From Candidatus Krumholzibacteriia bacterium (GTDB lineage: Bacteria > Krumholzibacteriota > Krumholzibacteriia > Krumholzibacteriales > Krumholzibacteriaceae), in contig JAPLKY010000205.1 of the NCBI GenBank assembly GCA_026387805.1, positions 1 to 35,901 on the forward strand: a DNA stretch of 35,901 nt. The letters run 5' to 3'. A program made the position numbers and the translations under genes. Under the pieces are notes generated by a model. It saw nothing but the letters and a program-made list of their open reading frames with translations, was not told the DNA's origin and did no database searches. This document shows positions 1 through 35,901 of this stretch, piece by piece (position 1 is the first letter of the stretch; each line of letters starts with the position of its first letter).

Positions 1-13
1 GGCCGACGTTGTC

Positions 14-532
14 TTGGTCGGCAAACTGGACTCCATACCAATCCCCTATGAAGTACTGGGGAAGGACTTCTATGCAATTAAACCTGATAGTGTATTGAAC
101 GGTTTCGTTGGAGAAGGCAGCGTCCTGGTTATTGAATGGAACAAAGCGTCATGGGAAGGAAGTCCGGCGTTGGTGCAACCAAGTTTCTCCTACATGCTCT
201 TCCTAAGGAGAATAGACCTTCATTCAGAGGGCCTTCCCAAGGAGCTCACTGCTTATTGCCTAGTTAGGAATTGGAAAGGGATTATTTCCTTGAGCAAGAA
301 TGCTTCCGAGCGCCGTGCTGTTCGACACATACAGCGCAACTATGGGATCTGGGTGGATGATGTTGTGCAAGAGTTTGTTGAGGCCGTTAGATTCAGCGTC
401 AGTAATTATGCCAACGACGAAGATCTTAAAGAGGTGCAACTTTCTAAGGGAGCAACCAAGATATACAACGCGTTGAAGCTGAAGCAAAGGCAACAGGAAA
501 ACGCGGAAAAGGGGGAAAGCCCACATCCCTAG
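14..532 (+). CDS. hypothetical protein, possibly 5'-partial
   Basis: 172-aa ORF with a TTG start in the track. The frame has no stop between nt 2 and 14, so it may enter from upstream. Lower GC than the rest of the window; no motif recognised. Confidence 0.4.
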   Translation: MVGKLDSIPIPYEVLGKDFYAIKPDSVLNGFVGEGSVLVIEWNKASWEGSPALVQPSFSYMLFLRRIDLHSEGLPKELTAYCLVRNWKGIISLSKNASERRAVRHIQRNYGIWVDDVVQEFVEAVRFSVSNYANDEDLKEVQLSKGATKIYNALKLKQRQQENAEKGESPHP

Positions 533-643
533 TTAGTATTTCACTGGCGGACCCTACATGTGGCAGAGAATACGGGCAATGGCCGAGAAGTTGATCTGTC
601 TTTGAATCTCGACGATCGCGATAAGGTGGTGGGGTGAAAGAAA

Positions 644-3600
644 ATGAAGGTATTGAAGACTCTTCTAATGCTGGAATTGCTTATTGCCTTTGGAGGCAGT
701 CTTTGCGCCCAGGAGTCCGCTATTACGAGCGGAGCTAATTGGCTGGTTGCCAACCAGGATCCCTCCGGATTGTGGGGGGTTGCAAAGAAGACACCCTTCC
801 GTGATGCCACGATGGTTGTGAGTGTACTCGGCGCTCTCGAAGCAGACTCCGCGACCATTGATAATGGGCTAAGTGCGATCAATTTGATAATGACCCATTC
901 TACCGACTACCTTGCCCGAAAGATCATGGCAATTGCTTCATGCAGCGATGAAAACGTACCAGCAGGTTTAGTGGACAGCTTGGCAAACATGCAGAATGTC
1001 GATGGTGGGTGGGGATATCAGAAAGGCTACGGCAGCAATGTCCTCGAGACGGCTCTCGCCTTAAGAGCATTGAAGAACGCCTCGTATTCCAACATGACAA
1101 AGTTGGGAATAGGAGCGGACTATCTCATATCACAGCAGAATGCTGATTACGGATGGTCATTCGTCGGTGGAGATTCGAGCCGCGTATTCTACGCCGCTCA
1201 TGCAATTGTCGCTTTGGCAGCTCTCTCGGGAGATTTCAGCGTCGCCACTCAGATATCGAACGGCGTGAACTGGTTCAAGACGCAAGCACGTATGGACGGA
1301 GGATTCGGTACGGGCGGATCCAGTAATCCTTACGAGACCGGTTTGGCATTGACCGCCCTGATTAAGGGTGATCCATCGGCGACGCAGATAACGAATGCGA
1401 TGACTTATCTTGAGACTACACAGCTTCCCGACGGCAGCTGGAATACGGATGCTTACCATACGGCGACGGCGATATTCGGACTACTGCACGCCGGTCCGGA
1501 CCTTGCCATAAACGCATTAGAAATTGTTCTCTCCAATCCGACGCCTTCCGATTCTGAGTGGGTGGATATCTCGGCGAAAGTTCGCAACCGGGGCATCCTT
1601 GCTGCAAATCATATTCTTGTACAACTATTCGACGGCCATCCCGATCTTGGCGGGGTGCAGATCGGGGCTGATATTCTTGTCTCAACACTCGAACCGGGAG
1701 CCGACAGCACAGTCCAGGTTGAATGGTATACCTATGGTCTTGCGGGAGATCATGATATCTATGTGCGCGCGGATCCTCTCAATGAGATTCGCGAACCCGA
1801 GAAGCTCAATAACATGGCGAAGAAGTTTGTTCACGTTTATTTCCCTCCTGATTTGATCATTGATCAGGATGGCATTGCCTTTATTCCCCCCGAACCGGAT
1901 ACGCTTGATACGGTCACAATTCGGACGACGGTGAAGAACGCCGGCGAGCTTACCGCGACGAATGTCTCTCTCCAGGTCTGGGATGGAGATCCAAACACCG
2001 GCGGCATCCCTCTATTGCCGCCATACATTATCCCCTCTATTGGCGCCGGCTCGCAGTTTACGCTCAATCTCGACATGGGTAACTATTTCCATTCAGAGGG
2101 GCACTATTTGATTTGTGCTTGTGCCGACATCAATGGATCGATTAGAGAGGTAATGGAGTCCAACAATTGCCGGCGTGATACCCTCTGGGTAGGGTACCAG
2201 TGTCGATCGACAGCGCTCAATGTTCATCTTAATCTCCTCGGTGCGCCGCTTGAATCCAGAGAGAGCTCGACATCATATACGATGATTCCTCAGATTCCGA
2301 CGTGCAATGAAGTCGATGGCTGGGATCGGGGGAATCAGAGATGGATCAGTGCCGTTGATATCGGTGGCGGGATGATAGTCGGCGATGAGTTCCCGATAGC
2401 TCTCCGTGATGGGTTCTTTGCTCGAGTCAGTCAAGCGGGAGCCTCGGCGTTCTGCGGCACGGGCCTTACGGAGCACGGCTGCACAGCTCTGCAGCGTGGG
2501 CTCAACATGGTATCTGTTCCGAATGAGGATGCTTGTTATACGGGCTTCAGTCTGATTGATGCCATTGATGCGTGCGTGGAGGCGCATCGATGGGATGGAG
2601 GTCTGCAGGCGTGGTCTACGGCCGCGGAGATCGGTCCGGGGCTATTCATAGGGGAAGATTTTGCCGTGAGGCCGGGAAGTGGCTTTTTCGTGAAGGTGAA
2701 TACGGCGGGGGAATGGTGTACGCACACGTGCGATACGATTTCCGCGCTGCCCGATCTGCTGGTAACGCCCGCTGATATCTGGATTGATCCGAATCCTGTT
2801 GCTTCCGGGGCAACGGTGGGGATCTATGTGAACATAGATAACGTAGGATCGGAGACGGCGTATGCCCCGCGGTTGGATATCTATATGGGAAATCCGGATG
2901 CCGGTGGAGTTTCGATGATTGGAGGATCGCTTCCGGTGGATATTCCGCCCGGGGGATCGAGCGGCTTCTATGGGAGCACCTTCTCCTTCAGCGGTTCCGG
3001 TGTCGTGAATATATATGGCATAGCGGATCTCTACAATGCCATCGAGGAAACGGACGAGACCAACAATCGAGCCTACAAAACGCTTCAGATTACCCCCGTA
3101 GCGGTTGCTTCGAATGAGGGATCGATGGGCAGTTCCCAGACGGGTCCGTCGCTCTTATTGGATGGCGCGAGCGCGAAGCCTCTCGTGCTTAACCCGAGAC
3201 TGATCCCGCCGCCCGTGACAATCAGCCATGCCGCCCCGCCGTCGAAGAAGAAGGGAGCGGTAACCGGGATTTCCCAGGAAAAAGCAGAGGCCGTTGGGCA
3301 AGCGAAGCGGCTGGAGAATATCGTCATCGGGAATCACAGCGCTTCATCCGTGTCGATATGCTGGGTGACCGACGTTGCGACTGATGGAGTGGTGCATTAT
3401 GGCCCGACACCGGCGCTGGGACTGACGAAGAATGAAGAGAGAGGCGGTCGGGCGGTTCACATGGTGGTATTGGACAATCTCTCCGAGAATGCGCCGTATT
3501 ACTTTGAAATAGTCTCCGGCGGCATGACGGATGATAATCAAGGGAATTACTACACGTTCAAGACGACGAAAGCTCGGCCCGGCGTCCCTGCCACGGTCTT

Positions 3601-4207
3601 CGGTCGAGTGTTTGACGGGACTACGGATAAGGGGATCGGGGACGTATTGGTATCAGGCACGGTGCGGCATGACGGGATCAGCTCCTATCCTTTCACGGCG
3701 CTGACCAACGCCGAGGGGATCTGGATGCTGAATCTCGGCAATCTCAAGGAGCCGGGATCGAACGATGTTCTGCCCTATGCCGCGGGGGACGCCATGGAGG
3801 TGCACTTTGTGCGAGGGGTTGGATGCGCTGCCGATGCCGAGATAGCGATCTCCGGTGATAGCCCGCAGGATTTCGGCGTTCAGGAAATGAGCCCCACGGG
3901 TGTGGATGAGTCGGAAGGCGTTATACCCGCGGACTATTATCTGGCGGGCAACTATCCCAATCCGTTCAATCCCGTGACAACGATTAGATTTGGATTGCCG
4001 GCTGCCGGAGAGGTTGAGCTCTCGATCTATAATGTTCTTGGGCAGCGGATTCTCGTTCTCGCCAAGGGCCGCTACGAAGCGGGAAACCACGTGATGAGCT
4101 GGAACGGCCTCGATACGAATGGCCGGGCGGTTTCATCGGGCATCTATTTCTATCGCCTGAGGTCGGGAAAGTACGAACAAACAAGGAAGATGCTATTGCT
4201 GAAATAG
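644..4207 (+). CDS. giant secreted surface protein: alpha/alpha-toroid (prenyltransferase/squalene-cyclase-like QW repeats) + 3 CARDB-like + FN3-like + regulatory-like beta-sandwich + T9SS sorting domain
   Basis: Signal peptide MKVLKTLLMLELLIAFGGSLCAQE. QW-like repeats NQDPSGLWG, MQNVDGGWGY, QQNADYGWSF, ARMDGGFG, TQLPDGSWN. CARDB-like modules end in EPEKLNN, VMESNN, ETDETNN. C-terminus NYPNPFNPVTTIRF...GIYFYRL. Confidence 0.9.
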   Translation: MKVLKTLLMLELLIAFGGSLCAQESAITSGANWLVANQDPSGLWGVAKKTPFRDATMVVSVLGALEADSATIDNGLSAINLIMTHSTDYLARKIMAIASCSDENVPAGLVDSLANMQNVDGGWGYQKGYGSNVLETALALRALKNASYSNMTKLGIGADYLISQQNADYGWSFVGGDSSRVFYAAHAIVALAALSGDFSVATQISNGVNWFKTQARMDGGFGTGGSSNPYETGLALTALIKGDPSATQITNAMTYLETTQLPDGSWNTDAYHTATAIFGLLHAGPDLAINALEIVLSNPTPSDSEWVDISAKVRNRGILAANHILVQLFDGHPDLGGVQIGADILVSTLEPGADSTVQVEWYTYGLAGDHDIYVRADPLNEIREPEKLNNMAKKFVHVYFPPDLIIDQDGIAFIPPEPDTLDTVTIRTTVKNAGELTATNVSLQVWDGDPNTGGIPLLPPYIIPSIGAGSQFTLNLDMGNYFHSEGHYLICACADINGSIREVMESNNCRRDTLWVGYQCRSTALNVHLNLLGAPLESRESSTSYTMIPQIPTCNEVDGWDRGNQRWISAVDIGGGMIVGDEFPIALRDGFFARVSQAGASAFCGTGLTEHGCTALQRGLNMVSVPNEDACYTGFSLIDAIDACVEAHRWDGGLQAWSTAAEIGPGLFIGEDFAVRPGSGFFVKVNTAGEWCTHTCDTISALPDLLVTPADIWIDPNPVASGATVGIYVNIDNVGSETAYAPRLDIYMGNPDAGGVSMIGGSLPVDIPPGGSSGFYGSTFSFSGSGVVNIYGIADLYNAIEETDETNNRAYKTLQITPVAVASNEGSMGSSQTGPSLLLDGASAKPLVLNPRLIPPPVTISHAAPPSKKKGAVTGISQEKAEAVGQAKRLENIVIGNHSASSVSICWVTDVATDGVVHYGPTPALGLTKNEERGGRAVHMVVLDNLSENAPYYFEIVSGGMTDDNQGNYYTFKTTKARPGVPATVFGRVFDGTTDKGIGDVLVSGTVRHDGISSYPFTALTNAEGIWMLNLGNLKEPGSNDVLPYAAGDAMEVHFVRGVGCAADAEIAISGDSPQDFGVQEMSPTGVDESEGVIPADYYLAGNYPNPFNPVTTIRFGLPAAGEVELSIYNVLGQRILVLAKGRYEAGNHVMSWNGLDTNGRAVSSGIYFYRLRSGKYEQTRKMLLLK

Positions 4208-4310
4208 GTCGCGTGCTTGGACATCACCGGCTCGAAGGGGACAAATCGATCTCTGCAAATAGGGTTAAATCAGAAGCAATTCTCTGACTCCAGATGCGAG
4301 GGTGTTGCAT

Positions 4311-5933
4311 ATGAAGAAGGCTAATCGTGCGTCTATTGGGTGTATCGTCATCGCTCTTCTGGCTCTCGTTTTCTCTTCCGCGGCCCTTGGGCAGATATCC
4401 AATGTGCAGGTTTCAAACGTCACCAGCACATCTGCCACGATTGCTTGGACGACCGCGAGCAATGCGGATGGCTGCGTGCACTATGGTCTCACGACTGCCC
4501 TGGGCGGTTCGAGCTGCGATGCACGACCGAATGATGACGTCCACTACGCGGCGGTGACCGGGCTTTCGGCCGGCACCACGTACTATTTTGAAGTCGCTTC
4601 CGGAGGTTCAACGGATAATAACGGCGGCGTCTATTACTCTTTCCGAACGGCGGCGGTGGGGAGCGGGGTTCCATACGTGACTTACGGGTATGCGCGGCTT
4701 GCCGATGGCACGAGCCCGGCCGTGGGCGCCTTGGTTTCGATACGGGTCAGGTCAAGCGGCAACTATTCCGGATACTTATCGGGGCTGACAAACTCCAGCG
4801 GCGTTTGGACCCTGAATCTTGGGAATCTGAAGAACCCAACGACTGGTGCAGTCTTCGCATACAACCCCGGCGATACGATTTCCATAAATGCGCAGGGTGG
4901 AGGGGATGGGATCGCAACGCTCAAAGCTGTTGTGTCCGGAACGAGTCCCCAGGATTGCGGGACCTTGGTATTGGGAGGACTGGCGCCGGTGTGTTCGGTG
5001 ACGCCGGTATCGTTAGCGTTGGCCTATGGGGATGTGACGGTAGGACAGACGAAGGACCTGACGTTTACGATTGCGAATACTGGTGGCGGGACGCTGAGTG
5101 GGACGGTTCGGGAGGCGAGTGGGTCGTACAGTATTAGTGGGGACAGTACGTATAGTTTGGGAGCGGGCGGGAGCAAGGTATTTACGGTGCGGTTCAGTCC
5201 GGTGCTGCCTGCGGGGCCGAAGGGGTGCACGGTGGTGACGGGGTCGACGTGTGGGAATGTGAGCTGCACGGGAGTGGCGGTGGATCTACCGCCGGTGTGT
5301 GACCAACCGGGCCTGGTATTGGTCGGATATCATACGGTTTCATACAATTCTCCCCTCTGGACGGTTCAGGTAGAGGTGCGTAACGACGGTCCTGGCGCGG
5401 CGAGAAACGTGAGCGCAACCATGAACGAGGAACTGGCCTGGCTGACGATTCCGGATCCGAACGGGTCCTACGGGGATGTGCGGGCGAGCGAGAATTCGTG
5501 GGGTCTCGACACGTATACATTCGATCTCACTGCTTATCCGGGCGGGAGTTTCAATGTCTGGTTCGACGTCATGTACGAGGATGACTGCGGCTATCAGTAC
5601 AGGGTGAGGCTCGATCCGGAGTTCGACCACGATGCAGCGGAGACCGAACCCGCGTTGACATACGGGCTGGGGCAGAATTATCCGAATCCGTTCAATCCGA
5701 ATACGACGATCAGCTTCAAGCTCGTCGCGGCGGAACAGGTGAAGCTCAGCGTATACAACGTCTCAGGGAAGCTGGTGCGGACGCTGATCGACGGGACGAG
5801 GAGTGCCGGGCTCAACACGGTCAACTGGGATGGAAGGGACAACGGTGGTGTCTCGGTAGTGTCTGGCATCTATTTCTACAAGATGCAGGCCGGGGCATTC
5901 ACAGAGACGAAGAAAATGGTTCTCATGAGATAG
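4311..5933 (+). CDS. secreted FN3-like / beta-sandwich / CARDB-like protein with T9SS sorting domain
   Basis: ATG 4311 (GAGGGTG about 7 nt upstream) preferred over track GTG 4302. Signal peptide KKANRASIGCIVIALLALVFSSAALGQ. FN3-like VSNVTSTSATIAWTT...TTYYFEV and ASH/HYDIN-like VTVGQTKDLTFTIANTGGGTLSGTV. C-terminal module homologous to 10690-11322, ending NYPNPFNPNTTISF...GIYFYKM. Confidence 0.88.
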   Translation: MKKANRASIGCIVIALLALVFSSAALGQISNVQVSNVTSTSATIAWTTASNADGCVHYGLTTALGGSSCDARPNDDVHYAAVTGLSAGTTYYFEVASGGSTDNNGGVYYSFRTAAVGSGVPYVTYGYARLADGTSPAVGALVSIRVRSSGNYSGYLSGLTNSSGVWTLNLGNLKNPTTGAVFAYNPGDTISINAQGGGDGIATLKAVVSGTSPQDCGTLVLGGLAPVCSVTPVSLALAYGDVTVGQTKDLTFTIANTGGGTLSGTVREASGSYSISGDSTYSLGAGGSKVFTVRFSPVLPAGPKGCTVVTGSTCGNVSCTGVAVDLPPVCDQPGLVLVGYHTVSYNSPLWTVQVEVRNDGPGAARNVSATMNEELAWLTIPDPNGSYGDVRASENSWGLDTYTFDLTAYPGGSFNVWFDVMYEDDCGYQYRVRLDPEFDHDAAETEPALTYGLGQNYPNPFNPNTTISFKLVAAEQVKLSVYNVSGKLVRTLIDGTRSAGLNTVNWDGRDNGGVSVVSGIYFYKMQAGAFTETKKMVLMR

Positions 5934-6043
5934 CCCTGGTCTCTTTTGATTAGATCGGGTTCCTGGAAGCCCGGCTGTCGAGCCGGTGCATATCCCTTTT
6001 CCATGGTTCGAATAATTGATTCATCGTCAACGCCAATAAACAC

Positions 6044-6072
6044 TTGAAATCATTGATGAAATATGATACCAT
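6044..6072 (+). promoter_or_regulatory. sigma70-like promoter TTGAAA-N17-(TGa)TACCAT
   Basis: TTGAAA at 6044-6049, a 17-nt spacer, and extended -10 TGATACCAT ending at 6072. It sits in the AT-rich gap upstream of the 6144 gene. Confidence 0.35.
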
Positions 6073-6143
6073 GTTCCAAATAATTACTTAGGGGGATCTG
6101 AGGGGGTGATAGGTCGCGCAAGGCTAGAGCTATCTGTATCTTT

Positions 6144-6863
6144 ATGTCCAAATTAACAGGTCTTTTCGTCTTCATGCCGATCATCATTATTTTGGCGAGT
6201 GGGGTTCCGTCGCTTGCCCAAGCGCCGAACCAAGCCGCCGAAGAGAAACCCCCGATAAAAAAGCTAGCAGAGAACGTCTATCAAATCGGAAATATTATTG
6301 TTGATGGCAAGAAGAAGGAAATATCCTTCGGCGGCTGGGTCAATATGTCCGAGGGAATAGTCGAGCTCCTGGCGTGCGCGCCGGGAGGAAAGACGCACGA
6401 GAGCGTTCTTGTCTTCGACGTTGAGCCCTTTCATTTCCAAATAGCCCTTCTGCTCATGGGGCTGGAGTGCGGCGGCGGCCTGAAATACCAGGGGGATCCT
6501 GCCACGCCAAAGGGCGACCCCGTCGATATATTCGTCAAATGGACCGATCCGGGCAATAGCAAGACCGTGTCGGTGCGAGGCGAAGATCTCGTTTATGACA
6601 TTCCGAAGAAGCACGCCATGAAGCGCACCCATTGGATCTTTGCGGGATCGCGCGTTATCGATGGCGTATTCGCGGCTCAGGCCGAGAAATCTCTTGTGAC
6701 CACGTACCATGATCCGAACACGATCCTCGATAATCCGCTGCCGACGGGAGCCGACGATACGGTTTATGAGGCGAATCGCGCCGTCGTGCCTCCCGTGGGA
6801 ACGAAGGTCCTAGTAACGATCAAGCCTTACGAAAAGATAAGAGGTTCAAGAGAGCACCGTTAA
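6144..6863 (+). CDS. secreted hypothetical protein (possibly YdjY-domain-like)
   Basis: 239-aa ORF with signal peptide MSKLTGLFVFMPIIIILASGVPSLAQA and a weak RBS. The segment IVELLACAPGGKTHESVLVF resembles my recollection of YdjY-domain proteins; the family call is from memory only. Confidence 0.7.
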   Translation: MSKLTGLFVFMPIIIILASGVPSLAQAPNQAAEEKPPIKKLAENVYQIGNIIVDGKKKEISFGGWVNMSEGIVELLACAPGGKTHESVLVFDVEPFHFQIALLLMGLECGGGLKYQGDPATPKGDPVDIFVKWTDPGNSKTVSVRGEDLVYDIPKKHAMKRTHWIFAGSRVIDGVFAAQAEKSLVTTYHDPNTILDNPLPTGADDTVYEANRAVVPPVGTKVLVTIKPYEKIRGSREHR

Positions 6864-6902
6864 GCGGCTTTGTGGGGGCAATTCGAACTGGGGGACAATC
6901 GG

Positions 6903-8105
6903 ATGAAATGCTGCGCATCTTTGGTGGGGGCGATTCTTCTCTGTGCTTCTTGGGTTTCGTTTTCTTCCGCGGGCGAGGCGACGCAGGACAGCGTCGAGCT
7001 CTCGATCAGGAATGAAGGCCAGACTGCCATAGCGCAAGGGATCGATTGGCTGCTGAAACAGCAGATGCCGGACGGTTCCTGGGGCTCCTATCCGGCGGTG
7101 ACAGCGCTCGCGGTTTCCTCGATTCTGAAGGGTCCTTTCGGATACGATCGGAACAATTCCCTGCAAATCGCGAAGGGTCTCTCGTATATCATGAGCTGCG
7201 TGAAGCCCGATGGTTCGATCGCGATCGACAACATGCCCGGCTACAACACGTCCGTCTGTCTGATGGCCCTGGAGGACGCCGGCGATGAAACCTATCACGA
7301 GACGATTCTCAACGCGCGGAATTTTCTGATTCAGCTCCAGTTCGACGAGAGCGACGGGTATCAGCCCGATAGCTGCTTCTATGGCGGAATCGGCTACGGC
7401 CAGGACGGCCGGCCGGATCTGTCGAACATACAGTGGGCTCTGGAGGCCCTGAAGGCGTCGGAGGATCTTGCGAAGCATTCAGAATTCGACATGAAGCAGA
7501 GGGACGATGCGGCGCCGGCGAACAATCTGCCCACTGCGGGGGAATCGGGAAAAGGGCTCTTCTGGGATAAGGCGATTCTGTTCCTTGAAAGGTGTCAGAA
7601 TCTGAAAAGCGTGAACAAACAGGAATGGGCCGGCGCGGACGGCGGATTCGTCTACTATCCGGATTACAGCAAAGCAGGCGGCACGACGTCCTATGGAAGC
7701 ATGACCTACGCGGGGCTCAAGAGCTTCATCTATGCGGACATCGAAAAGGACGATCCGCGGGTCCAGGCGGCATTCGATTGGATACGAAAGAACTATACCG
7801 TGGATGAGAATCCGGAAATGGGGCTGCAAGGTCTGTATTACTACTACCATACAATGGCCAAGGCGCTCAATGTCTACGGAGACAGTGTAATCCAGGACGA
7901 TAAGGGGGCGATTCATAACTGGAGGGAAGATCTGATCGTAAAACTCTGCTCTCTCCAGAACGAGGAAGGGTATTGGGTAAATTCGAATGGTCGCTGGTGG
8001 GAGAACAACAAGGTGCTCGTGACTTCGTACTGCATTCTCGCGCTGGAAGAAACGCTCGGGCACGGCGGACATTCTGCCACGATGGAGCTGAAGGAGGGCA
8101 ATTGA
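6903..8105 (+). CDS. secreted prenyltransferase/squalene-oxidase-repeat (alpha/alpha toroid) protein, probably non-catalytic
   Basis: ATG 6903 with GGGGGA 7 nt upstream; the track start 6870 is less likely. Signal peptide MKCCASLVGAILLCASWVSFSSAGE. QW-like repeats KQQMPDGSWG, VKPDGSIAI, GADGGFVYY, LQNEEGYWV. No DxDD or DDxxD motif seen. Confidence 0.85.
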   Translation: MKCCASLVGAILLCASWVSFSSAGEATQDSVELSIRNEGQTAIAQGIDWLLKQQMPDGSWGSYPAVTALAVSSILKGPFGYDRNNSLQIAKGLSYIMSCVKPDGSIAIDNMPGYNTSVCLMALEDAGDETYHETILNARNFLIQLQFDESDGYQPDSCFYGGIGYGQDGRPDLSNIQWALEALKASEDLAKHSEFDMKQRDDAAPANNLPTAGESGKGLFWDKAILFLERCQNLKSVNKQEWAGADGGFVYYPDYSKAGGTTSYGSMTYAGLKSFIYADIEKDDPRVQAAFDWIRKNYTVDENPEMGLQGLYYYYHTMAKALNVYGDSVIQDDKGAIHNWREDLIVKLCSLQNEEGYWVNSNGRWWENNKVLVTSYCILALEETLGHGGHSATMELKEGN

Positions 8106-8106
8106 T

Positions 8107-11100
8107 ATGACTCGAAAGAGATTATTTGTAGTCATTGGGTTCGTTTGCCTGATGCTTGTCGGCATCGCAAGTTGGGCTCAAGACATATCTGAAAAGAAGG
8201 CGCTGGATCTTTATGACGAGTATACAATCGCCTTTCCTCCGCCTGTAGAGCCTTTGAACCCTGCTCCATTGATCAGCGAAATGGACAGGCCGGTTCTGCA
8301 AAGTCCTACGGGTGCGATTCTCGTTCGCACGATGCCGAGCAGCTTTGATCCTATTACCGGCTACCCGAAGCCGTATGCATGGCCGACAAGGAACTTCCCC
8401 ATTTGGGGAAATGTCGCGGGAGGGGTCGCTCCGTATACCTATGTATGGAATTTCGGCGACGGTTCGCCGAGTGTAAGCGGCGCTGCGGCAAATCCCAACT
8501 ACATCTATGCATACCACAGCTATAGCATCGTGGGAATATACTATGCGCAGCTCACGGTAACTGATGGAGACGGGGACACGAATTCTTCCGCCGTGCGCAT
8601 CGATGTCGCATTCGTCGATCAGGAGGTTCGCAAGAACGCGGCAATCGAGGACGGCCTTCGATATCTCTATTTGCACCAGGCTGCTAACGGCGCGTGGCAG
8701 GAGAGTTATTATGGTGCTTCTACAGCCACGGCCGTTGCTGCATTTGAGATTCATGGGCATTTTCCCATGAATGATCCCACGCAGGACATCTTTGCCGAAC
8801 GGGTTCAATTGGGTCTCAATTATCTCTTTTCAGCTCTCGTGACCCAGTCTATTGGCGTGCAGACGCATGGAAATCCCGATACCAACGGAAACGGCATCGG
8901 GATTCGTCCCAGCGGCAGTTATACAACGTATATTCATGGCCTCATGATGCTCGCAATAGCGAGCAGCAGAGATACCAATTCGATCACGACAACGGGGCCT
9001 GCCGGCGTTATCGGCAAGAAGTACAGGGATATTCTGGTCGATATGGCAGATCAGCTGGCATATTCTCAGGTCGAAACCGGGGGGCGTGGCGGTTGGAGAT
9101 ACGACATGAATAACGCCGACTATGGAAGCAGCGATAATTCCATTGTGCAATGGGCTTCCATTGGTCTTAAGGCGGCAGAAGCAAGCCCCTGGCTCATTCA
9201 TGCGCCCCAATTTGTGAAAGATGAACTGCTGCTCTGGATGAGTTCTTCGCAATGTGCGGATGGCGGTTTTGGTTACACGAGTTGTTCAGCGTATGGATCC
9301 AACGTGGGGCGCACCGGCTCGGGCATATACTCACTCTACTACCTCGGCGTTGACAAGAGCGATCCTCGGGTTACCGCTGCAATCAATTATCTCTGCTCTC
9401 GGTGGTTTGCAGGAGGTTACGGGGCGACCGCCGGCTCGGGCCAATTTCAATCAAACTTCTATGCCATGTATGCCGTAAAGAAAGCATTAGAAGACTATAT
9501 GATTCCTACAGTATGCAGCCCAAGCCGGAGCTGGAGAGACGATTATGAAAAGCATTTGATAAAAGATCTCACGAGTCCGAGCCCCTATAACGGTAATCAT
9601 CAAACTACGGATACCCCGAATGCAACAAATGATGGCGTCTGGCCATATTCCTACATCTATGGAGGAAACAATTACGGTAATACAATCTCCACTGGATTTG
9701 CTCTTCTCGTGCTTCTGCCGGGCGTAAGGCCGTGCGCGCCGGTACCGCAAATGACAATCAATCCACCTGAGGCATGTCCAAACACGGAAATCTGCTTTGA
9801 TGCGAGCGGCTCGCATCTTGATGGAGCGTGCACGAACGAAGAAATCGAACAGTGGCTATGGGATCTTGATGGCGATGGCACTTATGAAAGGAGCGGCCAG
9901 TTCGTCTGCAAGCCTGAAGGATACCCGCTTCCCAATGGCGAGACGCAGCACGATTACGAAGTGAAGCTCATGGTTATAGCTGGCGAGGCCGACAGCAACG
10001 TTACGTCGGGTACGGTCCATATCGGCTCCGAGGATCATCTGCCCATAGCCGTTTGCGGCGGTCCGTACACGGCGTGCGTGGGCGAGCCGATCTATTTGAA
10101 CGGCTGCCTCTCGTACGACCCCGATTCGGCATGTCTCGATGACGGCATCGTCGAGTACAGCTGGGATTTCGAACCCGATGGAGTCTGGGATCTTATAACA
10201 ACCGAATGCATACCGGACACGAGCCTCATCTACAATACTGAGGTCTATAAGTACATTCAACTTCGCGTGAGAGACAAGTTCGGATTGGTATCCGCTTCGA
10301 ACGGAGGGTTGGTTGAGGTATGGTCATCGCGCAAAGAGCTTTCGGTGACCGCTAATGATATTGTTTTCAATAACGTTGAGGGGTGCCCCTCCGTCGAGAT
10401 CTGCGCGACGATACACGCGGCGACGCAGGATCCATCGATCAGTGTTGAATCCGCGGTTGTGGATTTCTACTACGACGATCCGAGCGATCCCGCGAAACGG
10501 ATCGGGAGATTCAACACGCCGGTAATGCAAGACGGTGGGACGGTTGCATTCTGCGTAAATTGGGAGCCGCCCATCGAAGGGGATAGCATTTATGTGGTGG
10601 TCGATCCCAACCAACTCATCCGTGAGTGCGTCGAGACCGATAACATGGCGGTGAGGGTTTGGAATTGCCCGCCGGACACCTGTGTGGTGCAGCCGAATCT
10701 CTCTTTGATCGGCTATCGCACGGTGGACTATGCCGCCCCGCTGTGGAAGGTGCAGGTCGAGATACGCAACGCCGGCCCCGGGAAGGTTCAAAACGTGAAC
10801 GTGGTCATGAACGAGGAGATCGACTGGTTGACGATTCCGGATCCGAACTGCGGCTATAGCGAGATACTCGAAGGCGGTTTAAGCTGGGGCGACGATACGT
10901 ACACCTTCGATCTGACGAACCACCCGGGAGGGAGCTTCAACGTGTGGTTCGACGTGACGTATGAGGATTCCTGCCGCAATCAGTATCATGTGAGGCTCGA
11001 TCCCGAGTTCGATCCCACGAATACGGCGCAGACGGCGCCGGCGCTGTCCTTCAGGCTGGCGCAGAACTATCCGAACCCGTTCAATCCGAACACGACGATC

Positions 11101-11322
11101 AGCTACCAGATTCCCGTGAGGAGCATGGTGAATCTGAGCGTCTTCGACGTTTCGGGACGTCTGATTCGGACGCTGGTCAACGAGTACAACGAACCGGGTC
11201 TGTACGCCGCCCCGTGGGACGGGAAAGACAGTCGGGGTGTTTCGGTGGCCTCGGGGATCTATTTCTCCAAGCTTCAGGCCGGAAACTACAAGGAAACGAA
11301 GAGGATGGTGCTTTTGCGGTAA
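8107..11322 (+). CDS. giant secreted PKD + alpha/alpha-toroid + PKD x2 + CARDB-like protein with T9SS sorting domain
   Basis: AAGGAGGG RBS in the tail of the previous gene, with ATG 1 nt after its stop. Signal peptide present. PKD-like units: YTYVWNFGDGSP...LTVTDGDGD, WLWDLDGDG, YSWDFEPDG. Toroid repeats HQAANGAWQ, GGRGGWRY, QCADGGFGY. C-terminus NYPNPFNPNTTISY...GIYFSKL. Confidence 0.9.
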   Translation: MTRKRLFVVIGFVCLMLVGIASWAQDISEKKALDLYDEYTIAFPPPVEPLNPAPLISEMDRPVLQSPTGAILVRTMPSSFDPITGYPKPYAWPTRNFPIWGNVAGGVAPYTYVWNFGDGSPSVSGAAANPNYIYAYHSYSIVGIYYAQLTVTDGDGDTNSSAVRIDVAFVDQEVRKNAAIEDGLRYLYLHQAANGAWQESYYGASTATAVAAFEIHGHFPMNDPTQDIFAERVQLGLNYLFSALVTQSIGVQTHGNPDTNGNGIGIRPSGSYTTYIHGLMMLAIASSRDTNSITTTGPAGVIGKKYRDILVDMADQLAYSQVETGGRGGWRYDMNNADYGSSDNSIVQWASIGLKAAEASPWLIHAPQFVKDELLLWMSSSQCADGGFGYTSCSAYGSNVGRTGSGIYSLYYLGVDKSDPRVTAAINYLCSRWFAGGYGATAGSGQFQSNFYAMYAVKKALEDYMIPTVCSPSRSWRDDYEKHLIKDLTSPSPYNGNHQTTDTPNATNDGVWPYSYIYGGNNYGNTISTGFALLVLLPGVRPCAPVPQMTINPPEACPNTEICFDASGSHLDGACTNEEIEQWLWDLDGDGTYERSGQFVCKPEGYPLPNGETQHDYEVKLMVIAGEADSNVTSGTVHIGSEDHLPIAVCGGPYTACVGEPIYLNGCLSYDPDSACLDDGIVEYSWDFEPDGVWDLITTECIPDTSLIYNTEVYKYIQLRVRDKFGLVSASNGGLVEVWSSRKELSVTANDIVFNNVEGCPSVEICATIHAATQDPSISVESAVVDFYYDDPSDPAKRIGRFNTPVMQDGGTVAFCVNWEPPIEGDSIYVVVDPNQLIRECVETDNMAVRVWNCPPDTCVVQPNLSLIGYRTVDYAAPLWKVQVEIRNAGPGKVQNVNVVMNEEIDWLTIPDPNCGYSEILEGGLSWGDDTYTFDLTNHPGGSFNVWFDVTYEDSCRNQYHVRLDPEFDPTNTAQTAPALSFRLAQNYPNPFNPNTTISYQIPVRSMVNLSVFDVSGRLIRTLVNEYNEPGLYAAPWDGKDSRGVSVASGIYFSKLQAGNYKETKRMVLLR
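10690..11322 (+). repeat. 633-nt 3' coding module, copy 1 (CARDB-like + T9SS domain)
   Basis: Aligns without gaps to 13949-14581. The encoded 210 aa differ at 14 positions (about 93% identity), whereas the N-terminal parts of the two proteins are only weakly similar. Confidence 0.9.
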
Positions 11323-11362
11323 CTATTGCTCCAGGCACGATAACCAGACGAAGGAGGAGGAG

Positions 11363-14300
11363 ATGAATAGGCGTAATTCGGGATCGGTACTCATCCTGCT
11401 CGTTGTGTTGCTCGCGCTGACGTGCGCGGTCACGGCGCAGGAGCGGATTACGGATCAGAAGGTCAAGAAGCTCTTCGACGAATACCAGGCTCTGACCAGC
11501 TCGCAGCCCGAGATCAATCCGCTTGGATTGAGCGTGCAAGAGGCGTGGAGCCAATTTCAAGCGTTAGACGAGGGGCCTCTCCACGTTCGAGTCATGCCGG
11601 GAACCTACATCGATAGCCAGGGCAAGCGGCAGCCGTATTGCTGGATCGGCCTCAATCAGACCGTGTGGGGCGCCGCGGGAGGCGGAGAAGCTCCCTACTC
11701 CTGGCAATGGGATTTCGGCGATGGTACGCCGCCGGCAACGGGGATTGCGGCAAATGCAAGCGAGGCCAGATATATTGCCGTGGATCATGCATATTCGCTC
11801 GCGGGCACGAGAACCGCGATACTCACGGTGACGGATAATCTCGGCGCGGTGGCGTCGAGATCCGTTCAGATCGATATCAGGGTGCTGCCCGATCCGACAG
11901 TCGATCTCGAGGTAAATGCGGCCATCGAAAAAGGCTTGCGGTGGCTCTATCTGAACCAATACCCGGAGGGTTATTGGCCCGATCAAGGGGACGATTACGT
12001 CTTCGGGGCAACCGGTGCGGCGGTTCTCGCGTTCGAGCTCAGAGGCCACCTTGCCGTTAATGACGTCAATGAGGATATCTATGCCGAACCTCTGCAGCGT
12101 GCGTTCGATTTTCTCATGAACTATTCCGTATACTACACATTGGGAAGTCCGGCATCCCAGAATTGTTTTGTCGATGGAAACTCGAACGGTCTGGGTGTCT
12201 ATTTCTATTCGGGGCTAACATACCATAACGGCCTCATTATGATGGCCATTGCCGCGAGCAGGGATCCGAATCAGGTCGCCACTACCGGAGCCGTCGCCGG
12301 TCACACATTCAGGGATATCCTGCAGGACATGTGCGATATGGCGGTATATGCTCAAGCGGAGAGTCCTCCCTACCGGGGTGGGTGGCGGTACTACGTCGCT
12401 CGGGGCGATGGCGATTCCGACAATTCAGCCGTTCAATGGCCGGTTCTTGCAATGATGGCAGCCGGCTGCGGCTGGGATATTCAGATCCCGGAATGTGTCA
12501 AGACCGAGTTGCGGTTTTGGGCTGAGTACAGTCAGTGCGGGAATGGCGGGTTCGGATACACGAGTCCCTGCGACTGGCCGAATATCGCGAAGACAGGGTC
12601 AGGGATGATCAGCCATGCCTTTCTCGGAACGCTGCCCGGAAACAGCAGCATAGTCAATGCGCTGAATTTCATTAATGCCAACTGGGGTAATGGGAGCGAT
12701 AACAACGGCTATTCCGAGCATCTTAACGGAAACATCTATGCGATGTATGCCTTGACGAAAGGCTGTCGAGAGCTGGTCGATGAAAACGGCGATCAGATTG
12801 ACCTGATTGGCGCGCACAACTGGTACGCGGAGTATCGGCTCCATCTCCTGAGCAATCCGACGTGGGGTCAGGCCGCCGATGGACACTGGTTTGCGCAATT
12901 CGGCTGGTGGTGGGATTTCGGGAGCGCGTTTTCCACGGCGACCGCAATGATGATTCTGAATCCGGAGACCGTTACGTGCCGTCGCCCCGTCGCCGTTGCC
13001 GTAGCCGAGCCGGATTCCAGTTGCGCTAACCAGCCGATCAAATTCGATGGTTCAGGATCGTATCATCAGGATTCGGAGAGGCTCATCACCTCATGGAAGT
13101 GGGACTTCAATGCCGAGGATGGGATTGACTGGGACCATCCGGATGCGGAGGGAGCCAGTGTTTGGAATCTGGCGGGATACGAGCTTCCTCCCGGCGAGGA
13201 CACCAAAGCGTACCAGGCAACCCTCAGGGTTACGGACAACTCCAGCCCGCAACAGGTCAGCGTCGCGACCGTCAGCGTGACGATCGGGACCGTGAATCAC
13301 GCTCCCGTTGCGTGCTTCCACTGTCCGTGCAGCGATGCTCCCTACACGGCGAGGGTCGGTCAGGAGATCATATTCGATGGGAGCTGTTCCTATGACCCGG
13401 ATTTCCTGTGCACCGCCGACAGCATTGTTGCGTGGGCGTGGGATCTCAACGGCGACGGTGTCTTCGACGATGCGACGACGCCTATCACGAGCTTCACGTG
13501 GAACTTCGAGTACAACGGACGCATCGGTCTCAGGGCGTGGGACACCCATGGCGCGCAATCCGAGGGGACCGCTTACGTGAGCGTTTGGACCTCGCACGCG
13601 GATCTGAGAATAGCTGCGGAAGATCTGCATTGCTCCTGCGGCTCATCCCTCGATCCGTGCGCGATAACCGCGCGCGTTCACTGCGACACCGATGATCCAT
13701 CGAAGGTGGTTGCGTCGGCATTGGTCAGGTTCTACGATGGAAATCCGAACGCGGGAGGCGTGCTGATCCATGAGACGACGCTGCAAAACTTGACGGGCGG
13801 CAGCGTCGAAGAGCTGTCGGTACCGTGGGTCAACCCCGATGGGCAGCCGCATGACATCTATGTCCTGGTAGATCCGAATCTGCGGGTGGAGGAGTGGGAC
13901 GAGACGAACAACGTTGCGATTGTCAGTTGCGGTAGAGTGTGCGATGAGCAGCCGAATCTCTCTTTGATCGGCTATCGCACGGTGGACTATGGCGCCCCGC
14001 TGTGGAAGGTGCAGGTCGAGATACGCAACGCCGGGCCGGGATTGGTCAGGAACGTGAACGTGGTCATGAACGAGGAGATCGACTGGTTGACGATTCCCGA
14101 TCCGAACTGCGGCTATAGTGAGATACCGGAGGGCGGATCGAGCTGGGGCGACGATACGTACACCTTCGATCTGACGAACCATCCGGGAGGAAGCTTCAAC
14201 GTGTGGTTCGACGTCACGTACGAGGATTCCTGCGGGAAATCGTACCACGTAAGGCTCGACCCCGAGTTCGATCCCGGGAAGACGGCGCAGACGGCGCCGA

Positions 14301-14581
14301 CGCTGTCCTTCAGGCTGGCGCAGAACTATCCGAACCCGTTCAATCCGAACACGACGATCAGCTACCAGATTCCCGTGAAGAGCATGGTGAATCTGAGCGT
14401 CTTCGACGTTTCGGGACGTCTGATTCGGACGCTGGTCAACGAGTACAACGAACCGGGTCTGTACGCCGCTCAGTGGGACGGGAAAGACAGCCGAGGCGTC
14501 TCGGTGGCCTCGGGGATCTATTTCTCCAAGCTCCAGGCCGGAAACTACAAGGACACGAAGAGGATGGTGCTGCTGCGCTAG
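11363..14581 (+). CDS. giant secreted PKD + alpha/alpha-toroid + PKD-like + CARDB-like protein with T9SS sorting domain (paralog of 8107-11322)
   Basis: ATG 11363 preceded by AAGGAGGAGGAG. The track start 11237 would overlap the previous gene and lacks a signal peptide. Signal peptide MNRRNSGSVLILLVVLLALTCAVTAQE. PKD-like YSWQWDFGDGTP...LTVTDNLG. Toroid repeats NQYPEGYWP, YRGGWRYY, QCGNGGFGY. T9SS C-terminus. Confidence 0.9.
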   Translation: MNRRNSGSVLILLVVLLALTCAVTAQERITDQKVKKLFDEYQALTSSQPEINPLGLSVQEAWSQFQALDEGPLHVRVMPGTYIDSQGKRQPYCWIGLNQTVWGAAGGGEAPYSWQWDFGDGTPPATGIAANASEARYIAVDHAYSLAGTRTAILTVTDNLGAVASRSVQIDIRVLPDPTVDLEVNAAIEKGLRWLYLNQYPEGYWPDQGDDYVFGATGAAVLAFELRGHLAVNDVNEDIYAEPLQRAFDFLMNYSVYYTLGSPASQNCFVDGNSNGLGVYFYSGLTYHNGLIMMAIAASRDPNQVATTGAVAGHTFRDILQDMCDMAVYAQAESPPYRGGWRYYVARGDGDSDNSAVQWPVLAMMAAGCGWDIQIPECVKTELRFWAEYSQCGNGGFGYTSPCDWPNIAKTGSGMISHAFLGTLPGNSSIVNALNFINANWGNGSDNNGYSEHLNGNIYAMYALTKGCRELVDENGDQIDLIGAHNWYAEYRLHLLSNPTWGQAADGHWFAQFGWWWDFGSAFSTATAMMILNPETVTCRRPVAVAVAEPDSSCANQPIKFDGSGSYHQDSERLITSWKWDFNAEDGIDWDHPDAEGASVWNLAGYELPPGEDTKAYQATLRVTDNSSPQQVSVATVSVTIGTVNHAPVACFHCPCSDAPYTARVGQEIIFDGSCSYDPDFLCTADSIVAWAWDLNGDGVFDDATTPITSFTWNFEYNGRIGLRAWDTHGAQSEGTAYVSVWTSHADLRIAAEDLHCSCGSSLDPCAITARVHCDTDDPSKVVASALVRFYDGNPNAGGVLIHETTLQNLTGGSVEELSVPWVNPDGQPHDIYVLVDPNLRVEEWDETNNVAIVSCGRVCDEQPNLSLIGYRTVDYGAPLWKVQVEIRNAGPGLVRNVNVVMNEEIDWLTIPDPNCGYSEIPEGGSSWGDDTYTFDLTNHPGGSFNVWFDVTYEDSCGKSYHVRLDPEFDPGKTAQTAPTLSFRLAQNYPNPFNPNTTISYQIPVKSMVNLSVFDVSGRLIRTLVNEYNEPGLYAAQWDGKDSRGVSVASGIYFSKLQAGNYKDTKRMVLLR
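13949..14581 (+). repeat. 633-nt 3' coding module, copy 2
   Basis: See 10690-11322. Same length and same reading frame. Confidence 0.9.
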
Positions 14582-14627
14582 CGAAAGAAAGGAGCGGATG
14601 AGACAGGACAAGCTTGCCGGAAAGAAG

Positions 14628-14657
14628 TTGACGGCAGCATGTAACTTATGATAGGAT
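14628..14657 (+). promoter_or_regulatory. sigma70-like promoter TTGACG-N18-(TGa)TAGGAT
   Basis: TTGACG at 14628-14633, an 18-nt spacer, and TGATAGGAT ending at 14657. It lies about 60 nt upstream of the small-peptide start, in a 135-nt gap after the 11363-14581 stop. Confidence 0.4.
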
Positions 14658-14716
14658 ATTAGTATTAAATCAGGGGGACCATGTCTTTTGTAGGGCGATC
14701 CTTAGGGGAGGGTTTC

Positions 14717-14848
14717 ATGGAAAAGGAAAAGAAAGCGAAAGGAGCGACCGCGAAAGCCGCTCCGCGCAAGTACTCGAAACCGAAGGTCAAGAAGCACGAA
14801 AATCTGAAGGAGATTACGCTTCTTTCCTTCACTCCTCCCGGTGAATAG
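14717..14848 (+). CDS. 43-aa candidate RiPP precursor peptide (lasso-type leader spacing, 8-aa core)
   Basis: Below the track's 60-aa cutoff. ATG 14717 to TAG 14846-14848 encodes MEKEKKAKGATAKAAPRKYSKPKVKKHENLKEITLLSFTPPGE. GGGGAGGG at 14705-14712 serves as RBS. Y19/P22/V24/T34 match the spacing of the YxxPxL...T(-2) leader motif. It sits directly upstream of a PqqD-like gene. Confidence 0.55.
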   Translation: MEKEKKAKGATAKAAPRKYSKPKVKKHENLKEITLLSFTPPGE

Positions 14849-14900
14849 GGCTCTCTTCAGAGCTTCGATTTTCCGGGCTCTATTGCACGCGTAATGAGAA

Positions 14901-14942
14901 CTCCGAGGGGATGCGGAAGCATCCCCTCGGGGATTCATTTCT
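14901..14942 (+). terminator. strong stem-loop (possible attenuator/partial terminator) between peptide and RRE genes
   Basis: CCGAGGGGATGC (14903-14914), GGAA loop, GCATCCCCTCGG (14919-14930): a perfect 12-bp GC-rich stem followed by GGATTCATTTCT. Confidence 0.45.
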
Positions 14943-14955
14943 GGAGGGGATCGGT

Positions 14956-15216
14956 GTGCTCAGAGTGAGCGATAGAGTCGTCTATCGCGAGATAGATGAC
15001 AAGATTGTTTTGATCAATCTGGATTCGGGATTCTACTACTCGCTGAATGAAGTGGGATGCTTCATTTTCAACAGGATCCTGAAGAGCAAAGAGGTCGGCG
15101 ATATTCTCGATGAGATCGAGAGCACCTTCGAGGTATCCCAGAGAGAGGCGCGGGAAGATCTTGACGGATTCGTGGAATCCCTGCGAAGGGAAAAGATCAT
15201 CCTCGCCAACGGTTAG
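14956..15216 (+). CDS. PqqD-family protein (RiPP recognition element-like)
   Basis: GTG 14956 with GGAGGGG 6 nt upstream. The track ATG 14911 lies inside the hairpin stem. The sequence RVVYREIDDKIVLINLDSGFYYSLNEVGCFIFNRI...DILDEIESTFEVSQREAREDLDGFVESLRREKII follows the PqqD pattern of beta strands followed by a helical LNxxG segment. Confidence 0.75.
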   Translation: MLRVSDRVVYREIDDKIVLINLDSGFYYSLNEVGCFIFNRILKSKEVGDILDEIESTFEVSQREAREDLDGFVESLRREKIILANG

Positions 15217-15240
15217 CAAACCGATGGAACAATCGACTCG

Positions 15241-16224
15241 ATGGACACCCAGCGCTTGCGCTTTCAAACGATAATCCCTCTGCAGAAGTATTCTCTCATT
15301 CTCAGAAGCGATAGCGAGAAGGTTATCGACGCGGTCCGCGGCTGGGTCGATCACGACATCGCGCACTATCATACCATCGATGAATCCTCCCCGCGAGTTC
15401 CGATCGAGGTCGAGCTCTTTACGAGCCGAAAGCCCCCGGGGATCGACAAACCGACCCATCTCGATCACATGGCTACTTTTGAAGACATCAAATTCTATTC
15501 GGACAACGGCCATATCATTTTGACCTTTGGCGACACGTCTTTCGTGAAGATAGATCCGAAGAAAGGAATTGCGAGAGGATTCGTCTCCGGGGAGCACCTG
15601 GAGTCTCCCTGGATTCTCTCTCATCGGATATTCTACGTTCCGGTCCTCGAGATCATTCGAGGCATGGGAGTCTGCTATATCCACGCCGGCTGCGTTTGCC
15701 GGGGAGATAAATGCATATTGCTCTGCGGGGGGAGCGGGCATGGGAAGTCGACGTTGACCTATGCGCTCGCGAGGTCGCGATACTCGTACCTGTCGGATGA
15801 TGCCGTTTTTGTCCAGAACCACAGCCGCGGCATCGAGATATTCTCGTTTCCCGAGAAGATAAAGCTCGACACGAACAGCCGGTCGTTCTTCCCCGAATTC
15901 GACGGATTCGAGAAATCTCCGGGGAAGATGGAGATCCCTCTGAAGCTGACGAAGATCAAGAATATCGCCGTGAGCGGAAGCCCCCATGCCCTGATATTCA
16001 CGCGGATCATCCCGGCGGAGAAGAGCGAGTTGGTCCCGCTCCCCCGGAGCGAGGCGATGCTTCGATTGATCGGTCAGAGCATCTCTCTCACGAGCAAGCG
16101 GAGCATCGAAAGCAACCTCGATCTGCTCATGAAGCTCACCGGATCGTTGAAGAGCTTCGAGCTGAAGATGGGCGGCACTTTTGAGGGCGTGCCCGAGCTG
16201 ATCGAAGAGACCCTCTTCGCGTAG
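15241..16224 (+). CDS. HPr-kinase-like (HprK-related) P-loop kinase
   Basis: 327 aa. P-loop LLCGGSGHGKSTLTYAL followed by YLSDD, as in the HPr kinase/phosphorylase C-terminal domain. Adjacent to the PqqD-like gene. Confidence 0.75.
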   Translation: MDTQRLRFQTIIPLQKYSLILRSDSEKVIDAVRGWVDHDIAHYHTIDESSPRVPIEVELFTSRKPPGIDKPTHLDHMATFEDIKFYSDNGHIILTFGDTSFVKIDPKKGIARGFVSGEHLESPWILSHRIFYVPVLEIIRGMGVCYIHAGCVCRGDKCILLCGGSGHGKSTLTYALARSRYSYLSDDAVFVQNHSRGIEIFSFPEKIKLDTNSRSFFPEFDGFEKSPGKMEIPLKLTKIKNIAVSGSPHALIFTRIIPAEKSELVPLPRSEAMLRLIGQSISLTSKRSIESNLDLLMKLTGSLKSFELKMGGTFEGVPELIEETLFA

Positions 16225-16251
16225 TCGCGAAAGCGCTGCGTCAGGGAGAAT

Positions 16252-18483
16252 ATGAAGCGACAATTCGGAATATGGCTCGGCGCCGCGGCGATTCTCCTCG
16301 CGGTTGCGACGCGTGCAATGGCGGGGTATTATGTGTGGTCGAACGAAGGCGGCCCGTACGGGGGCCGTGTCCAGGCCGTCGAATTCATTGATGAAGACGT
16401 CTACCTCGCGGGTACGCGGCACGGCGGGATCTTCATCAGCCGGGATTCCGGCGTTTTGTGGAGCTCCTCGAACGGCGGGCTCACGAATCTCATCGTCAAC
16501 TGCATCTGCAAGAATCCATTGAACAAGAACACGGTATACATCGGAACGGGCGGTGGAGGCGTCTTCCGCACCAACGCCGGCACGACGACGTGTTCGTGGA
16601 CCTCCAGATCGTACAACCTCGGGAACAGCAATGTCCTGTCGCTCGCGATGAGCCCCGTCGATACGAACGTCGTCTTCGCGGGCACGATCAGCGGAATCTA
16701 CAAGAGCTCGAACAACGGCGGCTACTGGTCGAACATTACGAACAACCTGACCGATGCGAACGTCAACGCAATCGCGATAGGCGGCACGACGGATACTCTA
16801 TACGCGGGCACCAATGGCGGCGTATTCAGATCGACCGACGGCGGAACGACGTGGGTGAGCAAGAACACCGGGCTCGGCAATCTCTTCGTCAAGTCGCTGA
16901 AGCTCGATCCGAAGAACGGCAGCGTCATCCTCGCCGGCACCTTCGGCGGGGTTTTCAAGAGCGTGAACCGGGGCGATAGCTGGACGCCCAAGAACAGCGG
17001 CCTCGGCAGTCTCTACGTCAGGGATCTGGAGATCCATCCCGACAGCTCCGCGGTCTACTGCGCGGGGACCGAAAACGGTTTCTACATCAGCACGAACGGG
17101 GGGGACAGCTGGATGGATTTCAGCGGCGGCCTCGGCAACCGCGAGGTCATTTCCTCCGCGATCGACGGCACGGGCGAAAGATTGCTCGCCGGCACCTATT
17201 GGGGCGGGGCATACGAGTCCGTGACCAGAGCGCCCTGGACGCAGAAGATCGAAGGCATGGACAATACCTTTATCAGCGCCGTCGACGTGAATCCCGCGAA
17301 TAATGACCTTATCCAGGTCACTTCCTACGGACAGATATTCAAGAGCGACGATGAAGGATCGAACTGGCAGGAGAGCTCCGCCGGCATCGGCGACGAAGAC
17401 CTCACCGCGATCGCGATCGACGACGCGGCGCCCGACACGGTGTATTGCGGCGCCAACTATGGAGGCGTCTACAAGAGCATAAACGGCGGAAGCACGTGGA
17501 CGTTGATGAACGTCGGGCTCGGAAGCACGACGGTCACCTGCGTCGCCGTCGATCATCAAAGCGACAATATCGTGTATGCGGGCACCTACGGGTACCTGTA
17601 CCGGAGCACGGACGGCGCGCGGCACTGGCAGCTCAAATCGAGCGGCCTCTCCGACAAGCACGTCTGGACCATCGAAGTGGATCCCGTCGACGCCTCTATC
17701 GTTTACGTGGGGACCTACGGCGGAGGGATTTTCAAGACGACCAATTCCGGAGACAGCTGGACGGCGATCAATACGGGCCTTCCCGAGCCCTACGTGAAGG
17801 CCATCGCCGTCGATCCGGTCGATCACGCGATCGTATACGCGGGCACGTACTACAGCGGCGGCGTCTACAAGTCGGTCGATGGAGGCGCGCATTGGACCAT
17901 CGCGAGCACGGGCCTCGCGAACCGCGACATCTGGAGCCTCGACGTGCATCCGGAGCGGCATCAGCAGGTCATCGCGGGAACGTTCGGAGGCGTTTTCATC
18001 AGTCTGGACGGCGGCGCGAGCTGGGAGAATTTTTCCGACGGCCTCGAGATACTGGATACGCGGTGCGTCGTGTACGATCAGTCCGAGGCCAGGAATATCT
18101 TTGCGGGGACGTACGGCGGCGGGGTATTCAAGTACGACGGCATCTACTGCAGCGTCGAGATGGATTCCGGAGCGCCCGGCGCCGGCGGCTTCTGCCGCCT
18201 CCTCCCCGCCTACCCCAATCCCTTCAATCCATCGACGACGATTCGATACGAGATTCTTGGGCGGGGAAGCGAGAACAGGATGTATCCGGTAAGTCTGAGA
18301 ATCTATGACGTGGGGGGCAGATTGGTAAAGACGCTCTTTGAGGGTTTCCAGGGTTCCGGAGATCACGGCGCGATCTGGCGCGGCGATGATGAGCGAAATG
18401 CGCGCGCCGCTTCCGGCGTCTATTTCTCCAGGCTGATCGTCAACGGACAAATGCATACGGGCAAGCTGATCCTGATCAATTGA
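16252..18483 (+). CDS. BNR/Asp-box repeat beta-propeller protein (sortilin/VPS10- or GH74-like fold) with T9SS sorting domain
   Basis: AGGGAG RBS and signal peptide. At least 11 SxDxGxxW boxes, including SRDSGVLW, STDGGTTW, SVNRGDSW, STNGGDSW, SDDEGSNW, SINGGSTW, STDGARHW, TTNSGDSW, SVDGGAHW and SLDGGASW. C-terminus AYPNPFNPSTTIRY...GVYFSRL. Confidence 0.88.
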   Translation: MKRQFGIWLGAAAILLAVATRAMAGYYVWSNEGGPYGGRVQAVEFIDEDVYLAGTRHGGIFISRDSGVLWSSSNGGLTNLIVNCICKNPLNKNTVYIGTGGGGVFRTNAGTTTCSWTSRSYNLGNSNVLSLAMSPVDTNVVFAGTISGIYKSSNNGGYWSNITNNLTDANVNAIAIGGTTDTLYAGTNGGVFRSTDGGTTWVSKNTGLGNLFVKSLKLDPKNGSVILAGTFGGVFKSVNRGDSWTPKNSGLGSLYVRDLEIHPDSSAVYCAGTENGFYISTNGGDSWMDFSGGLGNREVISSAIDGTGERLLAGTYWGGAYESVTRAPWTQKIEGMDNTFISAVDVNPANNDLIQVTSYGQIFKSDDEGSNWQESSAGIGDEDLTAIAIDDAAPDTVYCGANYGGVYKSINGGSTWTLMNVGLGSTTVTCVAVDHQSDNIVYAGTYGYLYRSTDGARHWQLKSSGLSDKHVWTIEVDPVDASIVYVGTYGGGIFKTTNSGDSWTAINTGLPEPYVKAIAVDPVDHAIVYAGTYYSGGVYKSVDGGAHWTIASTGLANRDIWSLDVHPERHQQVIAGTFGGVFISLDGGASWENFSDGLEILDTRCVVYDQSEARNIFAGTYGGGVFKYDGIYCSVEMDSGAPGAGGFCRLLPAYPNPFNPSTTIRYEILGRGSENRMYPVSLRIYDVGGRLVKTLFEGFQGSGDHGAIWRGDDERNARAASGVYFSRLIVNGQMHTGKLILIN

Positions 18484-18495
18484 AAGTGAGGATAC

Positions 18496-20700
18496 TTGCG
18501 ACTTCGGGCGATATCGATCTTCGGGGCCATGGTGTTTCTCTTCCTTGCGCAGGCGCCTCCGCCGGCGAATTGCGGCGCAATTGAAGCCGCCCGCGACAGC
18601 ATCCCCCTCTACAAGATGGATGAGGTGGTCGTTACGGCGGACAGGGTCGAGAACCAAGCCTTCCGCACGACCTCTTCGGTGAGCGTGATGAGATCGGACG
18701 AGATGCGCTCGTTGCCGCTTACCGCGTTTTCCGACGTTCTCCAGGCGCTGCCCGGATTCCTGGTTGCCGATCGAGATGGGCTCGGGCATGATCCGATCGT
18801 CACAACGAGAGGGTTCTATGGAGGAGGCGAGGCCGAATATCTCCTCGTCCTGCTGGACGGCAAGCCGATCAACGATCTCGAATCGGGGCTCGTCAATTGG
18901 AATCTCATCCCCATGCAGGAGATCGAGACCGTCGAAGTGGTGCGCGGCGCTTCCTCCGCGCTCTACGGGGATGCCGCCCTGGGCGGCGTTATCAATATCA
19001 GAACGAGCTCCGCGGACACCGCGCGATCGTCGCTTTCGTTCGACGGCGGCTCCTTCGGAATTCTCAACGCCGGGCTGAAAACCCAGGGAACGGCCGGGAA
19101 CAAACGCTACCAACTTTTCGCTTCGAACGAGCGCTCGGATGGATTTCGCGCGCACAGCACGTGGCAGGGAACGGCTTTCGGCGGCGGCATGACGCTTCTT
19201 TCCCGCGATCGCTCGAAGCTGCGGATTTCGAGCATGAACCAGGTCGTCAGGGCCGATGTTCCCGGCCCGCTGACGGCGGACGAGCTGTACCGCGACCGGA
19301 ATGCATCGAGCCCCTACTACAAGGCCGACGGCAAGCACGAGGAGAGATATCAGGCTCAAATCGCCTATTCCGCGAGGACTTCGCCGCGCGCTGAATTCAC
19401 CGCCGACCTGATGTACAGCCACCGCGATGCGGATCTGATCAGGACATTCGCGAATCCCGCTCCGATAGTCGACTTCGCGACATTTGCCATAGTCGGATAC
19501 TATGACACGTCGCTCTATGGAGATACGAAAGAGAGAAGATTGCATAACAACGAGGCCGGAGCGCGCCTGAAGTATGCTTCCGTGGACGACGCCGGGCGCC
19601 TGCAATATCGTTACGTGGTCGGTTTCGACGGCGATTACGGACATATAGACAACGACTACCATCGCTATTTTTCCGGTTTTGCGGAGGATTATCTGAAGGG
19701 CGCGCCCAAGCCGGGCGGTTCGATCGCGCGGGGCGAGGGCAGCAGGACGAAGTATGCGCTTTACGCGAGCAACGAATTGCGGCTCGATCCATGGACTCTG
19801 ACGCTGGGCATCCGATACGATGCGATCAACGACACCTATACGGGCACCCTCCCCGACACGAACATCGCGGCGACGAATACCGCGTGGAGCCCCAAGGTCG
19901 GGATCAACGTGCGGCTCGCGGATGGAGACGGCTATTCCAGCTCGATCTACGCGAACGCCAATCGATCGTTCAAGGCTCCGACCCTCGATCAGCTGACGGA
20001 TCAGCGCGTGATCGACTTCGCCGGTTTCATGAGAGTTCCCGTCGGCCCCGATTCGTACCTGTATTCTCCCTACTATTCGCAGGCCGCGCCGTTCTCCAAC
20101 GCGCTGCTGAGACCCCAGACCGCCGTCAGCTATGAGGTGGGGACGTACCAACGCATGCAATTGGCGCATGATCTTTCTTGCGAAGCTTCCGTGGCCGCCT
20201 ATCAAATCGACATGAATGACGAGATCGATTTCGATTTCGCCACGTTCAGCTATCAGAACGTTCAGAAGAGCCGGCATCGCGGCGTCGAGAGCTCCTTGCG
20301 GCTCTATTGGATGCATCGCCTGACGGCATTCGCGAACTACACGTGGACGAGCGTGACGTTCCGTTCCGGCCCCTTCGCGGGCAACTACTTGCAAGGAATT
20401 CCGCGAAACGTCGCCGCGTGCGGAGTCACCTATGAGCGCGGAACGGGTTTCAAGGCGAGCCTCATGTGGAATTTCGCGAGCGACATCCAGCTGGATGATG
20501 AGAACGATGTAACGCTTCCGCGGATGAGCACGGCCGGCGTGCGAATCTCTCAGAAGCTGCGGCCGGCGCTGATATTCATCGATATCGGAAACGTCCTCGA
20601 CAAGAAATACAGCTCGAACGGATATATGCTCAATCAATCGGCATTTCTGTATCCCGCGGGAGGGAGGGTGATTCATGGGGGGATCGCGATCGATTTCTAG
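18496..20700 (+). CDS. TonB-dependent outer-membrane receptor
   Basis: Signal peptide, then plug-like DEVVVTADRVENQAFRTTSSVSVMRSDEM...LQALPGFLV. Long beta-barrel-type sequence ending in ...GGIAIDF with a terminal aromatic residue. The start (TTG 18496) is uncertain. Confidence 0.85.
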   Translation: MRLRAISIFGAMVFLFLAQAPPPANCGAIEAARDSIPLYKMDEVVVTADRVENQAFRTTSSVSVMRSDEMRSLPLTAFSDVLQALPGFLVADRDGLGHDPIVTTRGFYGGGEAEYLLVLLDGKPINDLESGLVNWNLIPMQEIETVEVVRGASSALYGDAALGGVINIRTSSADTARSSLSFDGGSFGILNAGLKTQGTAGNKRYQLFASNERSDGFRAHSTWQGTAFGGGMTLLSRDRSKLRISSMNQVVRADVPGPLTADELYRDRNASSPYYKADGKHEERYQAQIAYSARTSPRAEFTADLMYSHRDADLIRTFANPAPIVDFATFAIVGYYDTSLYGDTKERRLHNNEAGARLKYASVDDAGRLQYRYVVGFDGDYGHIDNDYHRYFSGFAEDYLKGAPKPGGSIARGEGSRTKYALYASNELRLDPWTLTLGIRYDAINDTYTGTLPDTNIAATNTAWSPKVGINVRLADGDGYSSSIYANANRSFKAPTLDQLTDQRVIDFAGFMRVPVGPDSYLYSPYYSQAAPFSNALLRPQTAVSYEVGTYQRMQLAHDLSCEASVAAYQIDMNDEIDFDFATFSYQNVQKSRHRGVESSLRLYWMHRLTAFANYTWTSVTFRSGPFAGNYLQGIPRNVAACGVTYERGTGFKASLMWNFASDIQLDDENDVTLPRMSTAGVRISQKLRPALIFIDIGNVLDKKYSSNGYMLNQSAFLYPAGGRVIHGGIAIDF

Positions 20701-20772
20701 AACGTGTGGAGCGTTCTGAACCCACCGGGATGCCGAACGTGCCGGCGCTTCTCCCTTGCAGAGACAAACGCC

Positions 20773-22935
20773 ATGAAGAGGTCATTTCTCATTATCGCGT
20801 CCGCCGCCATGGTTCTGGGAACGGCATACCCGGATGTTTCCGCGGGCGTCTTCGAGTCGGGCGATTTCCGGCCCGCGCTCTGCATCATCAGGGAACCCGA
20901 AGACGGTTCCCTCTCGAAGACGCGGGAAGCGCTGGCGAGGTGCGGCGTCCGTGCATTGCACGTATTTCCTCCGAGGTTGATCTTCGGACGTTTTCCGTAC
21001 GGATTCGATGAGGCGAGATTGGCCGCGCTGCACGTTGAAATAGCGTGGTCGCCCGATGACGTCGCGACGAAAGACGTCGATCCCCTCATCGCGCGCGTCA
21101 TCCACGAGCTGTTTCGCCAGGAAGAGACCTCGTCGGCTTTCGATGCATCTCCGGCGCCCCCGATGGATGACCTCCTCCTGGAGGTTCCAGCCGGCGTTCG
21201 CGACGCGCAGGCGTCGCATGGATCCCGGATGGGTGTTTCTTCCGAGCTCCTCGATCGCGGGATAGAGCAGAACAGCGAATTCATGATCGGTACGGTGCTG
21301 GTGAACGTCATATTCCCCGAGAGCGCGGGAGGGAGCGAAGATTGGACGGACGATGAGCTGGCGGGGGCTATGAGCGGCATCGCGTTGAGTCTATCCCAGT
21401 ATCAACGATGCGCACCGCTCGCCGATTCTCTGCGATTGGACTTCATCTACAACTACTATACGCGAGTTCCCGTTTCGATCGAGCCGATCGAGGGGAACCG
21501 GAATACCGACCCCGTTTGGATGGGGGAGGCGCTGCAATACCTCGGGTACACGAACGACATGTGGAAGACGCACGCCTTGAATAACGACACGAGGATTCAG
21601 TTCGGGGCCGACTGGGTCTTCACGGCATTTGTCGTCGATGCGAGCTTCAATGGCTGCTGGCAGGGACCGGCGGGGTACTACGCCTACGGCTATCTCGGCG
21701 GGCCGCTGATGGTGATTCCGTACCCGACATGCAGCTGGACCAGCCAGGATGGTTTCGCCCATATCTTCGTTCACGAGGCGAGTCATATCTTCTGGTCGCT
21801 CGATGAGTATCTCAAAGCAGGATTCGTATGCGCGGACAGCTCGGGCTATCTGAGAGTTCCCACGAGAAACACCTACTATAAGCCGTGCGAGGATCCGCTG
21901 CAGCCGTGCATCATGAATAACGCGCCTCTTGTGTCGCCTCTTCCGATCTGCGCCTATACGCTCGGGCAGGTGGGACTCGCGGATGCGAACGGAGACGCTG
22001 TTCCCGATATCTATGAGGTGCCGCCCGAATGGAGCGCCGTCGATATCCGGCAGGCGGGCGGCGACACCATATTCGACGATCTTCTCGAAGTGAGGGCGAC
22101 GGTAGTGAACGAGGCCCTGCCCAACAGAAATCCGCATCATAGTCCGACGCAAATGGTCGACTATGCGCCGTGGCTCGTTCGCGGGACGTATCGCATCGGC
22201 TCGGGGCCGGAGCAGGAAATGCTTCCCGCGGACGGCGCATGGGACGAATCGAGCGAGGAGCTCGATTTTCTCATAAGCGGTTTTTCGCCTCGAGAGAACG
22301 ATCTCTATCTAAAAGTATATAATTGCGCCGGCTTGGGAACCGAAATAGAGCGGCGGATATACTATGTGGCGACCTTGCTCCAGAGCTACTCCATCAGCCC
22401 CGGAGAGACATATATTGAGGTCTCCTGGCAGCTCGCCCAGATTTCCGAGCAGACGGCGTTTGCCGTGCTCCGGTCGGAAGATCCGCGCGGCGAATATCGC
22501 GCGCTCCCCGATGCTCGAATCGATCGGGACGGCCTGTCATTTACATTCAGAGACGAGAGCTGCCGGCGGGGGACCGAGTATCGGTATCGCGTGCGGATCG
22601 AAGAAGGGAAGGAGCGCAGAATACTCTTTGAAACGGGGGGCGCCATGCTTCCCGCCCTGGCCCTGCGCCTCTATCAGAATTATCCCAATCCATTCAATCC
22701 GACGACGGAGATACGCTTCTCCTTGCCCGAAGGCTGCGACGTCGCCCTCGACGTGTACGATAGCGAGGGCAATTGGATCTCGCGGCTCGCCGCCGGATAT
22801 CGAGAGGGCGGGCTGCATGCGGTTCCGTGGGATGGCCACGACAAAAACGGGCGCCAGATGAGCTCCGGAGTATATTTCTGCCGGCTCAAAGCAGGGAAGA
22901 AGGAAGTTTCGAGCAAAATGGTGCTCTTGAGATAG
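20773..22935 (+). CDS. secreted zinc metallopeptidase-like protein (M64-like HExxHxxxxLxDEY) with T9SS sorting domain
   Basis: ATG 20773 gives signal peptide MKRSFLIIASAAMVLGTAYPDVSAG; the track start 20704 does not. Motif FVHEASHIFWSLDEY. C-terminus NYPNPFNPTTEIRF...GVYFCRL. Confidence 0.8.
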   Translation: MKRSFLIIASAAMVLGTAYPDVSAGVFESGDFRPALCIIREPEDGSLSKTREALARCGVRALHVFPPRLIFGRFPYGFDEARLAALHVEIAWSPDDVATKDVDPLIARVIHELFRQEETSSAFDASPAPPMDDLLLEVPAGVRDAQASHGSRMGVSSELLDRGIEQNSEFMIGTVLVNVIFPESAGGSEDWTDDELAGAMSGIALSLSQYQRCAPLADSLRLDFIYNYYTRVPVSIEPIEGNRNTDPVWMGEALQYLGYTNDMWKTHALNNDTRIQFGADWVFTAFVVDASFNGCWQGPAGYYAYGYLGGPLMVIPYPTCSWTSQDGFAHIFVHEASHIFWSLDEYLKAGFVCADSSGYLRVPTRNTYYKPCEDPLQPCIMNNAPLVSPLPICAYTLGQVGLADANGDAVPDIYEVPPEWSAVDIRQAGGDTIFDDLLEVRATVVNEALPNRNPHHSPTQMVDYAPWLVRGTYRIGSGPEQEMLPADGAWDESSEELDFLISGFSPRENDLYLKVYNCAGLGTEIERRIYYVATLLQSYSISPGETYIEVSWQLAQISEQTAFAVLRSEDPRGEYRALPDARIDRDGLSFTFRDESCRRGTEYRYRVRIEEGKERRILFETGGAMLPALALRLYQNYPNPFNPTTEIRFSLPEGCDVALDVYDSEGNWISRLAAGYREGGLHAVPWDGHDKNGRQMSSGVYFCRLKAGKKEVSSKMVLLR

Positions 22936-23033
22936 GGAGAGCTGTCCGCCCGCCATCAAATGAGAACGCCGTGCGGTCCTATCGGATGCCTCGCCCGGCG
23001 CTATTCTCGCTGCGCATGAGCCGATTCCCGCAG

Positions 23034-24305
23034 TCACCTGTTTCTTTCGGGATCCAGCATTCGCGGACCGATGATCTCGCTCCGTACCAAGAAACCCATG
23101 AAGAGAGTGACGAGAAGCACCTTCATCAGGACATAGAGGCCGTTGAGGTGCAGCCTTATTCTCTGCTTGACCCCGCTTGTTCTATAATTGAAGTAGAGAC
23201 GGGTCAGAGTGACCCGATCGGGGAAAACGAGTCGATAGAGATACAGGGCCCGGTGCCTGAAGCCCTTTCTGAGATAGAGCTCCATCGCGAACTCATGCGT
23301 GTCGCGAAACGGCAGCCACTCCCAGACGAGCGCGCGCGGGTAGTATGTGCTCAGTATGAATCTTTTCATGAAGAAGCCGGGCGCGCGTCCGACCGCCGTC
23401 CCCGAGCGCGATAATCGTCCGAAGAGAGACTCGCACAGGCTCGTGGCAAGGGTCATCTCGCGATCCGTATTGCATCGGGCCGACCAAAGAATGACTTCGT
23501 TCCAATCGGATTCCTTGAACCTCCGGGCCATTCCCTTCATCTCCGCGAGACTGCGAAACGCCAGGAAACACTTGTACGCGGCGTGCATGCCCATATACCA
23601 GAAGGCATCGGGAGGGCTCAGCGTTCGTATCGTCGTGCCCCCCACCTGAAGAGGAATCGCCCGCTCTCTCAATCGCGCCTCATCGGGAATCGCATGGTCC
23701 ATCGTGGGATCGAGGAGATCCCAATGCAGCTCGACGACGCTGTCGAGGTTCTCGCCGCGGCAGTAGATATAGTGAAAGTGGTACGCGCGGTATTCCTCGG
23801 CCGAGCGGCGGCCTGAACGCAAGAAATATCCATTCTTCTGGAGGACCCGCTGACATCGTTCGAGATCGGATCGCGGAACGAGGATATCGATGTCTTTCGA
23901 GACTCTGACGCCGGGATCGTTGTAGAGAGAATATGCGAGAGGAATGCCCTTGATAACGATAGGCGCAACGGCTTCCTTCTCCATGTCGCGCACGAGCTCG
24001 ATGAGCTCATACTCCTTCTTCGTAAATCGCGCCTGAGAGAGAAAATATTCTCCTTCGAGGATCCCGCGCACGTCTTCCGGCAAACCCTCGAACGTCCCGA
24101 GAGTCTTGAAGAAGCGGGCGGTCGCCGCGAGATACATGTGGTGCCCCGCGAGCTTCATGAATCGCCGCCAATCGAAGACGCTTCCGAGCATCGACGCGGC
24201 CTCATTTCTCAGCTCTTCATCAGGCGGCTCTTGCCGCATCGACGAATCCGCAACGAGAATGAGGAGCCTGTCTTCGTTCGTCAACATGAGGGCTGTTTTG
24301 CGCAT
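23034..24305 (-). CDS. nucleotidyltransferase family protein (PF14907/NTP_transf_5-like)
   Basis: 423 aa. IVIKGIPLAYSLYNDPGVRVSKDIDILVPRSDLERCQRVLQKNGY and VVELHWDL are the hallmark segments of this uncharacterised NTase family, as I recall it. Confidence 0.7.
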   Translation of the reverse strand: MRKTALMLTNEDRLLILVADSSMRQEPPDEELRNEAASMLGSVFDWRRFMKLAGHHMYLAATARFFKTLGTFEGLPEDVRGILEGEYFLSQARFTKKEYELIELVRDMEKEAVAPIVIKGIPLAYSLYNDPGVRVSKDIDILVPRSDLERCQRVLQKNGYFLRSGRRSAEEYRAYHFHYIYCRGENLDSVVELHWDLLDPTMDHAIPDEARLRERAIPLQVGGTTIRTLSPPDAFWYMGMHAAYKCFLAFRSLAEMKGMARRFKESDWNEVILWSARCNTDREMTLATSLCESLFGRLSRSGTAVGRAPGFFMKRFILSTYYPRALVWEWLPFRDTHEFAMELYLRKGFRHRALYLYRLVFPDRVTLTRLYFNYRTSGVKQRIRLHLNGLYVLMKVLLVTLFMGFLVRSEIIGPRMLDPERNR

Positions 24306-24326
24306 GACATCCAGATTGGTTATGGG

Positions 24327-25211
24327 CTATTTTCTGAGATAATGCCTCACGCCCACCTTGGGATCCAGCTCGAACGGTCCCTCGTAGCCGTTTGTACCGC
24401 TCGGGCTGAAGGTCGTGGAGACCGTGCCCTTGTCGTTCTTGAAAATGATATCGGCGCCCTGGAGCTCCCAGAACGATTCGTTCGCGTGGTTGCTCGACAG
24501 CTTGTACCCCTTGCCGGCCACGTATTGGGTCGTGAGCCCGATATCGCAGATGAACTCGTTCACGTCCTTGTTGTCGCGCTTGCAGCGGCCGAACTTCCAC
24601 GTGCCCGCGACTTTCTGAACGGCCTCGGGAATCGGCGAGGTTGCGACCGCCCCCGGCTTCTTCCCTTTCCTCAGCTCGACGAGCCTGTCGCTCAGCTCCT
24701 TTTCGCGGGCGTTCAGCGACTCGAGGCGCGTCGCGATCTCGACGAGCTCCTTGTTTGCCACGGGAATGCGATCCGTCTGGACGAAACGCTTGTACGCCTC
24801 GCTCAAATTCATGAGATGAGAGAGCCAGAAATGGTATTCGGGGTCCTCCGATTCCGGGTCTCCGTGGATCGGCTTGTTGTCGTCGCCTCGCGCGAGCAAA
24901 TCGCGCAAGGCGAGAACATACGCCAACTCGGTGAGCTGCTCCTTCGAGACGCTCAAGAGAATGCCCGATTTCTTATTCGGCTCCGGCTTATTCGTTTCAT
25001 AGCTCTTGCCCGTGTAATCCCTGCCGATATCCAGAACGCATCTCTCCGGATCGGCGAGTCGATAGTAGTACTTGAGCTCATCCTGGACGTCGTCTTCCCT
25101 CGCGTCGAGCCACTGGCTATCCTGCTGGCCGGCCAAAGCGCCGCAAGGACGGGGAACGAGGAGATACGCCGCCGCGAGAGCGCACGCGATGATAACGAGC
25201 CGCTTGTTCAT
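24327..25211 (-). CDS. secreted hypothetical protein with central coiled-coil-like segment
   Basis: AAAGGGGGG RBS and signal peptide MNKRLVIIACALAAAYLLV. Balanced K/E/D-rich composition, in contrast to the R/L/A-rich antisense ORF 24138-25217. Confidence 0.75.
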   Translation of the reverse strand: MNKRLVIIACALAAAYLLVPRPCGALAGQQDSQWLDAREDDVQDELKYYYRLADPERCVLDIGRDYTGKSYETNKPEPNKKSGILLSVSKEQLTELAYVLALRDLLARGDDNKPIHGDPESEDPEYHFWLSHLMNLSEAYKRFVQTDRIPVANKELVEIATRLESLNAREKELSDRLVELRKGKKPGAVATSPIPEAVQKVAGTWKFGRCKRDNKDVNEFICDIGLTTQYVAGKGYKLSSNHANESFWELQGADIIFKNDKGTVSTTFSPSGTNGYEGPFELDPKVGVRHYLRK

Positions 25212-25242
25212 GAATGAGCCCCCCTTTCGGTCGAAAGACGTT

Positions 25243-25272
25243 ATTGTATGCCGGTCGTTGAGCGGGCGTCAA
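25243..25272 (-). promoter_or_regulatory. sigma70-like promoter TTGACG-N18-TACAAT (minus strand)
   Basis: Read on the minus strand: TTGACG (25272-25267), an 18-nt spacer, TACAAT (25248-25243). It lies about 30 nt upstream of ATG 25211. Confidence 0.45.
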
Positions 25273-25316
25273 TTCGATAGTGCGCTCCCCAAAATCAAAA
25301 CAGGTAGCCGAGTCGT

Positions 25317-25350
25317 TTGAAGTCACAAATTGCAACTTCAAGTTTGTAAC
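25317..25350. repeat. A-type palindrome copy (TTGAAGT..ACTTCAA + GTTTGTAAC tail), imperfect
   Basis: TTGAAGTCACAAATTGCAACTTCAAGTTTGTAAC. Same family as 28380-28414, 31073-31105, 31556-31590 and 33263-33297. Confidence 0.7.
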
Positions 25351-25361
25351 TTCTTTATCAG

Positions 25362-25405
25362 CAAGGAAAAACAAAGCGAGGTGGCCGCATTTACGACCAC
25401 CTCGC
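25362..25405 (-). terminator. intrinsic terminator formed by a B-type palindrome
   Basis: On the minus strand, the GCGAGGTGG...CCACCTCGC stem (25405-25376) is followed by TTTGTTTTTCC. It lies 57 nt after the ankyrin-MBL stop. Confidence 0.55.
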
Positions 25406-25461
25406 TCAAGGATTCGCCCGGCGCCCCTCACTCGGCACCAAGTCCCCGGGCCTCCGCCCGG

Positions 25462-27489
25462 CTATATCGCTTTCAGCTGCCCGTCTTTGTACGTGAACCT
25501 GTCTCCCTTGAGTCTCGGCAGGCCCTGGGGAACCGTGCACCCGGCCTTCGCGGCCTCCGCGGAGAATTCGGTATACCGCGAGCAGGAGCTCCCCCCGTGC
25601 ATCCAGAAAACGCTCGCGGGATCGAGCTTCTCGACGCCCCACCACACGCCCTTCTTCATGGTCTCCTGGTCCCCGAAGCCGCATCCCGACACCGGTATGA
25701 ACGCCATGTCGATCTTGTGCCCGAGGCCGGCGAGGTAGTTGATCTCCTCGGAGTACACGCCGTCGATGTTCGCGTCGCGATTGTGGAGATCGCCCGAATG
25801 CAGGATCGTGAGTCCGTCGACCGTCACGAGGAACGCCACGCCCGCGTCGGTGGAGCGGGTGGCGACGATCTCCATACCGTTCACGTTCTTCGTCTGCCGG
25901 GGATCGATGAGCTCGACCGCCACCGTCGTGTCGGGACGCTGGCCGAATACCCAGGTTATGTTGCCTATGCCAACGTTCCAGGCGAAGTTCGCCTTGCTGT
26001 AATGATCCGGATGCACCGTGTGCGACACGAACGCGGTGACCTTTTTCCCCTTGAGCTCGGCCGGATTGATGCATCCGTTGAGAATGCCCGGCGCGTCGGA
26101 GGCGCGCCCGTCCTGGACGAAGTCGAAGATGAGGAAATTGTTCGCCGTCTCGATCGCCCATCCCGAGTGGCCCGTGTAGAAGACGATCGCCTCCCCCTCG
26201 GGGATGCGCTTCGAGAGAAGCTCGGCCGCGGCGACCGTCCTGCAACCGCCCTTTCCGCCCTTCGCCTTGAGTGCCTTGGCTATCTCCGTGTTGCCGTGGC
26301 GATCCGCATAGTAGAGCGGGGTGTGCCCGTCGCTGTCCTCGGCATTCACCGGGGCGCCCGATTCGATGAGGAACGTCGCGAGGTCGCCGTAGCCCTTGGC
26401 CGCGGCCGCATGAAGGCCGGTGGATTTGAATGCGCCCCCCGCGTTCGACACGTCGGCCCCCTTCGACGCGAAGTACTTCACGATATCGGTGTATCCCCGC
26501 TCGCAGGCGAGCGTGAGCGGCGTAAAGCCCTCGTCATTCCTCTTGGTCGGATCGGCTCCGGCTTCGACGAGGAGCCGCGCGATCTCGACCGGCACGTTCG
26601 GCGTCTGCGCGAAGCGATGAAGGACGTTGCTGCCGGTCTCGCCCGTCAGCTTCACGTCGGCGCCCTTTGCGAGAAGCATCCGGACCACCTCGGGATCGGG
26701 GCGCCAGAAGCTCGCCATGAGCGCGGTGAACTCGTTGAGGCGGTAGTTCGGATCGGCTCCCTTGTCGAGCAGGAGCCGCACCGCGTCTCGCTTCCCCGCG
26801 CCGGCGGCATTCATGAGGGGCGATTCGCCATCCGGCGGCACCTCGTTGGGATTCGCGCCGTTCTCGAGGAGAAATGTCATAACCTCCATCTGCCCCCGCT
26901 GGGCCGCGCCCCCGAGCGGGGTGGCGCCCCACTGGTCGGGGCCGCAGCTGAGGGAGAGTCCCGCCGCGACGAGCTGCTTGAGAACGTCGAGATTTCCGCG
27001 CCGCGCCGCGAAGTGAACGAGGCCGGTGCCTCCGGTCGCGCGGCAATCGAGCCTGGCGCCCTTCGAGGCGAGATATTGGACGGCGTCCCACTTGCCGCGG
27101 CTCCCCGCGAAGAGCACGGCGGTCATGCCGTTCACGTCGGCGGAGTTCACGTCCATCCCCTTCGCGAGCAGGAGATCGATGACCGCGGTGTTCGCGCCGA
27201 TGGCGGCGACGTGGAGCGCGTTCGAGTTCTCGTTGTCGCCGAGCTTGACGTCAGCCCCGAGGTCGAGCAGGAGCTTCGTCATATCGAGGTTCCCCGACTG
27301 GGCCGCGATATGAAGCGGCGTCGAGCCGTCGGCCTCTTTCGTCGCGAGGATCGACCGGTCGGCGGCGACGAGCTGCCGCACGGCCTGGATATTCCCCCCG
27401 CGGACCGCCTCGTGGATCTCGCCTGCCGCGACACCGGCGGCGAGGAAGAGAAGAATCATGACAATGGAAACCAACCGCACCGTACGCAT
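25462..27489 (-). CDS. secreted ankyrin-repeat protein fused to an MBL-fold (UlaG/Lactamase_B_3-like) domain
   Basis: ATG 27489 with GAGGAGG RBS gives signal peptide MRTVRLVSIVMILLFLAAGVAAG; the track start 27756 adds 89 aa of non-protein-like sequence. About 11 ankyrin repeats (GSTPLHIAAQSGNLDMTKLLLDLGADV and similar). C-terminal SHTVHPDHY...LHSGDLHN metal-site-like motifs. Confidence 0.85.
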   Translation of the reverse strand: MRTVRLVSIVMILLFLAAGVAAGEIHEAVRGGNIQAVRQLVAADRSILATKEADGSTPLHIAAQSGNLDMTKLLLDLGADVKLGDNENSNALHVAAIGANTAVIDLLLAKGMDVNSADVNGMTAVLFAGSRGKWDAVQYLASKGARLDCRATGGTGLVHFAARRGNLDVLKQLVAAGLSLSCGPDQWGATPLGGAAQRGQMEVMTFLLENGANPNEVPPDGESPLMNAAGAGKRDAVRLLLDKGADPNYRLNEFTALMASFWRPDPEVVRMLLAKGADVKLTGETGSNVLHRFAQTPNVPVEIARLLVEAGADPTKRNDEGFTPLTLACERGYTDIVKYFASKGADVSNAGGAFKSTGLHAAAAKGYGDLATFLIESGAPVNAEDSDGHTPLYYADRHGNTEIAKALKAKGGKGGCRTVAAAELLSKRIPEGEAIVFYTGHSGWAIETANNFLIFDFVQDGRASDAPGILNGCINPAELKGKKVTAFVSHTVHPDHYSKANFAWNVGIGNITWVFGQRPDTTVAVELIDPRQTKNVNGMEIVATRSTDAGVAFLVTVDGLTILHSGDLHNRDANIDGVYSEEINYLAGLGHKIDMAFIPVSGCGFGDQETMKKGVWWGVEKLDPASVFWMHGGSSCSRYTEFSAEAAKAGCTVPQGLPRLKGDRFTYKDGQLKAI

Positions 27490-27765
27490 GGGTACCTCCT
27501 CAGTGCACAGGAAACGACCCGAATTTGTAAGGCGTTGTCGTCTGGTGGGATCGGCGCGACCCCCTGTCGGTCTCGGAGCACCCCGGTATCGGGGTCGAAC
27601 CGAGCCCCCTCTCGGGCCCTGCGCCGGGCGGTGCCACCCTATAAGCCCTACCTGCTTTTTTATACAGCGGCCGGCGGGAAAAGTGCCGAGGGGGCGACTA
27701 GAATTATAGAATAGCCGCGATCCTAGCGAAATGTCGACGGCGGTGGCCACGCCCACCCCTCGAAC

Positions 27766-28134
27766 CTACTTATCGACTTCTGGATTCTCGGGCAATTCGA
27801 GCAGCTTGATGTCTTCGAGGTCGATGTCGCGGGATGCGGCCCTTTTCGAAGCGATGAGGTCGCTTTTGGAAGCCACATAAAAAGGCTGGCTCTGATACTT
27901 CATGGTTTGACGATTATCCCATGCTTGCCGGAAGCTCAAGCCCGGGGTCGATGTCTGCACATCGATACGAACCTTATCCTTGAAAACCGTGATTTCGTTC
28001 GAGAGGAGCTCTTTTTCGGTTATCAACGTCGCCCTCGGCACGCCGTAGAGAATGGCAGCCACCCCGCCGATCACTACGTACCGCACGTCATGCTTTTGAA
28101 ATGATGCGAATACGTCTTTGAGTCTGTTCAGCAT
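27766..28134 (-). CDS. nucleotidyltransferase-fold protein (MNT/AbiEii-like), catalytic DxD region apparently missing
   Basis: The N-terminus ...HDVRYVVIGGVAAILYGVPRAT is typical of small NTases. However, the expected DxD right after it is replaced by LITEKELLSNE. The tail RIDVQTSTPGLSFRQAW...ASKRAASRDIDLEDIKLL is family-like. Confidence 0.6.
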   Translation of the reverse strand: MLNRLKDVFASFQKHDVRYVVIGGVAAILYGVPRATLITEKELLSNEITVFKDKVRIDVQTSTPGLSFRQAWDNRQTMKYQSQPFYVASKSDLIASKRAASRDIDLEDIKLLELPENPEVDK

Positions 28135-28291
28135 CTTTCTTGTCCGGCAAGTTCGGGTTCAACTCGAGCGCGAGATCCGTGAAGGATACGAAAACATCCA
28201 TCCGTTCCTCGAGGGAGAGCGAGCGAAACCAGAGCGCTTTCGCCTCCGGCGTCTCATCGGCCCGACTATGGGATATCTTGTGGTTCATCAC
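28088..28291 (-). CDS. small partner protein of the NTase-fold gene
   Basis: 67 aa. KALWFRSLSLEERMDVFVSFTDLALELNPNL...KDAEQTQRRIRIISKA resembles small proteins I recall next to such NTases. It overlaps the downstream gene by 47 nt. Confidence 0.5.
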   Translation of the reverse strand: MMNHKISHSRADETPEAKALWFRSLSLEERMDVFVSFTDLALELNPNLPDKKDAEQTQRRIRIISKA

Positions 28292-28344
28292 CCTTGATTA
28301 TACATGCGGGGCCGGTGCGCATAAAGGATTAAAATGATCCGGAC

Positions 28345-28414
28345 GAGGAGGTCACAATTTGTGACCTCCTCCGACCAAACTTGAAGTCACAATATGCAAC
28401 ATCAAGTTTGTAAC
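28345..28414. repeat. composite B+A palindrome unit U1
   Basis: B is GAGGAGGTCACAATTTGTGACCTCCTC (28345-28371). After an 8-nt gap, A is CTTGAAGTCACAATATGCAACATCAAG plus TTTGTAAC (28380-28414). On the minus strand it reads VTNLMLHIVTSSLVGGGHKL*, like the centre of an ORF6N protein. Confidence 0.8.
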
Positions 28415-28441
28415 CCGTAGCGTTAATGGAGGGTTTCTGTT

Positions 28442-28783
28442 CTAGCGCATCGCCTGAAGAATCGTGAGGATCTTCGCCTTGAGGGCGGGGATGTCGCCCG
28501 TGACGGTGAGCCAGACCTGAGAAATCTCGACACCGAAGTAGCCGTGAATGAGCTTGTCGCGCATCCCGGCGACATCCTGCCACGGTATATCGGCATTTGC
28601 CTGACGCAACTCGGGAGAGAGCCGTTTCGCAGCCTCGCCGACGACCTCCAGCTGCCTTATCACCGCATCTTGAATCAAGCTATTGGAGAGAAACGTCTTC
28701 TCGTCGGCGCCGCCCGTGTACTTCTCGATCTTGTCGATGGCGTCGGCGATATGCCGGATATAGACCGAGTCATCACGCTTCAT
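28442..28783 (-). CDS. hepT: HepT-like (DUF86, HEPN) ribonuclease toxin
   Basis: 113 aa. The Rx4HxY motif is RDKLIHGY. An 11-nt overlap with the upstream MNT gene is the typical arrangement. Confidence 0.85.
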   Translation of the reverse strand: MKRDDSVYIRHIADAIDKIEKYTGGADEKTFLSNSLIQDAVIRQLEVVGEAAKRLSPELRQANADIPWQDVAGMRDKLIHGYFGVEISQVWLTVTGDIPALKAKILTILQAMR

Positions 28784-29063
28784 AGATTACCACGAGCTCT
28801 TTCTTGATCCTATCGCGGAGATAGGGACTGATCGCCGCCTCGGTCAAGAGGTCTACCTTGCGGCCGATCGCCGCGGAAAGATCGCGTTCCAGAGCGACGA
28901 ACGCCAGGAGACTTTTCGGGCGCGCAAAAGTCACGAGGACGTCGATGTCGCTCTGATCCGTGGCCTCGCCCCGAACGAACGAGCCGAATATGCCGATCCG
29001 CGTCACGTCGTTCTTCCGGCATATATCGATCAATTTTTGAGATTCAAAAGGCAGCTTGATCAT
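28773..29063 (-). CDS. mntA: MntA-type nucleotidyltransferase antitoxin
   Basis: 96 aa. Motif GIFGSFVRGEATDQSDIDVLV (GSx10-11DxD). Confidence 0.85.
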   Translation of the reverse strand: MIKLPFESQKLIDICRKNDVTRIGIFGSFVRGEATDQSDIDVLVTFARPKSLLAFVALERDLSAAIGRKVDLLTEAAISPYLRDRIKKELVVIYEA

Positions 29064-29083
29064 AGATTTACCTCAAATGAAAT

Positions 29084-29110
29084 CTTATAACGCGCGGCGG
29101 GTGGAGTCAA
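29084..29110 (-). promoter_or_regulatory. possible promoter of mntA-hepT (TTGACT-N15-TATAAG)
   Basis: On the minus strand: TTGACT (29110-29105) and TATAAG (29089-29084). The 15-nt spacer is short. Confidence 0.3.
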
Positions 29111-29204
29111 CGTTCAATCCGCGACCTGTCGAAAGAGATCACAAATGTCGACACATGCCGGCAACATGTCGATTCCGCCGACACGTCAGGAGGTTCTCGC
29201 CGTT

Positions 29205-29269
29205 CAATTCTGCCACAGGCCGTGGCAGAATTGCCCCGCCCAATTCTCTCACAGGTTGTGAGAGATTTG
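29205..29269. repeat. two tandem D-type palindromes (D1, D2)
   Basis: D1 is CAATTCTGCCAC-AGGCC-GTGGCAGAATTG (29205-29233, perfect 12-bp arms). D2 is CAATTCTCTCAC-AGGTT-GTGAGAGATTTG (29241-29269, one mismatch). On the minus strand D1 reads ILPRPVAELNGENL, compared with ILSQAVTELDGENL in the intact DUF1016 gene. Confidence 0.8.
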
Positions 29270-29279
29270 CGCCGGATAA

Positions 29280-29500
29280 TTAGGCCTCGCAAGGTTCGAT
29301 ACCAAGAAACTCGAAGCCATAGGGATCACGGACCGTCCAGTTGCCCCGCAGGCATTCCACTTCATAGAATGTACGTTTCAGCTCATCATCGAGATTCACG
29401 ATCAACTCAATATGGCTGTATGAAAGGCCCTGGATGAGCCGCTCTGGCGGGATCTGAAATTGTGGGGACAATGTCCCCACTTTTTCGATATCACTCGCCT
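29280..29500 (-). pseudogene. DUF1016/YhcG fragment (central part with internal deletion, no nuclease domain)
   Basis: Reads EKVGTLSPQFQIPPERLIQGLSYSHIELIVNLDDELKRTFYEVECLRGNWTVR, then jumps to DPYGFEFLGIEP and stops. This is colinear with IPWGHNLQLIFKLKDPARRLWYAQRAVEHGWSRA...DPYVFDFLTM of the intact gene. Confidence 0.6.
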
Positions 29501-29518
29501 TCGTCGGCAGCAGTGCCG
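29457..29518. repeat. 62-nt repeat containing C-type hairpin GTGGGGAC-AAT-GTCCCCAC + T5 (copy 1)
   Basis: The hairpin is at 29462-29480. The segment aligns to 32353-32414 with 5 mismatches counted by eye. Confidence 0.8.
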
Positions 29519-29552
29519 TCAATTGTGTGGGCAACGTCCGCCGTGGCCTAAT

Positions 29553-29579
29553 CTTGATGCTGCAGAATGTGACATCAAG
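29553..29579. repeat. A-type palindrome copy, degenerate (A3)
   Basis: CTTGATG CTGCAGAATGTGA CATCAAG, located 20 nt downstream of the DUF1016 stop. Confidence 0.55.
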
Positions 29580-29599
29580 TTCGAATGCTCCTGTCCTGC

Positions 29600-30631
29600 T
29601 TATCTGTCGCGCGATTTTCGAAGCTCCGATTCCAGCTCTTCGACGCTCGGCAGACTCCCTTTCAGGTCCTCGGGCAGCGTCGTCGCCAATCGGTATTCCG
29701 AGACGCCGATAGGCGCGCTCATGTTGCGCAGCGCGTATTCGGCGATGAGCCTCTTCTTCGTGCCGCACAGGACGATTCCTATGGTCGGCTTATCGTCGGG
29801 ATGTTTCAGGGTGTCGTCAACGGCCGCGAGATAGAAGCTCATCTTGCCCGCGTCTTCGGGTTTGAATGCGCCGGCCTTGAGGTCTATCACGACGAAGCAT
29901 CTCAAGCGAAGGTGATAGAAGAGCAGGTCAACGTAGAAATCGTCGCCGGCGACCTCGATATGGTACTGACTGCCGACGAAGGCAAATCCGACACCCAGCT
30001 CCAGCAAGAACTTCCGAATGTGCTCGACGAGCTCTCGCTCGAGATCTCGCTCGGCCGCGTCGGCGGACATCGTCAGGAAATCGAATACATAGGGATCTTT
30101 GATGGCCTGTTTGGCGAGGTCCGATTGAGCAGGCGGCAGAGCCGCGTCGAAGTTGGTCACGGCGCCGCCCTGACGCTCATAGAGCCCCGATTTGATCTGA
30201 TGCACGAGCACCGCCCGGGACCATCCATGCTCCACCGCTCTTTGCGCATACCAGAGGCGGCGGGCAGGATCTTTCAGCTTGAATATCAGTTGGAGATTAT
30301 GGCCCCAGGGGATTTGCTTGATGGCTGGTCGTAGATTCTCGCCGTCCAATTCTGTCACAGCCTGTGACAGAATTGTAACCTCTTCTGTGTAAGCGAGATA
30401 GAAGGCGCGCATCCTCCAGATGTTATTCTGGGAGAATCCGGGAATTCCCGGAAACGCGGCTTGAATATCTGCCGCAAGCCGCTCCACCACGGATTTTCCC
30501 CACCCTTGAAGCTTCTGGCGCTCGACTATCGACCGTCCGATGTGCCAATACAGATCAATCAGCACATGATTGGCCGCCAGGGCAGCTTCAATCCTGGACC
30601 GGGCGATTCTGGTCTTGATCTCTCCCAGCAA
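29600..30631 (-). CDS. DUF1016/YhcG-family PDDEXK nuclease-like protein, probably 5'-clipped
   Basis: 343 aa. LIDLYWHIGRSIVERQ...NIWRMRAFYLAY...IPWGHN...DPYVFDFL...GFAFVGSQYHIEV..DFYVDLLFYHLRLRCFVVIDLK (D..E.K-type core). Only a TTG start with no RBS is available. The frame upstream still reads family-like ...GYGEL until a TGA that abuts palindrome D4. Confidence 0.78.
   Translation of the reverse strand: MLGEIKTRIARSRIEAALAANHVLIDLYWHIGRSIVERQKLQGWGKSVVERLAADIQAAFPGIPGFSQNNIWRMRAFYLAYTEEVTILSQAVTELDGENLRPAIKQIPWGHNLQLIFKLKDPARRLWYAQRAVEHGWSRAVLVHQIKSGLYERQGGAVTNFDAALPPAQSDLAKQAIKDPYVFDFLTMSADAAERDLERELVEHIRKFLLELGVGFAFVGSQYHIEVAGDDFYVDLLFYHLRLRCFVVIDLKAGAFKPEDAGKMSFYLAAVDDTLKHPDDKPTIGIVLCGTKKRLIAEYALRNMSAPIGVSEYRLATTLPEDLKGSLPSVEELESELRKSRDR
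30347..30375. repeat. D-type palindrome inside the DUF1016 coding sequence (D3)
   Basis: CAATTCTGTCAC-AGCCT-GTGACAGAATTG with perfect 12-bp arms. It encodes TILSQAVTEL. Confidence 0.85.
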
Positions 30632-30668
30632 TTCGCCATAACCGGCGGGAAGGCCGGCGATCTCTCCT

Positions 30669-30697
30669 CAATTCTCTCACGGGCCGTGAGAGAATTG
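30669..30697. repeat. D-type palindrome in the ORF6N-DUF1016 intergenic gap (D4)
   Basis: CAATTCTCTCAC-GGGCC-GTGAGAGAATTG, perfect, and identical over 31 nt to D5 at 32469. Confidence 0.85.
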
Positions 30698-30759
30698 TAG
30701 CCCGGCCACCATCCTTTTGCTCAGTATGCTGAGTAATTTTACTCAATGTGTTGAGCAAA

Positions 30760-31329
30760 TTACCGCTGACTCTTGCCCTCGCTTTCAAAGCCGATGCGGC
30801 GCTTGTCCGCCGGCCCGGGCGGCGCCATGAGGCGCTTGATCGCGTCGATTATGGCGACGATCTGTTCGTCGTGGCTCGCGAGCTTGCGCTCGAGCTCTGC
30901 GAGCTTCTCGGCCAGCTCCTTGTGAGTCGCAAGGAATGCCCGCAGGCGAACGAACGCGCGAACGACAAAGACGCTCATTTCGACTGCGCGAGGAGTATTC
31001 AAGACTGAAGCCGCCATTATGGCGCCGTGCTCGGTGAAGGCGTAGGGGAGCTTGCGGCGGCCGCCCCACTCCAATCTTGAAGTTGCAAAATGCAACTTCA
31101 AGATTGTAACTTCTTTGTTTGTAAGGCAAAACGAAAAGTCTGCCGGAAAACGATCCCGGTTTCGACTGACTTGCTGATTGAGCCTCTTAGTCTCGACGCC
31201 GTATAGGTCGGCAAGGTCACTGTCGAGGATGACCTTCTCTCCCCGAATGAGCAGAATCGTACGCTCGATCTTCTCGATCGGGATAATTGGTGAATGAGGA
31301 TCTGTACGCTTGCTGGATTTACTTCCCAT
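30760..31329 (-). CDS. ORF6N (KilA-N-like DNA-binding) domain protein, copy 1
   Basis: ATG 31329 with GGGAGGTGG 6 nt upstream; track ATG 31353 is less likely. LLIRGEKVILDSDLADLYGVETKRLNQQVSRNRDRFPADF...WGGRRKLPYAFTEHGAIMAASVLNTPRAV is the ORF6N signature. C-terminal coiled-coil-like tail. Confidence 0.85.
   Translation of the reverse strand: MGSKSSKRTDPHSPIIPIEKIERTILLIRGEKVILDSDLADLYGVETKRLNQQVSRNRDRFPADFSFCLTNKEVTILKLHFATSRLEWGGRRKLPYAFTEHGAIMAASVLNTPRAVEMSVFVVRAFVRLRAFLATHKELAEKLAELERKLASHDEQIVAIIDAIKRLMAPPGPADKRRIGFESEGKSQR
31073..31105. repeat. perfect 33-nt palindrome inside ORF6N copy 1
   Basis: AATCTTGAAGTTGCA-AAA-TGCAACTTCAAGATT with 15-bp arms. It encodes ILKLHFATSRL. Confidence 0.9.
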
Positions 31330-31365
31330 CCGCCGCCACCTCCCAAACCCCATCGAGCGAAGCAG

Positions 31366-31427
31366 ATGTTATGGCACTAACTCGGAATTGTCAAGAACTG
31401 TGAGGTGGTCACAAATTGTGACCACCT
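31366..31427 (-). promoter_or_regulatory. promoter TTGACA-N17-TAACAT of ORF6N copy 1 with abutting B-type palindrome (candidate operator)
   Basis: On the minus strand: TTGACA (31394-31389), a 17-nt spacer, TAACAT (31371-31366). Palindrome AGGTGGTCACAA-A-TTGTGACCACCT (31403-31427) lies 8 nt upstream of the -35. The same layout occurs at 33191-33255. Confidence 0.6.
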
Positions 31428-31462
31428 AGAATTGTTCTTCCGAAGCCAGTCTCGCTCGCCTT

Positions 31463-31590
31463 CTGATGTTGCAAAATGAAACCTCAAACTTGTAACTTAT
31501 TTGTTCGTAAGGTTCAGCCCGAGGAGGCCGCAATTTGCGGCCACCTCTACGGTCGTTTGATATCACAATTTGTGACATCAAACCCGTAAC
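31463..31590. repeat. degenerate A copy plus composite B+A unit U2
   Basis: A-like CTGATGTTGCAAAATGAAACCTCAAACTTGTAAC (31463-31495). B is GAGGAGGCCGCAATTTGCGGCCACCTC (31521-31547). After an 8-nt gap, A is TTTGATATCACAATTTGTGACATCAAA plus CCCGTAAC (31556-31590). Confidence 0.8.
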
Positions 31591-31612
31591 TCATTGTCCA
31601 TCAATGGGCCGG

Positions 31613-32176
31613 TTATTTCTTTGGCGGCTCTCCGACGATCTCGACCCGCTCCGCGACGACGGTCACCACCGAGACGTAGCTCTTCCCCGTCCGCGCCATC
31701 GTGCTTCGCAATCTCCCGATGTCCCGCTTCGATAGCGAATCCGCCGCGCCCGATTCTCTCTGTCCGCTCACCCACGTGGAATCTTTGCACGGGGTGTTGT
31801 CGATGTGGCAGAGCAGCGCTTTTTCGCTTTCCATCCTGTCTACGTACGAGCTTTCGATGCGGGATTCTTTTGCGATCCCCCGAACTCTGACCATCTTCTT
31901 GTAGAACGATTCGTCGAAGCCGCCGCTCGAATCCCGCGGCACGATCTTGACGATCGCTCCGCCCGCGGTCATGAGCTTCATCTTCCTGCCGTCCACGCCG
32001 CAGAGATGAACAACGAGACCTTCCACCTCGACCCCGGTGTCGCGATATCTGTCGATGTGCGCCACCAGGCTGTCGGCCGGGACCTTTGCGAATGCCGGGC
32101 TCGCCGGCGCGTTGCTGCTGCCGCGGCCCAGCGACAACGCCGCCGCCAAGACGATGATCGAAAGTCCGGTTTTCAT
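31613..32176 (-). CDS. secreted hypothetical protein
   Basis: ATG 32176 (GAGAGGA upstream) gives signal peptide MKTGLSIIVLAAALSLG. The track start 32317 adds an implausible extension. No motif recognised. Confidence 0.65.
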   Translation of the reverse strand: MKTGLSIIVLAAALSLGRGSSNAPASPAFAKVPADSLVAHIDRYRDTGVEVEGLVVHLCGVDGRKMKLMTAGGAIVKIVPRDSSGGFDESFYKKMVRVRGIAKESRIESSYVDRMESEKALLCHIDNTPCKDSTWVSGQRESGAADSLSKRDIGRLRSTMARTGKSYVSVVTVVAERVEIVGEPPKK

Positions 32177-32225
32177 GATCCTCTCGCTTTCGGTTTGCAG
32201 GCGTGTGAAGATCTTCATGCGATCG

Positions 32226-32254
32226 ATTGTATCATACGGGGCAGAAATTGCCAT
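32226..32254 (-). promoter_or_regulatory. possible promoter ATGGCA-N17-(TGa)TACAAT
   Basis: On the minus strand: extended -10 TGATACAAT (32234-32226) and a -35-like ATGGCA (32254-32249). About 30 nt of this segment recur at 33370-33400. Confidence 0.35.
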
Positions 32255-32352
32255 CCCTGCGACAGCATCCGGCAGAGCTCCTACTCCTCCTGCCTCGCCG
32301 GCCAGCGCGTAGTCCACGATGTTCGTGGGAGAACCTGGCCGGCTTGAACCTA

Positions 32353-32414
32353 AAATTGTGGGGACAGTGTCCCCACTTTTTCGAGAGCACGCGCCTTCGC
32401 CGGCAGCAGTGCCG
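32353..32414. repeat. 62-nt repeat with C-type hairpin GTGGGGAC-AGT-GTCCCCAC + T5 (copy 2)
   Basis: The hairpin is at 32358-32376. See 29457-29518. Confidence 0.8.
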
Positions 32415-32433
32415 CATCAAATTTGCGCCGGAT

Positions 32434-32497
32434 AGATCCTTTACGGGCCGTGCAAGTTCTATACAGGGCAATTCTCTCACGGGCCGTGAGAGAATTG
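32434..32497. repeat. tandem D-type palindromes (degenerate D5' + perfect D5)
   Basis: D5' is AGATCCTTTAC-GGGCC-GTGCAAGTTCT (32434-32460, about 7/11 pairs). D5 is CAATTCTCTCAC-GGGCC-GTGAGAGAATTG (32469-32497). Confidence 0.8.
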
Positions 32498-32563
32498 TAA
32501 CCCATTTTGAATATGCCAGATAGAGGGCGCGCATCTTCCATATGCTCTGTCGATCTCGCCGGG

Positions 32564-33154
32564 CTACTTCGTGGGGCCTCCGTTCTTTGAGCGAAACCCG
32601 ATGCGGCGCTTGTCGGGGAGCGCGGGAGCGTCGGGCCGCGCGGGCGGCGCCATGAGACGCTTGATCGCGTCGATAATGGCGACGATCTGTTCGTCATGGC
32701 TCTCGAGCTTGCGCTCGAGCTCGGCGAGCTTTTCGGCCAGCTCCTTGTGAGTCGCAAGGAATGCCCGCAGGCGAACAAAGGCGCGCACAACGAAGACGCT
32801 CATCTCAACGGCGCGCGGCGTATTGAGGACGGAAGCGGCCATGATTGCGCCGTGCTCGGTGAAGGCATAGGGGCACTTCGTTCGACCGCCACGGCCTCCG
32901 TTTGATATCGCAAATTGCGATATCAAAGCTCTAAGCTCTTGTCTCGTAAGCTGAAACATAAAATCATCCGGAAACCGATCGAGGTTTCTGATGACCTGCT
33001 CATTCAATCTTCTGGTCTCCACGCCATAGAGCGCAGCAAGGTCGGCATCAATAATCACCTTCTCGCCTCGAATGAGCAGGATCTTATGCTCGATGCTCTC
33101 TGTGGGAATAATTGACGATTGACGAGCCGATCTCTTGCGGATTCTGTTTCCCAT
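32564..33154 (-). CDS. ORF6N (KilA-N-like DNA-binding) domain protein, copy 2
   Basis: ATG 33154 with GGGAGGTGG upstream. LLIRGEKVIIDADLAALYGVETRRLNEQVIRNLDRFPDDFMFQLT...PYAFTEHGAIMAASVLNTPRAV. The C-terminal 77 aa differ from copy 1 at one residue. Confidence 0.85.
   Translation of the reverse strand: MGNRIRKRSARQSSIIPTESIEHKILLIRGEKVIIDADLAALYGVETRRLNEQVIRNLDRFPDDFMFQLTRQELRALISQFAISNGGRGGRTKCPYAFTEHGAIMAASVLNTPRAVEMSVFVVRAFVRLRAFLATHKELAEKLAELERKLESHDEQIVAIIDAIKRLMAPPARPDAPALPDKRRIGFRSKNGGPTK
32901..32927. repeat. perfect 27-nt palindrome inside ORF6N copy 2
   Basis: TTTGATATCGCAA-A-TTGCGATATCAAA. It encodes ALISQFAIS and occupies the same codon positions as 31073-31105 in copy 1. Confidence 0.9.
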
Positions 33155-33190
33155 CCGCCGCCACCTCCCAAGCCCCATCACGCGAAGCAG

Positions 33191-33255
33191 ATGTTATGGC
33201 ACTAACCGGGAATTGTCAAGCGTTGCGGAGGTTATCGCAAACTGCGACAACCTCC
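33191..33255 (-). promoter_or_regulatory. promoter TTGACA-N17-TAACAT of ORF6N copy 2 with abutting B-type palindrome
   Basis: On the minus strand: TTGACA (33219-33214), a 17-nt spacer, TAACAT (33196-33191). Palindrome GGAGGTTATCGCA-AAC-TGCGACAACCTCC (33227-33255, one mismatch) lies 7 nt upstream of the -35. Confidence 0.6.
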
Positions 33256-33262
33256 GATCCGA

Positions 33263-33297
33263 CTTGAGGTCACAATTTGTGACCTCAAGTTTGTAAC
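33263..33297. repeat. A-type palindrome of composite unit U3
   Basis: CTTGAGGTCACAA-T-TTGTGACCTCAAG (perfect) plus TTTGTAAC, 7 nt from the B palindrome. On the minus strand, the unit (B+A, 33227-33297) reads VTNLRSQIVTSSRIGGCRSLR*. Confidence 0.85.
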
Positions 33298-33399
33298 TCT
33301 TTTATCGGCAGCGCCCGGTCCTCGGCGGAGCTCCTCGCGAGGAACTCGCCAAGCGGCTATATCGCCTTCGATCGATCGTATCATGCGAGGCAGGAATCG

Positions 33400-33603
33400 C
33401 TACTCGCGCGAGAGTTTCCGCCCGAGCGCCTTCTCGACGTCCGCGACCTTGCCCGTGAGGCGCCCCGAAGCGCCCTCGCGGTCGTCTGCATGGCGCCGAG
33501 CTTGTACGTGAGCCCCGACTTGTCGATGATGTCGACGATCTCGGCGACATGCTTGCTCAGGGGTTCGCCGACGCCGACGGGAGAGATTGAGAAGCCGGCG
33601 AGC
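33400..33603 (-). pseudogene. MTH1187/YkoF-type (UPF0045) gene copy with 103-nt internal deletion and lost start codon
   Basis: Aligns to 35199-35504. 35286-35388 is missing, and the deletion is bounded by the 8-nt direct repeat CGGTCGTC (35278-35285 and 35381-35388, a single copy at 33479-33486). Homology ends 3 nt before the position of the ATG. Confidence 0.8.
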
Positions 33604-33649
33604 TCTCAAGGTGCGCCATCGAACCACGCCGCTCGTCGCAGCTTTCTTC

Positions 33650-33678
33650 TTGAAATTGCGATGAATGCGCGCTATCCT
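33650..33678 (+). promoter_or_regulatory. possible promoter TTGAAA-N17-TATCCT
   Basis: TTGAAA at 33650-33655 and TATCCT at 33673-33678, about 75 nt upstream of ATG 33754. Confidence 0.35.
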
Positions 33679-33753
33679 CTCCCGCACATCCACCGCGGGG
33701 CTCGCATCGGCGATTTGAACTAACGAACAGTCTGGAACCAAGGGGGAAGAAGT

Positions 33754-35091
33754 ATGCGTGTCTCTCTCGTCGTTGTTCTCTGCTTTGGAATGCTTCTGAT
33801 GTCATGCGGGCAGCAGGAGAAGGCAAAGCAAACGAGCGGGCTTTTTCCTATCAATGCACTGGGTAAGTATGGATTCCTGGATAAGACTGGGAAAACGGTA
33901 ATTCCGCCGCAGTTCGACTCGGCGTCCCCATTTTCGGAGGGACTTGCGCTCGTCAATACGGGGGGCAAATGGGGCTATGTTGATACTCAAGGGAAATATG
34001 TCGTCAATCCTCAGTTCGACGAGGCGAAGGATTTCTCGGATGGCCTGGCGTTGGTCAGGGTCGATAGCAAATGGGGCTATATCGATAAGACCGGAAAGTA
34101 TGTGGTGAATCCTCAGTTCGAAGGAGCAGACGACTTCGCCGAGGGGATGGCGCGCGTGCAGTTCGGCGAACGGAGCGGCTTCATCGATAAGAACGGAAAG
34201 ATGGCGATCAATCCCCAATTCGATTATGCCGGGTCTTTTTCGGAAGGACTTGCTCTTGTGGCCATAGGCCAAAAAGGCGGATATATCGACAAGAAGGGAC
34301 AGGTGGTCATCAATCCGCAGTTTGATCATGCTCGTGAGTTTTCCGAGCAACTTGCGGCCATACTTGTGGGCGAGAGATGGGGATACATCGACCAGAAGGG
34401 GAAGATCATCATCAATCCGCAGTTCGAACAGGCGACGGATTTCTCCGAGAAGCTGGCGGCGGTTGATGTGGGCCATAAGTGGGGCTATATCGACAAGACG
34501 GGCAAAATAGTCATCAATCCTCAATTCGAAAGCGCGAACAAGTTCGCGGACGGTATGGCGCGTGTCGAGATCAACTCGAAATGGGGATATATAGACAAAA
34601 CGGGGAACCTCGTCATCAATCCGCAGTTCCAGAGCGCGCAGGATTTTTCGGATGGACTCGCACTCGCGCAGGGCGACGACTACAGCGGTAATGAATTCGG
34701 CTATATCGACAAGACGGGAAAATTCATCTGGACTCCTCCCGTGCAGATCGGCGGTATCTATTCCGATGTCAAGGCGGATCAGCAGTCAGGAGACGTCACC
34801 GGCACAGGGACATTTCAACTCTATTCGCAGAATGGCAGCTGGACCGGGCAATTTTGCCAGCTCCTGAGCCTGGATGGCAGCACGTACCCCTGGAATCCTC
34901 TGCAGAACGTGGTGGTCAATGAAGGGGATGCGAGCGTTTCGTTTGAAACCCTATGGATTGAGACCAATTTTTCCTTGCCGCGGGACCAGCAACCGACGAA
35001 GTGGCGCAAGGGCAGCGGCATAGCGACGAGAAAAGCGTTGAAAATCAAATGGGAGGGCGATCCGAACGAGTGCTTGTATGAGAAGCGGTAA
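33754..35091 (+). CDS. KWG/WG-containing-repeat lipoprotein
   Basis: AAGGGGGAAG RBS and lipobox LLMSC. About 11 repeats of the ..KWGYIDKTGK.VINPQF..A.DFSEGLA.V pattern (WG_beta_rep type). Confidence 0.88.
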   Translation: MRVSLVVVLCFGMLLMSCGQQEKAKQTSGLFPINALGKYGFLDKTGKTVIPPQFDSASPFSEGLALVNTGGKWGYVDTQGKYVVNPQFDEAKDFSDGLALVRVDSKWGYIDKTGKYVVNPQFEGADDFAEGMARVQFGERSGFIDKNGKMAINPQFDYAGSFSEGLALVAIGQKGGYIDKKGQVVINPQFDHAREFSEQLAAILVGERWGYIDQKGKIIINPQFEQATDFSEKLAAVDVGHKWGYIDKTGKIVINPQFESANKFADGMARVEINSKWGYIDKTGNLVINPQFQSAQDFSDGLALAQGDDYSGNEFGYIDKTGKFIWTPPVQIGGIYSDVKADQQSGDVTGTGTFQLYSQNGSWTGQFCQLLSLDGSTYPWNPLQNVVVNEGDASVSFETLWIETNFSLPRDQQPTKWRKGSGIATRKALKIKWEGDPNECLYEKR

Positions 35092-35140
35092 CGTCCCTTC
35101 CCGGCGCCGCTGACATAATTTGTGCATGCAAGAGCAAAGG

Positions 35141-35181
35141 GGAGCTGCCAGTCTCTTCAAATGAAGGCGATTGGCAGCTCC
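35141..35181. terminator. stem-loop between convergent genes (weak bidirectional terminator candidate)
   Basis: GGAGCTGCCA (35141-35150) pairs with TGGCAGCTCC (35172-35181), with an inner CTTCA/TGAAG pairing. There is no clear U-tract. Confidence 0.3.
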
Positions 35182-35198
35182 TCTGCTGCGAATGGGCG

Positions 35199-35507
35199 CT
35201 ATTCACGCGAGAGCTTCCGCCCGAGCGCCTTCTCGACGTCCGCGACCTTGCCCGTGAGGCGCCCCGAAGCGCCCTCGCGGTCGTCGATCGCGATGTGCGT
35301 GACCACGCGCTTGGCCTTCGTGCGCATGTGCCGGTGACACTGCAGGATGAGCGCCATGACCTCGGCGTCGCCGCCTTCGACGGTCGTCTGCATGGCGCCG
35401 AGCTTGTACTTGAGCCCCGACCGGTCGATGATGTCGACGATCTCGGCGACGTGCTTGCTCAGGGCTTCGCCGACGCCGACGGGGGAGATTGAGAAGCTGG
35501 CGAGCAT
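35199..35507 (-). CDS. MTH1187/YkoF-family (UPF0045) thiamine-binding-like protein
   Basis: 102 aa. MLASFSISPVGVGEALSKHVAEIVDIIDRSGLKYKLGAMQTTVEG...ALGRKLSRE is a typical family N-terminus (SxxPxG..S.S..VA). Confidence 0.8.
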   Translation of the reverse strand: MLASFSISPVGVGEALSKHVAEIVDIIDRSGLKYKLGAMQTTVEGGDAEVMALILQCHRHMRTKAKRVVTHIAIDDREGASGRLTGKVADVEKALGRKLSRE

Positions 35508-35638
35508 AATGAATCCTCTCCTAAAGGAAACGGCATCGAATATCGCATGCTGTTCTGTTGTCCCTGGCGGGCATTATTGAATACAACCATTTCTATCGGT
35601 GGATATTATCATACTTCTGCGGAGATGACATCTCTGTT

Positions 35639-35896
35639 CTACGGTCTTATTTCGGATTCGATAATTCTTTGATCGGGTGGTGATGTGGTTGCATCAGTGA
35701 CTTCTACAAAGTAAAACCTTTCATGTCCTGTATGGGGATTGTACTCATACTGGGCTCTCTGATGCAGCATTTCTACATCGCTCATAGGAGTTGATCTTGC
35801 CATGAGAACCCTGTCGTCAAAAAAGAGGATGTTGTTTACTTGTCTGCGATCAACCAAGTATCTCAATACGCTACTCAGAAATTCCTTATCAGCCAA
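35639..35896 (-). CDS. hypothetical protein, possibly 5'-partial at window edge
   Basis: 85-aa ORF in a lower-GC segment with a TTG start in the track. The frame reaches the window end. No motif recognised. Confidence 0.35.
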   Translation of the reverse strand: MADKEFLSSVLRYLVDRRQVNNILFFDDRVLMARSTPMSDVEMLHQRAQYEYNPHTGHERFYFVEVTDATTSPPDQRIIESEIRP

Positions 35897-35901
35897 TCCC
35901 T

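Follow-up and report, generated by a model that had tools for sequence, protein, structure and literature searches.

How might a peptide with a lasso-type leader be used when no lasso cyclase is encoded beside it? The question arises in the window, meaning here the whole stretch of 35,901 nucleotides (35.9 kb) that was analysed, from a Candidatus Krumholzibacteriia bacterium. In it, an open reading frame for 43 amino acids precedes genes for a PqqD-family protein and an HPr-kinase-like P-loop protein (Table 1). The preliminary description of this DNA offered two products, an 8-residue ring closed through Glu8 and a linear Ser/Thr substrate of the kinase, and the latter fits the evidence best. 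The three genes are one unit, and there is a good chance that the window holds part of a lasso-derived, cyclase-less RiPP pathway making a short linear phosphorylated peptide.

Table 1. Features of the window discussed in the text, in order of position
Feature	Positions	Strand	Basis
YdjY-domain protein and squalene-cyclase-like toroid protein	6144..8105	+	homologues lie between two peptide copies in a relative (L004)
Sigma-70-like promoter candidate TTGACG-18-TAGGAT, with TG extension before the second hexamer	14628..14657	+	9/12 matches
Shine-Dalgarno-like GGGGAGGG	14705..14712	+	4 nt 5' of the ATG, read from the sequence
Precursor peptide gene, 43 aa	14717..14848	+	conservation, purifying selection, motif comparison with LppA and BsfA
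Terminator-like hairpin, 14 bp, GC-rich, then a T-rich tail, between the peptide and PqqD genes	14901..14932	+	z-score -3.95
Discrete RiPP recognition element, PqqD family, lasso B1-like, GTG start	14956..15216	+	PF05402, E=4.3e-16
Putative HprK/PEPCK-fold P-loop peptide kinase, BsfK/LppK-like, GGSGHGKST	15241..16224	+	invariant columns, BsfK homology, HprK profile, AF2/Foldseek
T9SS-sorted BNR/sortilin-like beta-propeller protein, 743 aa, F510_1955 family glycosylhydrolase	16252..18483	+	conserved downstream neighbour
NTP_transf_5 nucleotidyltransferase, LppN/PsmN-type tailoring family	23034..24305	-	PF14907, E=2e-43

Judging from conservation far beyond chance, the small open reading frame is a genuine, translated precursor gene. 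The translation given in the preliminary description is exact, and its proposal of a real precursor with a lasso-type leader feeding the two downstream proteins is borne out by homologues, which a word-indexed search groups into 27 clusters and a profile search, at 50% identity, into 33. Codon-pair differences in the peptide number 503 synonymous against 188 nonsynonymous, and in ten copies from relatives the invariant residues are retained although each is encoded by 2-4 different codons, arguing that the frame is translated. The copies share the motif Y-x-x-P-x-[VLM]-x-K-H-E-N-L-K-E-I-T-L-L-S-F-T-P-P, after which the tail varies; Y, P, K, E-N-L-K, I-T-L-L-S-F and P are invariant across copies, and the window peptide retains every invariant residue. 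Standard gene-calling cut-offs overlook the 43-aa gene, and a search of PDB sequences with the peptide returned only ribosomal-protein noise. A second copy was sought in the window and not found; three relatives (L001, L004 and L011) carry a second "[DE]KKENLK" paralogue.

The spacing of Y19, P22, V24 and T34 is also as first described. Y19, P22 and T34 are invariant, and V, L or M occupies the position of V24 among homologues. The leader reads Y19-x-x-P22-x-V24-x-x-H27-x-x-L30 and would end at about T34 or L35, leaving (L)LSFTPPGE as the core. Ser37 follows the invariant Thr34 at a distance of three residues, and a Ser or Thr occurs at this distance in nearly all of the 33 divergent clusters. 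From motif spacing and the identity of the kinase's catalytic residues, Ser37 is the predicted phospho-acceptor; the leader cleavage site and the number of phosphates are likewise predicted features.

The control elements around the peptide gene differ in weight. The proposed ribosome-binding site is in place. The proposed promoter is present as a sequence, but on its own it is weak evidence, with 2 sites of this type seen in a 2-kb region against 1.1 expected by chance. The hairpin downstream of the peptide gene and the NTP_transf_5 gene were both overlooked in the preliminary description. Stem-loops are predicted in this spacer in most relatives that were folded, with differing sequences, and the hairpin may act as a partial terminator or attenuator and so set the ratio of precursor to enzymes.

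The PqqD assignment held up well in the profile comparison, at 59.4 bits against a PF05402 gathering cut-off of 23.4. Against lasso-specific PqqD models the protein reaches 47.8 bits (E=1.2e-12), below their cut-offs of 80 and 70. Its closest solved relatives are lasso B1 proteins, namely TbiB1 (9e-10), TfuB1 (8e-6) and PbaB1 (7e-5), with LppB at 5e-3. BLASTP gave no alignment between the window protein and BsfB1; a broader iterated profile, built from every PqqD-like frame collected rather than from close family members alone, matched BsfB1 with E=8.6e-25 in a search space of 4 sequences. As in lasso clusters, a leader with YxxPx[LV] and a Thr near the predicted cleavage site is encoded beside a B1/PqqD partner, and binding between the two is predicted.

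For the P-loop protein, described at first as HPr-kinase-like, the GGSGHGKST loop and a BsfK motif are present, while the scores against the curated models suggested for it fall short: 16.2 bits for Hpr_kinase_C (PF07475; cut-off 33.3) and 40.8 for HprK-related kinase A (TIGR04352; cut-off 200). It also scores below TIGR00679 (17 against 240) and ScmC (TIGR04249; 18.1 bits against 125). H148, G163, G166, G168, K169, S170, D186 and D187 are invariant in 30 kinase homologues, and all eight catalytic residues of BsfK lie at the same residue numbers in the window protein. Residues 126-204 align with 126-203 of BsfK by BLASTP (E=1e-7), and hhalign gives a probability of 96.3% (E=1.9e-9). The eight-residue motif, which matters by mutagenesis in BsfK (PMC10368454), together with a co-linear two-domain architecture points to a BsfK-type kinase. 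The AF2 model (pLDDT 91) finds PEPCK and HprK/P among its Foldseek matches, so that the fold, unlike the curated score, agrees with HPr kinase. In searches of PDB sequences, phmmer with the window protein found no HprK match at E<1; only the 30-sequence profile matched HprK, aligning with 1jb1 over the Walker A to DD segment alone.

The unit was first called orphan and stand-alone, a description that its relatives contradict. Where enough flanking DNA is available, a lasso B2 peptidase (39.6-43.3 bits against NF033537, above the cut-off of 33), an NTP_transf_5 protein and a DrrAB-type ABC-2 exporter, encoded as separate ABC_tran and ABC2_membrane genes, adjoin it. Three relatives (L009, L011 and L092) have the order B2-NTP_transf_5-ABC-ABC2-(peptide)-PqqD-kinase-BNR, all co-directional. 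The window keeps the NTP_transf_5 gene, 62% identical end to end to the cluster gene of a relative (L002), but about 7 kb from the kinase unit and on the opposite strand. The reported absence of cyclase, Transglut_core3 protease and exporter was upheld: Pfam scans of all plausible genes and tblastn with relatives' proteins found no Asn-synthase-like frame, Transglut_core3 gene or ABC transporter in the 35.9 kb, and the relatives' B2, ABC and ABC2 proteins had no tblastn match in the window. An S26/SipW-type peptidase had no match among the scanned window genes or the Pfam-annotated genes of four relatives (L001, L002, L004 and L006). A 294-aa gene upstream of NTP_transf_5 was considered as a peptidase homologue and rejected, having only a weak Inh-like match.

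The T9SS surface-protein context noted at the outset is real, and the part of it that is conserved is the beta-propeller gene. This gene starts 27 nt after the kinase gene, with which it is probably co-transcribed, and among 22 non-redundant relatives about 19 have it behind the kinase gene; its conserved linkage suggests a role at the cell surface and provides a concrete handle on function. The YdjY-domain and toroid proteins are possible accessory neighbours of uncertain membership.

The proposed pathway would begin with binding of Y19-x-x-P22-x-V24 by the discrete PqqD-family protein, as homology suggests. The recognition protein would then present the precursor to the BsfK/LppK-like kinase, and Ser37 would be phosphorylated once or several times. 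NTP_transf_5 would probably add a sugar or nucleotide-derived group to the phosphate, by analogy with pseudomycoidin, in which the nucleotidyltransferase N adds a hexose to phosphate. This is the weakest step, and it is unproven even in the model system for the Linear Polyphosphorylated Peptides (LPP), since LppN, a member of NTP_transf_5, was without activity in the heterologous LPP host (PMC13381572). In relatives, the B2 cysteine peptidase would release the core by cutting beside Thr34, on the C-terminal side of either T34 or L35, and the DrrAB-type pump would move (L)LSFTPPxx out; no macrolactam ring would be made. Because the window lacks peptidase and pump, these would be encoded elsewhere in this organism, or its peptide would be processed differently.

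Several observations count against this pathway. Neither a B2 peptidase nor an exporter is found in the 35.9 kb, the NTP_transf_5 gene is displaced, and the kinase falls below every curated family cut-off. If the B2 peptidase follows the lasso rule, Thr is placed at -2 and the Ser becomes core residue 2, not 3. A core of 7-12 residues that hardly varies may also signal another kind of product or role.

Four other readings must be weighed against it. The one that deserves the most attention, though we consider it unlikely, is that the gene set in the window is an incomplete one or in decay, having lost B2 and exporter and yielding no mature exported product. The absence of the genes found in better-flanked relatives would fit, as would the displaced and inverted NTP_transf_5 gene and an 83%-identical relative (L167) that likewise lacks ABC2 upstream of its peptide gene. 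Against decay, the four retained genes are all full length, the peptide keeps all its invariant residues, NTP_transf_5 still aligns end to end with its homologue, and on a contig of only 35.9 kb the absent genes may sit elsewhere in the genome. Slightly less plausible is a small intracellular protein whose RRE-dependent phosphorylation acts as a signal or regulator of the neighbouring surface-protein genes. HprK is a regulatory kinase, the C-terminal half of the peptide, "core" included, is so nearly invariant as to look more like a protein-interaction motif than a typical RiPP core, and the window has neither peptidase nor exporter. In relatives, however, genes for a leader peptidase and an ABC exporter lie directly beside the unit and run in its direction, an arrangement characteristic of peptides that are processed and exported.

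It is more doubtful still that the P-loop protein catalyses some other ATP-dependent step, as uncharacterised ScmC/HprK-related proteins may. Its scores below the Hpr_kinase_C, TIGR04352 and TIGR04249 cut-offs would allow this, and the precomputed Pfam annotation places it in ScmC, a family without an assigned function, with PF27840 ScmC matches marked weak or faint. Its best structural matches are PEP carboxykinases at modest TM-scores of 0.45-0.52, yet HprK/P and PEPCK are established to have similar folds, and the conservation of all eight BsfK residues in co-linear proteins argues for a kinase. Least probable, and very unlikely, is a true lasso precursor, whether closed through Glu8 or threaded by a cyclase encoded elsewhere. 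The leader spacing, the B1-like recognition protein and the bona fide B2 peptidase of relatives all speak for it, but within the core only the two C-terminal residues vary freely (GE, GN, SD, TS, AK, GS, GR, GK, GH, AS, N, G and others), and many homologues lack an acidic residue. Known lasso peptides are far longer than this core, and Leu is atypical as lasso core residue 1. The close loci examined contain no frame of at least 400 aa with an SGGxDS motif inside 10 kb, and Asn_synthase is absent from the Pfam-annotated gene lists of L001, L002, L004 and L006. With a terminal Glu that varies among homologues and no cyclase inside 10 kb in these loci, the ring is rejected.

If the product is a linear phosphopeptide, a bolder extension, which we offer as a long shot, is that an exported LLS(P)FTPP heptapeptide, possibly glycosylated, is a dedicated ligand or partner of the co-transcribed T9SS BNR/sortilin-like beta-propeller in an FCB-specific system of surface signalling or assembly, and, more broadly, that cyclase-less units of a [Y/W]xxPxLxxH-leader peptide, an HprK-like kinase and a PqqD protein form a widespread Gram-negative RiPP class. 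Units of this composition also occur in Gemmatimonadota, with quite different cores.

Full-text literature searches found no paper on this peptide family, and the RRE-Finder papers do not mention kinases. Like the window, the TIGR04352 proteins with their PqqD-related partner and the SynChlorMet pair ScmC/ScmD (TIGR04249/TIGR04248) combine an HprK-like with a PqqD-like protein without lasso enzymes, and TIGR04352 and TIGR04249 are the best-scoring curated models for the window kinase, though it lies far below their equivalog cut-offs. SynChlorMet cassettes include radical SAM enzymes, and none were found in the system studied here.

A further comparison is with the phosphorylated lasso peptides. 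The paeninodin and pseudomycoidin clusters of Bacillota contain a kinase K and place a nucleotidyltransferase N between B2 and D, the same B2-N-transporter order as in the window's relatives, and their kinases act on the linear precursor, as proposed for the window. Their leaders use WxxP rather than YxxP, and they include a cyclase, unlike the window. Their kinases target a C-terminal Ser; a C-terminal acceptor was considered for the window peptide as well and rejected, its C-terminus being Glu and not conserved in the family. The Bsf cluster of Bradymonas sediminis (bsfA,C,B1,B2,K,N,D) was described by Duan et al. in 2023, who showed phosphorylation of core Ser3 by BsfK, an activity that the cluster's recognition protein enhances (PMC10368454). 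The window has a co-linear kinase with the identical H148...D187 motif, and its family is predicted to share both the acceptor Ser near the core start and the assistance of a recognition protein; the B1, B2 and N genes of Bsf also recur in the window's relatives. The two leaders have Y-x-K-P-x-[LV]-x-x-H-x-x-L in common (Y0 P3 L5 H8 L11 in BsfA). They differ in that position -2 is Ile in Bsf and Thr in the window peptide, and the distance from Tyr to Ser is 19 in BsfA and 18 here. Furthermore, Bsf has a cyclase and a ring-forming G1...D8 core.

Several features link the family to the LPP clusters (lppA-K-B-S-D-N), reported by Popov et al. (Nat Commun, May 2026). The preliminary description had placed the unit outside any characterised RiPP class, a judgement overtaken by this report, and by the characterisation of the kinase type in 2023 (PMC10368454). 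LPP are partly characterised, their enzyme logic involves no cyclase, they have been called restricted to Bacillota, and LppK polyphosphorylates Ser3 after cleavage at T-1 (PMC13381572). A precursor, a discrete PqqD protein, an HprK-like kinase and NTP_transf_5 are common to both systems, neither has a cyclase, and both clusters are embedded in a cell-surface locus. The window spacing of Y0 P3 V5 H8 L11 T15 S18 is matched by Y0 P3 V5 H8 I11 T15 S18 in the LPP motif YxxPxVLxHQxIxFETxxS, so that seven conserved positions (Y, P, V, H, I/L, T and S) coincide, while L-10, Q-7, F-3 and E-2 differ. In both, the Ser at +3 from Thr is the likely acceptor.

Relatives of the window encode a B2 cysteine protease where LPP clusters encode a SpI/SipW-type serine peptidase (the archaeal-type LppS), and a two-component DrrAB-like ABC-2 exporter, missing from the window itself, where LPP have an MsbA-like one. 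The window recognition protein resembles TbiB1 more than LppB, the family occurs in FCB-group candidate phyla rather than Bacillota, and it has a conserved T9SS beta-propeller neighbour. The core, so short and so constant, contrasts with the variable LPP cores of 35-200 aa, and its product should be far easier to predict and to detect by mass spectrometry. On sequence comparison the window family is probably a Gram-negative variant of the LPP-type family, in which LPP logic operates in FCB-group candidate phyla with a B2 protease in place of the signal peptidase, and it appears to be directly intermediate, with phosphorylated lasso peptides on one side and LPP on the other.

The small gene that encodes the 43-aa peptide is real and under strong constraint, and its translation gives the same sequence as in the preliminary description. 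Homologues form 33 clusters at 50% identity when 1.84 billion representative proteins are searched with a profile, and 27 clusters in a word-indexed search; this is a genuine but rare family, and the peptide sequence has no match in the full text of the literature searched. An alignment of 23 homologues shows no variation at Y19, P22, K26, E28, N29, L30, K31, I33, T34, L35, L36, S37, F38 or P41. At the DNA level, ten copies drawn from seven loci specify each invariant residue by two to four different codons, with 503 synonymous versus 188 nonsynonymous codon-pair differences. The sequence GGGGAGGG lies 4 nt upstream of the ATG. The promoter candidate is only suggestive, because the 2-kb region holds 2 such sites where 1.1 are expected. 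The spacer between the peptide and PqqD genes has a folding z-score of -3.95 and contains a hairpin that the preliminary description did not mention. The window has one peptide copy only. Some relatives have a second paralogue in which [DE]KKENLK replaces KKHENLK (Lys for His); second or tandem copies occur in the related loci L001 (2799-2915, -), L004 (~7078-7170, +), L011 (~13520-13591, +) and L096 (4818-5345).

Features of the window around the peptide gene
Feature	Position	Strand	Remarks
Five large T9SS-sorted proteins	644-14581 and 20704-22935	+	PKD, CARDB, fn3, prenyltransferase/squalene-cyclase-like toroid domains; two are paralogous
YdjY-domain protein	6144-6863	+	recurring pair with next
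Squalene-cyclase-like alpha/alpha-toroid protein	6870-8105	+	
Promoter candidate	14628-14657		TTGACG-18-TAGGAT, TG extension
Precursor peptide	14717-14848	+	MEKEKKAKGATAKAAPRKYSKPKVKKHENLKEITLLSFTPPGE
Hairpin	14901-14932		14 bp, GC-rich, T-rich tail
PqqD-family protein	14956-15216	+	GTG start; PF05402, E=4.3e-16
P-loop kinase-like protein	15241-16224	+	327 aa; below every curated cut-off
BNR/sortilin-like protein	16252-18483	+	743 aa; T9SS sorting domain; NF045728 (F510_1955 family glycosylhydrolase), 186.5 bits vs cut-off 175
NTP_transf_5 nucleotidyltransferase	23034-24305	-	PF14907, E=2e-43
Secreted protein	24327-25211	-	294 aa; signal peptide; only a weak Inh-like C-terminal match
Ankyrin-repeat protein	25462-27756	-	764 aa; many repeats, then metallo-beta-lactamase fold (Lactamase_B_3)
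Mobile or defence-like island	27766-33181	mostly -	includes a DUF6036 nucleotidyltransferase
HepT/MNT toxin-antitoxin pair	28442-29063		in island
YhcG/DUF1016 PD-(D/E)XK nuclease	29600-30631		in island
Two ORF6N-domain genes	30760-31353, 32564-33181		in island

The leader, by its sequence, ties this family both to phosphorylated lasso peptides and to the Linear Polyphosphorylated Peptides (LPPs) of Bacillota. Counted from the Tyr, the window peptide reads Y0 P3 V5 H8 L11 T15 S18, the LPP consensus Y0 P3 V5 H8 I11 T15 S18, and BsfA, the precursor of the Bradymonas sediminis lasso cluster, Y0 P3 L5 H8 L11 I15(-2) S19. The full LPP consensus is YxxPxVLxHQxIxFETxxS, with cleavage following T-1 (PMC13381572). 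Throughout the 33 divergent clusters, position +3 from the invariant Thr is occupied by Ser or Thr in nearly every case, even where the cores differ (ITLTSF, ITALSF, ITLFTGF, ITGGTGGS), so Ser37 is the best candidate for the predicted phospho-acceptor; Thr39 varies (T/N/S/A). The rule that paeninodin kinases modify a C-terminal Ser is inapplicable here, since the window peptide ends in Glu.

Two fates had been proposed for the core, a ring closed through Glu8 and a linear substrate for the kinase. Past the N-terminal Lys/Glu-rich stretch, only the last 0-5 residues vary freely (ends include GE, GN, SD, TE, TS, AK, GS, PTK, GR, GK, GH, EN, AS, N, G and HSRRH), and a Glu8 ring is therefore ruled out as a conserved feature. 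The linear alternative is the better fit. With an SGGxDS motif in an ORF of at least 400 aa as a proxy for Asn synthase, none was detected in any close locus examined, and one in the 80 loci from a genome scan; Asn_synthase was likewise missing from the Pfam-annotated gene lists of relatives and from a ten-ORF sample of distant loci.

The recognition protein is a clear PqqD-family member, as had been claimed, and the solved structures it matches best are those of lasso B1 recognition proteins (TbiB1, 9e-10; TfuB1, 8e-6; PbaB1, 7e-5; LppB, 5e-3). The HPr-kinase-like product of the next gene falls below the cut-offs for Hpr_kinase_C (16.2 bits against 33.3), TIGR04352 (40.8 against 200) and ScmC (18.1 against 125). 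Its catalytic residues match those of the Bradymonas kinase BsfK and its predicted fold is HprK/P-like. A PDB search with the family profile matched HprK/P only from Walker A to the DD segment (E=0.003). The AF2 model (pLDDT 91.2) matches PEP carboxykinases with E about 1e-7 and HprK/P 3tqf with E=2.6e-6 and target TM 0.57; HprK/P and PEPCK have this fold in common. Residues 126-204 align with BsfK 126-203 with no offset (BLASTP, E=1e-7), and comparing profiles gives a probability of 96.3% across 179 columns. Kinase homologues with 34-89% identity occur in metagenomes and in MAGs named Krumholzibacteriota, Fermentibacteria or "bacterium". An invariant set is common to thirty homologues: H148, G163, S165, G166, G168, K169, S170, T171, S185, D186 and D187. 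The catalytic residues of BsfK have the same numbers; mutagenesis showed H148, G163, K169, S170, D186 and D187 to be important, while G166A and G168A stayed near wild-type activity (PMC10368454). BsfK phosphorylates core Ser3, a reaction greatly accelerated by the recognition protein BsfB1 (Duan et al., PMC10368454).

The unit had been called an orphan, and this view does not survive comparison with related loci. Wherever a relative's locus extends far enough, the PqqD gene precedes the kinase gene, and a block encoding a Transglut_core3 protein, NTP_transf_5, an ABC ATPase and an ABC-2 permease lies nearby; in L009, L011 and L092 the order B2-NTP_transf_5-ABC-ABC2-(peptide)-PqqD-kinase-743-aa protein is contiguous and co-directional. 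The Transglut_core3 proteins score 39.6-43.3 bits as "lasso peptide biosynthesis B2 protein", above the curated NCBI cut-off of 33, and the Cys and His aligning with BsfB2 are retained in them. The window is an exception among relatives in gene content. Pfam scans of all plausible window genes found no Asn synthase, Transglut_core3 or ABC transporter, bearing out the reported absence of cyclase, protease and exporter, and tblastn found no B2, ABC or ABC2 homologue in the 35.9 kb. The NTP_transf_5 gene, previously missed, lies 7 kb downstream on the opposite strand and is 62% identical to that of L002. ABC2 is likewise missing from the region upstream of the peptide gene in L167, an 83% identical relative. 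The 743-aa protein gene is probably within the operon, because it begins 27 nt past the kinase gene and because, of 22 non-redundant relatives, about 19 also have it after the kinase gene.

By Pfam, the window also encodes T9SS cargo proteins, a TonB-dependent receptor, an ankyrin protein and a toxin-antitoxin/nuclease island. The large T9SS-sorted genes split cluster parts that adjoin in relatives. The 294-aa secreted protein gene lies upstream of NTP_transf_5, the B2 slot of relatives, and has no homologue in related loci. In L004 the YdjY/toroid pair (7323-9290) sits between two precursor copies.

The analysis shows which genes are present, how they are conserved, which catalytic residues they keep and how the motifs are spaced; we infer each chemical step of the pathway. 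The recognition protein would bind Y19-x-x-P22-x-V24 of the leader, and the kinase would phosphorylate Ser37, possibly more than once. NTP_transf_5 may then place a sugar on the phosphate, by analogy with pseudomycoidin, where an NTP transferase provides the precedent, although in the heterologous host used for LPP no activity of LppN was seen (PMC13381572). In relatives, B2 would cut beside Thr34 and the ABC-2 pump would export (L)LSFTPPxx. Where cleavage would fall is ambiguous: with Thr at -1, as in LPPs, the acceptor would be core Ser3, and with Thr at -2, by the lasso B2 rule, core Ser2. Processing and export of the window peptide rely on genes off this contig, or do not happen.

More distant systems occur in Gemmatimonadota, where small ORFs lie directly upstream of distant HprK-like kinases, with PqqD also present. 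Their leader, W-x-x-P-x-L-x-x-H-[EA]-S-[LM]-x-x-L-[TS]-Q, gave 28 matches versus 8 in reversed-sequence controls, most of them directly upstream of the kinase, and the cores are 30-45 aa with Cys. Examples are L017 (~9507, +), L018 (~9530, +), L020, L023, L029, L031 and L042 (~9500), with L019, L024, L040, L047, L049 and others. These loci contain no Asn-synthase-like ORF within 10 kb, and the small ORFs look like another cyclase-less kinase/RRE peptide family. Because of these loci, cyclase-less systems of kinase and recognition protein with this leader type seem widespread outside Bacillota.

The precursor, recognition protein, kinase and linear substrate of the preliminary description thus stand, and the ring, the orphan unit and the uncharacterised class do not; the same cyclase-less enzyme logic was described as LPP in May 2026 (Popov et al., PMC13381572). 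The LPP cluster comprises the LppA precursor, HprK-like LppK, the discrete recognition protein LppB, the SipW-like peptidase LppS, an MsbA-like exporter and the NTP-transferase LppN, and has no cyclase; LppK adds up to four phosphates to core Ser3, and Supplementary Data 2 lists LppN as NTP_transf_5 and the recognition protein as PqqD (PMC13381572). The window-type system is a lasso-derived variant of this recently defined kind. Although not a new category, it takes LPP-like chemistry outside Bacillota, with a product that is simpler to solve. It differs from LPP in having, as seen in relatives, a peptidase of B2 instead of SpI type and an ABC-2 rather than an MsbA-like exporter, and also in its ultra-short, invariant core, its hosts in FCB-group phyla and its link to a T9SS protein.

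Follow-up and report, generated by a model that had tools for sequence, protein, structure and literature searches.

ORF6N and DUF1016 genes both carry a dyad-symmetric site at a fixed position within their coding region, which is inherited together with the gene. A palindrome with 9 or more pairs was present at homologous codons in 77 of 82 ORF6N genes and in 55 of 58 DUF1016 genes. Its hosts include both bacteria and archaea, and the yhcG gene of E. coli K-12 has three palindromes in tandem. Distant plasmid homologues of 29-50% identity also possess the palindrome (9/9 DUF1016, 8/9 ORF6N). The A, B, D and E palindromes described below are copies of this intragenic element and not an independent repeat family; types A and B belong to ORF6N genes, types D and E to DUF1016 genes. 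We found no earlier description in the literature of a palindrome inside ORF6N or DUF1016 coding sequences, and an Rfam search of the palindrome returned no matching family. Judging from the sequence data, we give an even chance to the reading that these palindromes are built-in, putative binding sites for the encoded proteins, which also coincide with recombination boundaries.

The window harbors a hypervariable islet of ORF6N and DUF1016 genes

The window, i.e. the whole stretch of 35,901 nucleotides analysed here, carries on its minus strand two ORF6N genes, one gene of the DUF1016/YhcG nuclease family and DUF1016 debris. Around 15 perfect palindromes lie in 5 kb around these genes, and 13 of the 17 strong hairpins of the window (at least 10 pairs) fall within 28345-33290, thus in 5 kb of 36 kb; the remaining 31 kb hold no copy of the palindromes. 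The initial annotation had proposed two minus-strand modules of ORF6N, TTGACA-N17-TAACAT promoters, palindromes and DUF1016 sequence, and all of these elements were found:

33228-33297 (-): solo "A+B" double palindrome 5' of the ORF6N-2 promoter; translation gives an ORF6N-like "VTNLRSQIVTSSRIGG" mini-fragment
33191-33219 (-): promoter-like TTGACA-N17-TAACAT of ORF6N-2 (promoter scan; kept in relatives)
32564-33154 (-): ORF6N-2 gene, 196 aa (PF10543, E 6e-32; PADLOC PDC-S05)
32901-32927 (-): intragenic palindrome of ORF6N-2, perfect, 13+13 nt, coding for LISQFAISN
32350-32544 (-): DUF1016_N debris, a piece homologous to codons ~68-95 plus D, degenerate D and E units
31613-32176 (-): conserved lipoprotein-like gene, 187 aa, between the two modules (relatives)
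31403-31590 (-): solo palindromes 5' of ORF6N-1, namely A+B (31521-31590), degenerate A (31470-31512) and B (31403-31427)
31366-31394 (-): promoter-like TTGACA-N17-TAACAT of ORF6N-1 (promoter scan)
30760-31329 (-): ORF6N-1 gene, 189 aa (PF10543, E 3e-31; PADLOC PDC-S05)
31070-31108 (-): intragenic palindrome of ORF6N-1, 16-17 pairs, coding for TILKLHFATSRL
30669-30697 (-): solo D palindrome, perfect, 14+14, fused to DUF1016 codon ~27
29600-30631 (-): DUF1016_N + YhcG_C PD-(D/E)XK gene, 343 aa from TTG (Pfam; PADLOC PDC-S02)
30345-30377 (-): intragenic D palindrome of the DUF1016 gene, 15 pairs, coding for TILSQAVTEL
29550-29581 (-): ORF6N-type (A-like) hairpin right after the DUF1016 stop codon
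29205-29518 (-): debris from other DUF1016 genes, with an E palindrome (29456-29486), "LSYSHIELI...DPYGFEFLGI" and two solo D palindromes (29241-29269 and 29205-29233)
28345-28414 (-): solo A+B double palindrome downstream of HepT, the outermost of the palindrome cluster

We regard 28.3-33.3 kb as a hypervariable accessory islet made up of stand-alone ORF6N genes with a predicted KilA-N-like DNA-binding domain, the DUF1016/YhcG gene and recombination debris. The neighbours in the window are ORF6N, MNT/HepT and an ankyrin protein, with no RM system; as MNT/HepT lies on the downstream side only, the modules are not placed between toxin-antitoxin genes as had been supposed. The 187-aa lipoprotein-like product is 88% identical to that of its positional counterpart in relatives, and a Pfam scan of it gave no match.

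Both ORF6N proteins of the window match PF10543 with 108 and 110 bits (gathering cut-off 27.8) and the PADLOC PDC-S05 HMM with E-values of ~1e-48 to 1e-51. The true start of ORF6N-1 is the second ATG, which is preceded by the RBS GGGAGGTGG. An AF2 model of ORF6N has a core pLDDT of 85-91; the best PDB matches in a fold search, Dachshund/SKI winged-helix-like domains and MerR/MarR regulators, are weak (E ~0.2). The two promoter-like sites are identical between the ORF6N genes (10/12 matches each), and the region holds 5 such sites vs 2.1 expected. The B palindrome of ORF6N-1 lies 8 nt from the -35 hexamer, a distance that is fixed in the window and its relatives alike.

The DUF1016 gene of module 1, earlier described as near-complete, indeed encodes both Pfam domains above their gathering scores (PF17761, E 2e-42, 145 bits; PF06250, E 9e-66, 221 bits), matches the PADLOC PDC-S02 HMM (E 7e-146) and retains the predicted catalytic motif, but it is 5'-truncated: 96%-identical homologues have 382 aa, so that the first ~39 residues are gone from the 343-aa product. 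DUF1016 homology extends to 30667, beyond which the solo D palindrome at 30669-30697 is joined at codon ~27. The only start is a TTG lacking a clear RBS, and the upstream frame contains stop codons. In the alignment of catalytic residues, the motif E211, D235 and D250-x-K252 is intact; E211, D235 and K252 are invariant across 59 homologues, and D250 is located within "VVIDLK". The YhcG PD-(D/E)XK motif has been given as E-D-E(I/L/V)K (PMC1189080). The AF2 model of the DUF1016 protein is poor in its C-terminal half, and a fold search on that model gave nothing informative.

The DUF1016 sequence of module 2 proved to be the decayed fragment that had been suspected: 32469-32544, which includes a perfect D palindrome (32469-32497), shares 80% identity with 30347-30422. 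DUF1016 pieces had also been noted at 29205-29500. Debris is present there, with D-type units at 29205-29269 and a match of 29280-29470 to DUF1016_N profile positions 86-124 (E 7e-5), but the piece at 29280-29486 belongs to a different, LSYSH-type subfamily, whose own E palindrome recurs at 32353-32381. T-runs follow the E palindromes, which have a terminator-like score.

Symmetry is probably conserved at the level of duplex DNA

The mean best hairpin at the homologous position has 12.1 pairs in ORF6N and 12.0 in DUF1016 genes. Resampling of synonymous codons lowered these means to 5.7 and 6.1, and other windows of the same genes gave 5.8 and 6.1, respectively. Watson-Crick pairs occupy 93% and 89% of the paired cells in the two families, vs 29-41% with the partner column slid. 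Changes on both sides, i.e. compensatory changes, occurred in 11 of 13 pairs, and covariation reached 0.46 vs 0.15 in shuffles (0/500 shuffles attained the observed value). Perfect symmetry spans 13-20 bp per arm. G·U cells are almost absent from the palindrome pairs, a count slightly biased against G·U because the sequences were picked by a Watson-Crick-only detector. In over half of the palindromes the centre is a single nucleotide (44/83 and 26/50), which could not serve as a hairpin loop. Together with the near-absence of G·U, this favours symmetry of duplex DNA.

The core bases C20·G26 and T17·A29 are invariant. Two ORF6N subfamilies share an identical 17-nt core, GGTCGCAAATTGCGACC, but translate it in different frames, as LRSQIATS in one and EVVANCDHL in the other; it is thus the DNA that is conserved and not the peptide. 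In AF2 models of both families, the encoded residues sit in low-pLDDT loops: a helix end plus loop in ORF6N-1, and a loop between N-domain helices in the DUF1016 protein of the window. The number of in-frame units ranges from 1 to 3. Each family has its own consensus, and the Pfam ORF6N profile runs across the palindrome without a gap. Many copies in the lineage of the window are preceded by a constant 5' GTTAC. This pentamer merely spells the codons for "VT", and other lineages have not conserved it.

Solo palindromes accompany ORF6N genes

Solo palindromes of the ORF6N type were found only beside ORF6N genes (9/64 upstream, 3/73 downstream), with none in 329 kb of other ORF6N flank. They often match the internal copy of the gene and often lie 12-15 nt 5' of a TAGAAT-like -10 element. 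Solo copies are still perfect even though the adjoining gene debris has decayed. Only ~14% of the ORF6N loci have a second copy at the promoter, and such a copy is almost never seen at DUF1016 loci; owing to this scarcity, looping cannot be the general mode of action.

A proposed self-recognised site and its alternatives

Pfam scans of immediate neighbours revealed no conserved partner for ORF6N or DUF1016, which leaves the encoded protein as the one family-specific factor to be found wherever the site is. We favour a duplex DNA element to which the protein from its own gene would bind as a dimer. Such an element could travel with its gene and serve, independently of any promoter, in self-recognition or autoregulation, acting as a roadblock or auxiliary operator, while at ORF6N loci the extra promoter copies might represent the primary operator. 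The palindromes may in addition mark recombination boundaries, which would give rise to mosaic ORF6N genes, the truncated DUF1016 gene, in-frame tandem units and solo palindromes. Against self-binding, arms of 13-20 bp exceed the usual operator half-site; long perfect arms also fit recognition as a cruciform or hairpin, or template switching that corrects itself.

A bolder version of self-recognition, which we consider rather improbable, places both families in a class of mobile defence-island genes not recognised before, which would be "self-marked" in that the site in the coding sequence is the product's own recognition target. Through this site, self would be told from non-self among competing alleles or incoming elements of the same family. 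If true, this would imply immunity, exclusion or gene-drive-like cleavage and conversion, and it would explain why the site has diversified fast yet symmetrically, why the ORF6N genes of tandem arrays diverge in their DNA-binding halves, and how both families have spread horizontally to such an extreme extent with no mobility genes linked to them.

Alternatively, the palindromes might be crossover sites of a site-specific or structure-driven cassette exchange, which we deem unlikely. Crossover between the palindromes of two ORF6N genes would insert or excise a unit of 3' half, cargo, promoter and 5' half, thereby building ORF6N arrays and leaving solo sites. Syntenic loci with 1-4 ORF6N genes and variable cargo agree with this, as do palindromes at the ends of truncated genes, flanking solo copies that frequently match the internal one, and discordant histories of the ORF6N 5' and 3' halves: ORF6N-1 is 91% identical to a relative (L002d) in its 3' half but only 69% in its 5' half. 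The mosaic breakpoints, however, were located to the palindrome-containing region and not to the palindrome itself, and the neighbour scans found no consistently linked recombinase. Elsewhere, most ORF6N and DUF1016 genes are single-copy and still keep the palindrome, arrays outside the window's lineage being limited to 5 of 81 ORF6N loci.

Persistence without function appears improbable. Here, quasi-palindrome template switching at replication would copy changes between the arms, so that symmetry maintains itself within a tolerant loop. The strict Watson-Crick symmetry free of G·U intermediates, the position in low-confidence loops and the variable unit number are all in line with such a process. 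Long palindromes are normally deletion-prone, however, and ~94% of the genes, in hosts ranging from archaea to Enterobacteria, have kept this one at a single position, its core bases being invariant; the core survives a change of frame, and solo copies stay perfect beside decayed debris.

We judge an mRNA hairpin that affects stability, processing or translational pausing to be very improbable. The element is transcribed within the gene, the length of its arms would allow a stable stem, and the E palindromes, with T-runs behind them, score as terminator-like. This reading is at odds with the dearth of G·U pairs, with complementarity that reaches up to a 1-nt centre in over half of the cases, with the Rfam result and with solo copies upstream of promoters.

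ORF6N and DUF1016 do not form a conserved two-gene system

The modules are real, but they are not a conserved or obligate two-gene system. The idea of a general two-gene unit did not withstand the adjacency check: ORF6N occurred within 5 kb of DUF1016 at 1 of 80 DUF1016 loci, which cover archaea and more than 15 bacterial phyla, and that one case is non-adjacent. DUF1016 was found near ORF6N at 0 of 81 ORF6N loci, 44 of which extend 1 kb or more downstream. The ORF6N-DUF1016 order reappears solely at syntenic sites within the window's own Krumholzibacteria-like lineage, where three further locus variants show it (twice in L009, once in L172). There, and in close homologues, DUF1016 has the ORF6N RBS plus a 20-codon leader and lacks its own promoter, which suggests from sequence that it is locally in an operon with ORF6N. 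The syntenic site is a hypervariable array of 1-4 ORF6N and 0-2 DUF1016 genes with varying cargo between the ORF6N copies.

An obligate defence, toxin-antitoxin or homing unit, in which a DNA-binding partner guides or restrains the nuclease, is thus largely refuted as a general system, and we attach very little probability to it. It could draw on the recurrent order with shared leader and on a Haliovirga plasmid that holds both genes 2.4 kb apart, but against it stand the near-absence of co-occurrence elsewhere, relatives with four ORF6N and no DUF1016 genes at the same site, the 5'-truncation of the window's DUF1016 gene, and PADLOC, which models each family as a single-gene candidate.

Mobile palindromic elements (MITE-, REP- or RPE-like) inserted in-frame in and between genes are hardly credible: despite the many copies in 5 kb, extra in-frame units in some DUF1016 genes and the Rickettsia precedent, the element occupies one codon position in essentially every member, homologues without it were not encountered, the ORF6N profile is gapless there, the rest of the window (31 kb) and the 329 kb of ORF6N flanks hold no copies, and each family has a separate consensus.

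Comparison with known systems

Dyad sites in cis inside the gene of their binder are known from the lambda ori iterons in gene O, the pT181 origin in repC and lacO2 in lacZ. Like these, the present element, a putative site of this kind, comprises one to three tandem dyad sites in a coding region, sits in a tolerant linker and moves with the gene, and its sequence diverges between relatives while its symmetry stays. It differs in that it has no replicon context and has arms of 13-20 bp that are longer than those of typical iterons or operators. In-frame palindromic elements also occur in Rickettsia (RPEs). As in these, in the coding palindromes of Nematomorpha mitochondria (PMC6649704) and in PARCEL repeats (PMC2996958), perfect inverted repeats are tolerated in coding sequence with both arms translated; those are dispersed or lineage-specific insertions, whereas here a single ancestral, position-fixed feature is found in two families across prokaryotic phyla.

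REP/RAYT elements and integron attC sites share short hairpin-capable repeats with covarying stems. Unlike them, the copies are neither dispersed nor extragenic, and no RAYT or IntI gene is linked; unlike attC, the palindromes are perfect and have no extrahelical bases. REP/RAYT- or MITE-type mobile palindromes were rejected given the lack of dispersal and the one codon position in ~94% of homologues, and a structured RNA family was rejected given the lack of an Rfam match and the near-absence of G·U cells.

The earlier view of the modules as defence candidates holds insofar as both families are in PADLOC, where PDC-S02 (DUF1016) and PDC-S05 (ORF6N), both strongly matched by the window proteins, are defence-island-enriched candidates; they are listed as separate single genes and not as a pair. 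These entries are silent on an internal DNA element, and the lineage of the window juxtaposes the two. YhcG/DUF1016 is enriched beside inversion-targeted RM genes (PMC9881135), associated with HsdMRS/McrBC (PMC2672614) and present on a Rickettsia RAGE (PMC4316617). The window gene belongs to this same family of hitch-hikers in RM loci and mobile elements, but comes without an RM system. Among the homologues, the DUF1016 gene of Serratia lies between a methyltransferase and hsdS, that of Chryseobacterium between a methylase and a helicase, and that of Klebsiella IncC adjoins an integrase.

Architecture of the ORF6N/DUF1016 locus

Pfam searches confirmed that the window carries two ORF6N genes (PF10543; ORF6N-1 and ORF6N-2) and one DUF1016 gene of the YhcG family (PF17761 and PF06250) on the minus strand, as the initial annotation had read it. 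The promoters that it placed ahead of both ORF6N genes were found as identical sites, and the DUF1016 debris it described is real as well.

Features of the ORF6N/DUF1016 locus.
Downstream, alongside MNT/HepT: DUF6036 nucleotidyltransferase gene (Pfam)
28442-29063: MNT/HepT toxin-antitoxin pair, downstream of the ORF6N/DUF1016 genes (Pfam)
29205-29269: D-type palindrome units (DUF1016 debris)
29280-29470: DUF1016 debris, DUF1016_N profile positions 86-124 (Pfam)
29600-30631, minus strand: DUF1016_N and YhcG_C gene (Pfam)
30760-31329, minus strand: ORF6N-1 (Pfam)
31394-31366, minus strand: promoter-like TTGACA-N17-TAACAT of ORF6N-1
32469-32544: DUF1016 debris, 80% identical to the matching stretch of the intact gene
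32564-33154, minus strand: ORF6N-2 (Pfam)
33219-33191, minus strand: promoter-like TTGACA-N17-TAACAT of ORF6N-2

In both ORF6N genes, the RBS GGGAGGTGGCGGCGG is found immediately 5' of an ATG. As it abuts the second ATG, this is the true start and the protein begins with MGSKSSKRTDPHS. A conserved 187-aa lipoprotein-like gene is located between the two ORF6N-DUF1016 modules, and the fragment at 29280-29486 is derived from a different DUF1016 subfamily. The toxin-antitoxin genes thought to enclose the locus are present on one flank, but not on the other. The DUF1016 gene itself, earlier taken to be near-complete and with a 343-aa product, is truncated at its 5' end: homologs of up to 96% identity comprise 382 aa, and a solo palindrome (i.e., one outside an intact gene) is joined to codon ~27, with in-frame stop codons upstream. 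DUF1016 is a predicted PD-(D/E)XK nuclease, and as judged by the YhcG catalytic motif (both PMC1189080), residues E211, D235 and D250-x-K252 of the window's predicted nuclease are intact; a loss of the catalytic residues, which the initial annotation had considered, is thus not seen. PADLOC matched the DUF1016 gene to PDC-S02 (E 7e-146) and ORF6N to PDC-S05 (E about 1e-50), which it lists as separate single-gene defence candidates. Of all strong hairpins in the window, 13 out of 17 fall within 28345-33290.

ORF6N and DUF1016 are paired locally

The chromosomal site between the Thiamine_BP and ankyrin genes is hypervariable among related Krumholzibacteria-like metagenome contigs. One variant (L001-L008) holds four tandem ORF6N genes and small unknown genes without DUF1016, a second (L009) has the order DUF1016-ORF6N-DUF1016-...-ORF6N plus DUF1016 fragments, and a third (L172) a single ORF6N-DUF1016 pair. 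Immediately upstream of the Thiamine_BP-ORF6N-DUF1016 variant is a fragment of a Y2 (IS91-type) transposase gene (L172 300-887). Full-length DUF1016 genes of the relatives possess the ORF6N RBS and first ~20 codons without the promoter, from which DUF1016 is predicted to be the second gene of a local ORF6N operon.

The two-gene unit put forward in the initial annotation holds only as this predicted local operon and not as a general system. Among 80 DUF1016 loci (50-66% identity; from archaea, Planctomycetota, Cyanobacteria, Acidobacteriota, Proteobacteria, Bacteroidota, Chlamydiota and others), ORF6N occurred within 5 kb in one, non-adjacent, and DUF1016 was found in none of 81 ORF6N loci, 44 of which extend at least 1 kb downstream. 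When the directly adjoining genes were scanned with Pfam, no conserved partner emerged for either family; these genes were scattered RM subunits, integrases and housekeeping genes. The adjacency expected of a general system is therefore lacking in other genomes, and the tempting but unsupported two-gene 'system' was struck off the candidate list.

Outside the window's lineage, the two families co-occurred solely at loci L173 and L018; at the former (Haliovirga abyssi plasmid pHIC, 4922-9166) they are 2.4 kb apart with a TIM-barrel glycosidase gene between them. A methylmalonyl-CoA mutase gene adjoins ORF6N in 7 of 125 flanking genes of the ORF6N metagenome loci (L094-L171), an observation suggestive of repeated insertion at one site within a single lineage. 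A viral-contig scan for ORF6N relatives returned a single locus, and tblastn against cultured phages returned four unannotated faecal-phage contigs.

Both families carry a palindrome inside their coding sequence

The palindromes of the locus are not confined to intergenic DNA. A palindrome within ORF6N-1 forms part of a conserved coding motif and encodes TILKLHFATSRL; ORF6N-2 has one of different sequence at the same position (encoding LISQFAISN), and the DUF1016 palindrome, again a conserved coding motif, encodes TILSQAVTEL. Conversely, the intergenic 'A+B' elements (ORF6N type) read as ORF6N-like mini-fragments (VTNLRSQIVTSS..GG), and 'D' elements (DUF1016 type) translate into the DUF1016 motif VTILSRPVREL. 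This trait extends across both families: 55 of 58 DUF1016 genes contain a near-perfect palindrome (9-20-nt arms) within the ~9 codons that immediately precede the IPWGH motif, its peptide varying by lineage (IVQQVVGQI, ILSQPVTEL, IGKQAVSQL, IWPRAVAKL and others), and 77 of 82 ORF6N genes contain one ~25 codons ahead of AFTEHG. It is also present in distant plasmid homologs of 29-50% identity (DUF1016, 9/9; ORF6N, 8/9), found in Klebsiella IncC, a Serratia type I RM operon, Rhodococcus, Chryseobacterium, Bacteroides, Legionella, Treponema and others.

Escherichia coli K-12 yhcG, from which the family takes its name and whose sequence was obtained by coordinates, contains three tandem near-perfect palindromes (12/13, 15/16 and 17/18 pairs; gene nt 303-413; L191, i.e., NC_000913.3, 6130-6240), at which no repeat is annotated. 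The antisense ncRNA G0-10703 has been reported to overlap the yhcG 5' region, and a separate report describes synthetic lethality of a yhcG deletion with dnaB, dnaN and parE hypomorphs. No match was obtained in E. coli genomes when a Proteus DUF1016 gene served as blastn query.

In AF2 models, the encoded residues lie in low-confidence loops (ORF6N, 82-95; DUF1016, 86-95, between two helices), a placement consistent with the number of in-frame units varying from one to three. The DUF1016 model is poor in its nuclease half (pLDDT 31-58), rendering Foldseek matches meaningless, and a PDB sequence search with the DUF1016 profile gave no match.

The two 'E' palindromes of DUF1016 type (GTGGGGACAnTGTCCCCAC; 29456-29486 and 32353-32381) are followed by T-runs on the plus strand and score terminator-like, the latter copy on the minus strand too; they may now serve as terminators.

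The conserved object is DNA rather than peptide

The mean best hairpin comprised 12.1 pairs in ORF6N and 12.0 in DUF1016, compared to 5.7 and 6.1 after synonymous-codon resampling and 5.8 and 6.1 in windows taken elsewhere in these genes. In centred alignments of 81 ORF6N and 50 DUF1016 sequences over 13 pairs, 93% (ORF6N) and 89% (DUF1016) of cells were Watson-Crick paired, versus 29-41% when the partner was slid. Changes on both sides were observed in 11 of the 13 pairs, and covariation reached 0.46 versus 0.15 for shuffled alignments, with none of 500 shuffles as high. Mirrored amino acids covary in exactly the manner that base pairing imposes (S with A/V, L with A, F/C with G, V with G; also LS with TE and GK with SQ). 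Moreover, the 17-nt core GGTCGCAAATTGCGACC is identical in two ORF6N subfamilies that read it in two frames, as LRSQIATS and as EVVANCDHL, flanked in both by FMFQLT and PYAFTEHG; the palindrome of the EVVANCDHL subfamily is the 'B' type of the initial annotation. Pairing beyond codon expectation, covariation and the two-frame core identify, at the sequence level, DNA and not peptide as the conserved object. Part of each protein sequence is thus set by DNA symmetry instead of protein function, which matters for annotation, profile building and evolutionary-rate analyses.

G·U pairs are nearly absent, 44 of 83 ORF6N and 26 of 50 DUF1016 palindromes are symmetric to a single central base, a 1-nt centre being incompatible with a hairpin loop, and an Rfam scan found no family match, only a chance sub-threshold miRNA match. 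These features point to dyad symmetry of duplex DNA, or to cruciform DNA, over an RNA stem.

Several known element types were considered and rejected. Programmed-inversion shufflons were set aside, DUF1016 being mentioned only as a neighbor in PMC9881135; integron attC sites do not fit, as R/L boxes and extrahelical bases are missing and the GTTAC prefix is lineage-specific. IS608/REP-type Y1-transposase hairpins were dismissed for want of dispersed copies and of a linked transposase, and DGR or retron templates since reverse transcriptase is absent.

The gene's own product as candidate binding factor

The ORF6N consensus is TCRCAAWTTGYGA, with covarying outer arms, and differs from that of DUF1016, AATTGTnnnACA-(1-3 nt)-TGTnnnACAATT. 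With a distinct consensus per family and no conserved neighbor, the gene's own product is the sole constant family-specific factor. ORF6N-type solo palindromes occur solely beside ORF6N genes (9/64 upstream, 3/73 downstream; none in 329 kb of other flank), often match the internal copy and are positioned 12-15 nt ahead of a TAGAAT-like -10 element. The spacing between the B palindrome and the -35 hexamer is constant in the window and its relatives and is accompanied by compensatory changes. Based on the sole constant factor and the ORF6N solo sites, we propose that the palindrome may be a built-in self-recognition or autoregulatory site for the product of its own gene.

Palindromes and recombination

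Mosaic sequences characterize the ORF6N genes at this locus. ORF6N-1 and the relative's gene L002d match at 91% identity in the 3' half and at 69% in the 5' half; L002a and L009a share 99% identity in the 5' part and palindrome region and only 87% in the 3' part. Overall, the 3' halves are homogenized (81-94%), and five types can be distinguished among the 5' halves (67-99%). This mosaicism, the truncations that end at palindromes and the solo copies together suggest that palindromes mark recombination boundaries; the breakpoints mapped to the palindrome-containing region.

Relation to known systems

Published work describes DUF1016 as hitch-hiking in RM loci and on mobile elements (PMC9881135, PMC2672614, PMC4316617). 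Few uncharacterized genes are as common as DUF1016/YhcG and ORF6N in RM loci, defence islands, plasmids, ICEs and phages. Noteworthy are not the families, which were already known, but the family-wide DNA-level palindrome inside both, of which we found no description in the literature. Cis sites within the gene of the binding protein are known from the lambda ori in gene O, the pT181 origin in repC and lacO2 in lacZ, which would be the nearest analogues. Coding palindromes also occur as Rickettsia RPEs and in Nematomorpha mitochondria; these are dispersed insertions, whereas the ORF6N and DUF1016 palindromes are position-fixed family traits. Such a deeply conserved intragenic element accounts for clusters of 'mystery' palindromes at loci like that of the window and offers a first concrete, testable handle on how both families work, which the three yhcG palindromes make directly testable in a model organism.

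Further features of the flanks

A 764-aa ankyrin/metallo-hydrolase-like gene occupies 25330-27756 on the minus strand; the 794-aa antisense ORF opposite it was most probably listed as an artefact of GC richness. Within 27766-28291, the start of the DUF6036 nucleotidyltransferase gene is shared with a 67-aa ORF, whose product has no Pfam or PADLOC match; the two may form a second toxin-antitoxin-like pair beside MNT/HepT. On the other side, a Thiamine_BP (PF01910-like) gene has a decayed partial duplicate (33398-33603 and 35197-35505; 94-97% identity over two blocks), and the two copies bracket a 445-aa KWG-repeat lipoprotein gene (33754-35091) with KWG/WG-type repeats encoded by eight 102-nt tandem repeats (33967-34738). 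As Thiamine_BP directly adjoins the ORF6N array in relatives, the KWG gene seems to have been inserted with duplication of the end of its target gene.

Follow-up and report, generated by a model that had tools for sequence, protein, structure and literature searches.

Conserved palindromes inside ORF6N and DUF1016/YhcG genes: a DNA-level element whose arms seem to be copied from each other

Cis-acting sites can be located inside genes, including that of the protein that binds them, as in the case of the lambda ori iterons in gene O, parS in spo0J/parB, and lacO2 in lacZ. In restriction-modification (R-M) systems the C proteins act at C-boxes, and BrxR and CapW are regulators of defence islands. 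Hairpin repeats placed at cassette boundaries or in frame are represented by integron attC sites, REP/BIME, and Rickettsia palindromic elements. Reviews of lambda are available (PMC5043065, PMC7466680). Inverted repeats are also shaped by mutation: template switching in replication homogenises their arms and inverts their spacers (PMC8604942, PMC5941160), and the general conservation of perfect inverted repeats has been put down to this process (PMC5941160). Repeats of this origin (Ripley model; PMC8604942, PMC5941160, PMC7202029) have perfect arms, undergo mirrored multi-nucleotide changes and reversible spacer inversion replacing one or two amino acids, and are conserved when perfect; those reported, including in coding DNA, are scattered and lineage-specific.

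The palindromes described here are located in ORF6N and DUF1016/YhcG genes of a 35,901-nt stretch of DNA from a Candidatus Krumholzibacteriia bacterium, referred to as the window, and no description of the element was found in the literature on ORF6N, DUF1016/YhcG, and palindromes. As in lambda ori, parS, and lacO2, a dyad-symmetric site is placed in a coding region with further copies nearby, DUF1016 having repeated in-frame units, and, as with other embedded cis sites, it separates a variable N-terminal DNA-binding half from a conserved C-terminal half. The symmetry of the arms is much closer to perfect than in iterons or operators, a replication or partition context is lacking, and DNA binding by ORF6N is putative. 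The likeness to C proteins, BrxR, and CapW consists in a small, probably dimeric HTH protein that heads defence cassettes and whose own promoter carries a palindromic site, where regulation is putative; in contrast to them, ORF6N is non-homologous and its site is found also within the gene. ORF6N genes often lie inside type I R-M operons, and DUF1016 and RhuM have been reported in R-M operons (PMC9881135). Like attC, REP/BIME, and the Rickettsia elements, the palindromes are hairpin-forming, occur at cassette boundaries or in frame, and are hotspots of IS insertion and rearrangement; unlike them, they are limited to two families, hold a homologous position, and show no promiscuous insertion. 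The features of template-switch repeats all recur here, but the ORF6N palindrome, far from being scattered, occupies one codon position across phyla and in two frames; its sequence is conserved, and satellite copies accompany it.

Both ORF6N proteins belong to Pfam PF10543 (E = 3e-31 and 6e-32, profile positions 2–86 of 86) and match the PADLOC profile PDC-S05 (E = 1e-49 to 1e-51), while the DUF1016/YhcG protein contains both PF17761 and PF06250 (E = 2e-42 and 9e-66) and matches PDC-S02 (E = 7e-146). The perfect palindromes that the first-pass annotation had reported in the two ORF6N genes are present where it placed them, that of gene 1 being slightly longer than noted (Table 1); both are on the coding (minus) strand within the Pfam ORF6N domain (E ~1e-31), and the palindrome of gene 1, with listed reading TILKLHFATSRL, is translated as ILKLHFATSRL. 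The paralogue counts also hold: beginning with PYAFTEHG the two proteins agree at 76 of 77 residues and their genes differ at 23 of 231 nt, and the N-terminal halves are 64% identical. Substitution rates calculated separately for the halves of the two genes confirm, for the C-terminal half, the strong purifying selection previously claimed (omega 0.02). The dS of the pair is 1.39 on the N-terminal side of the palindrome versus 0.52 on the C-terminal side, and the contrast between the halves also reflects different histories on either side of it.

Table 1. Genes, palindromes, promoter-like sequences, and remnants in the window (coordinates from its first nucleotide)
Feature	Coordinates	Strand	Details
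ORF6N remnant	25316–25403		Imperfect Y hairpin (DKEVTNLKLQFVTSN reading) and imperfect X hairpin; beyond the ankyrin gene
Hairpin doublet	28345–28408		Perfect X type (28345–28371) and decayed Y type; upstream of the 67-aa/DUF6036 operon
Two adjacent DUF1016-type palindromes	29205–29265		Left over from a DUF1016 linker of several units, like that of P0124
Palindrome in decayed DUF1016 paralogue	29462–29480		GTGGGGACA-A-TGTCCCCAC; second copy at 32358–32376
Decayed hairpin remnant, ORF6N type	29553–29579		Downstream of the DUF1016 gene
DUF1016/YhcG nuclease gene	29600–30631	-	5'-truncated relative to 382-aa homologues, without their leader
Perfect palindrome within DUF1016 gene	30347–30375		14+1+14; peptide TILSQAVTEL; equivalent of the ORF6N palindrome, missed in the first-pass annotation
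Free-standing perfect DUF1016-type palindrome	30669–30697		Exactly at the junction of the missing DUF1016 leader
ORF6N gene 1	30760–31329	-	Likely start MGSKSS (31329), preceded by the ribosome-binding site GGAGG; ORF open to 31353
Palindrome in ORF6N gene 1	31072–31106		16+3+16, perfect; CAATCTTGAAGTTGCA-AAA-TGCAACTTCAAGATTG
Promoter-like TTGACA-17-TAACAT, gene 1	31366–31394	-	8 nt downstream of palindrome 31403–31427
Free-standing perfect X-type palindrome	31403–31427		AGGTGGTCACAA-A-TTGTGACCACCT; outer arms GGTGG; immediately upstream of the gene 1 promoter
Decayed ORF6N fragment	31464–31512		Imperfect hairpin and LTNKxVT-coding flank; 74% identity to 31051–31126
Hairpin doublet	31521–31582		X type 31521–31547 (1 mismatch) and Y type 31556–31582 (1 mismatch)
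Perfect DUF1016-type palindrome	32469–32497		Ends a 76-nt DUF1016 fragment (32469–32544); homology stops at the palindrome edge
ORF6N gene 2	32564–33154	-	Likely start ATG 33154–33152 (MGNRIRK); ORF open to 33181
Palindrome in ORF6N gene 2	32901–32927		13+1+13, perfect; TTTGATATCGCAA-A-TTGCGATATCAAA; peptide LISQFAISN
Promoter-like TTGACA-17-TAACAT, gene 2	33191–33219	-	7 nt downstream of palindrome 33227–33255
Free-standing X-type palindrome	33227–33255		One mismatch; GGAGGTTATCGCAAACTGCGACAACCTCC; immediately upstream of the gene 2 promoter
Free-standing perfect Y-type palindrome	33262–33290		14+1+14; ACTTGAGGTCACAATTTGTGACCTCAAGT then TTGTAAC; end remnant of a truncated ORF6N 5' half

The feature is larger than it first appeared, being family-wide across phyla and present in a second family. 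The window itself contains about 15 more such palindromes, located between genes or in remnants of genes, that had not been annotated; about 14 distinct perfect hairpins with arms of at least 9 are found versus about one in shuffles of the window, all except three of them at 28.3–33.3 kb, and every copy adjoins the ORF6N and DUF1016 families. The Y hairpin at 31556–31582 resembles the palindrome of gene 2, and the doublet at 28345–28408 is 76% identical to 33228–33297. In a related contig, L144, the promoter leader of gene 1 is also conserved, and the counterpart of the Y palindrome at 33262–33290 still has a 266-nt ORF6N 5' half attached.

Across many phyla, about 90% of 74 ORF6N homologues pair 11 or all of the 12 arm positions, and do so at the same codons, with the consensus TTTGAGGTCRCAA-W-TTGYGACCTCAAA. 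The mean pairing of these homologues is 11.3 of 12 versus 4.7 (sd 1.6) after synonymous-codon resampling of the same peptides, and 55% of them are perfect palindromes versus none of 14,800 resamples. In the ORF6N alignment, paired positions amount to 95.6% versus 80.1% in shuffles and two-sided changes to 142 versus 29.5, four mis-anchored segments being left out of this alignment. Moreover, the EVVANCDHL subfamily has an identical GGTCGCAAATTGCGACC core read one base out of frame; the core is thus kept across two reading frames, which indicates conservation of the DNA and not of the peptide. Peptide and codon usage are ruled out as the cause by the resampling and by this frame-shifted subfamily, and the symmetry at the nucleic-acid level proposed in the first-pass annotation is upheld. 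In the protein, the site corresponds to a helix end and a floppy Gly/Arg loop, which is structurally tolerant. Cultured phages gave almost no ORF6N matches of the subfamily considered here.

The unrelated DUF1016/YhcG family carries its own, different palindrome, E. coli K-12 yhcG included, which was counted across homologues on the basis of position. Here the linker palindromes have undergone in-frame tandem expansion by 36-nt units, from one to four; the units within one gene differ in sequence and each has a 4-nt variable block covarying between the arms. This array, analogous to the ORF6N palindrome and different from it, probably obeys the same logic. The E. coli yhcG-type palindrome is found at a median of three places per genome and never on plasmids, a copy number that excludes a dispersed family of the REP/RAYT type. 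An exchangeable leader is common to ORF6N and DUF1016 genes; an obligate gene pair was discarded, as DUF1016 is downstream within 1.5 kb in one of 80 ORF6N loci. The data suggest that the two very abundant, uncharacterised defence-island families, the PADLOC candidates PDC-S05 and PDC-S02, have a cis element in common, and its presence in K-12 yhcG makes direct tests possible in a model organism.

The two arms seem to be kept matched through copying from each other. The central 7-mers of the palindromes occur in both orientations (CAAATTG 26, CAATTTG 22; further reverse-complement pairs 6/4 and 5/3) and the centre base is A in 38, T in 35, G in two, and C in one; within E. coli, one free-standing copy has its centre flipped and carries a mirrored arm change, the flanks being identical. 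Mirrored arm changes and a spacer in both orientations among relatives are the marks of a template-switch-homogenised inverted repeat, so that covariation need not mean selected compensatory mutation. The mirrored changes that had been read as a sign of selected symmetry are not in themselves evidence of selection for pairing, because the centre flip-flop and the mirrored double change in E. coli are the signature of template switching, a warning that textbook "compensatory covariation" can come from a mutational mechanism instead of selection for pairing. G-U-type pairs are nearly absent (four one-sided G-U-type changes versus 142 two-sided), and wobble pairs are not over-represented among the mismatches, whether of coding or of free copies, GT being no commoner than AC; the G-U scarcity and the nearly equal centre orientations point to a DNA-level element and disfavour the mRNA structure offered earlier as an option.

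The preferred explanation, held tentatively and given somewhat less than even probability as a whole, is that the palindrome is an ancient, integral DNA-level part of ORF6N genes, neither an mRNA structure nor a by-product of the peptide. It would consist of four steps. The first, shown by the comparisons above, is a consensus held at the same place of the ORF6N domain across phyla and surviving a change of reading frame. In the second, well supported by the template-switch signature, fold-back in replication would let one arm template the other and be the main cause of complementarity, the protein merely following arm copying and centre flips (e.g., QI<->QF, HF<->QN). In the third, the sequence, beyond its symmetry, would be under selection as the cognate site for ORF6N binding, and the internal copy, with those at promoters or ribosome-binding sites, would let the gene and the cargo downstream of it be autoregulated. 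The fourth follows as a consequence: being fragile and having a core in common, the palindromes serve as breakpoints at which ORF6N and DUF1016 cassettes get truncated, fused, and reshuffled in defence-type islands. The palindrome offers a clean natural case in which a DNA element and a coding sequence have stayed bound to each other for very long evolutionary times; arm copying and centre flips set the amino acids, and the DNA is kept through a frame change.

As to function, the best guess is that the palindrome is the cognate site of ORF6N, taken to be a dimeric winged-helix protein, and lies within that protein's own gene; of the options in the first-pass annotation, a site for a dimeric protein and a hairpin or cruciform in the DNA may each still apply. 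A structure model with a winged helix and a 55-residue helix suggests for ORF6N a winged-helix fold and a long helix for dimerisation; no solved homologue was found by sequence and the fold search gave only weak winged-helix and MerR-like matches. RLNEQVxRN, the HTH recognition helix, hardly varies, in keeping with an inner palindrome core that is itself invariant. Free-standing copies are upstream of the ORF6N gene in 46 of 56 cases, many of these 2–8 nt from the ribosome-binding site or immediately upstream of the -35, and the half-site profile is the same in non-coding as in coding copies. In Butyrivibrio the internal copy is lost and a perfect copy is kept 15 nt upstream of the start. Against a binding site are the codon position fixed over such evolutionary distances, unusual for an operator, and the presence in the window of about 10 arm variants versus only two ORF6N proteins; in addition, base pairing or templated copying, and not protein contacts, predicts that the outer arms and the 4-nt DUF1016 block covary, and for DUF1016, a nuclease whose units differ within one gene, no sequence-specific binding to DNA is known. 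Many ORF6N loci have no free-standing copy (e.g., L136). Upstream and internal copies of the same locus match marginally above random pairs (p=0.04), and a specific arm variant common to both was rejected on this basis.

Most of the data could be accounted for by a palindrome that does no more than perpetuate itself and has no function, and this is the strongest competitor, even if rather unlikely. According to it, a quasi-palindrome with no sequence-specific function arose once per family in a tolerant linker and cannot decay, because template switching repairs an arm mismatch far faster than point mutation makes one; coupled codon sets slowed its drift, and the free copies are debris of rearrangements caused by the fragile palindrome. 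The centre flip-flop and mirrored changes, the absence of wobble pairs, the location in a low-confidence region of the ORF6N model or in the DUF1016 linker, the in-frame 36-nt units (one to four), the truncated genes terminating at palindromes, and the weak match between upstream and internal arms all agree with this, as does the attribution of perfect inverted-repeat conservation in general to template switching (PMC5941160). Nevertheless, the feature is found in two unrelated families of the same genomic niche, long perfect palindromes being rare in the other genes of the window. The free copies are less perfect than the coding ones (32% versus 55% perfect) and several are badly decayed, which means that the copying drive alone does not keep them perfect; non-coding copies also keep the base-by-base profile, including the CAAWTTG centre, across phyla, and the free copies have a strong upstream, promoter-proximal bias (46 versus 10).

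The palindrome site is a hotspot for gene rearrangement: truncated gene fragments end exactly at palindromes in the window and in L144, and truncations in the E. coli yhcG pangenome fall at query positions 385 and 406, within the palindrome at 378–410. The palindromes thus mark break and reassembly points of defence islands. Less probable than the self-perpetuating palindrome, and on the whole unlikely, is that they are selected recombination sites, i.e., hairpin or cruciform junctions for shuffling of defence-island cassettes, functionally like attC or Xer-dependent dif modules, with a host factor or the DUF1016 PD-(D/E)XK nuclease as the enzyme. This would account for the module boundaries coinciding with palindromes in the window and L144, for hairpins between co-oriented cassettes directly after a stop codon and before the next ribosome-binding site, for the leader exchangeable between the two families, both of them PADLOC defence candidates, for the recurrence of tandem ORF6N genes with cargo between, and for the dS discontinuity. 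It is weakened by the E. coli events, one of two being an ordinary IS1 insertion with an adjacent deletion, and the right-hand junction of the E. coli B replacement lying outside any palindrome; fragility together with a common core of 15–27 nt is sufficient for breakpoints. Identity with integron attC was rejected, since the palindromes are perfect and free of bulges or extrahelical bases, the flank is GTTACAA and not the GTTRRRY core, and neither an integrase nor another recombinase is present in the window or L144. Slightly less likely still, and speculative, is that ORF6N and DUF1016/YhcG are the visible parts of an unrecognised hairpin-based cassette system in defence islands; if true, promoter-leader modules, N-terminal halves, and cargo would be exchanged without an integron integrase, the intragenic palindromes, folded into hairpins or cruciforms, being the recombination junctions, and the YhcG PD-(D/E)XK nuclease might be its structure-specific enzyme.

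Very improbable is an mRNA hairpin, internal and at the 5' end, that would act on transcript stability, on translation, or on processing by RNase III. In its favour, the upstream copy of several Acidobacteria lies directly against the ribosome-binding site and may be where the transcript starts, and in some phage contigs the same hairpin sequence with flanking A/T runs is an intergenic terminator, but neither G-U tolerance nor a fixed loop orientation, both usual in structured RNA, is observed, equally frequent loop orientations being neutral for double-stranded DNA and not for RNA, pairing is kept to the very centre, where an RNA loop could not pair, the upstream copies of the window lie upstream of the -35, and the Rfam covariance models gave no family, the sole match being a spurious mir-290 below threshold. 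As for intrinsic termination, the hairpins lack a T run behind them on the gene strand, and the terminator scan flags 31072–31106 on the antisense strand only. Where phage contigs contain the exact 21-mer in places other than ORF6N genes, they carry it in ordinary intergenic terminators between structural genes and, terminators being numerous in the collection, these matches may be coincidence.

The ORF6N proteins encoded in the window both match the Pfam ORF6N domain (PF10543, E ~1e-31), and the palindromes of their genes, located within the domain, are perfect as reported in the first-pass annotation. The window contains about 14 perfect hairpins with arms of at least 9 nt versus about 1 in random shuffles of it, and all except three lie within 28.3-33.3 kb. 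The near-identity of the C-terminal parts also holds (76/77 residues from PYAFTEHG onward, 23 nucleotide differences, dS 0.52, omega 0.02), as does the divergence of the N-terminal halves, which are 64% identical (dS 1.39).

Coordinates of the palindromes, genes and associated elements (L144, related contig; L081, E. coli K-12 locus)
Feature	Position	Strand	Description
ORF6N gene 1	30760-31329/31353	minus	
Gene 1 palindrome	31072-31106		CAATCTTGAAGTTGCA-AAA-TGCAACTTCAAGATTG
ORF6N gene 2	32564-33154/33181	minus	
Gene 2 palindrome	32901-32927		TTTGATATCGCAA-A-TTGCGATATCAAA
DUF1016/YhcG ORF	29600-30667		TTG start
DUF1016/YhcG palindrome	30347-30375		perfect 14+1+14, encodes TILSQAVTEL
Leader-module copies, window	31279-31427, 33134-33255		
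Leader-module copies, L144	7601-7750, 9986-10051, 13535-13600		
Nucleotidyltransferase gene pairs	27766-29063		DUF6036 and MNT
PF01910 3' parts	33400-33741, 35199-35507		duplicated
WG-repeat gene	33754-35091		
L081 free-standing palindromes	2640-2665, 10971-10995		GAATTC(G/T)(C/G)CAGAC...GTCTG..GAATC

The 80 ORF6N loci compared come from one-genome-per-species collections and span Acidobacteriota, Pseudomonadota, Planctomycetota, Verrucomicrobiota, Bacteroidota, Chloroflexota, Cloacimonadota, and others; they were gathered via conserved C-terminal peptide patterns, so that very distant members are under-sampled. Almost all carry a palindrome at the same codons, directly before the GGRR...PYAFTE segment, with the consensus TTTGAGGTCRCAA-W-TTGYGACCTCAAA. 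Among 74 distinct segments, 11.3 of the 12 positions at distances 2-13 from the centre are paired, compared with 4.7 (sd 1.6) when the same peptides are encoded by resampled synonymous codons, and 55% of segments are paired at 12/12 versus 0 of 14,800 resamples. In 86 segments, 95.6% of the cells are paired versus 80.1% in column shuffles (0/500 reach it) and 30-42% in slid registers, and both sides are changed in 142 cells versus 29.5 in the shuffles, which take no account of phylogeny. The amino acids of the two arms co-vary because the wobble positions of one arm pair with second codon positions of the other (Ser TCA/Val GTG, Ser TCG/Ala GCG, Arg AGG/Thr ACC, Met ATG/Thr ACA, and others). 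The EVVANCDHL subfamily has an identical core, GGTCGCAAATTGCGACC, in a frame one base off with respect to the LRSQIATS subfamily, the most telling pointer to DNA rather than peptide as the conserved layer. The symmetry at the nucleic-acid level proposed earlier is borne out by the codon resampling and by this frame-shifted core, and the palindrome is firmly established as a DNA-level element conserved in position and sequence.

Plasmids of cultured bacteria also have the palindrome: 12+1+12 in Bacteroides ovatus, 13+1+13 in Treponema saccharophilum (gene between hsdM and hsdS), 11+3+11 in Legionella pneumophila (ANCD class), 7+3+7 in Legionella oakridgensis, and with one mismatch in Sulfuricurvum; in a Butyrivibrio plasmid the internal copy is lost and a perfect 14+1+14 with the same centre is located 15 nt upstream of the start codon. 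On two Legionella plasmids (L232, L235) the ORF6N gene adjoins a tyrosine recombinase/integrase gene, and the ORF6N genes of loci L013 and L003 contain an additional in-frame hairpin. In Syntrophorhabdus (L136-L143), genes for a 23S-rRNA-IVS protein and an RNase T-like exonuclease lie between two ORF6N genes, and the cas3 and cse1 genes of a type I-E CRISPR-Cas locus follow directly downstream.

In the 80 loci, an unbiased scan revealed 48 more ORF6N-type palindromes outside the internal site, and in a motif-based scan 46/56 free copies are upstream of an ORF6N gene and 10 downstream. In many Acidobacteria the free copy ends 2-8 nt ahead of the ribosome-binding site; each window ORF6N gene is preceded by a TTGACA-17-TAACAT promoter, 7-8 nt ahead of which an X-type copy (outer arms GGTGG) ends, promoter calls being consensus matches only. 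Base by base, the half-site profile of non-coding copies equals that of coding copies, and 55% of internal versus 32% of free copies are perfect. The ORF6N protein model comprises two strands and a helix-turn-helix, as well as a helix with its end encoded by the left palindrome arm, a disordered Gly/Arg loop, and a helix of 55 residues; its structural neighbours are weak winged-helix and MerR-like matches only. Near-invariance across the family is shared by the recognition helix RLNEQVxRN and the palindrome's inner core.

Palindromes are also found in the unrelated DUF1016/YhcG nuclease family, whose window gene lies next to the ORF6N genes. ORF6N and DUF1016 alike are PADLOC candidate defence genes, and for DUF1016 an enrichment in R-M loci is known (PMC9881135). 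In the MRAFY-PWGH linker, 75/80 metagenomic homologues contain one or more perfect palindromes with arms of 8 nt or longer, and 92 of the 126 palindromes in 189 kb fall within this ~330-nt region. The unit is AATTCT-NNNN-CAG-S-CTG-NNNN-AGAATT, present as 1-4 in-frame repeats with a period of 36 nt, whose 4-nt block is freely variable and always complementary between arms; tandem units (P0124; loci L185, L192) encode repeats such as KVPQPVGQLDVP. E. coli K-12 yhcG contains three units (best 15+3+15), with free-standing copies 16 nt past its stop codon and directly after gltD. Its linker is hypervariable between alleles (45-68% identity versus 92-100% elsewhere in the gene), and the element occupies a median of 3 places per genome and is not a dispersed repeat. 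The near-identical free-standing palindromes of L081 flank the gltF-yhcADEF-yhcG segment, the gltF-yhcADEF part of which is missing in E. coli B, O157:H7 F1273, AR_0077, and 2002-3211, and the DUF1016 units of the distant Krumholzibacteria window have matching outer arms, AATTCTG...CAGAATT.

The central 7-mers of ORF6N palindromes come as reverse-complement pairs of nearly equal frequency (CAAATTG 26 and CAATTTG 22, CATTTTG 6 and CAAAATG 4, CAAACTG 5 and CAGTTTG 3; centre base A 38, T 35, G 2, C 1), with the consequent switch of the encoded residues between chemically unrelated ones (Gln-Ile/Gln-Phe, His-Phe/Gln-Asn). In E. coli the centre of the free-standing copy downstream of yhcG is flipped between strains within an identical surrounding 90 nt, and one strain additionally carries G..C replaced by C..G, mirrored across the arms. 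Inverted-repeat template switching in replication is known to produce arm homogenisation and reversible spacer inversion, coding DNA included (PMC8604942; PMC5941160; PMC7202029). Since flips and mirrored changes are its published signatures, the arm-for-arm covariation is most simply read as a templated mutational process rather than as compensatory substitutions under selection; the mirrored change described in the first pass stands. Evolution through arm copying and centre flipping is firmly established. As the reason for retention we favour a predicted binding site for the cognate dimeric ORF6N protein, lying within the gene that encodes it and repeated at that gene's promoter, because non-coding copies keep the sequence, free copies are biased towards promoters, and the recognition helix is invariant. 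Comparable arrangements, in the gene itself or at its promoter, are known for the lambda ori iterons within gene O, parS within spo0J, and the C-boxes of R-M controller proteins. The main rival explanation for retention is a functionless palindrome that perpetuates itself by arm copying in a tolerant linker. In the literature on ORF6N, DUF1016/YhcG, and palindromes, the element was not found described.

The palindrome is also firmly established as a rearrangement breakpoint. Positions 25.3-33.3 kb form an island of toxin-antitoxin/defence-type cassettes between chromosomal genes; L144 has the same flanks with a different cassette order, and the homology blocks change over exactly at palindromes. 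In L144, a 266-nt ORF6N 5' half ends in its own hairpin and directly abuts an X hairpin, which leads into a promoter and a complete ORF6N gene; a DUF1016 5' part there likewise stops at its hairpin. In the window, the leader of the DUF1016 gene is lost at a hairpin (30667/30669), and a 76-nt DUF1016 fragment ends at a palindrome edge (32469). Partial yhcG matches in the E. coli pangenome end at query 406 or begin at 385, the palindrome being 378-410, and derive from at least two independent events, one being a replacement in the E. coli B lineage and the other the insertion of IS1 into the left arm, next to which sequence is deleted. The dS contrast across the palindrome of the window paralogues fits this picture. 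A recombination site under selection ranks lower than both the binding site and the self-perpetuating palindrome; breakpoints coincide with the palindromes, and the island contains no recombinase.

In this lineage, the ORF6N and DUF1016 genes have the leader and first ~20 codons in common. The shared module, apparently passed between unrelated genes, consists of an X hairpin, TTGACA-17-TAACAT, GGAGG, and some 17-20 initial codons (MGSKSSKRTDPHSSIVP). The window DUF1016 ORF is 39 residues shorter than a 96%-identical homologue and, its own leader being replaced by the hairpin, may need read-through from ORF6N gene 1 or be inactive. ORF6N-type hairpin doublets stand between two gene pairs of the island: a DUF6036 nucleotidyltransferase gene paired with a 67-aa ORF, and an MNT gene (PADLOC PDC-S09) overlapping an adjacent 113-aa ORF, a putative HepT that has no PADLOC match. 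The 3' part of a thiamine-binding-protein gene (PF01910) is duplicated on either side of the WG-repeat gene, absent from L144, which suggests an insertion with flanking duplication.

An RNA hairpin, the mRNA structure considered in the first pass, also ranks lower: one-sided G-U-type changes are 4 versus 142 two-sided ones, no wobble excess is observed among mismatch classes in coding copies, free-standing copies, or DUF1016 units, and both centre orientations, equivalent for double-stranded DNA and not for an RNA loop, are common. No Rfam family was found for the palindromes; the sole match in the region, mir-290 (29447-29494, 25 bits versus a gathering score of 51), is spurious and just the hairpin GTGGGGACA-A-TGTCCCCAC. 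The exact 21-mer GAGGTCRCAAWTTGYGACCTC with A/T-run flanks occurs in L083, L087, L090, and ~35 other viral contigs, with ORF6N absent nearby, as intergenic terminator-like hairpins between phage structural genes that could be coincidence or exaptation.
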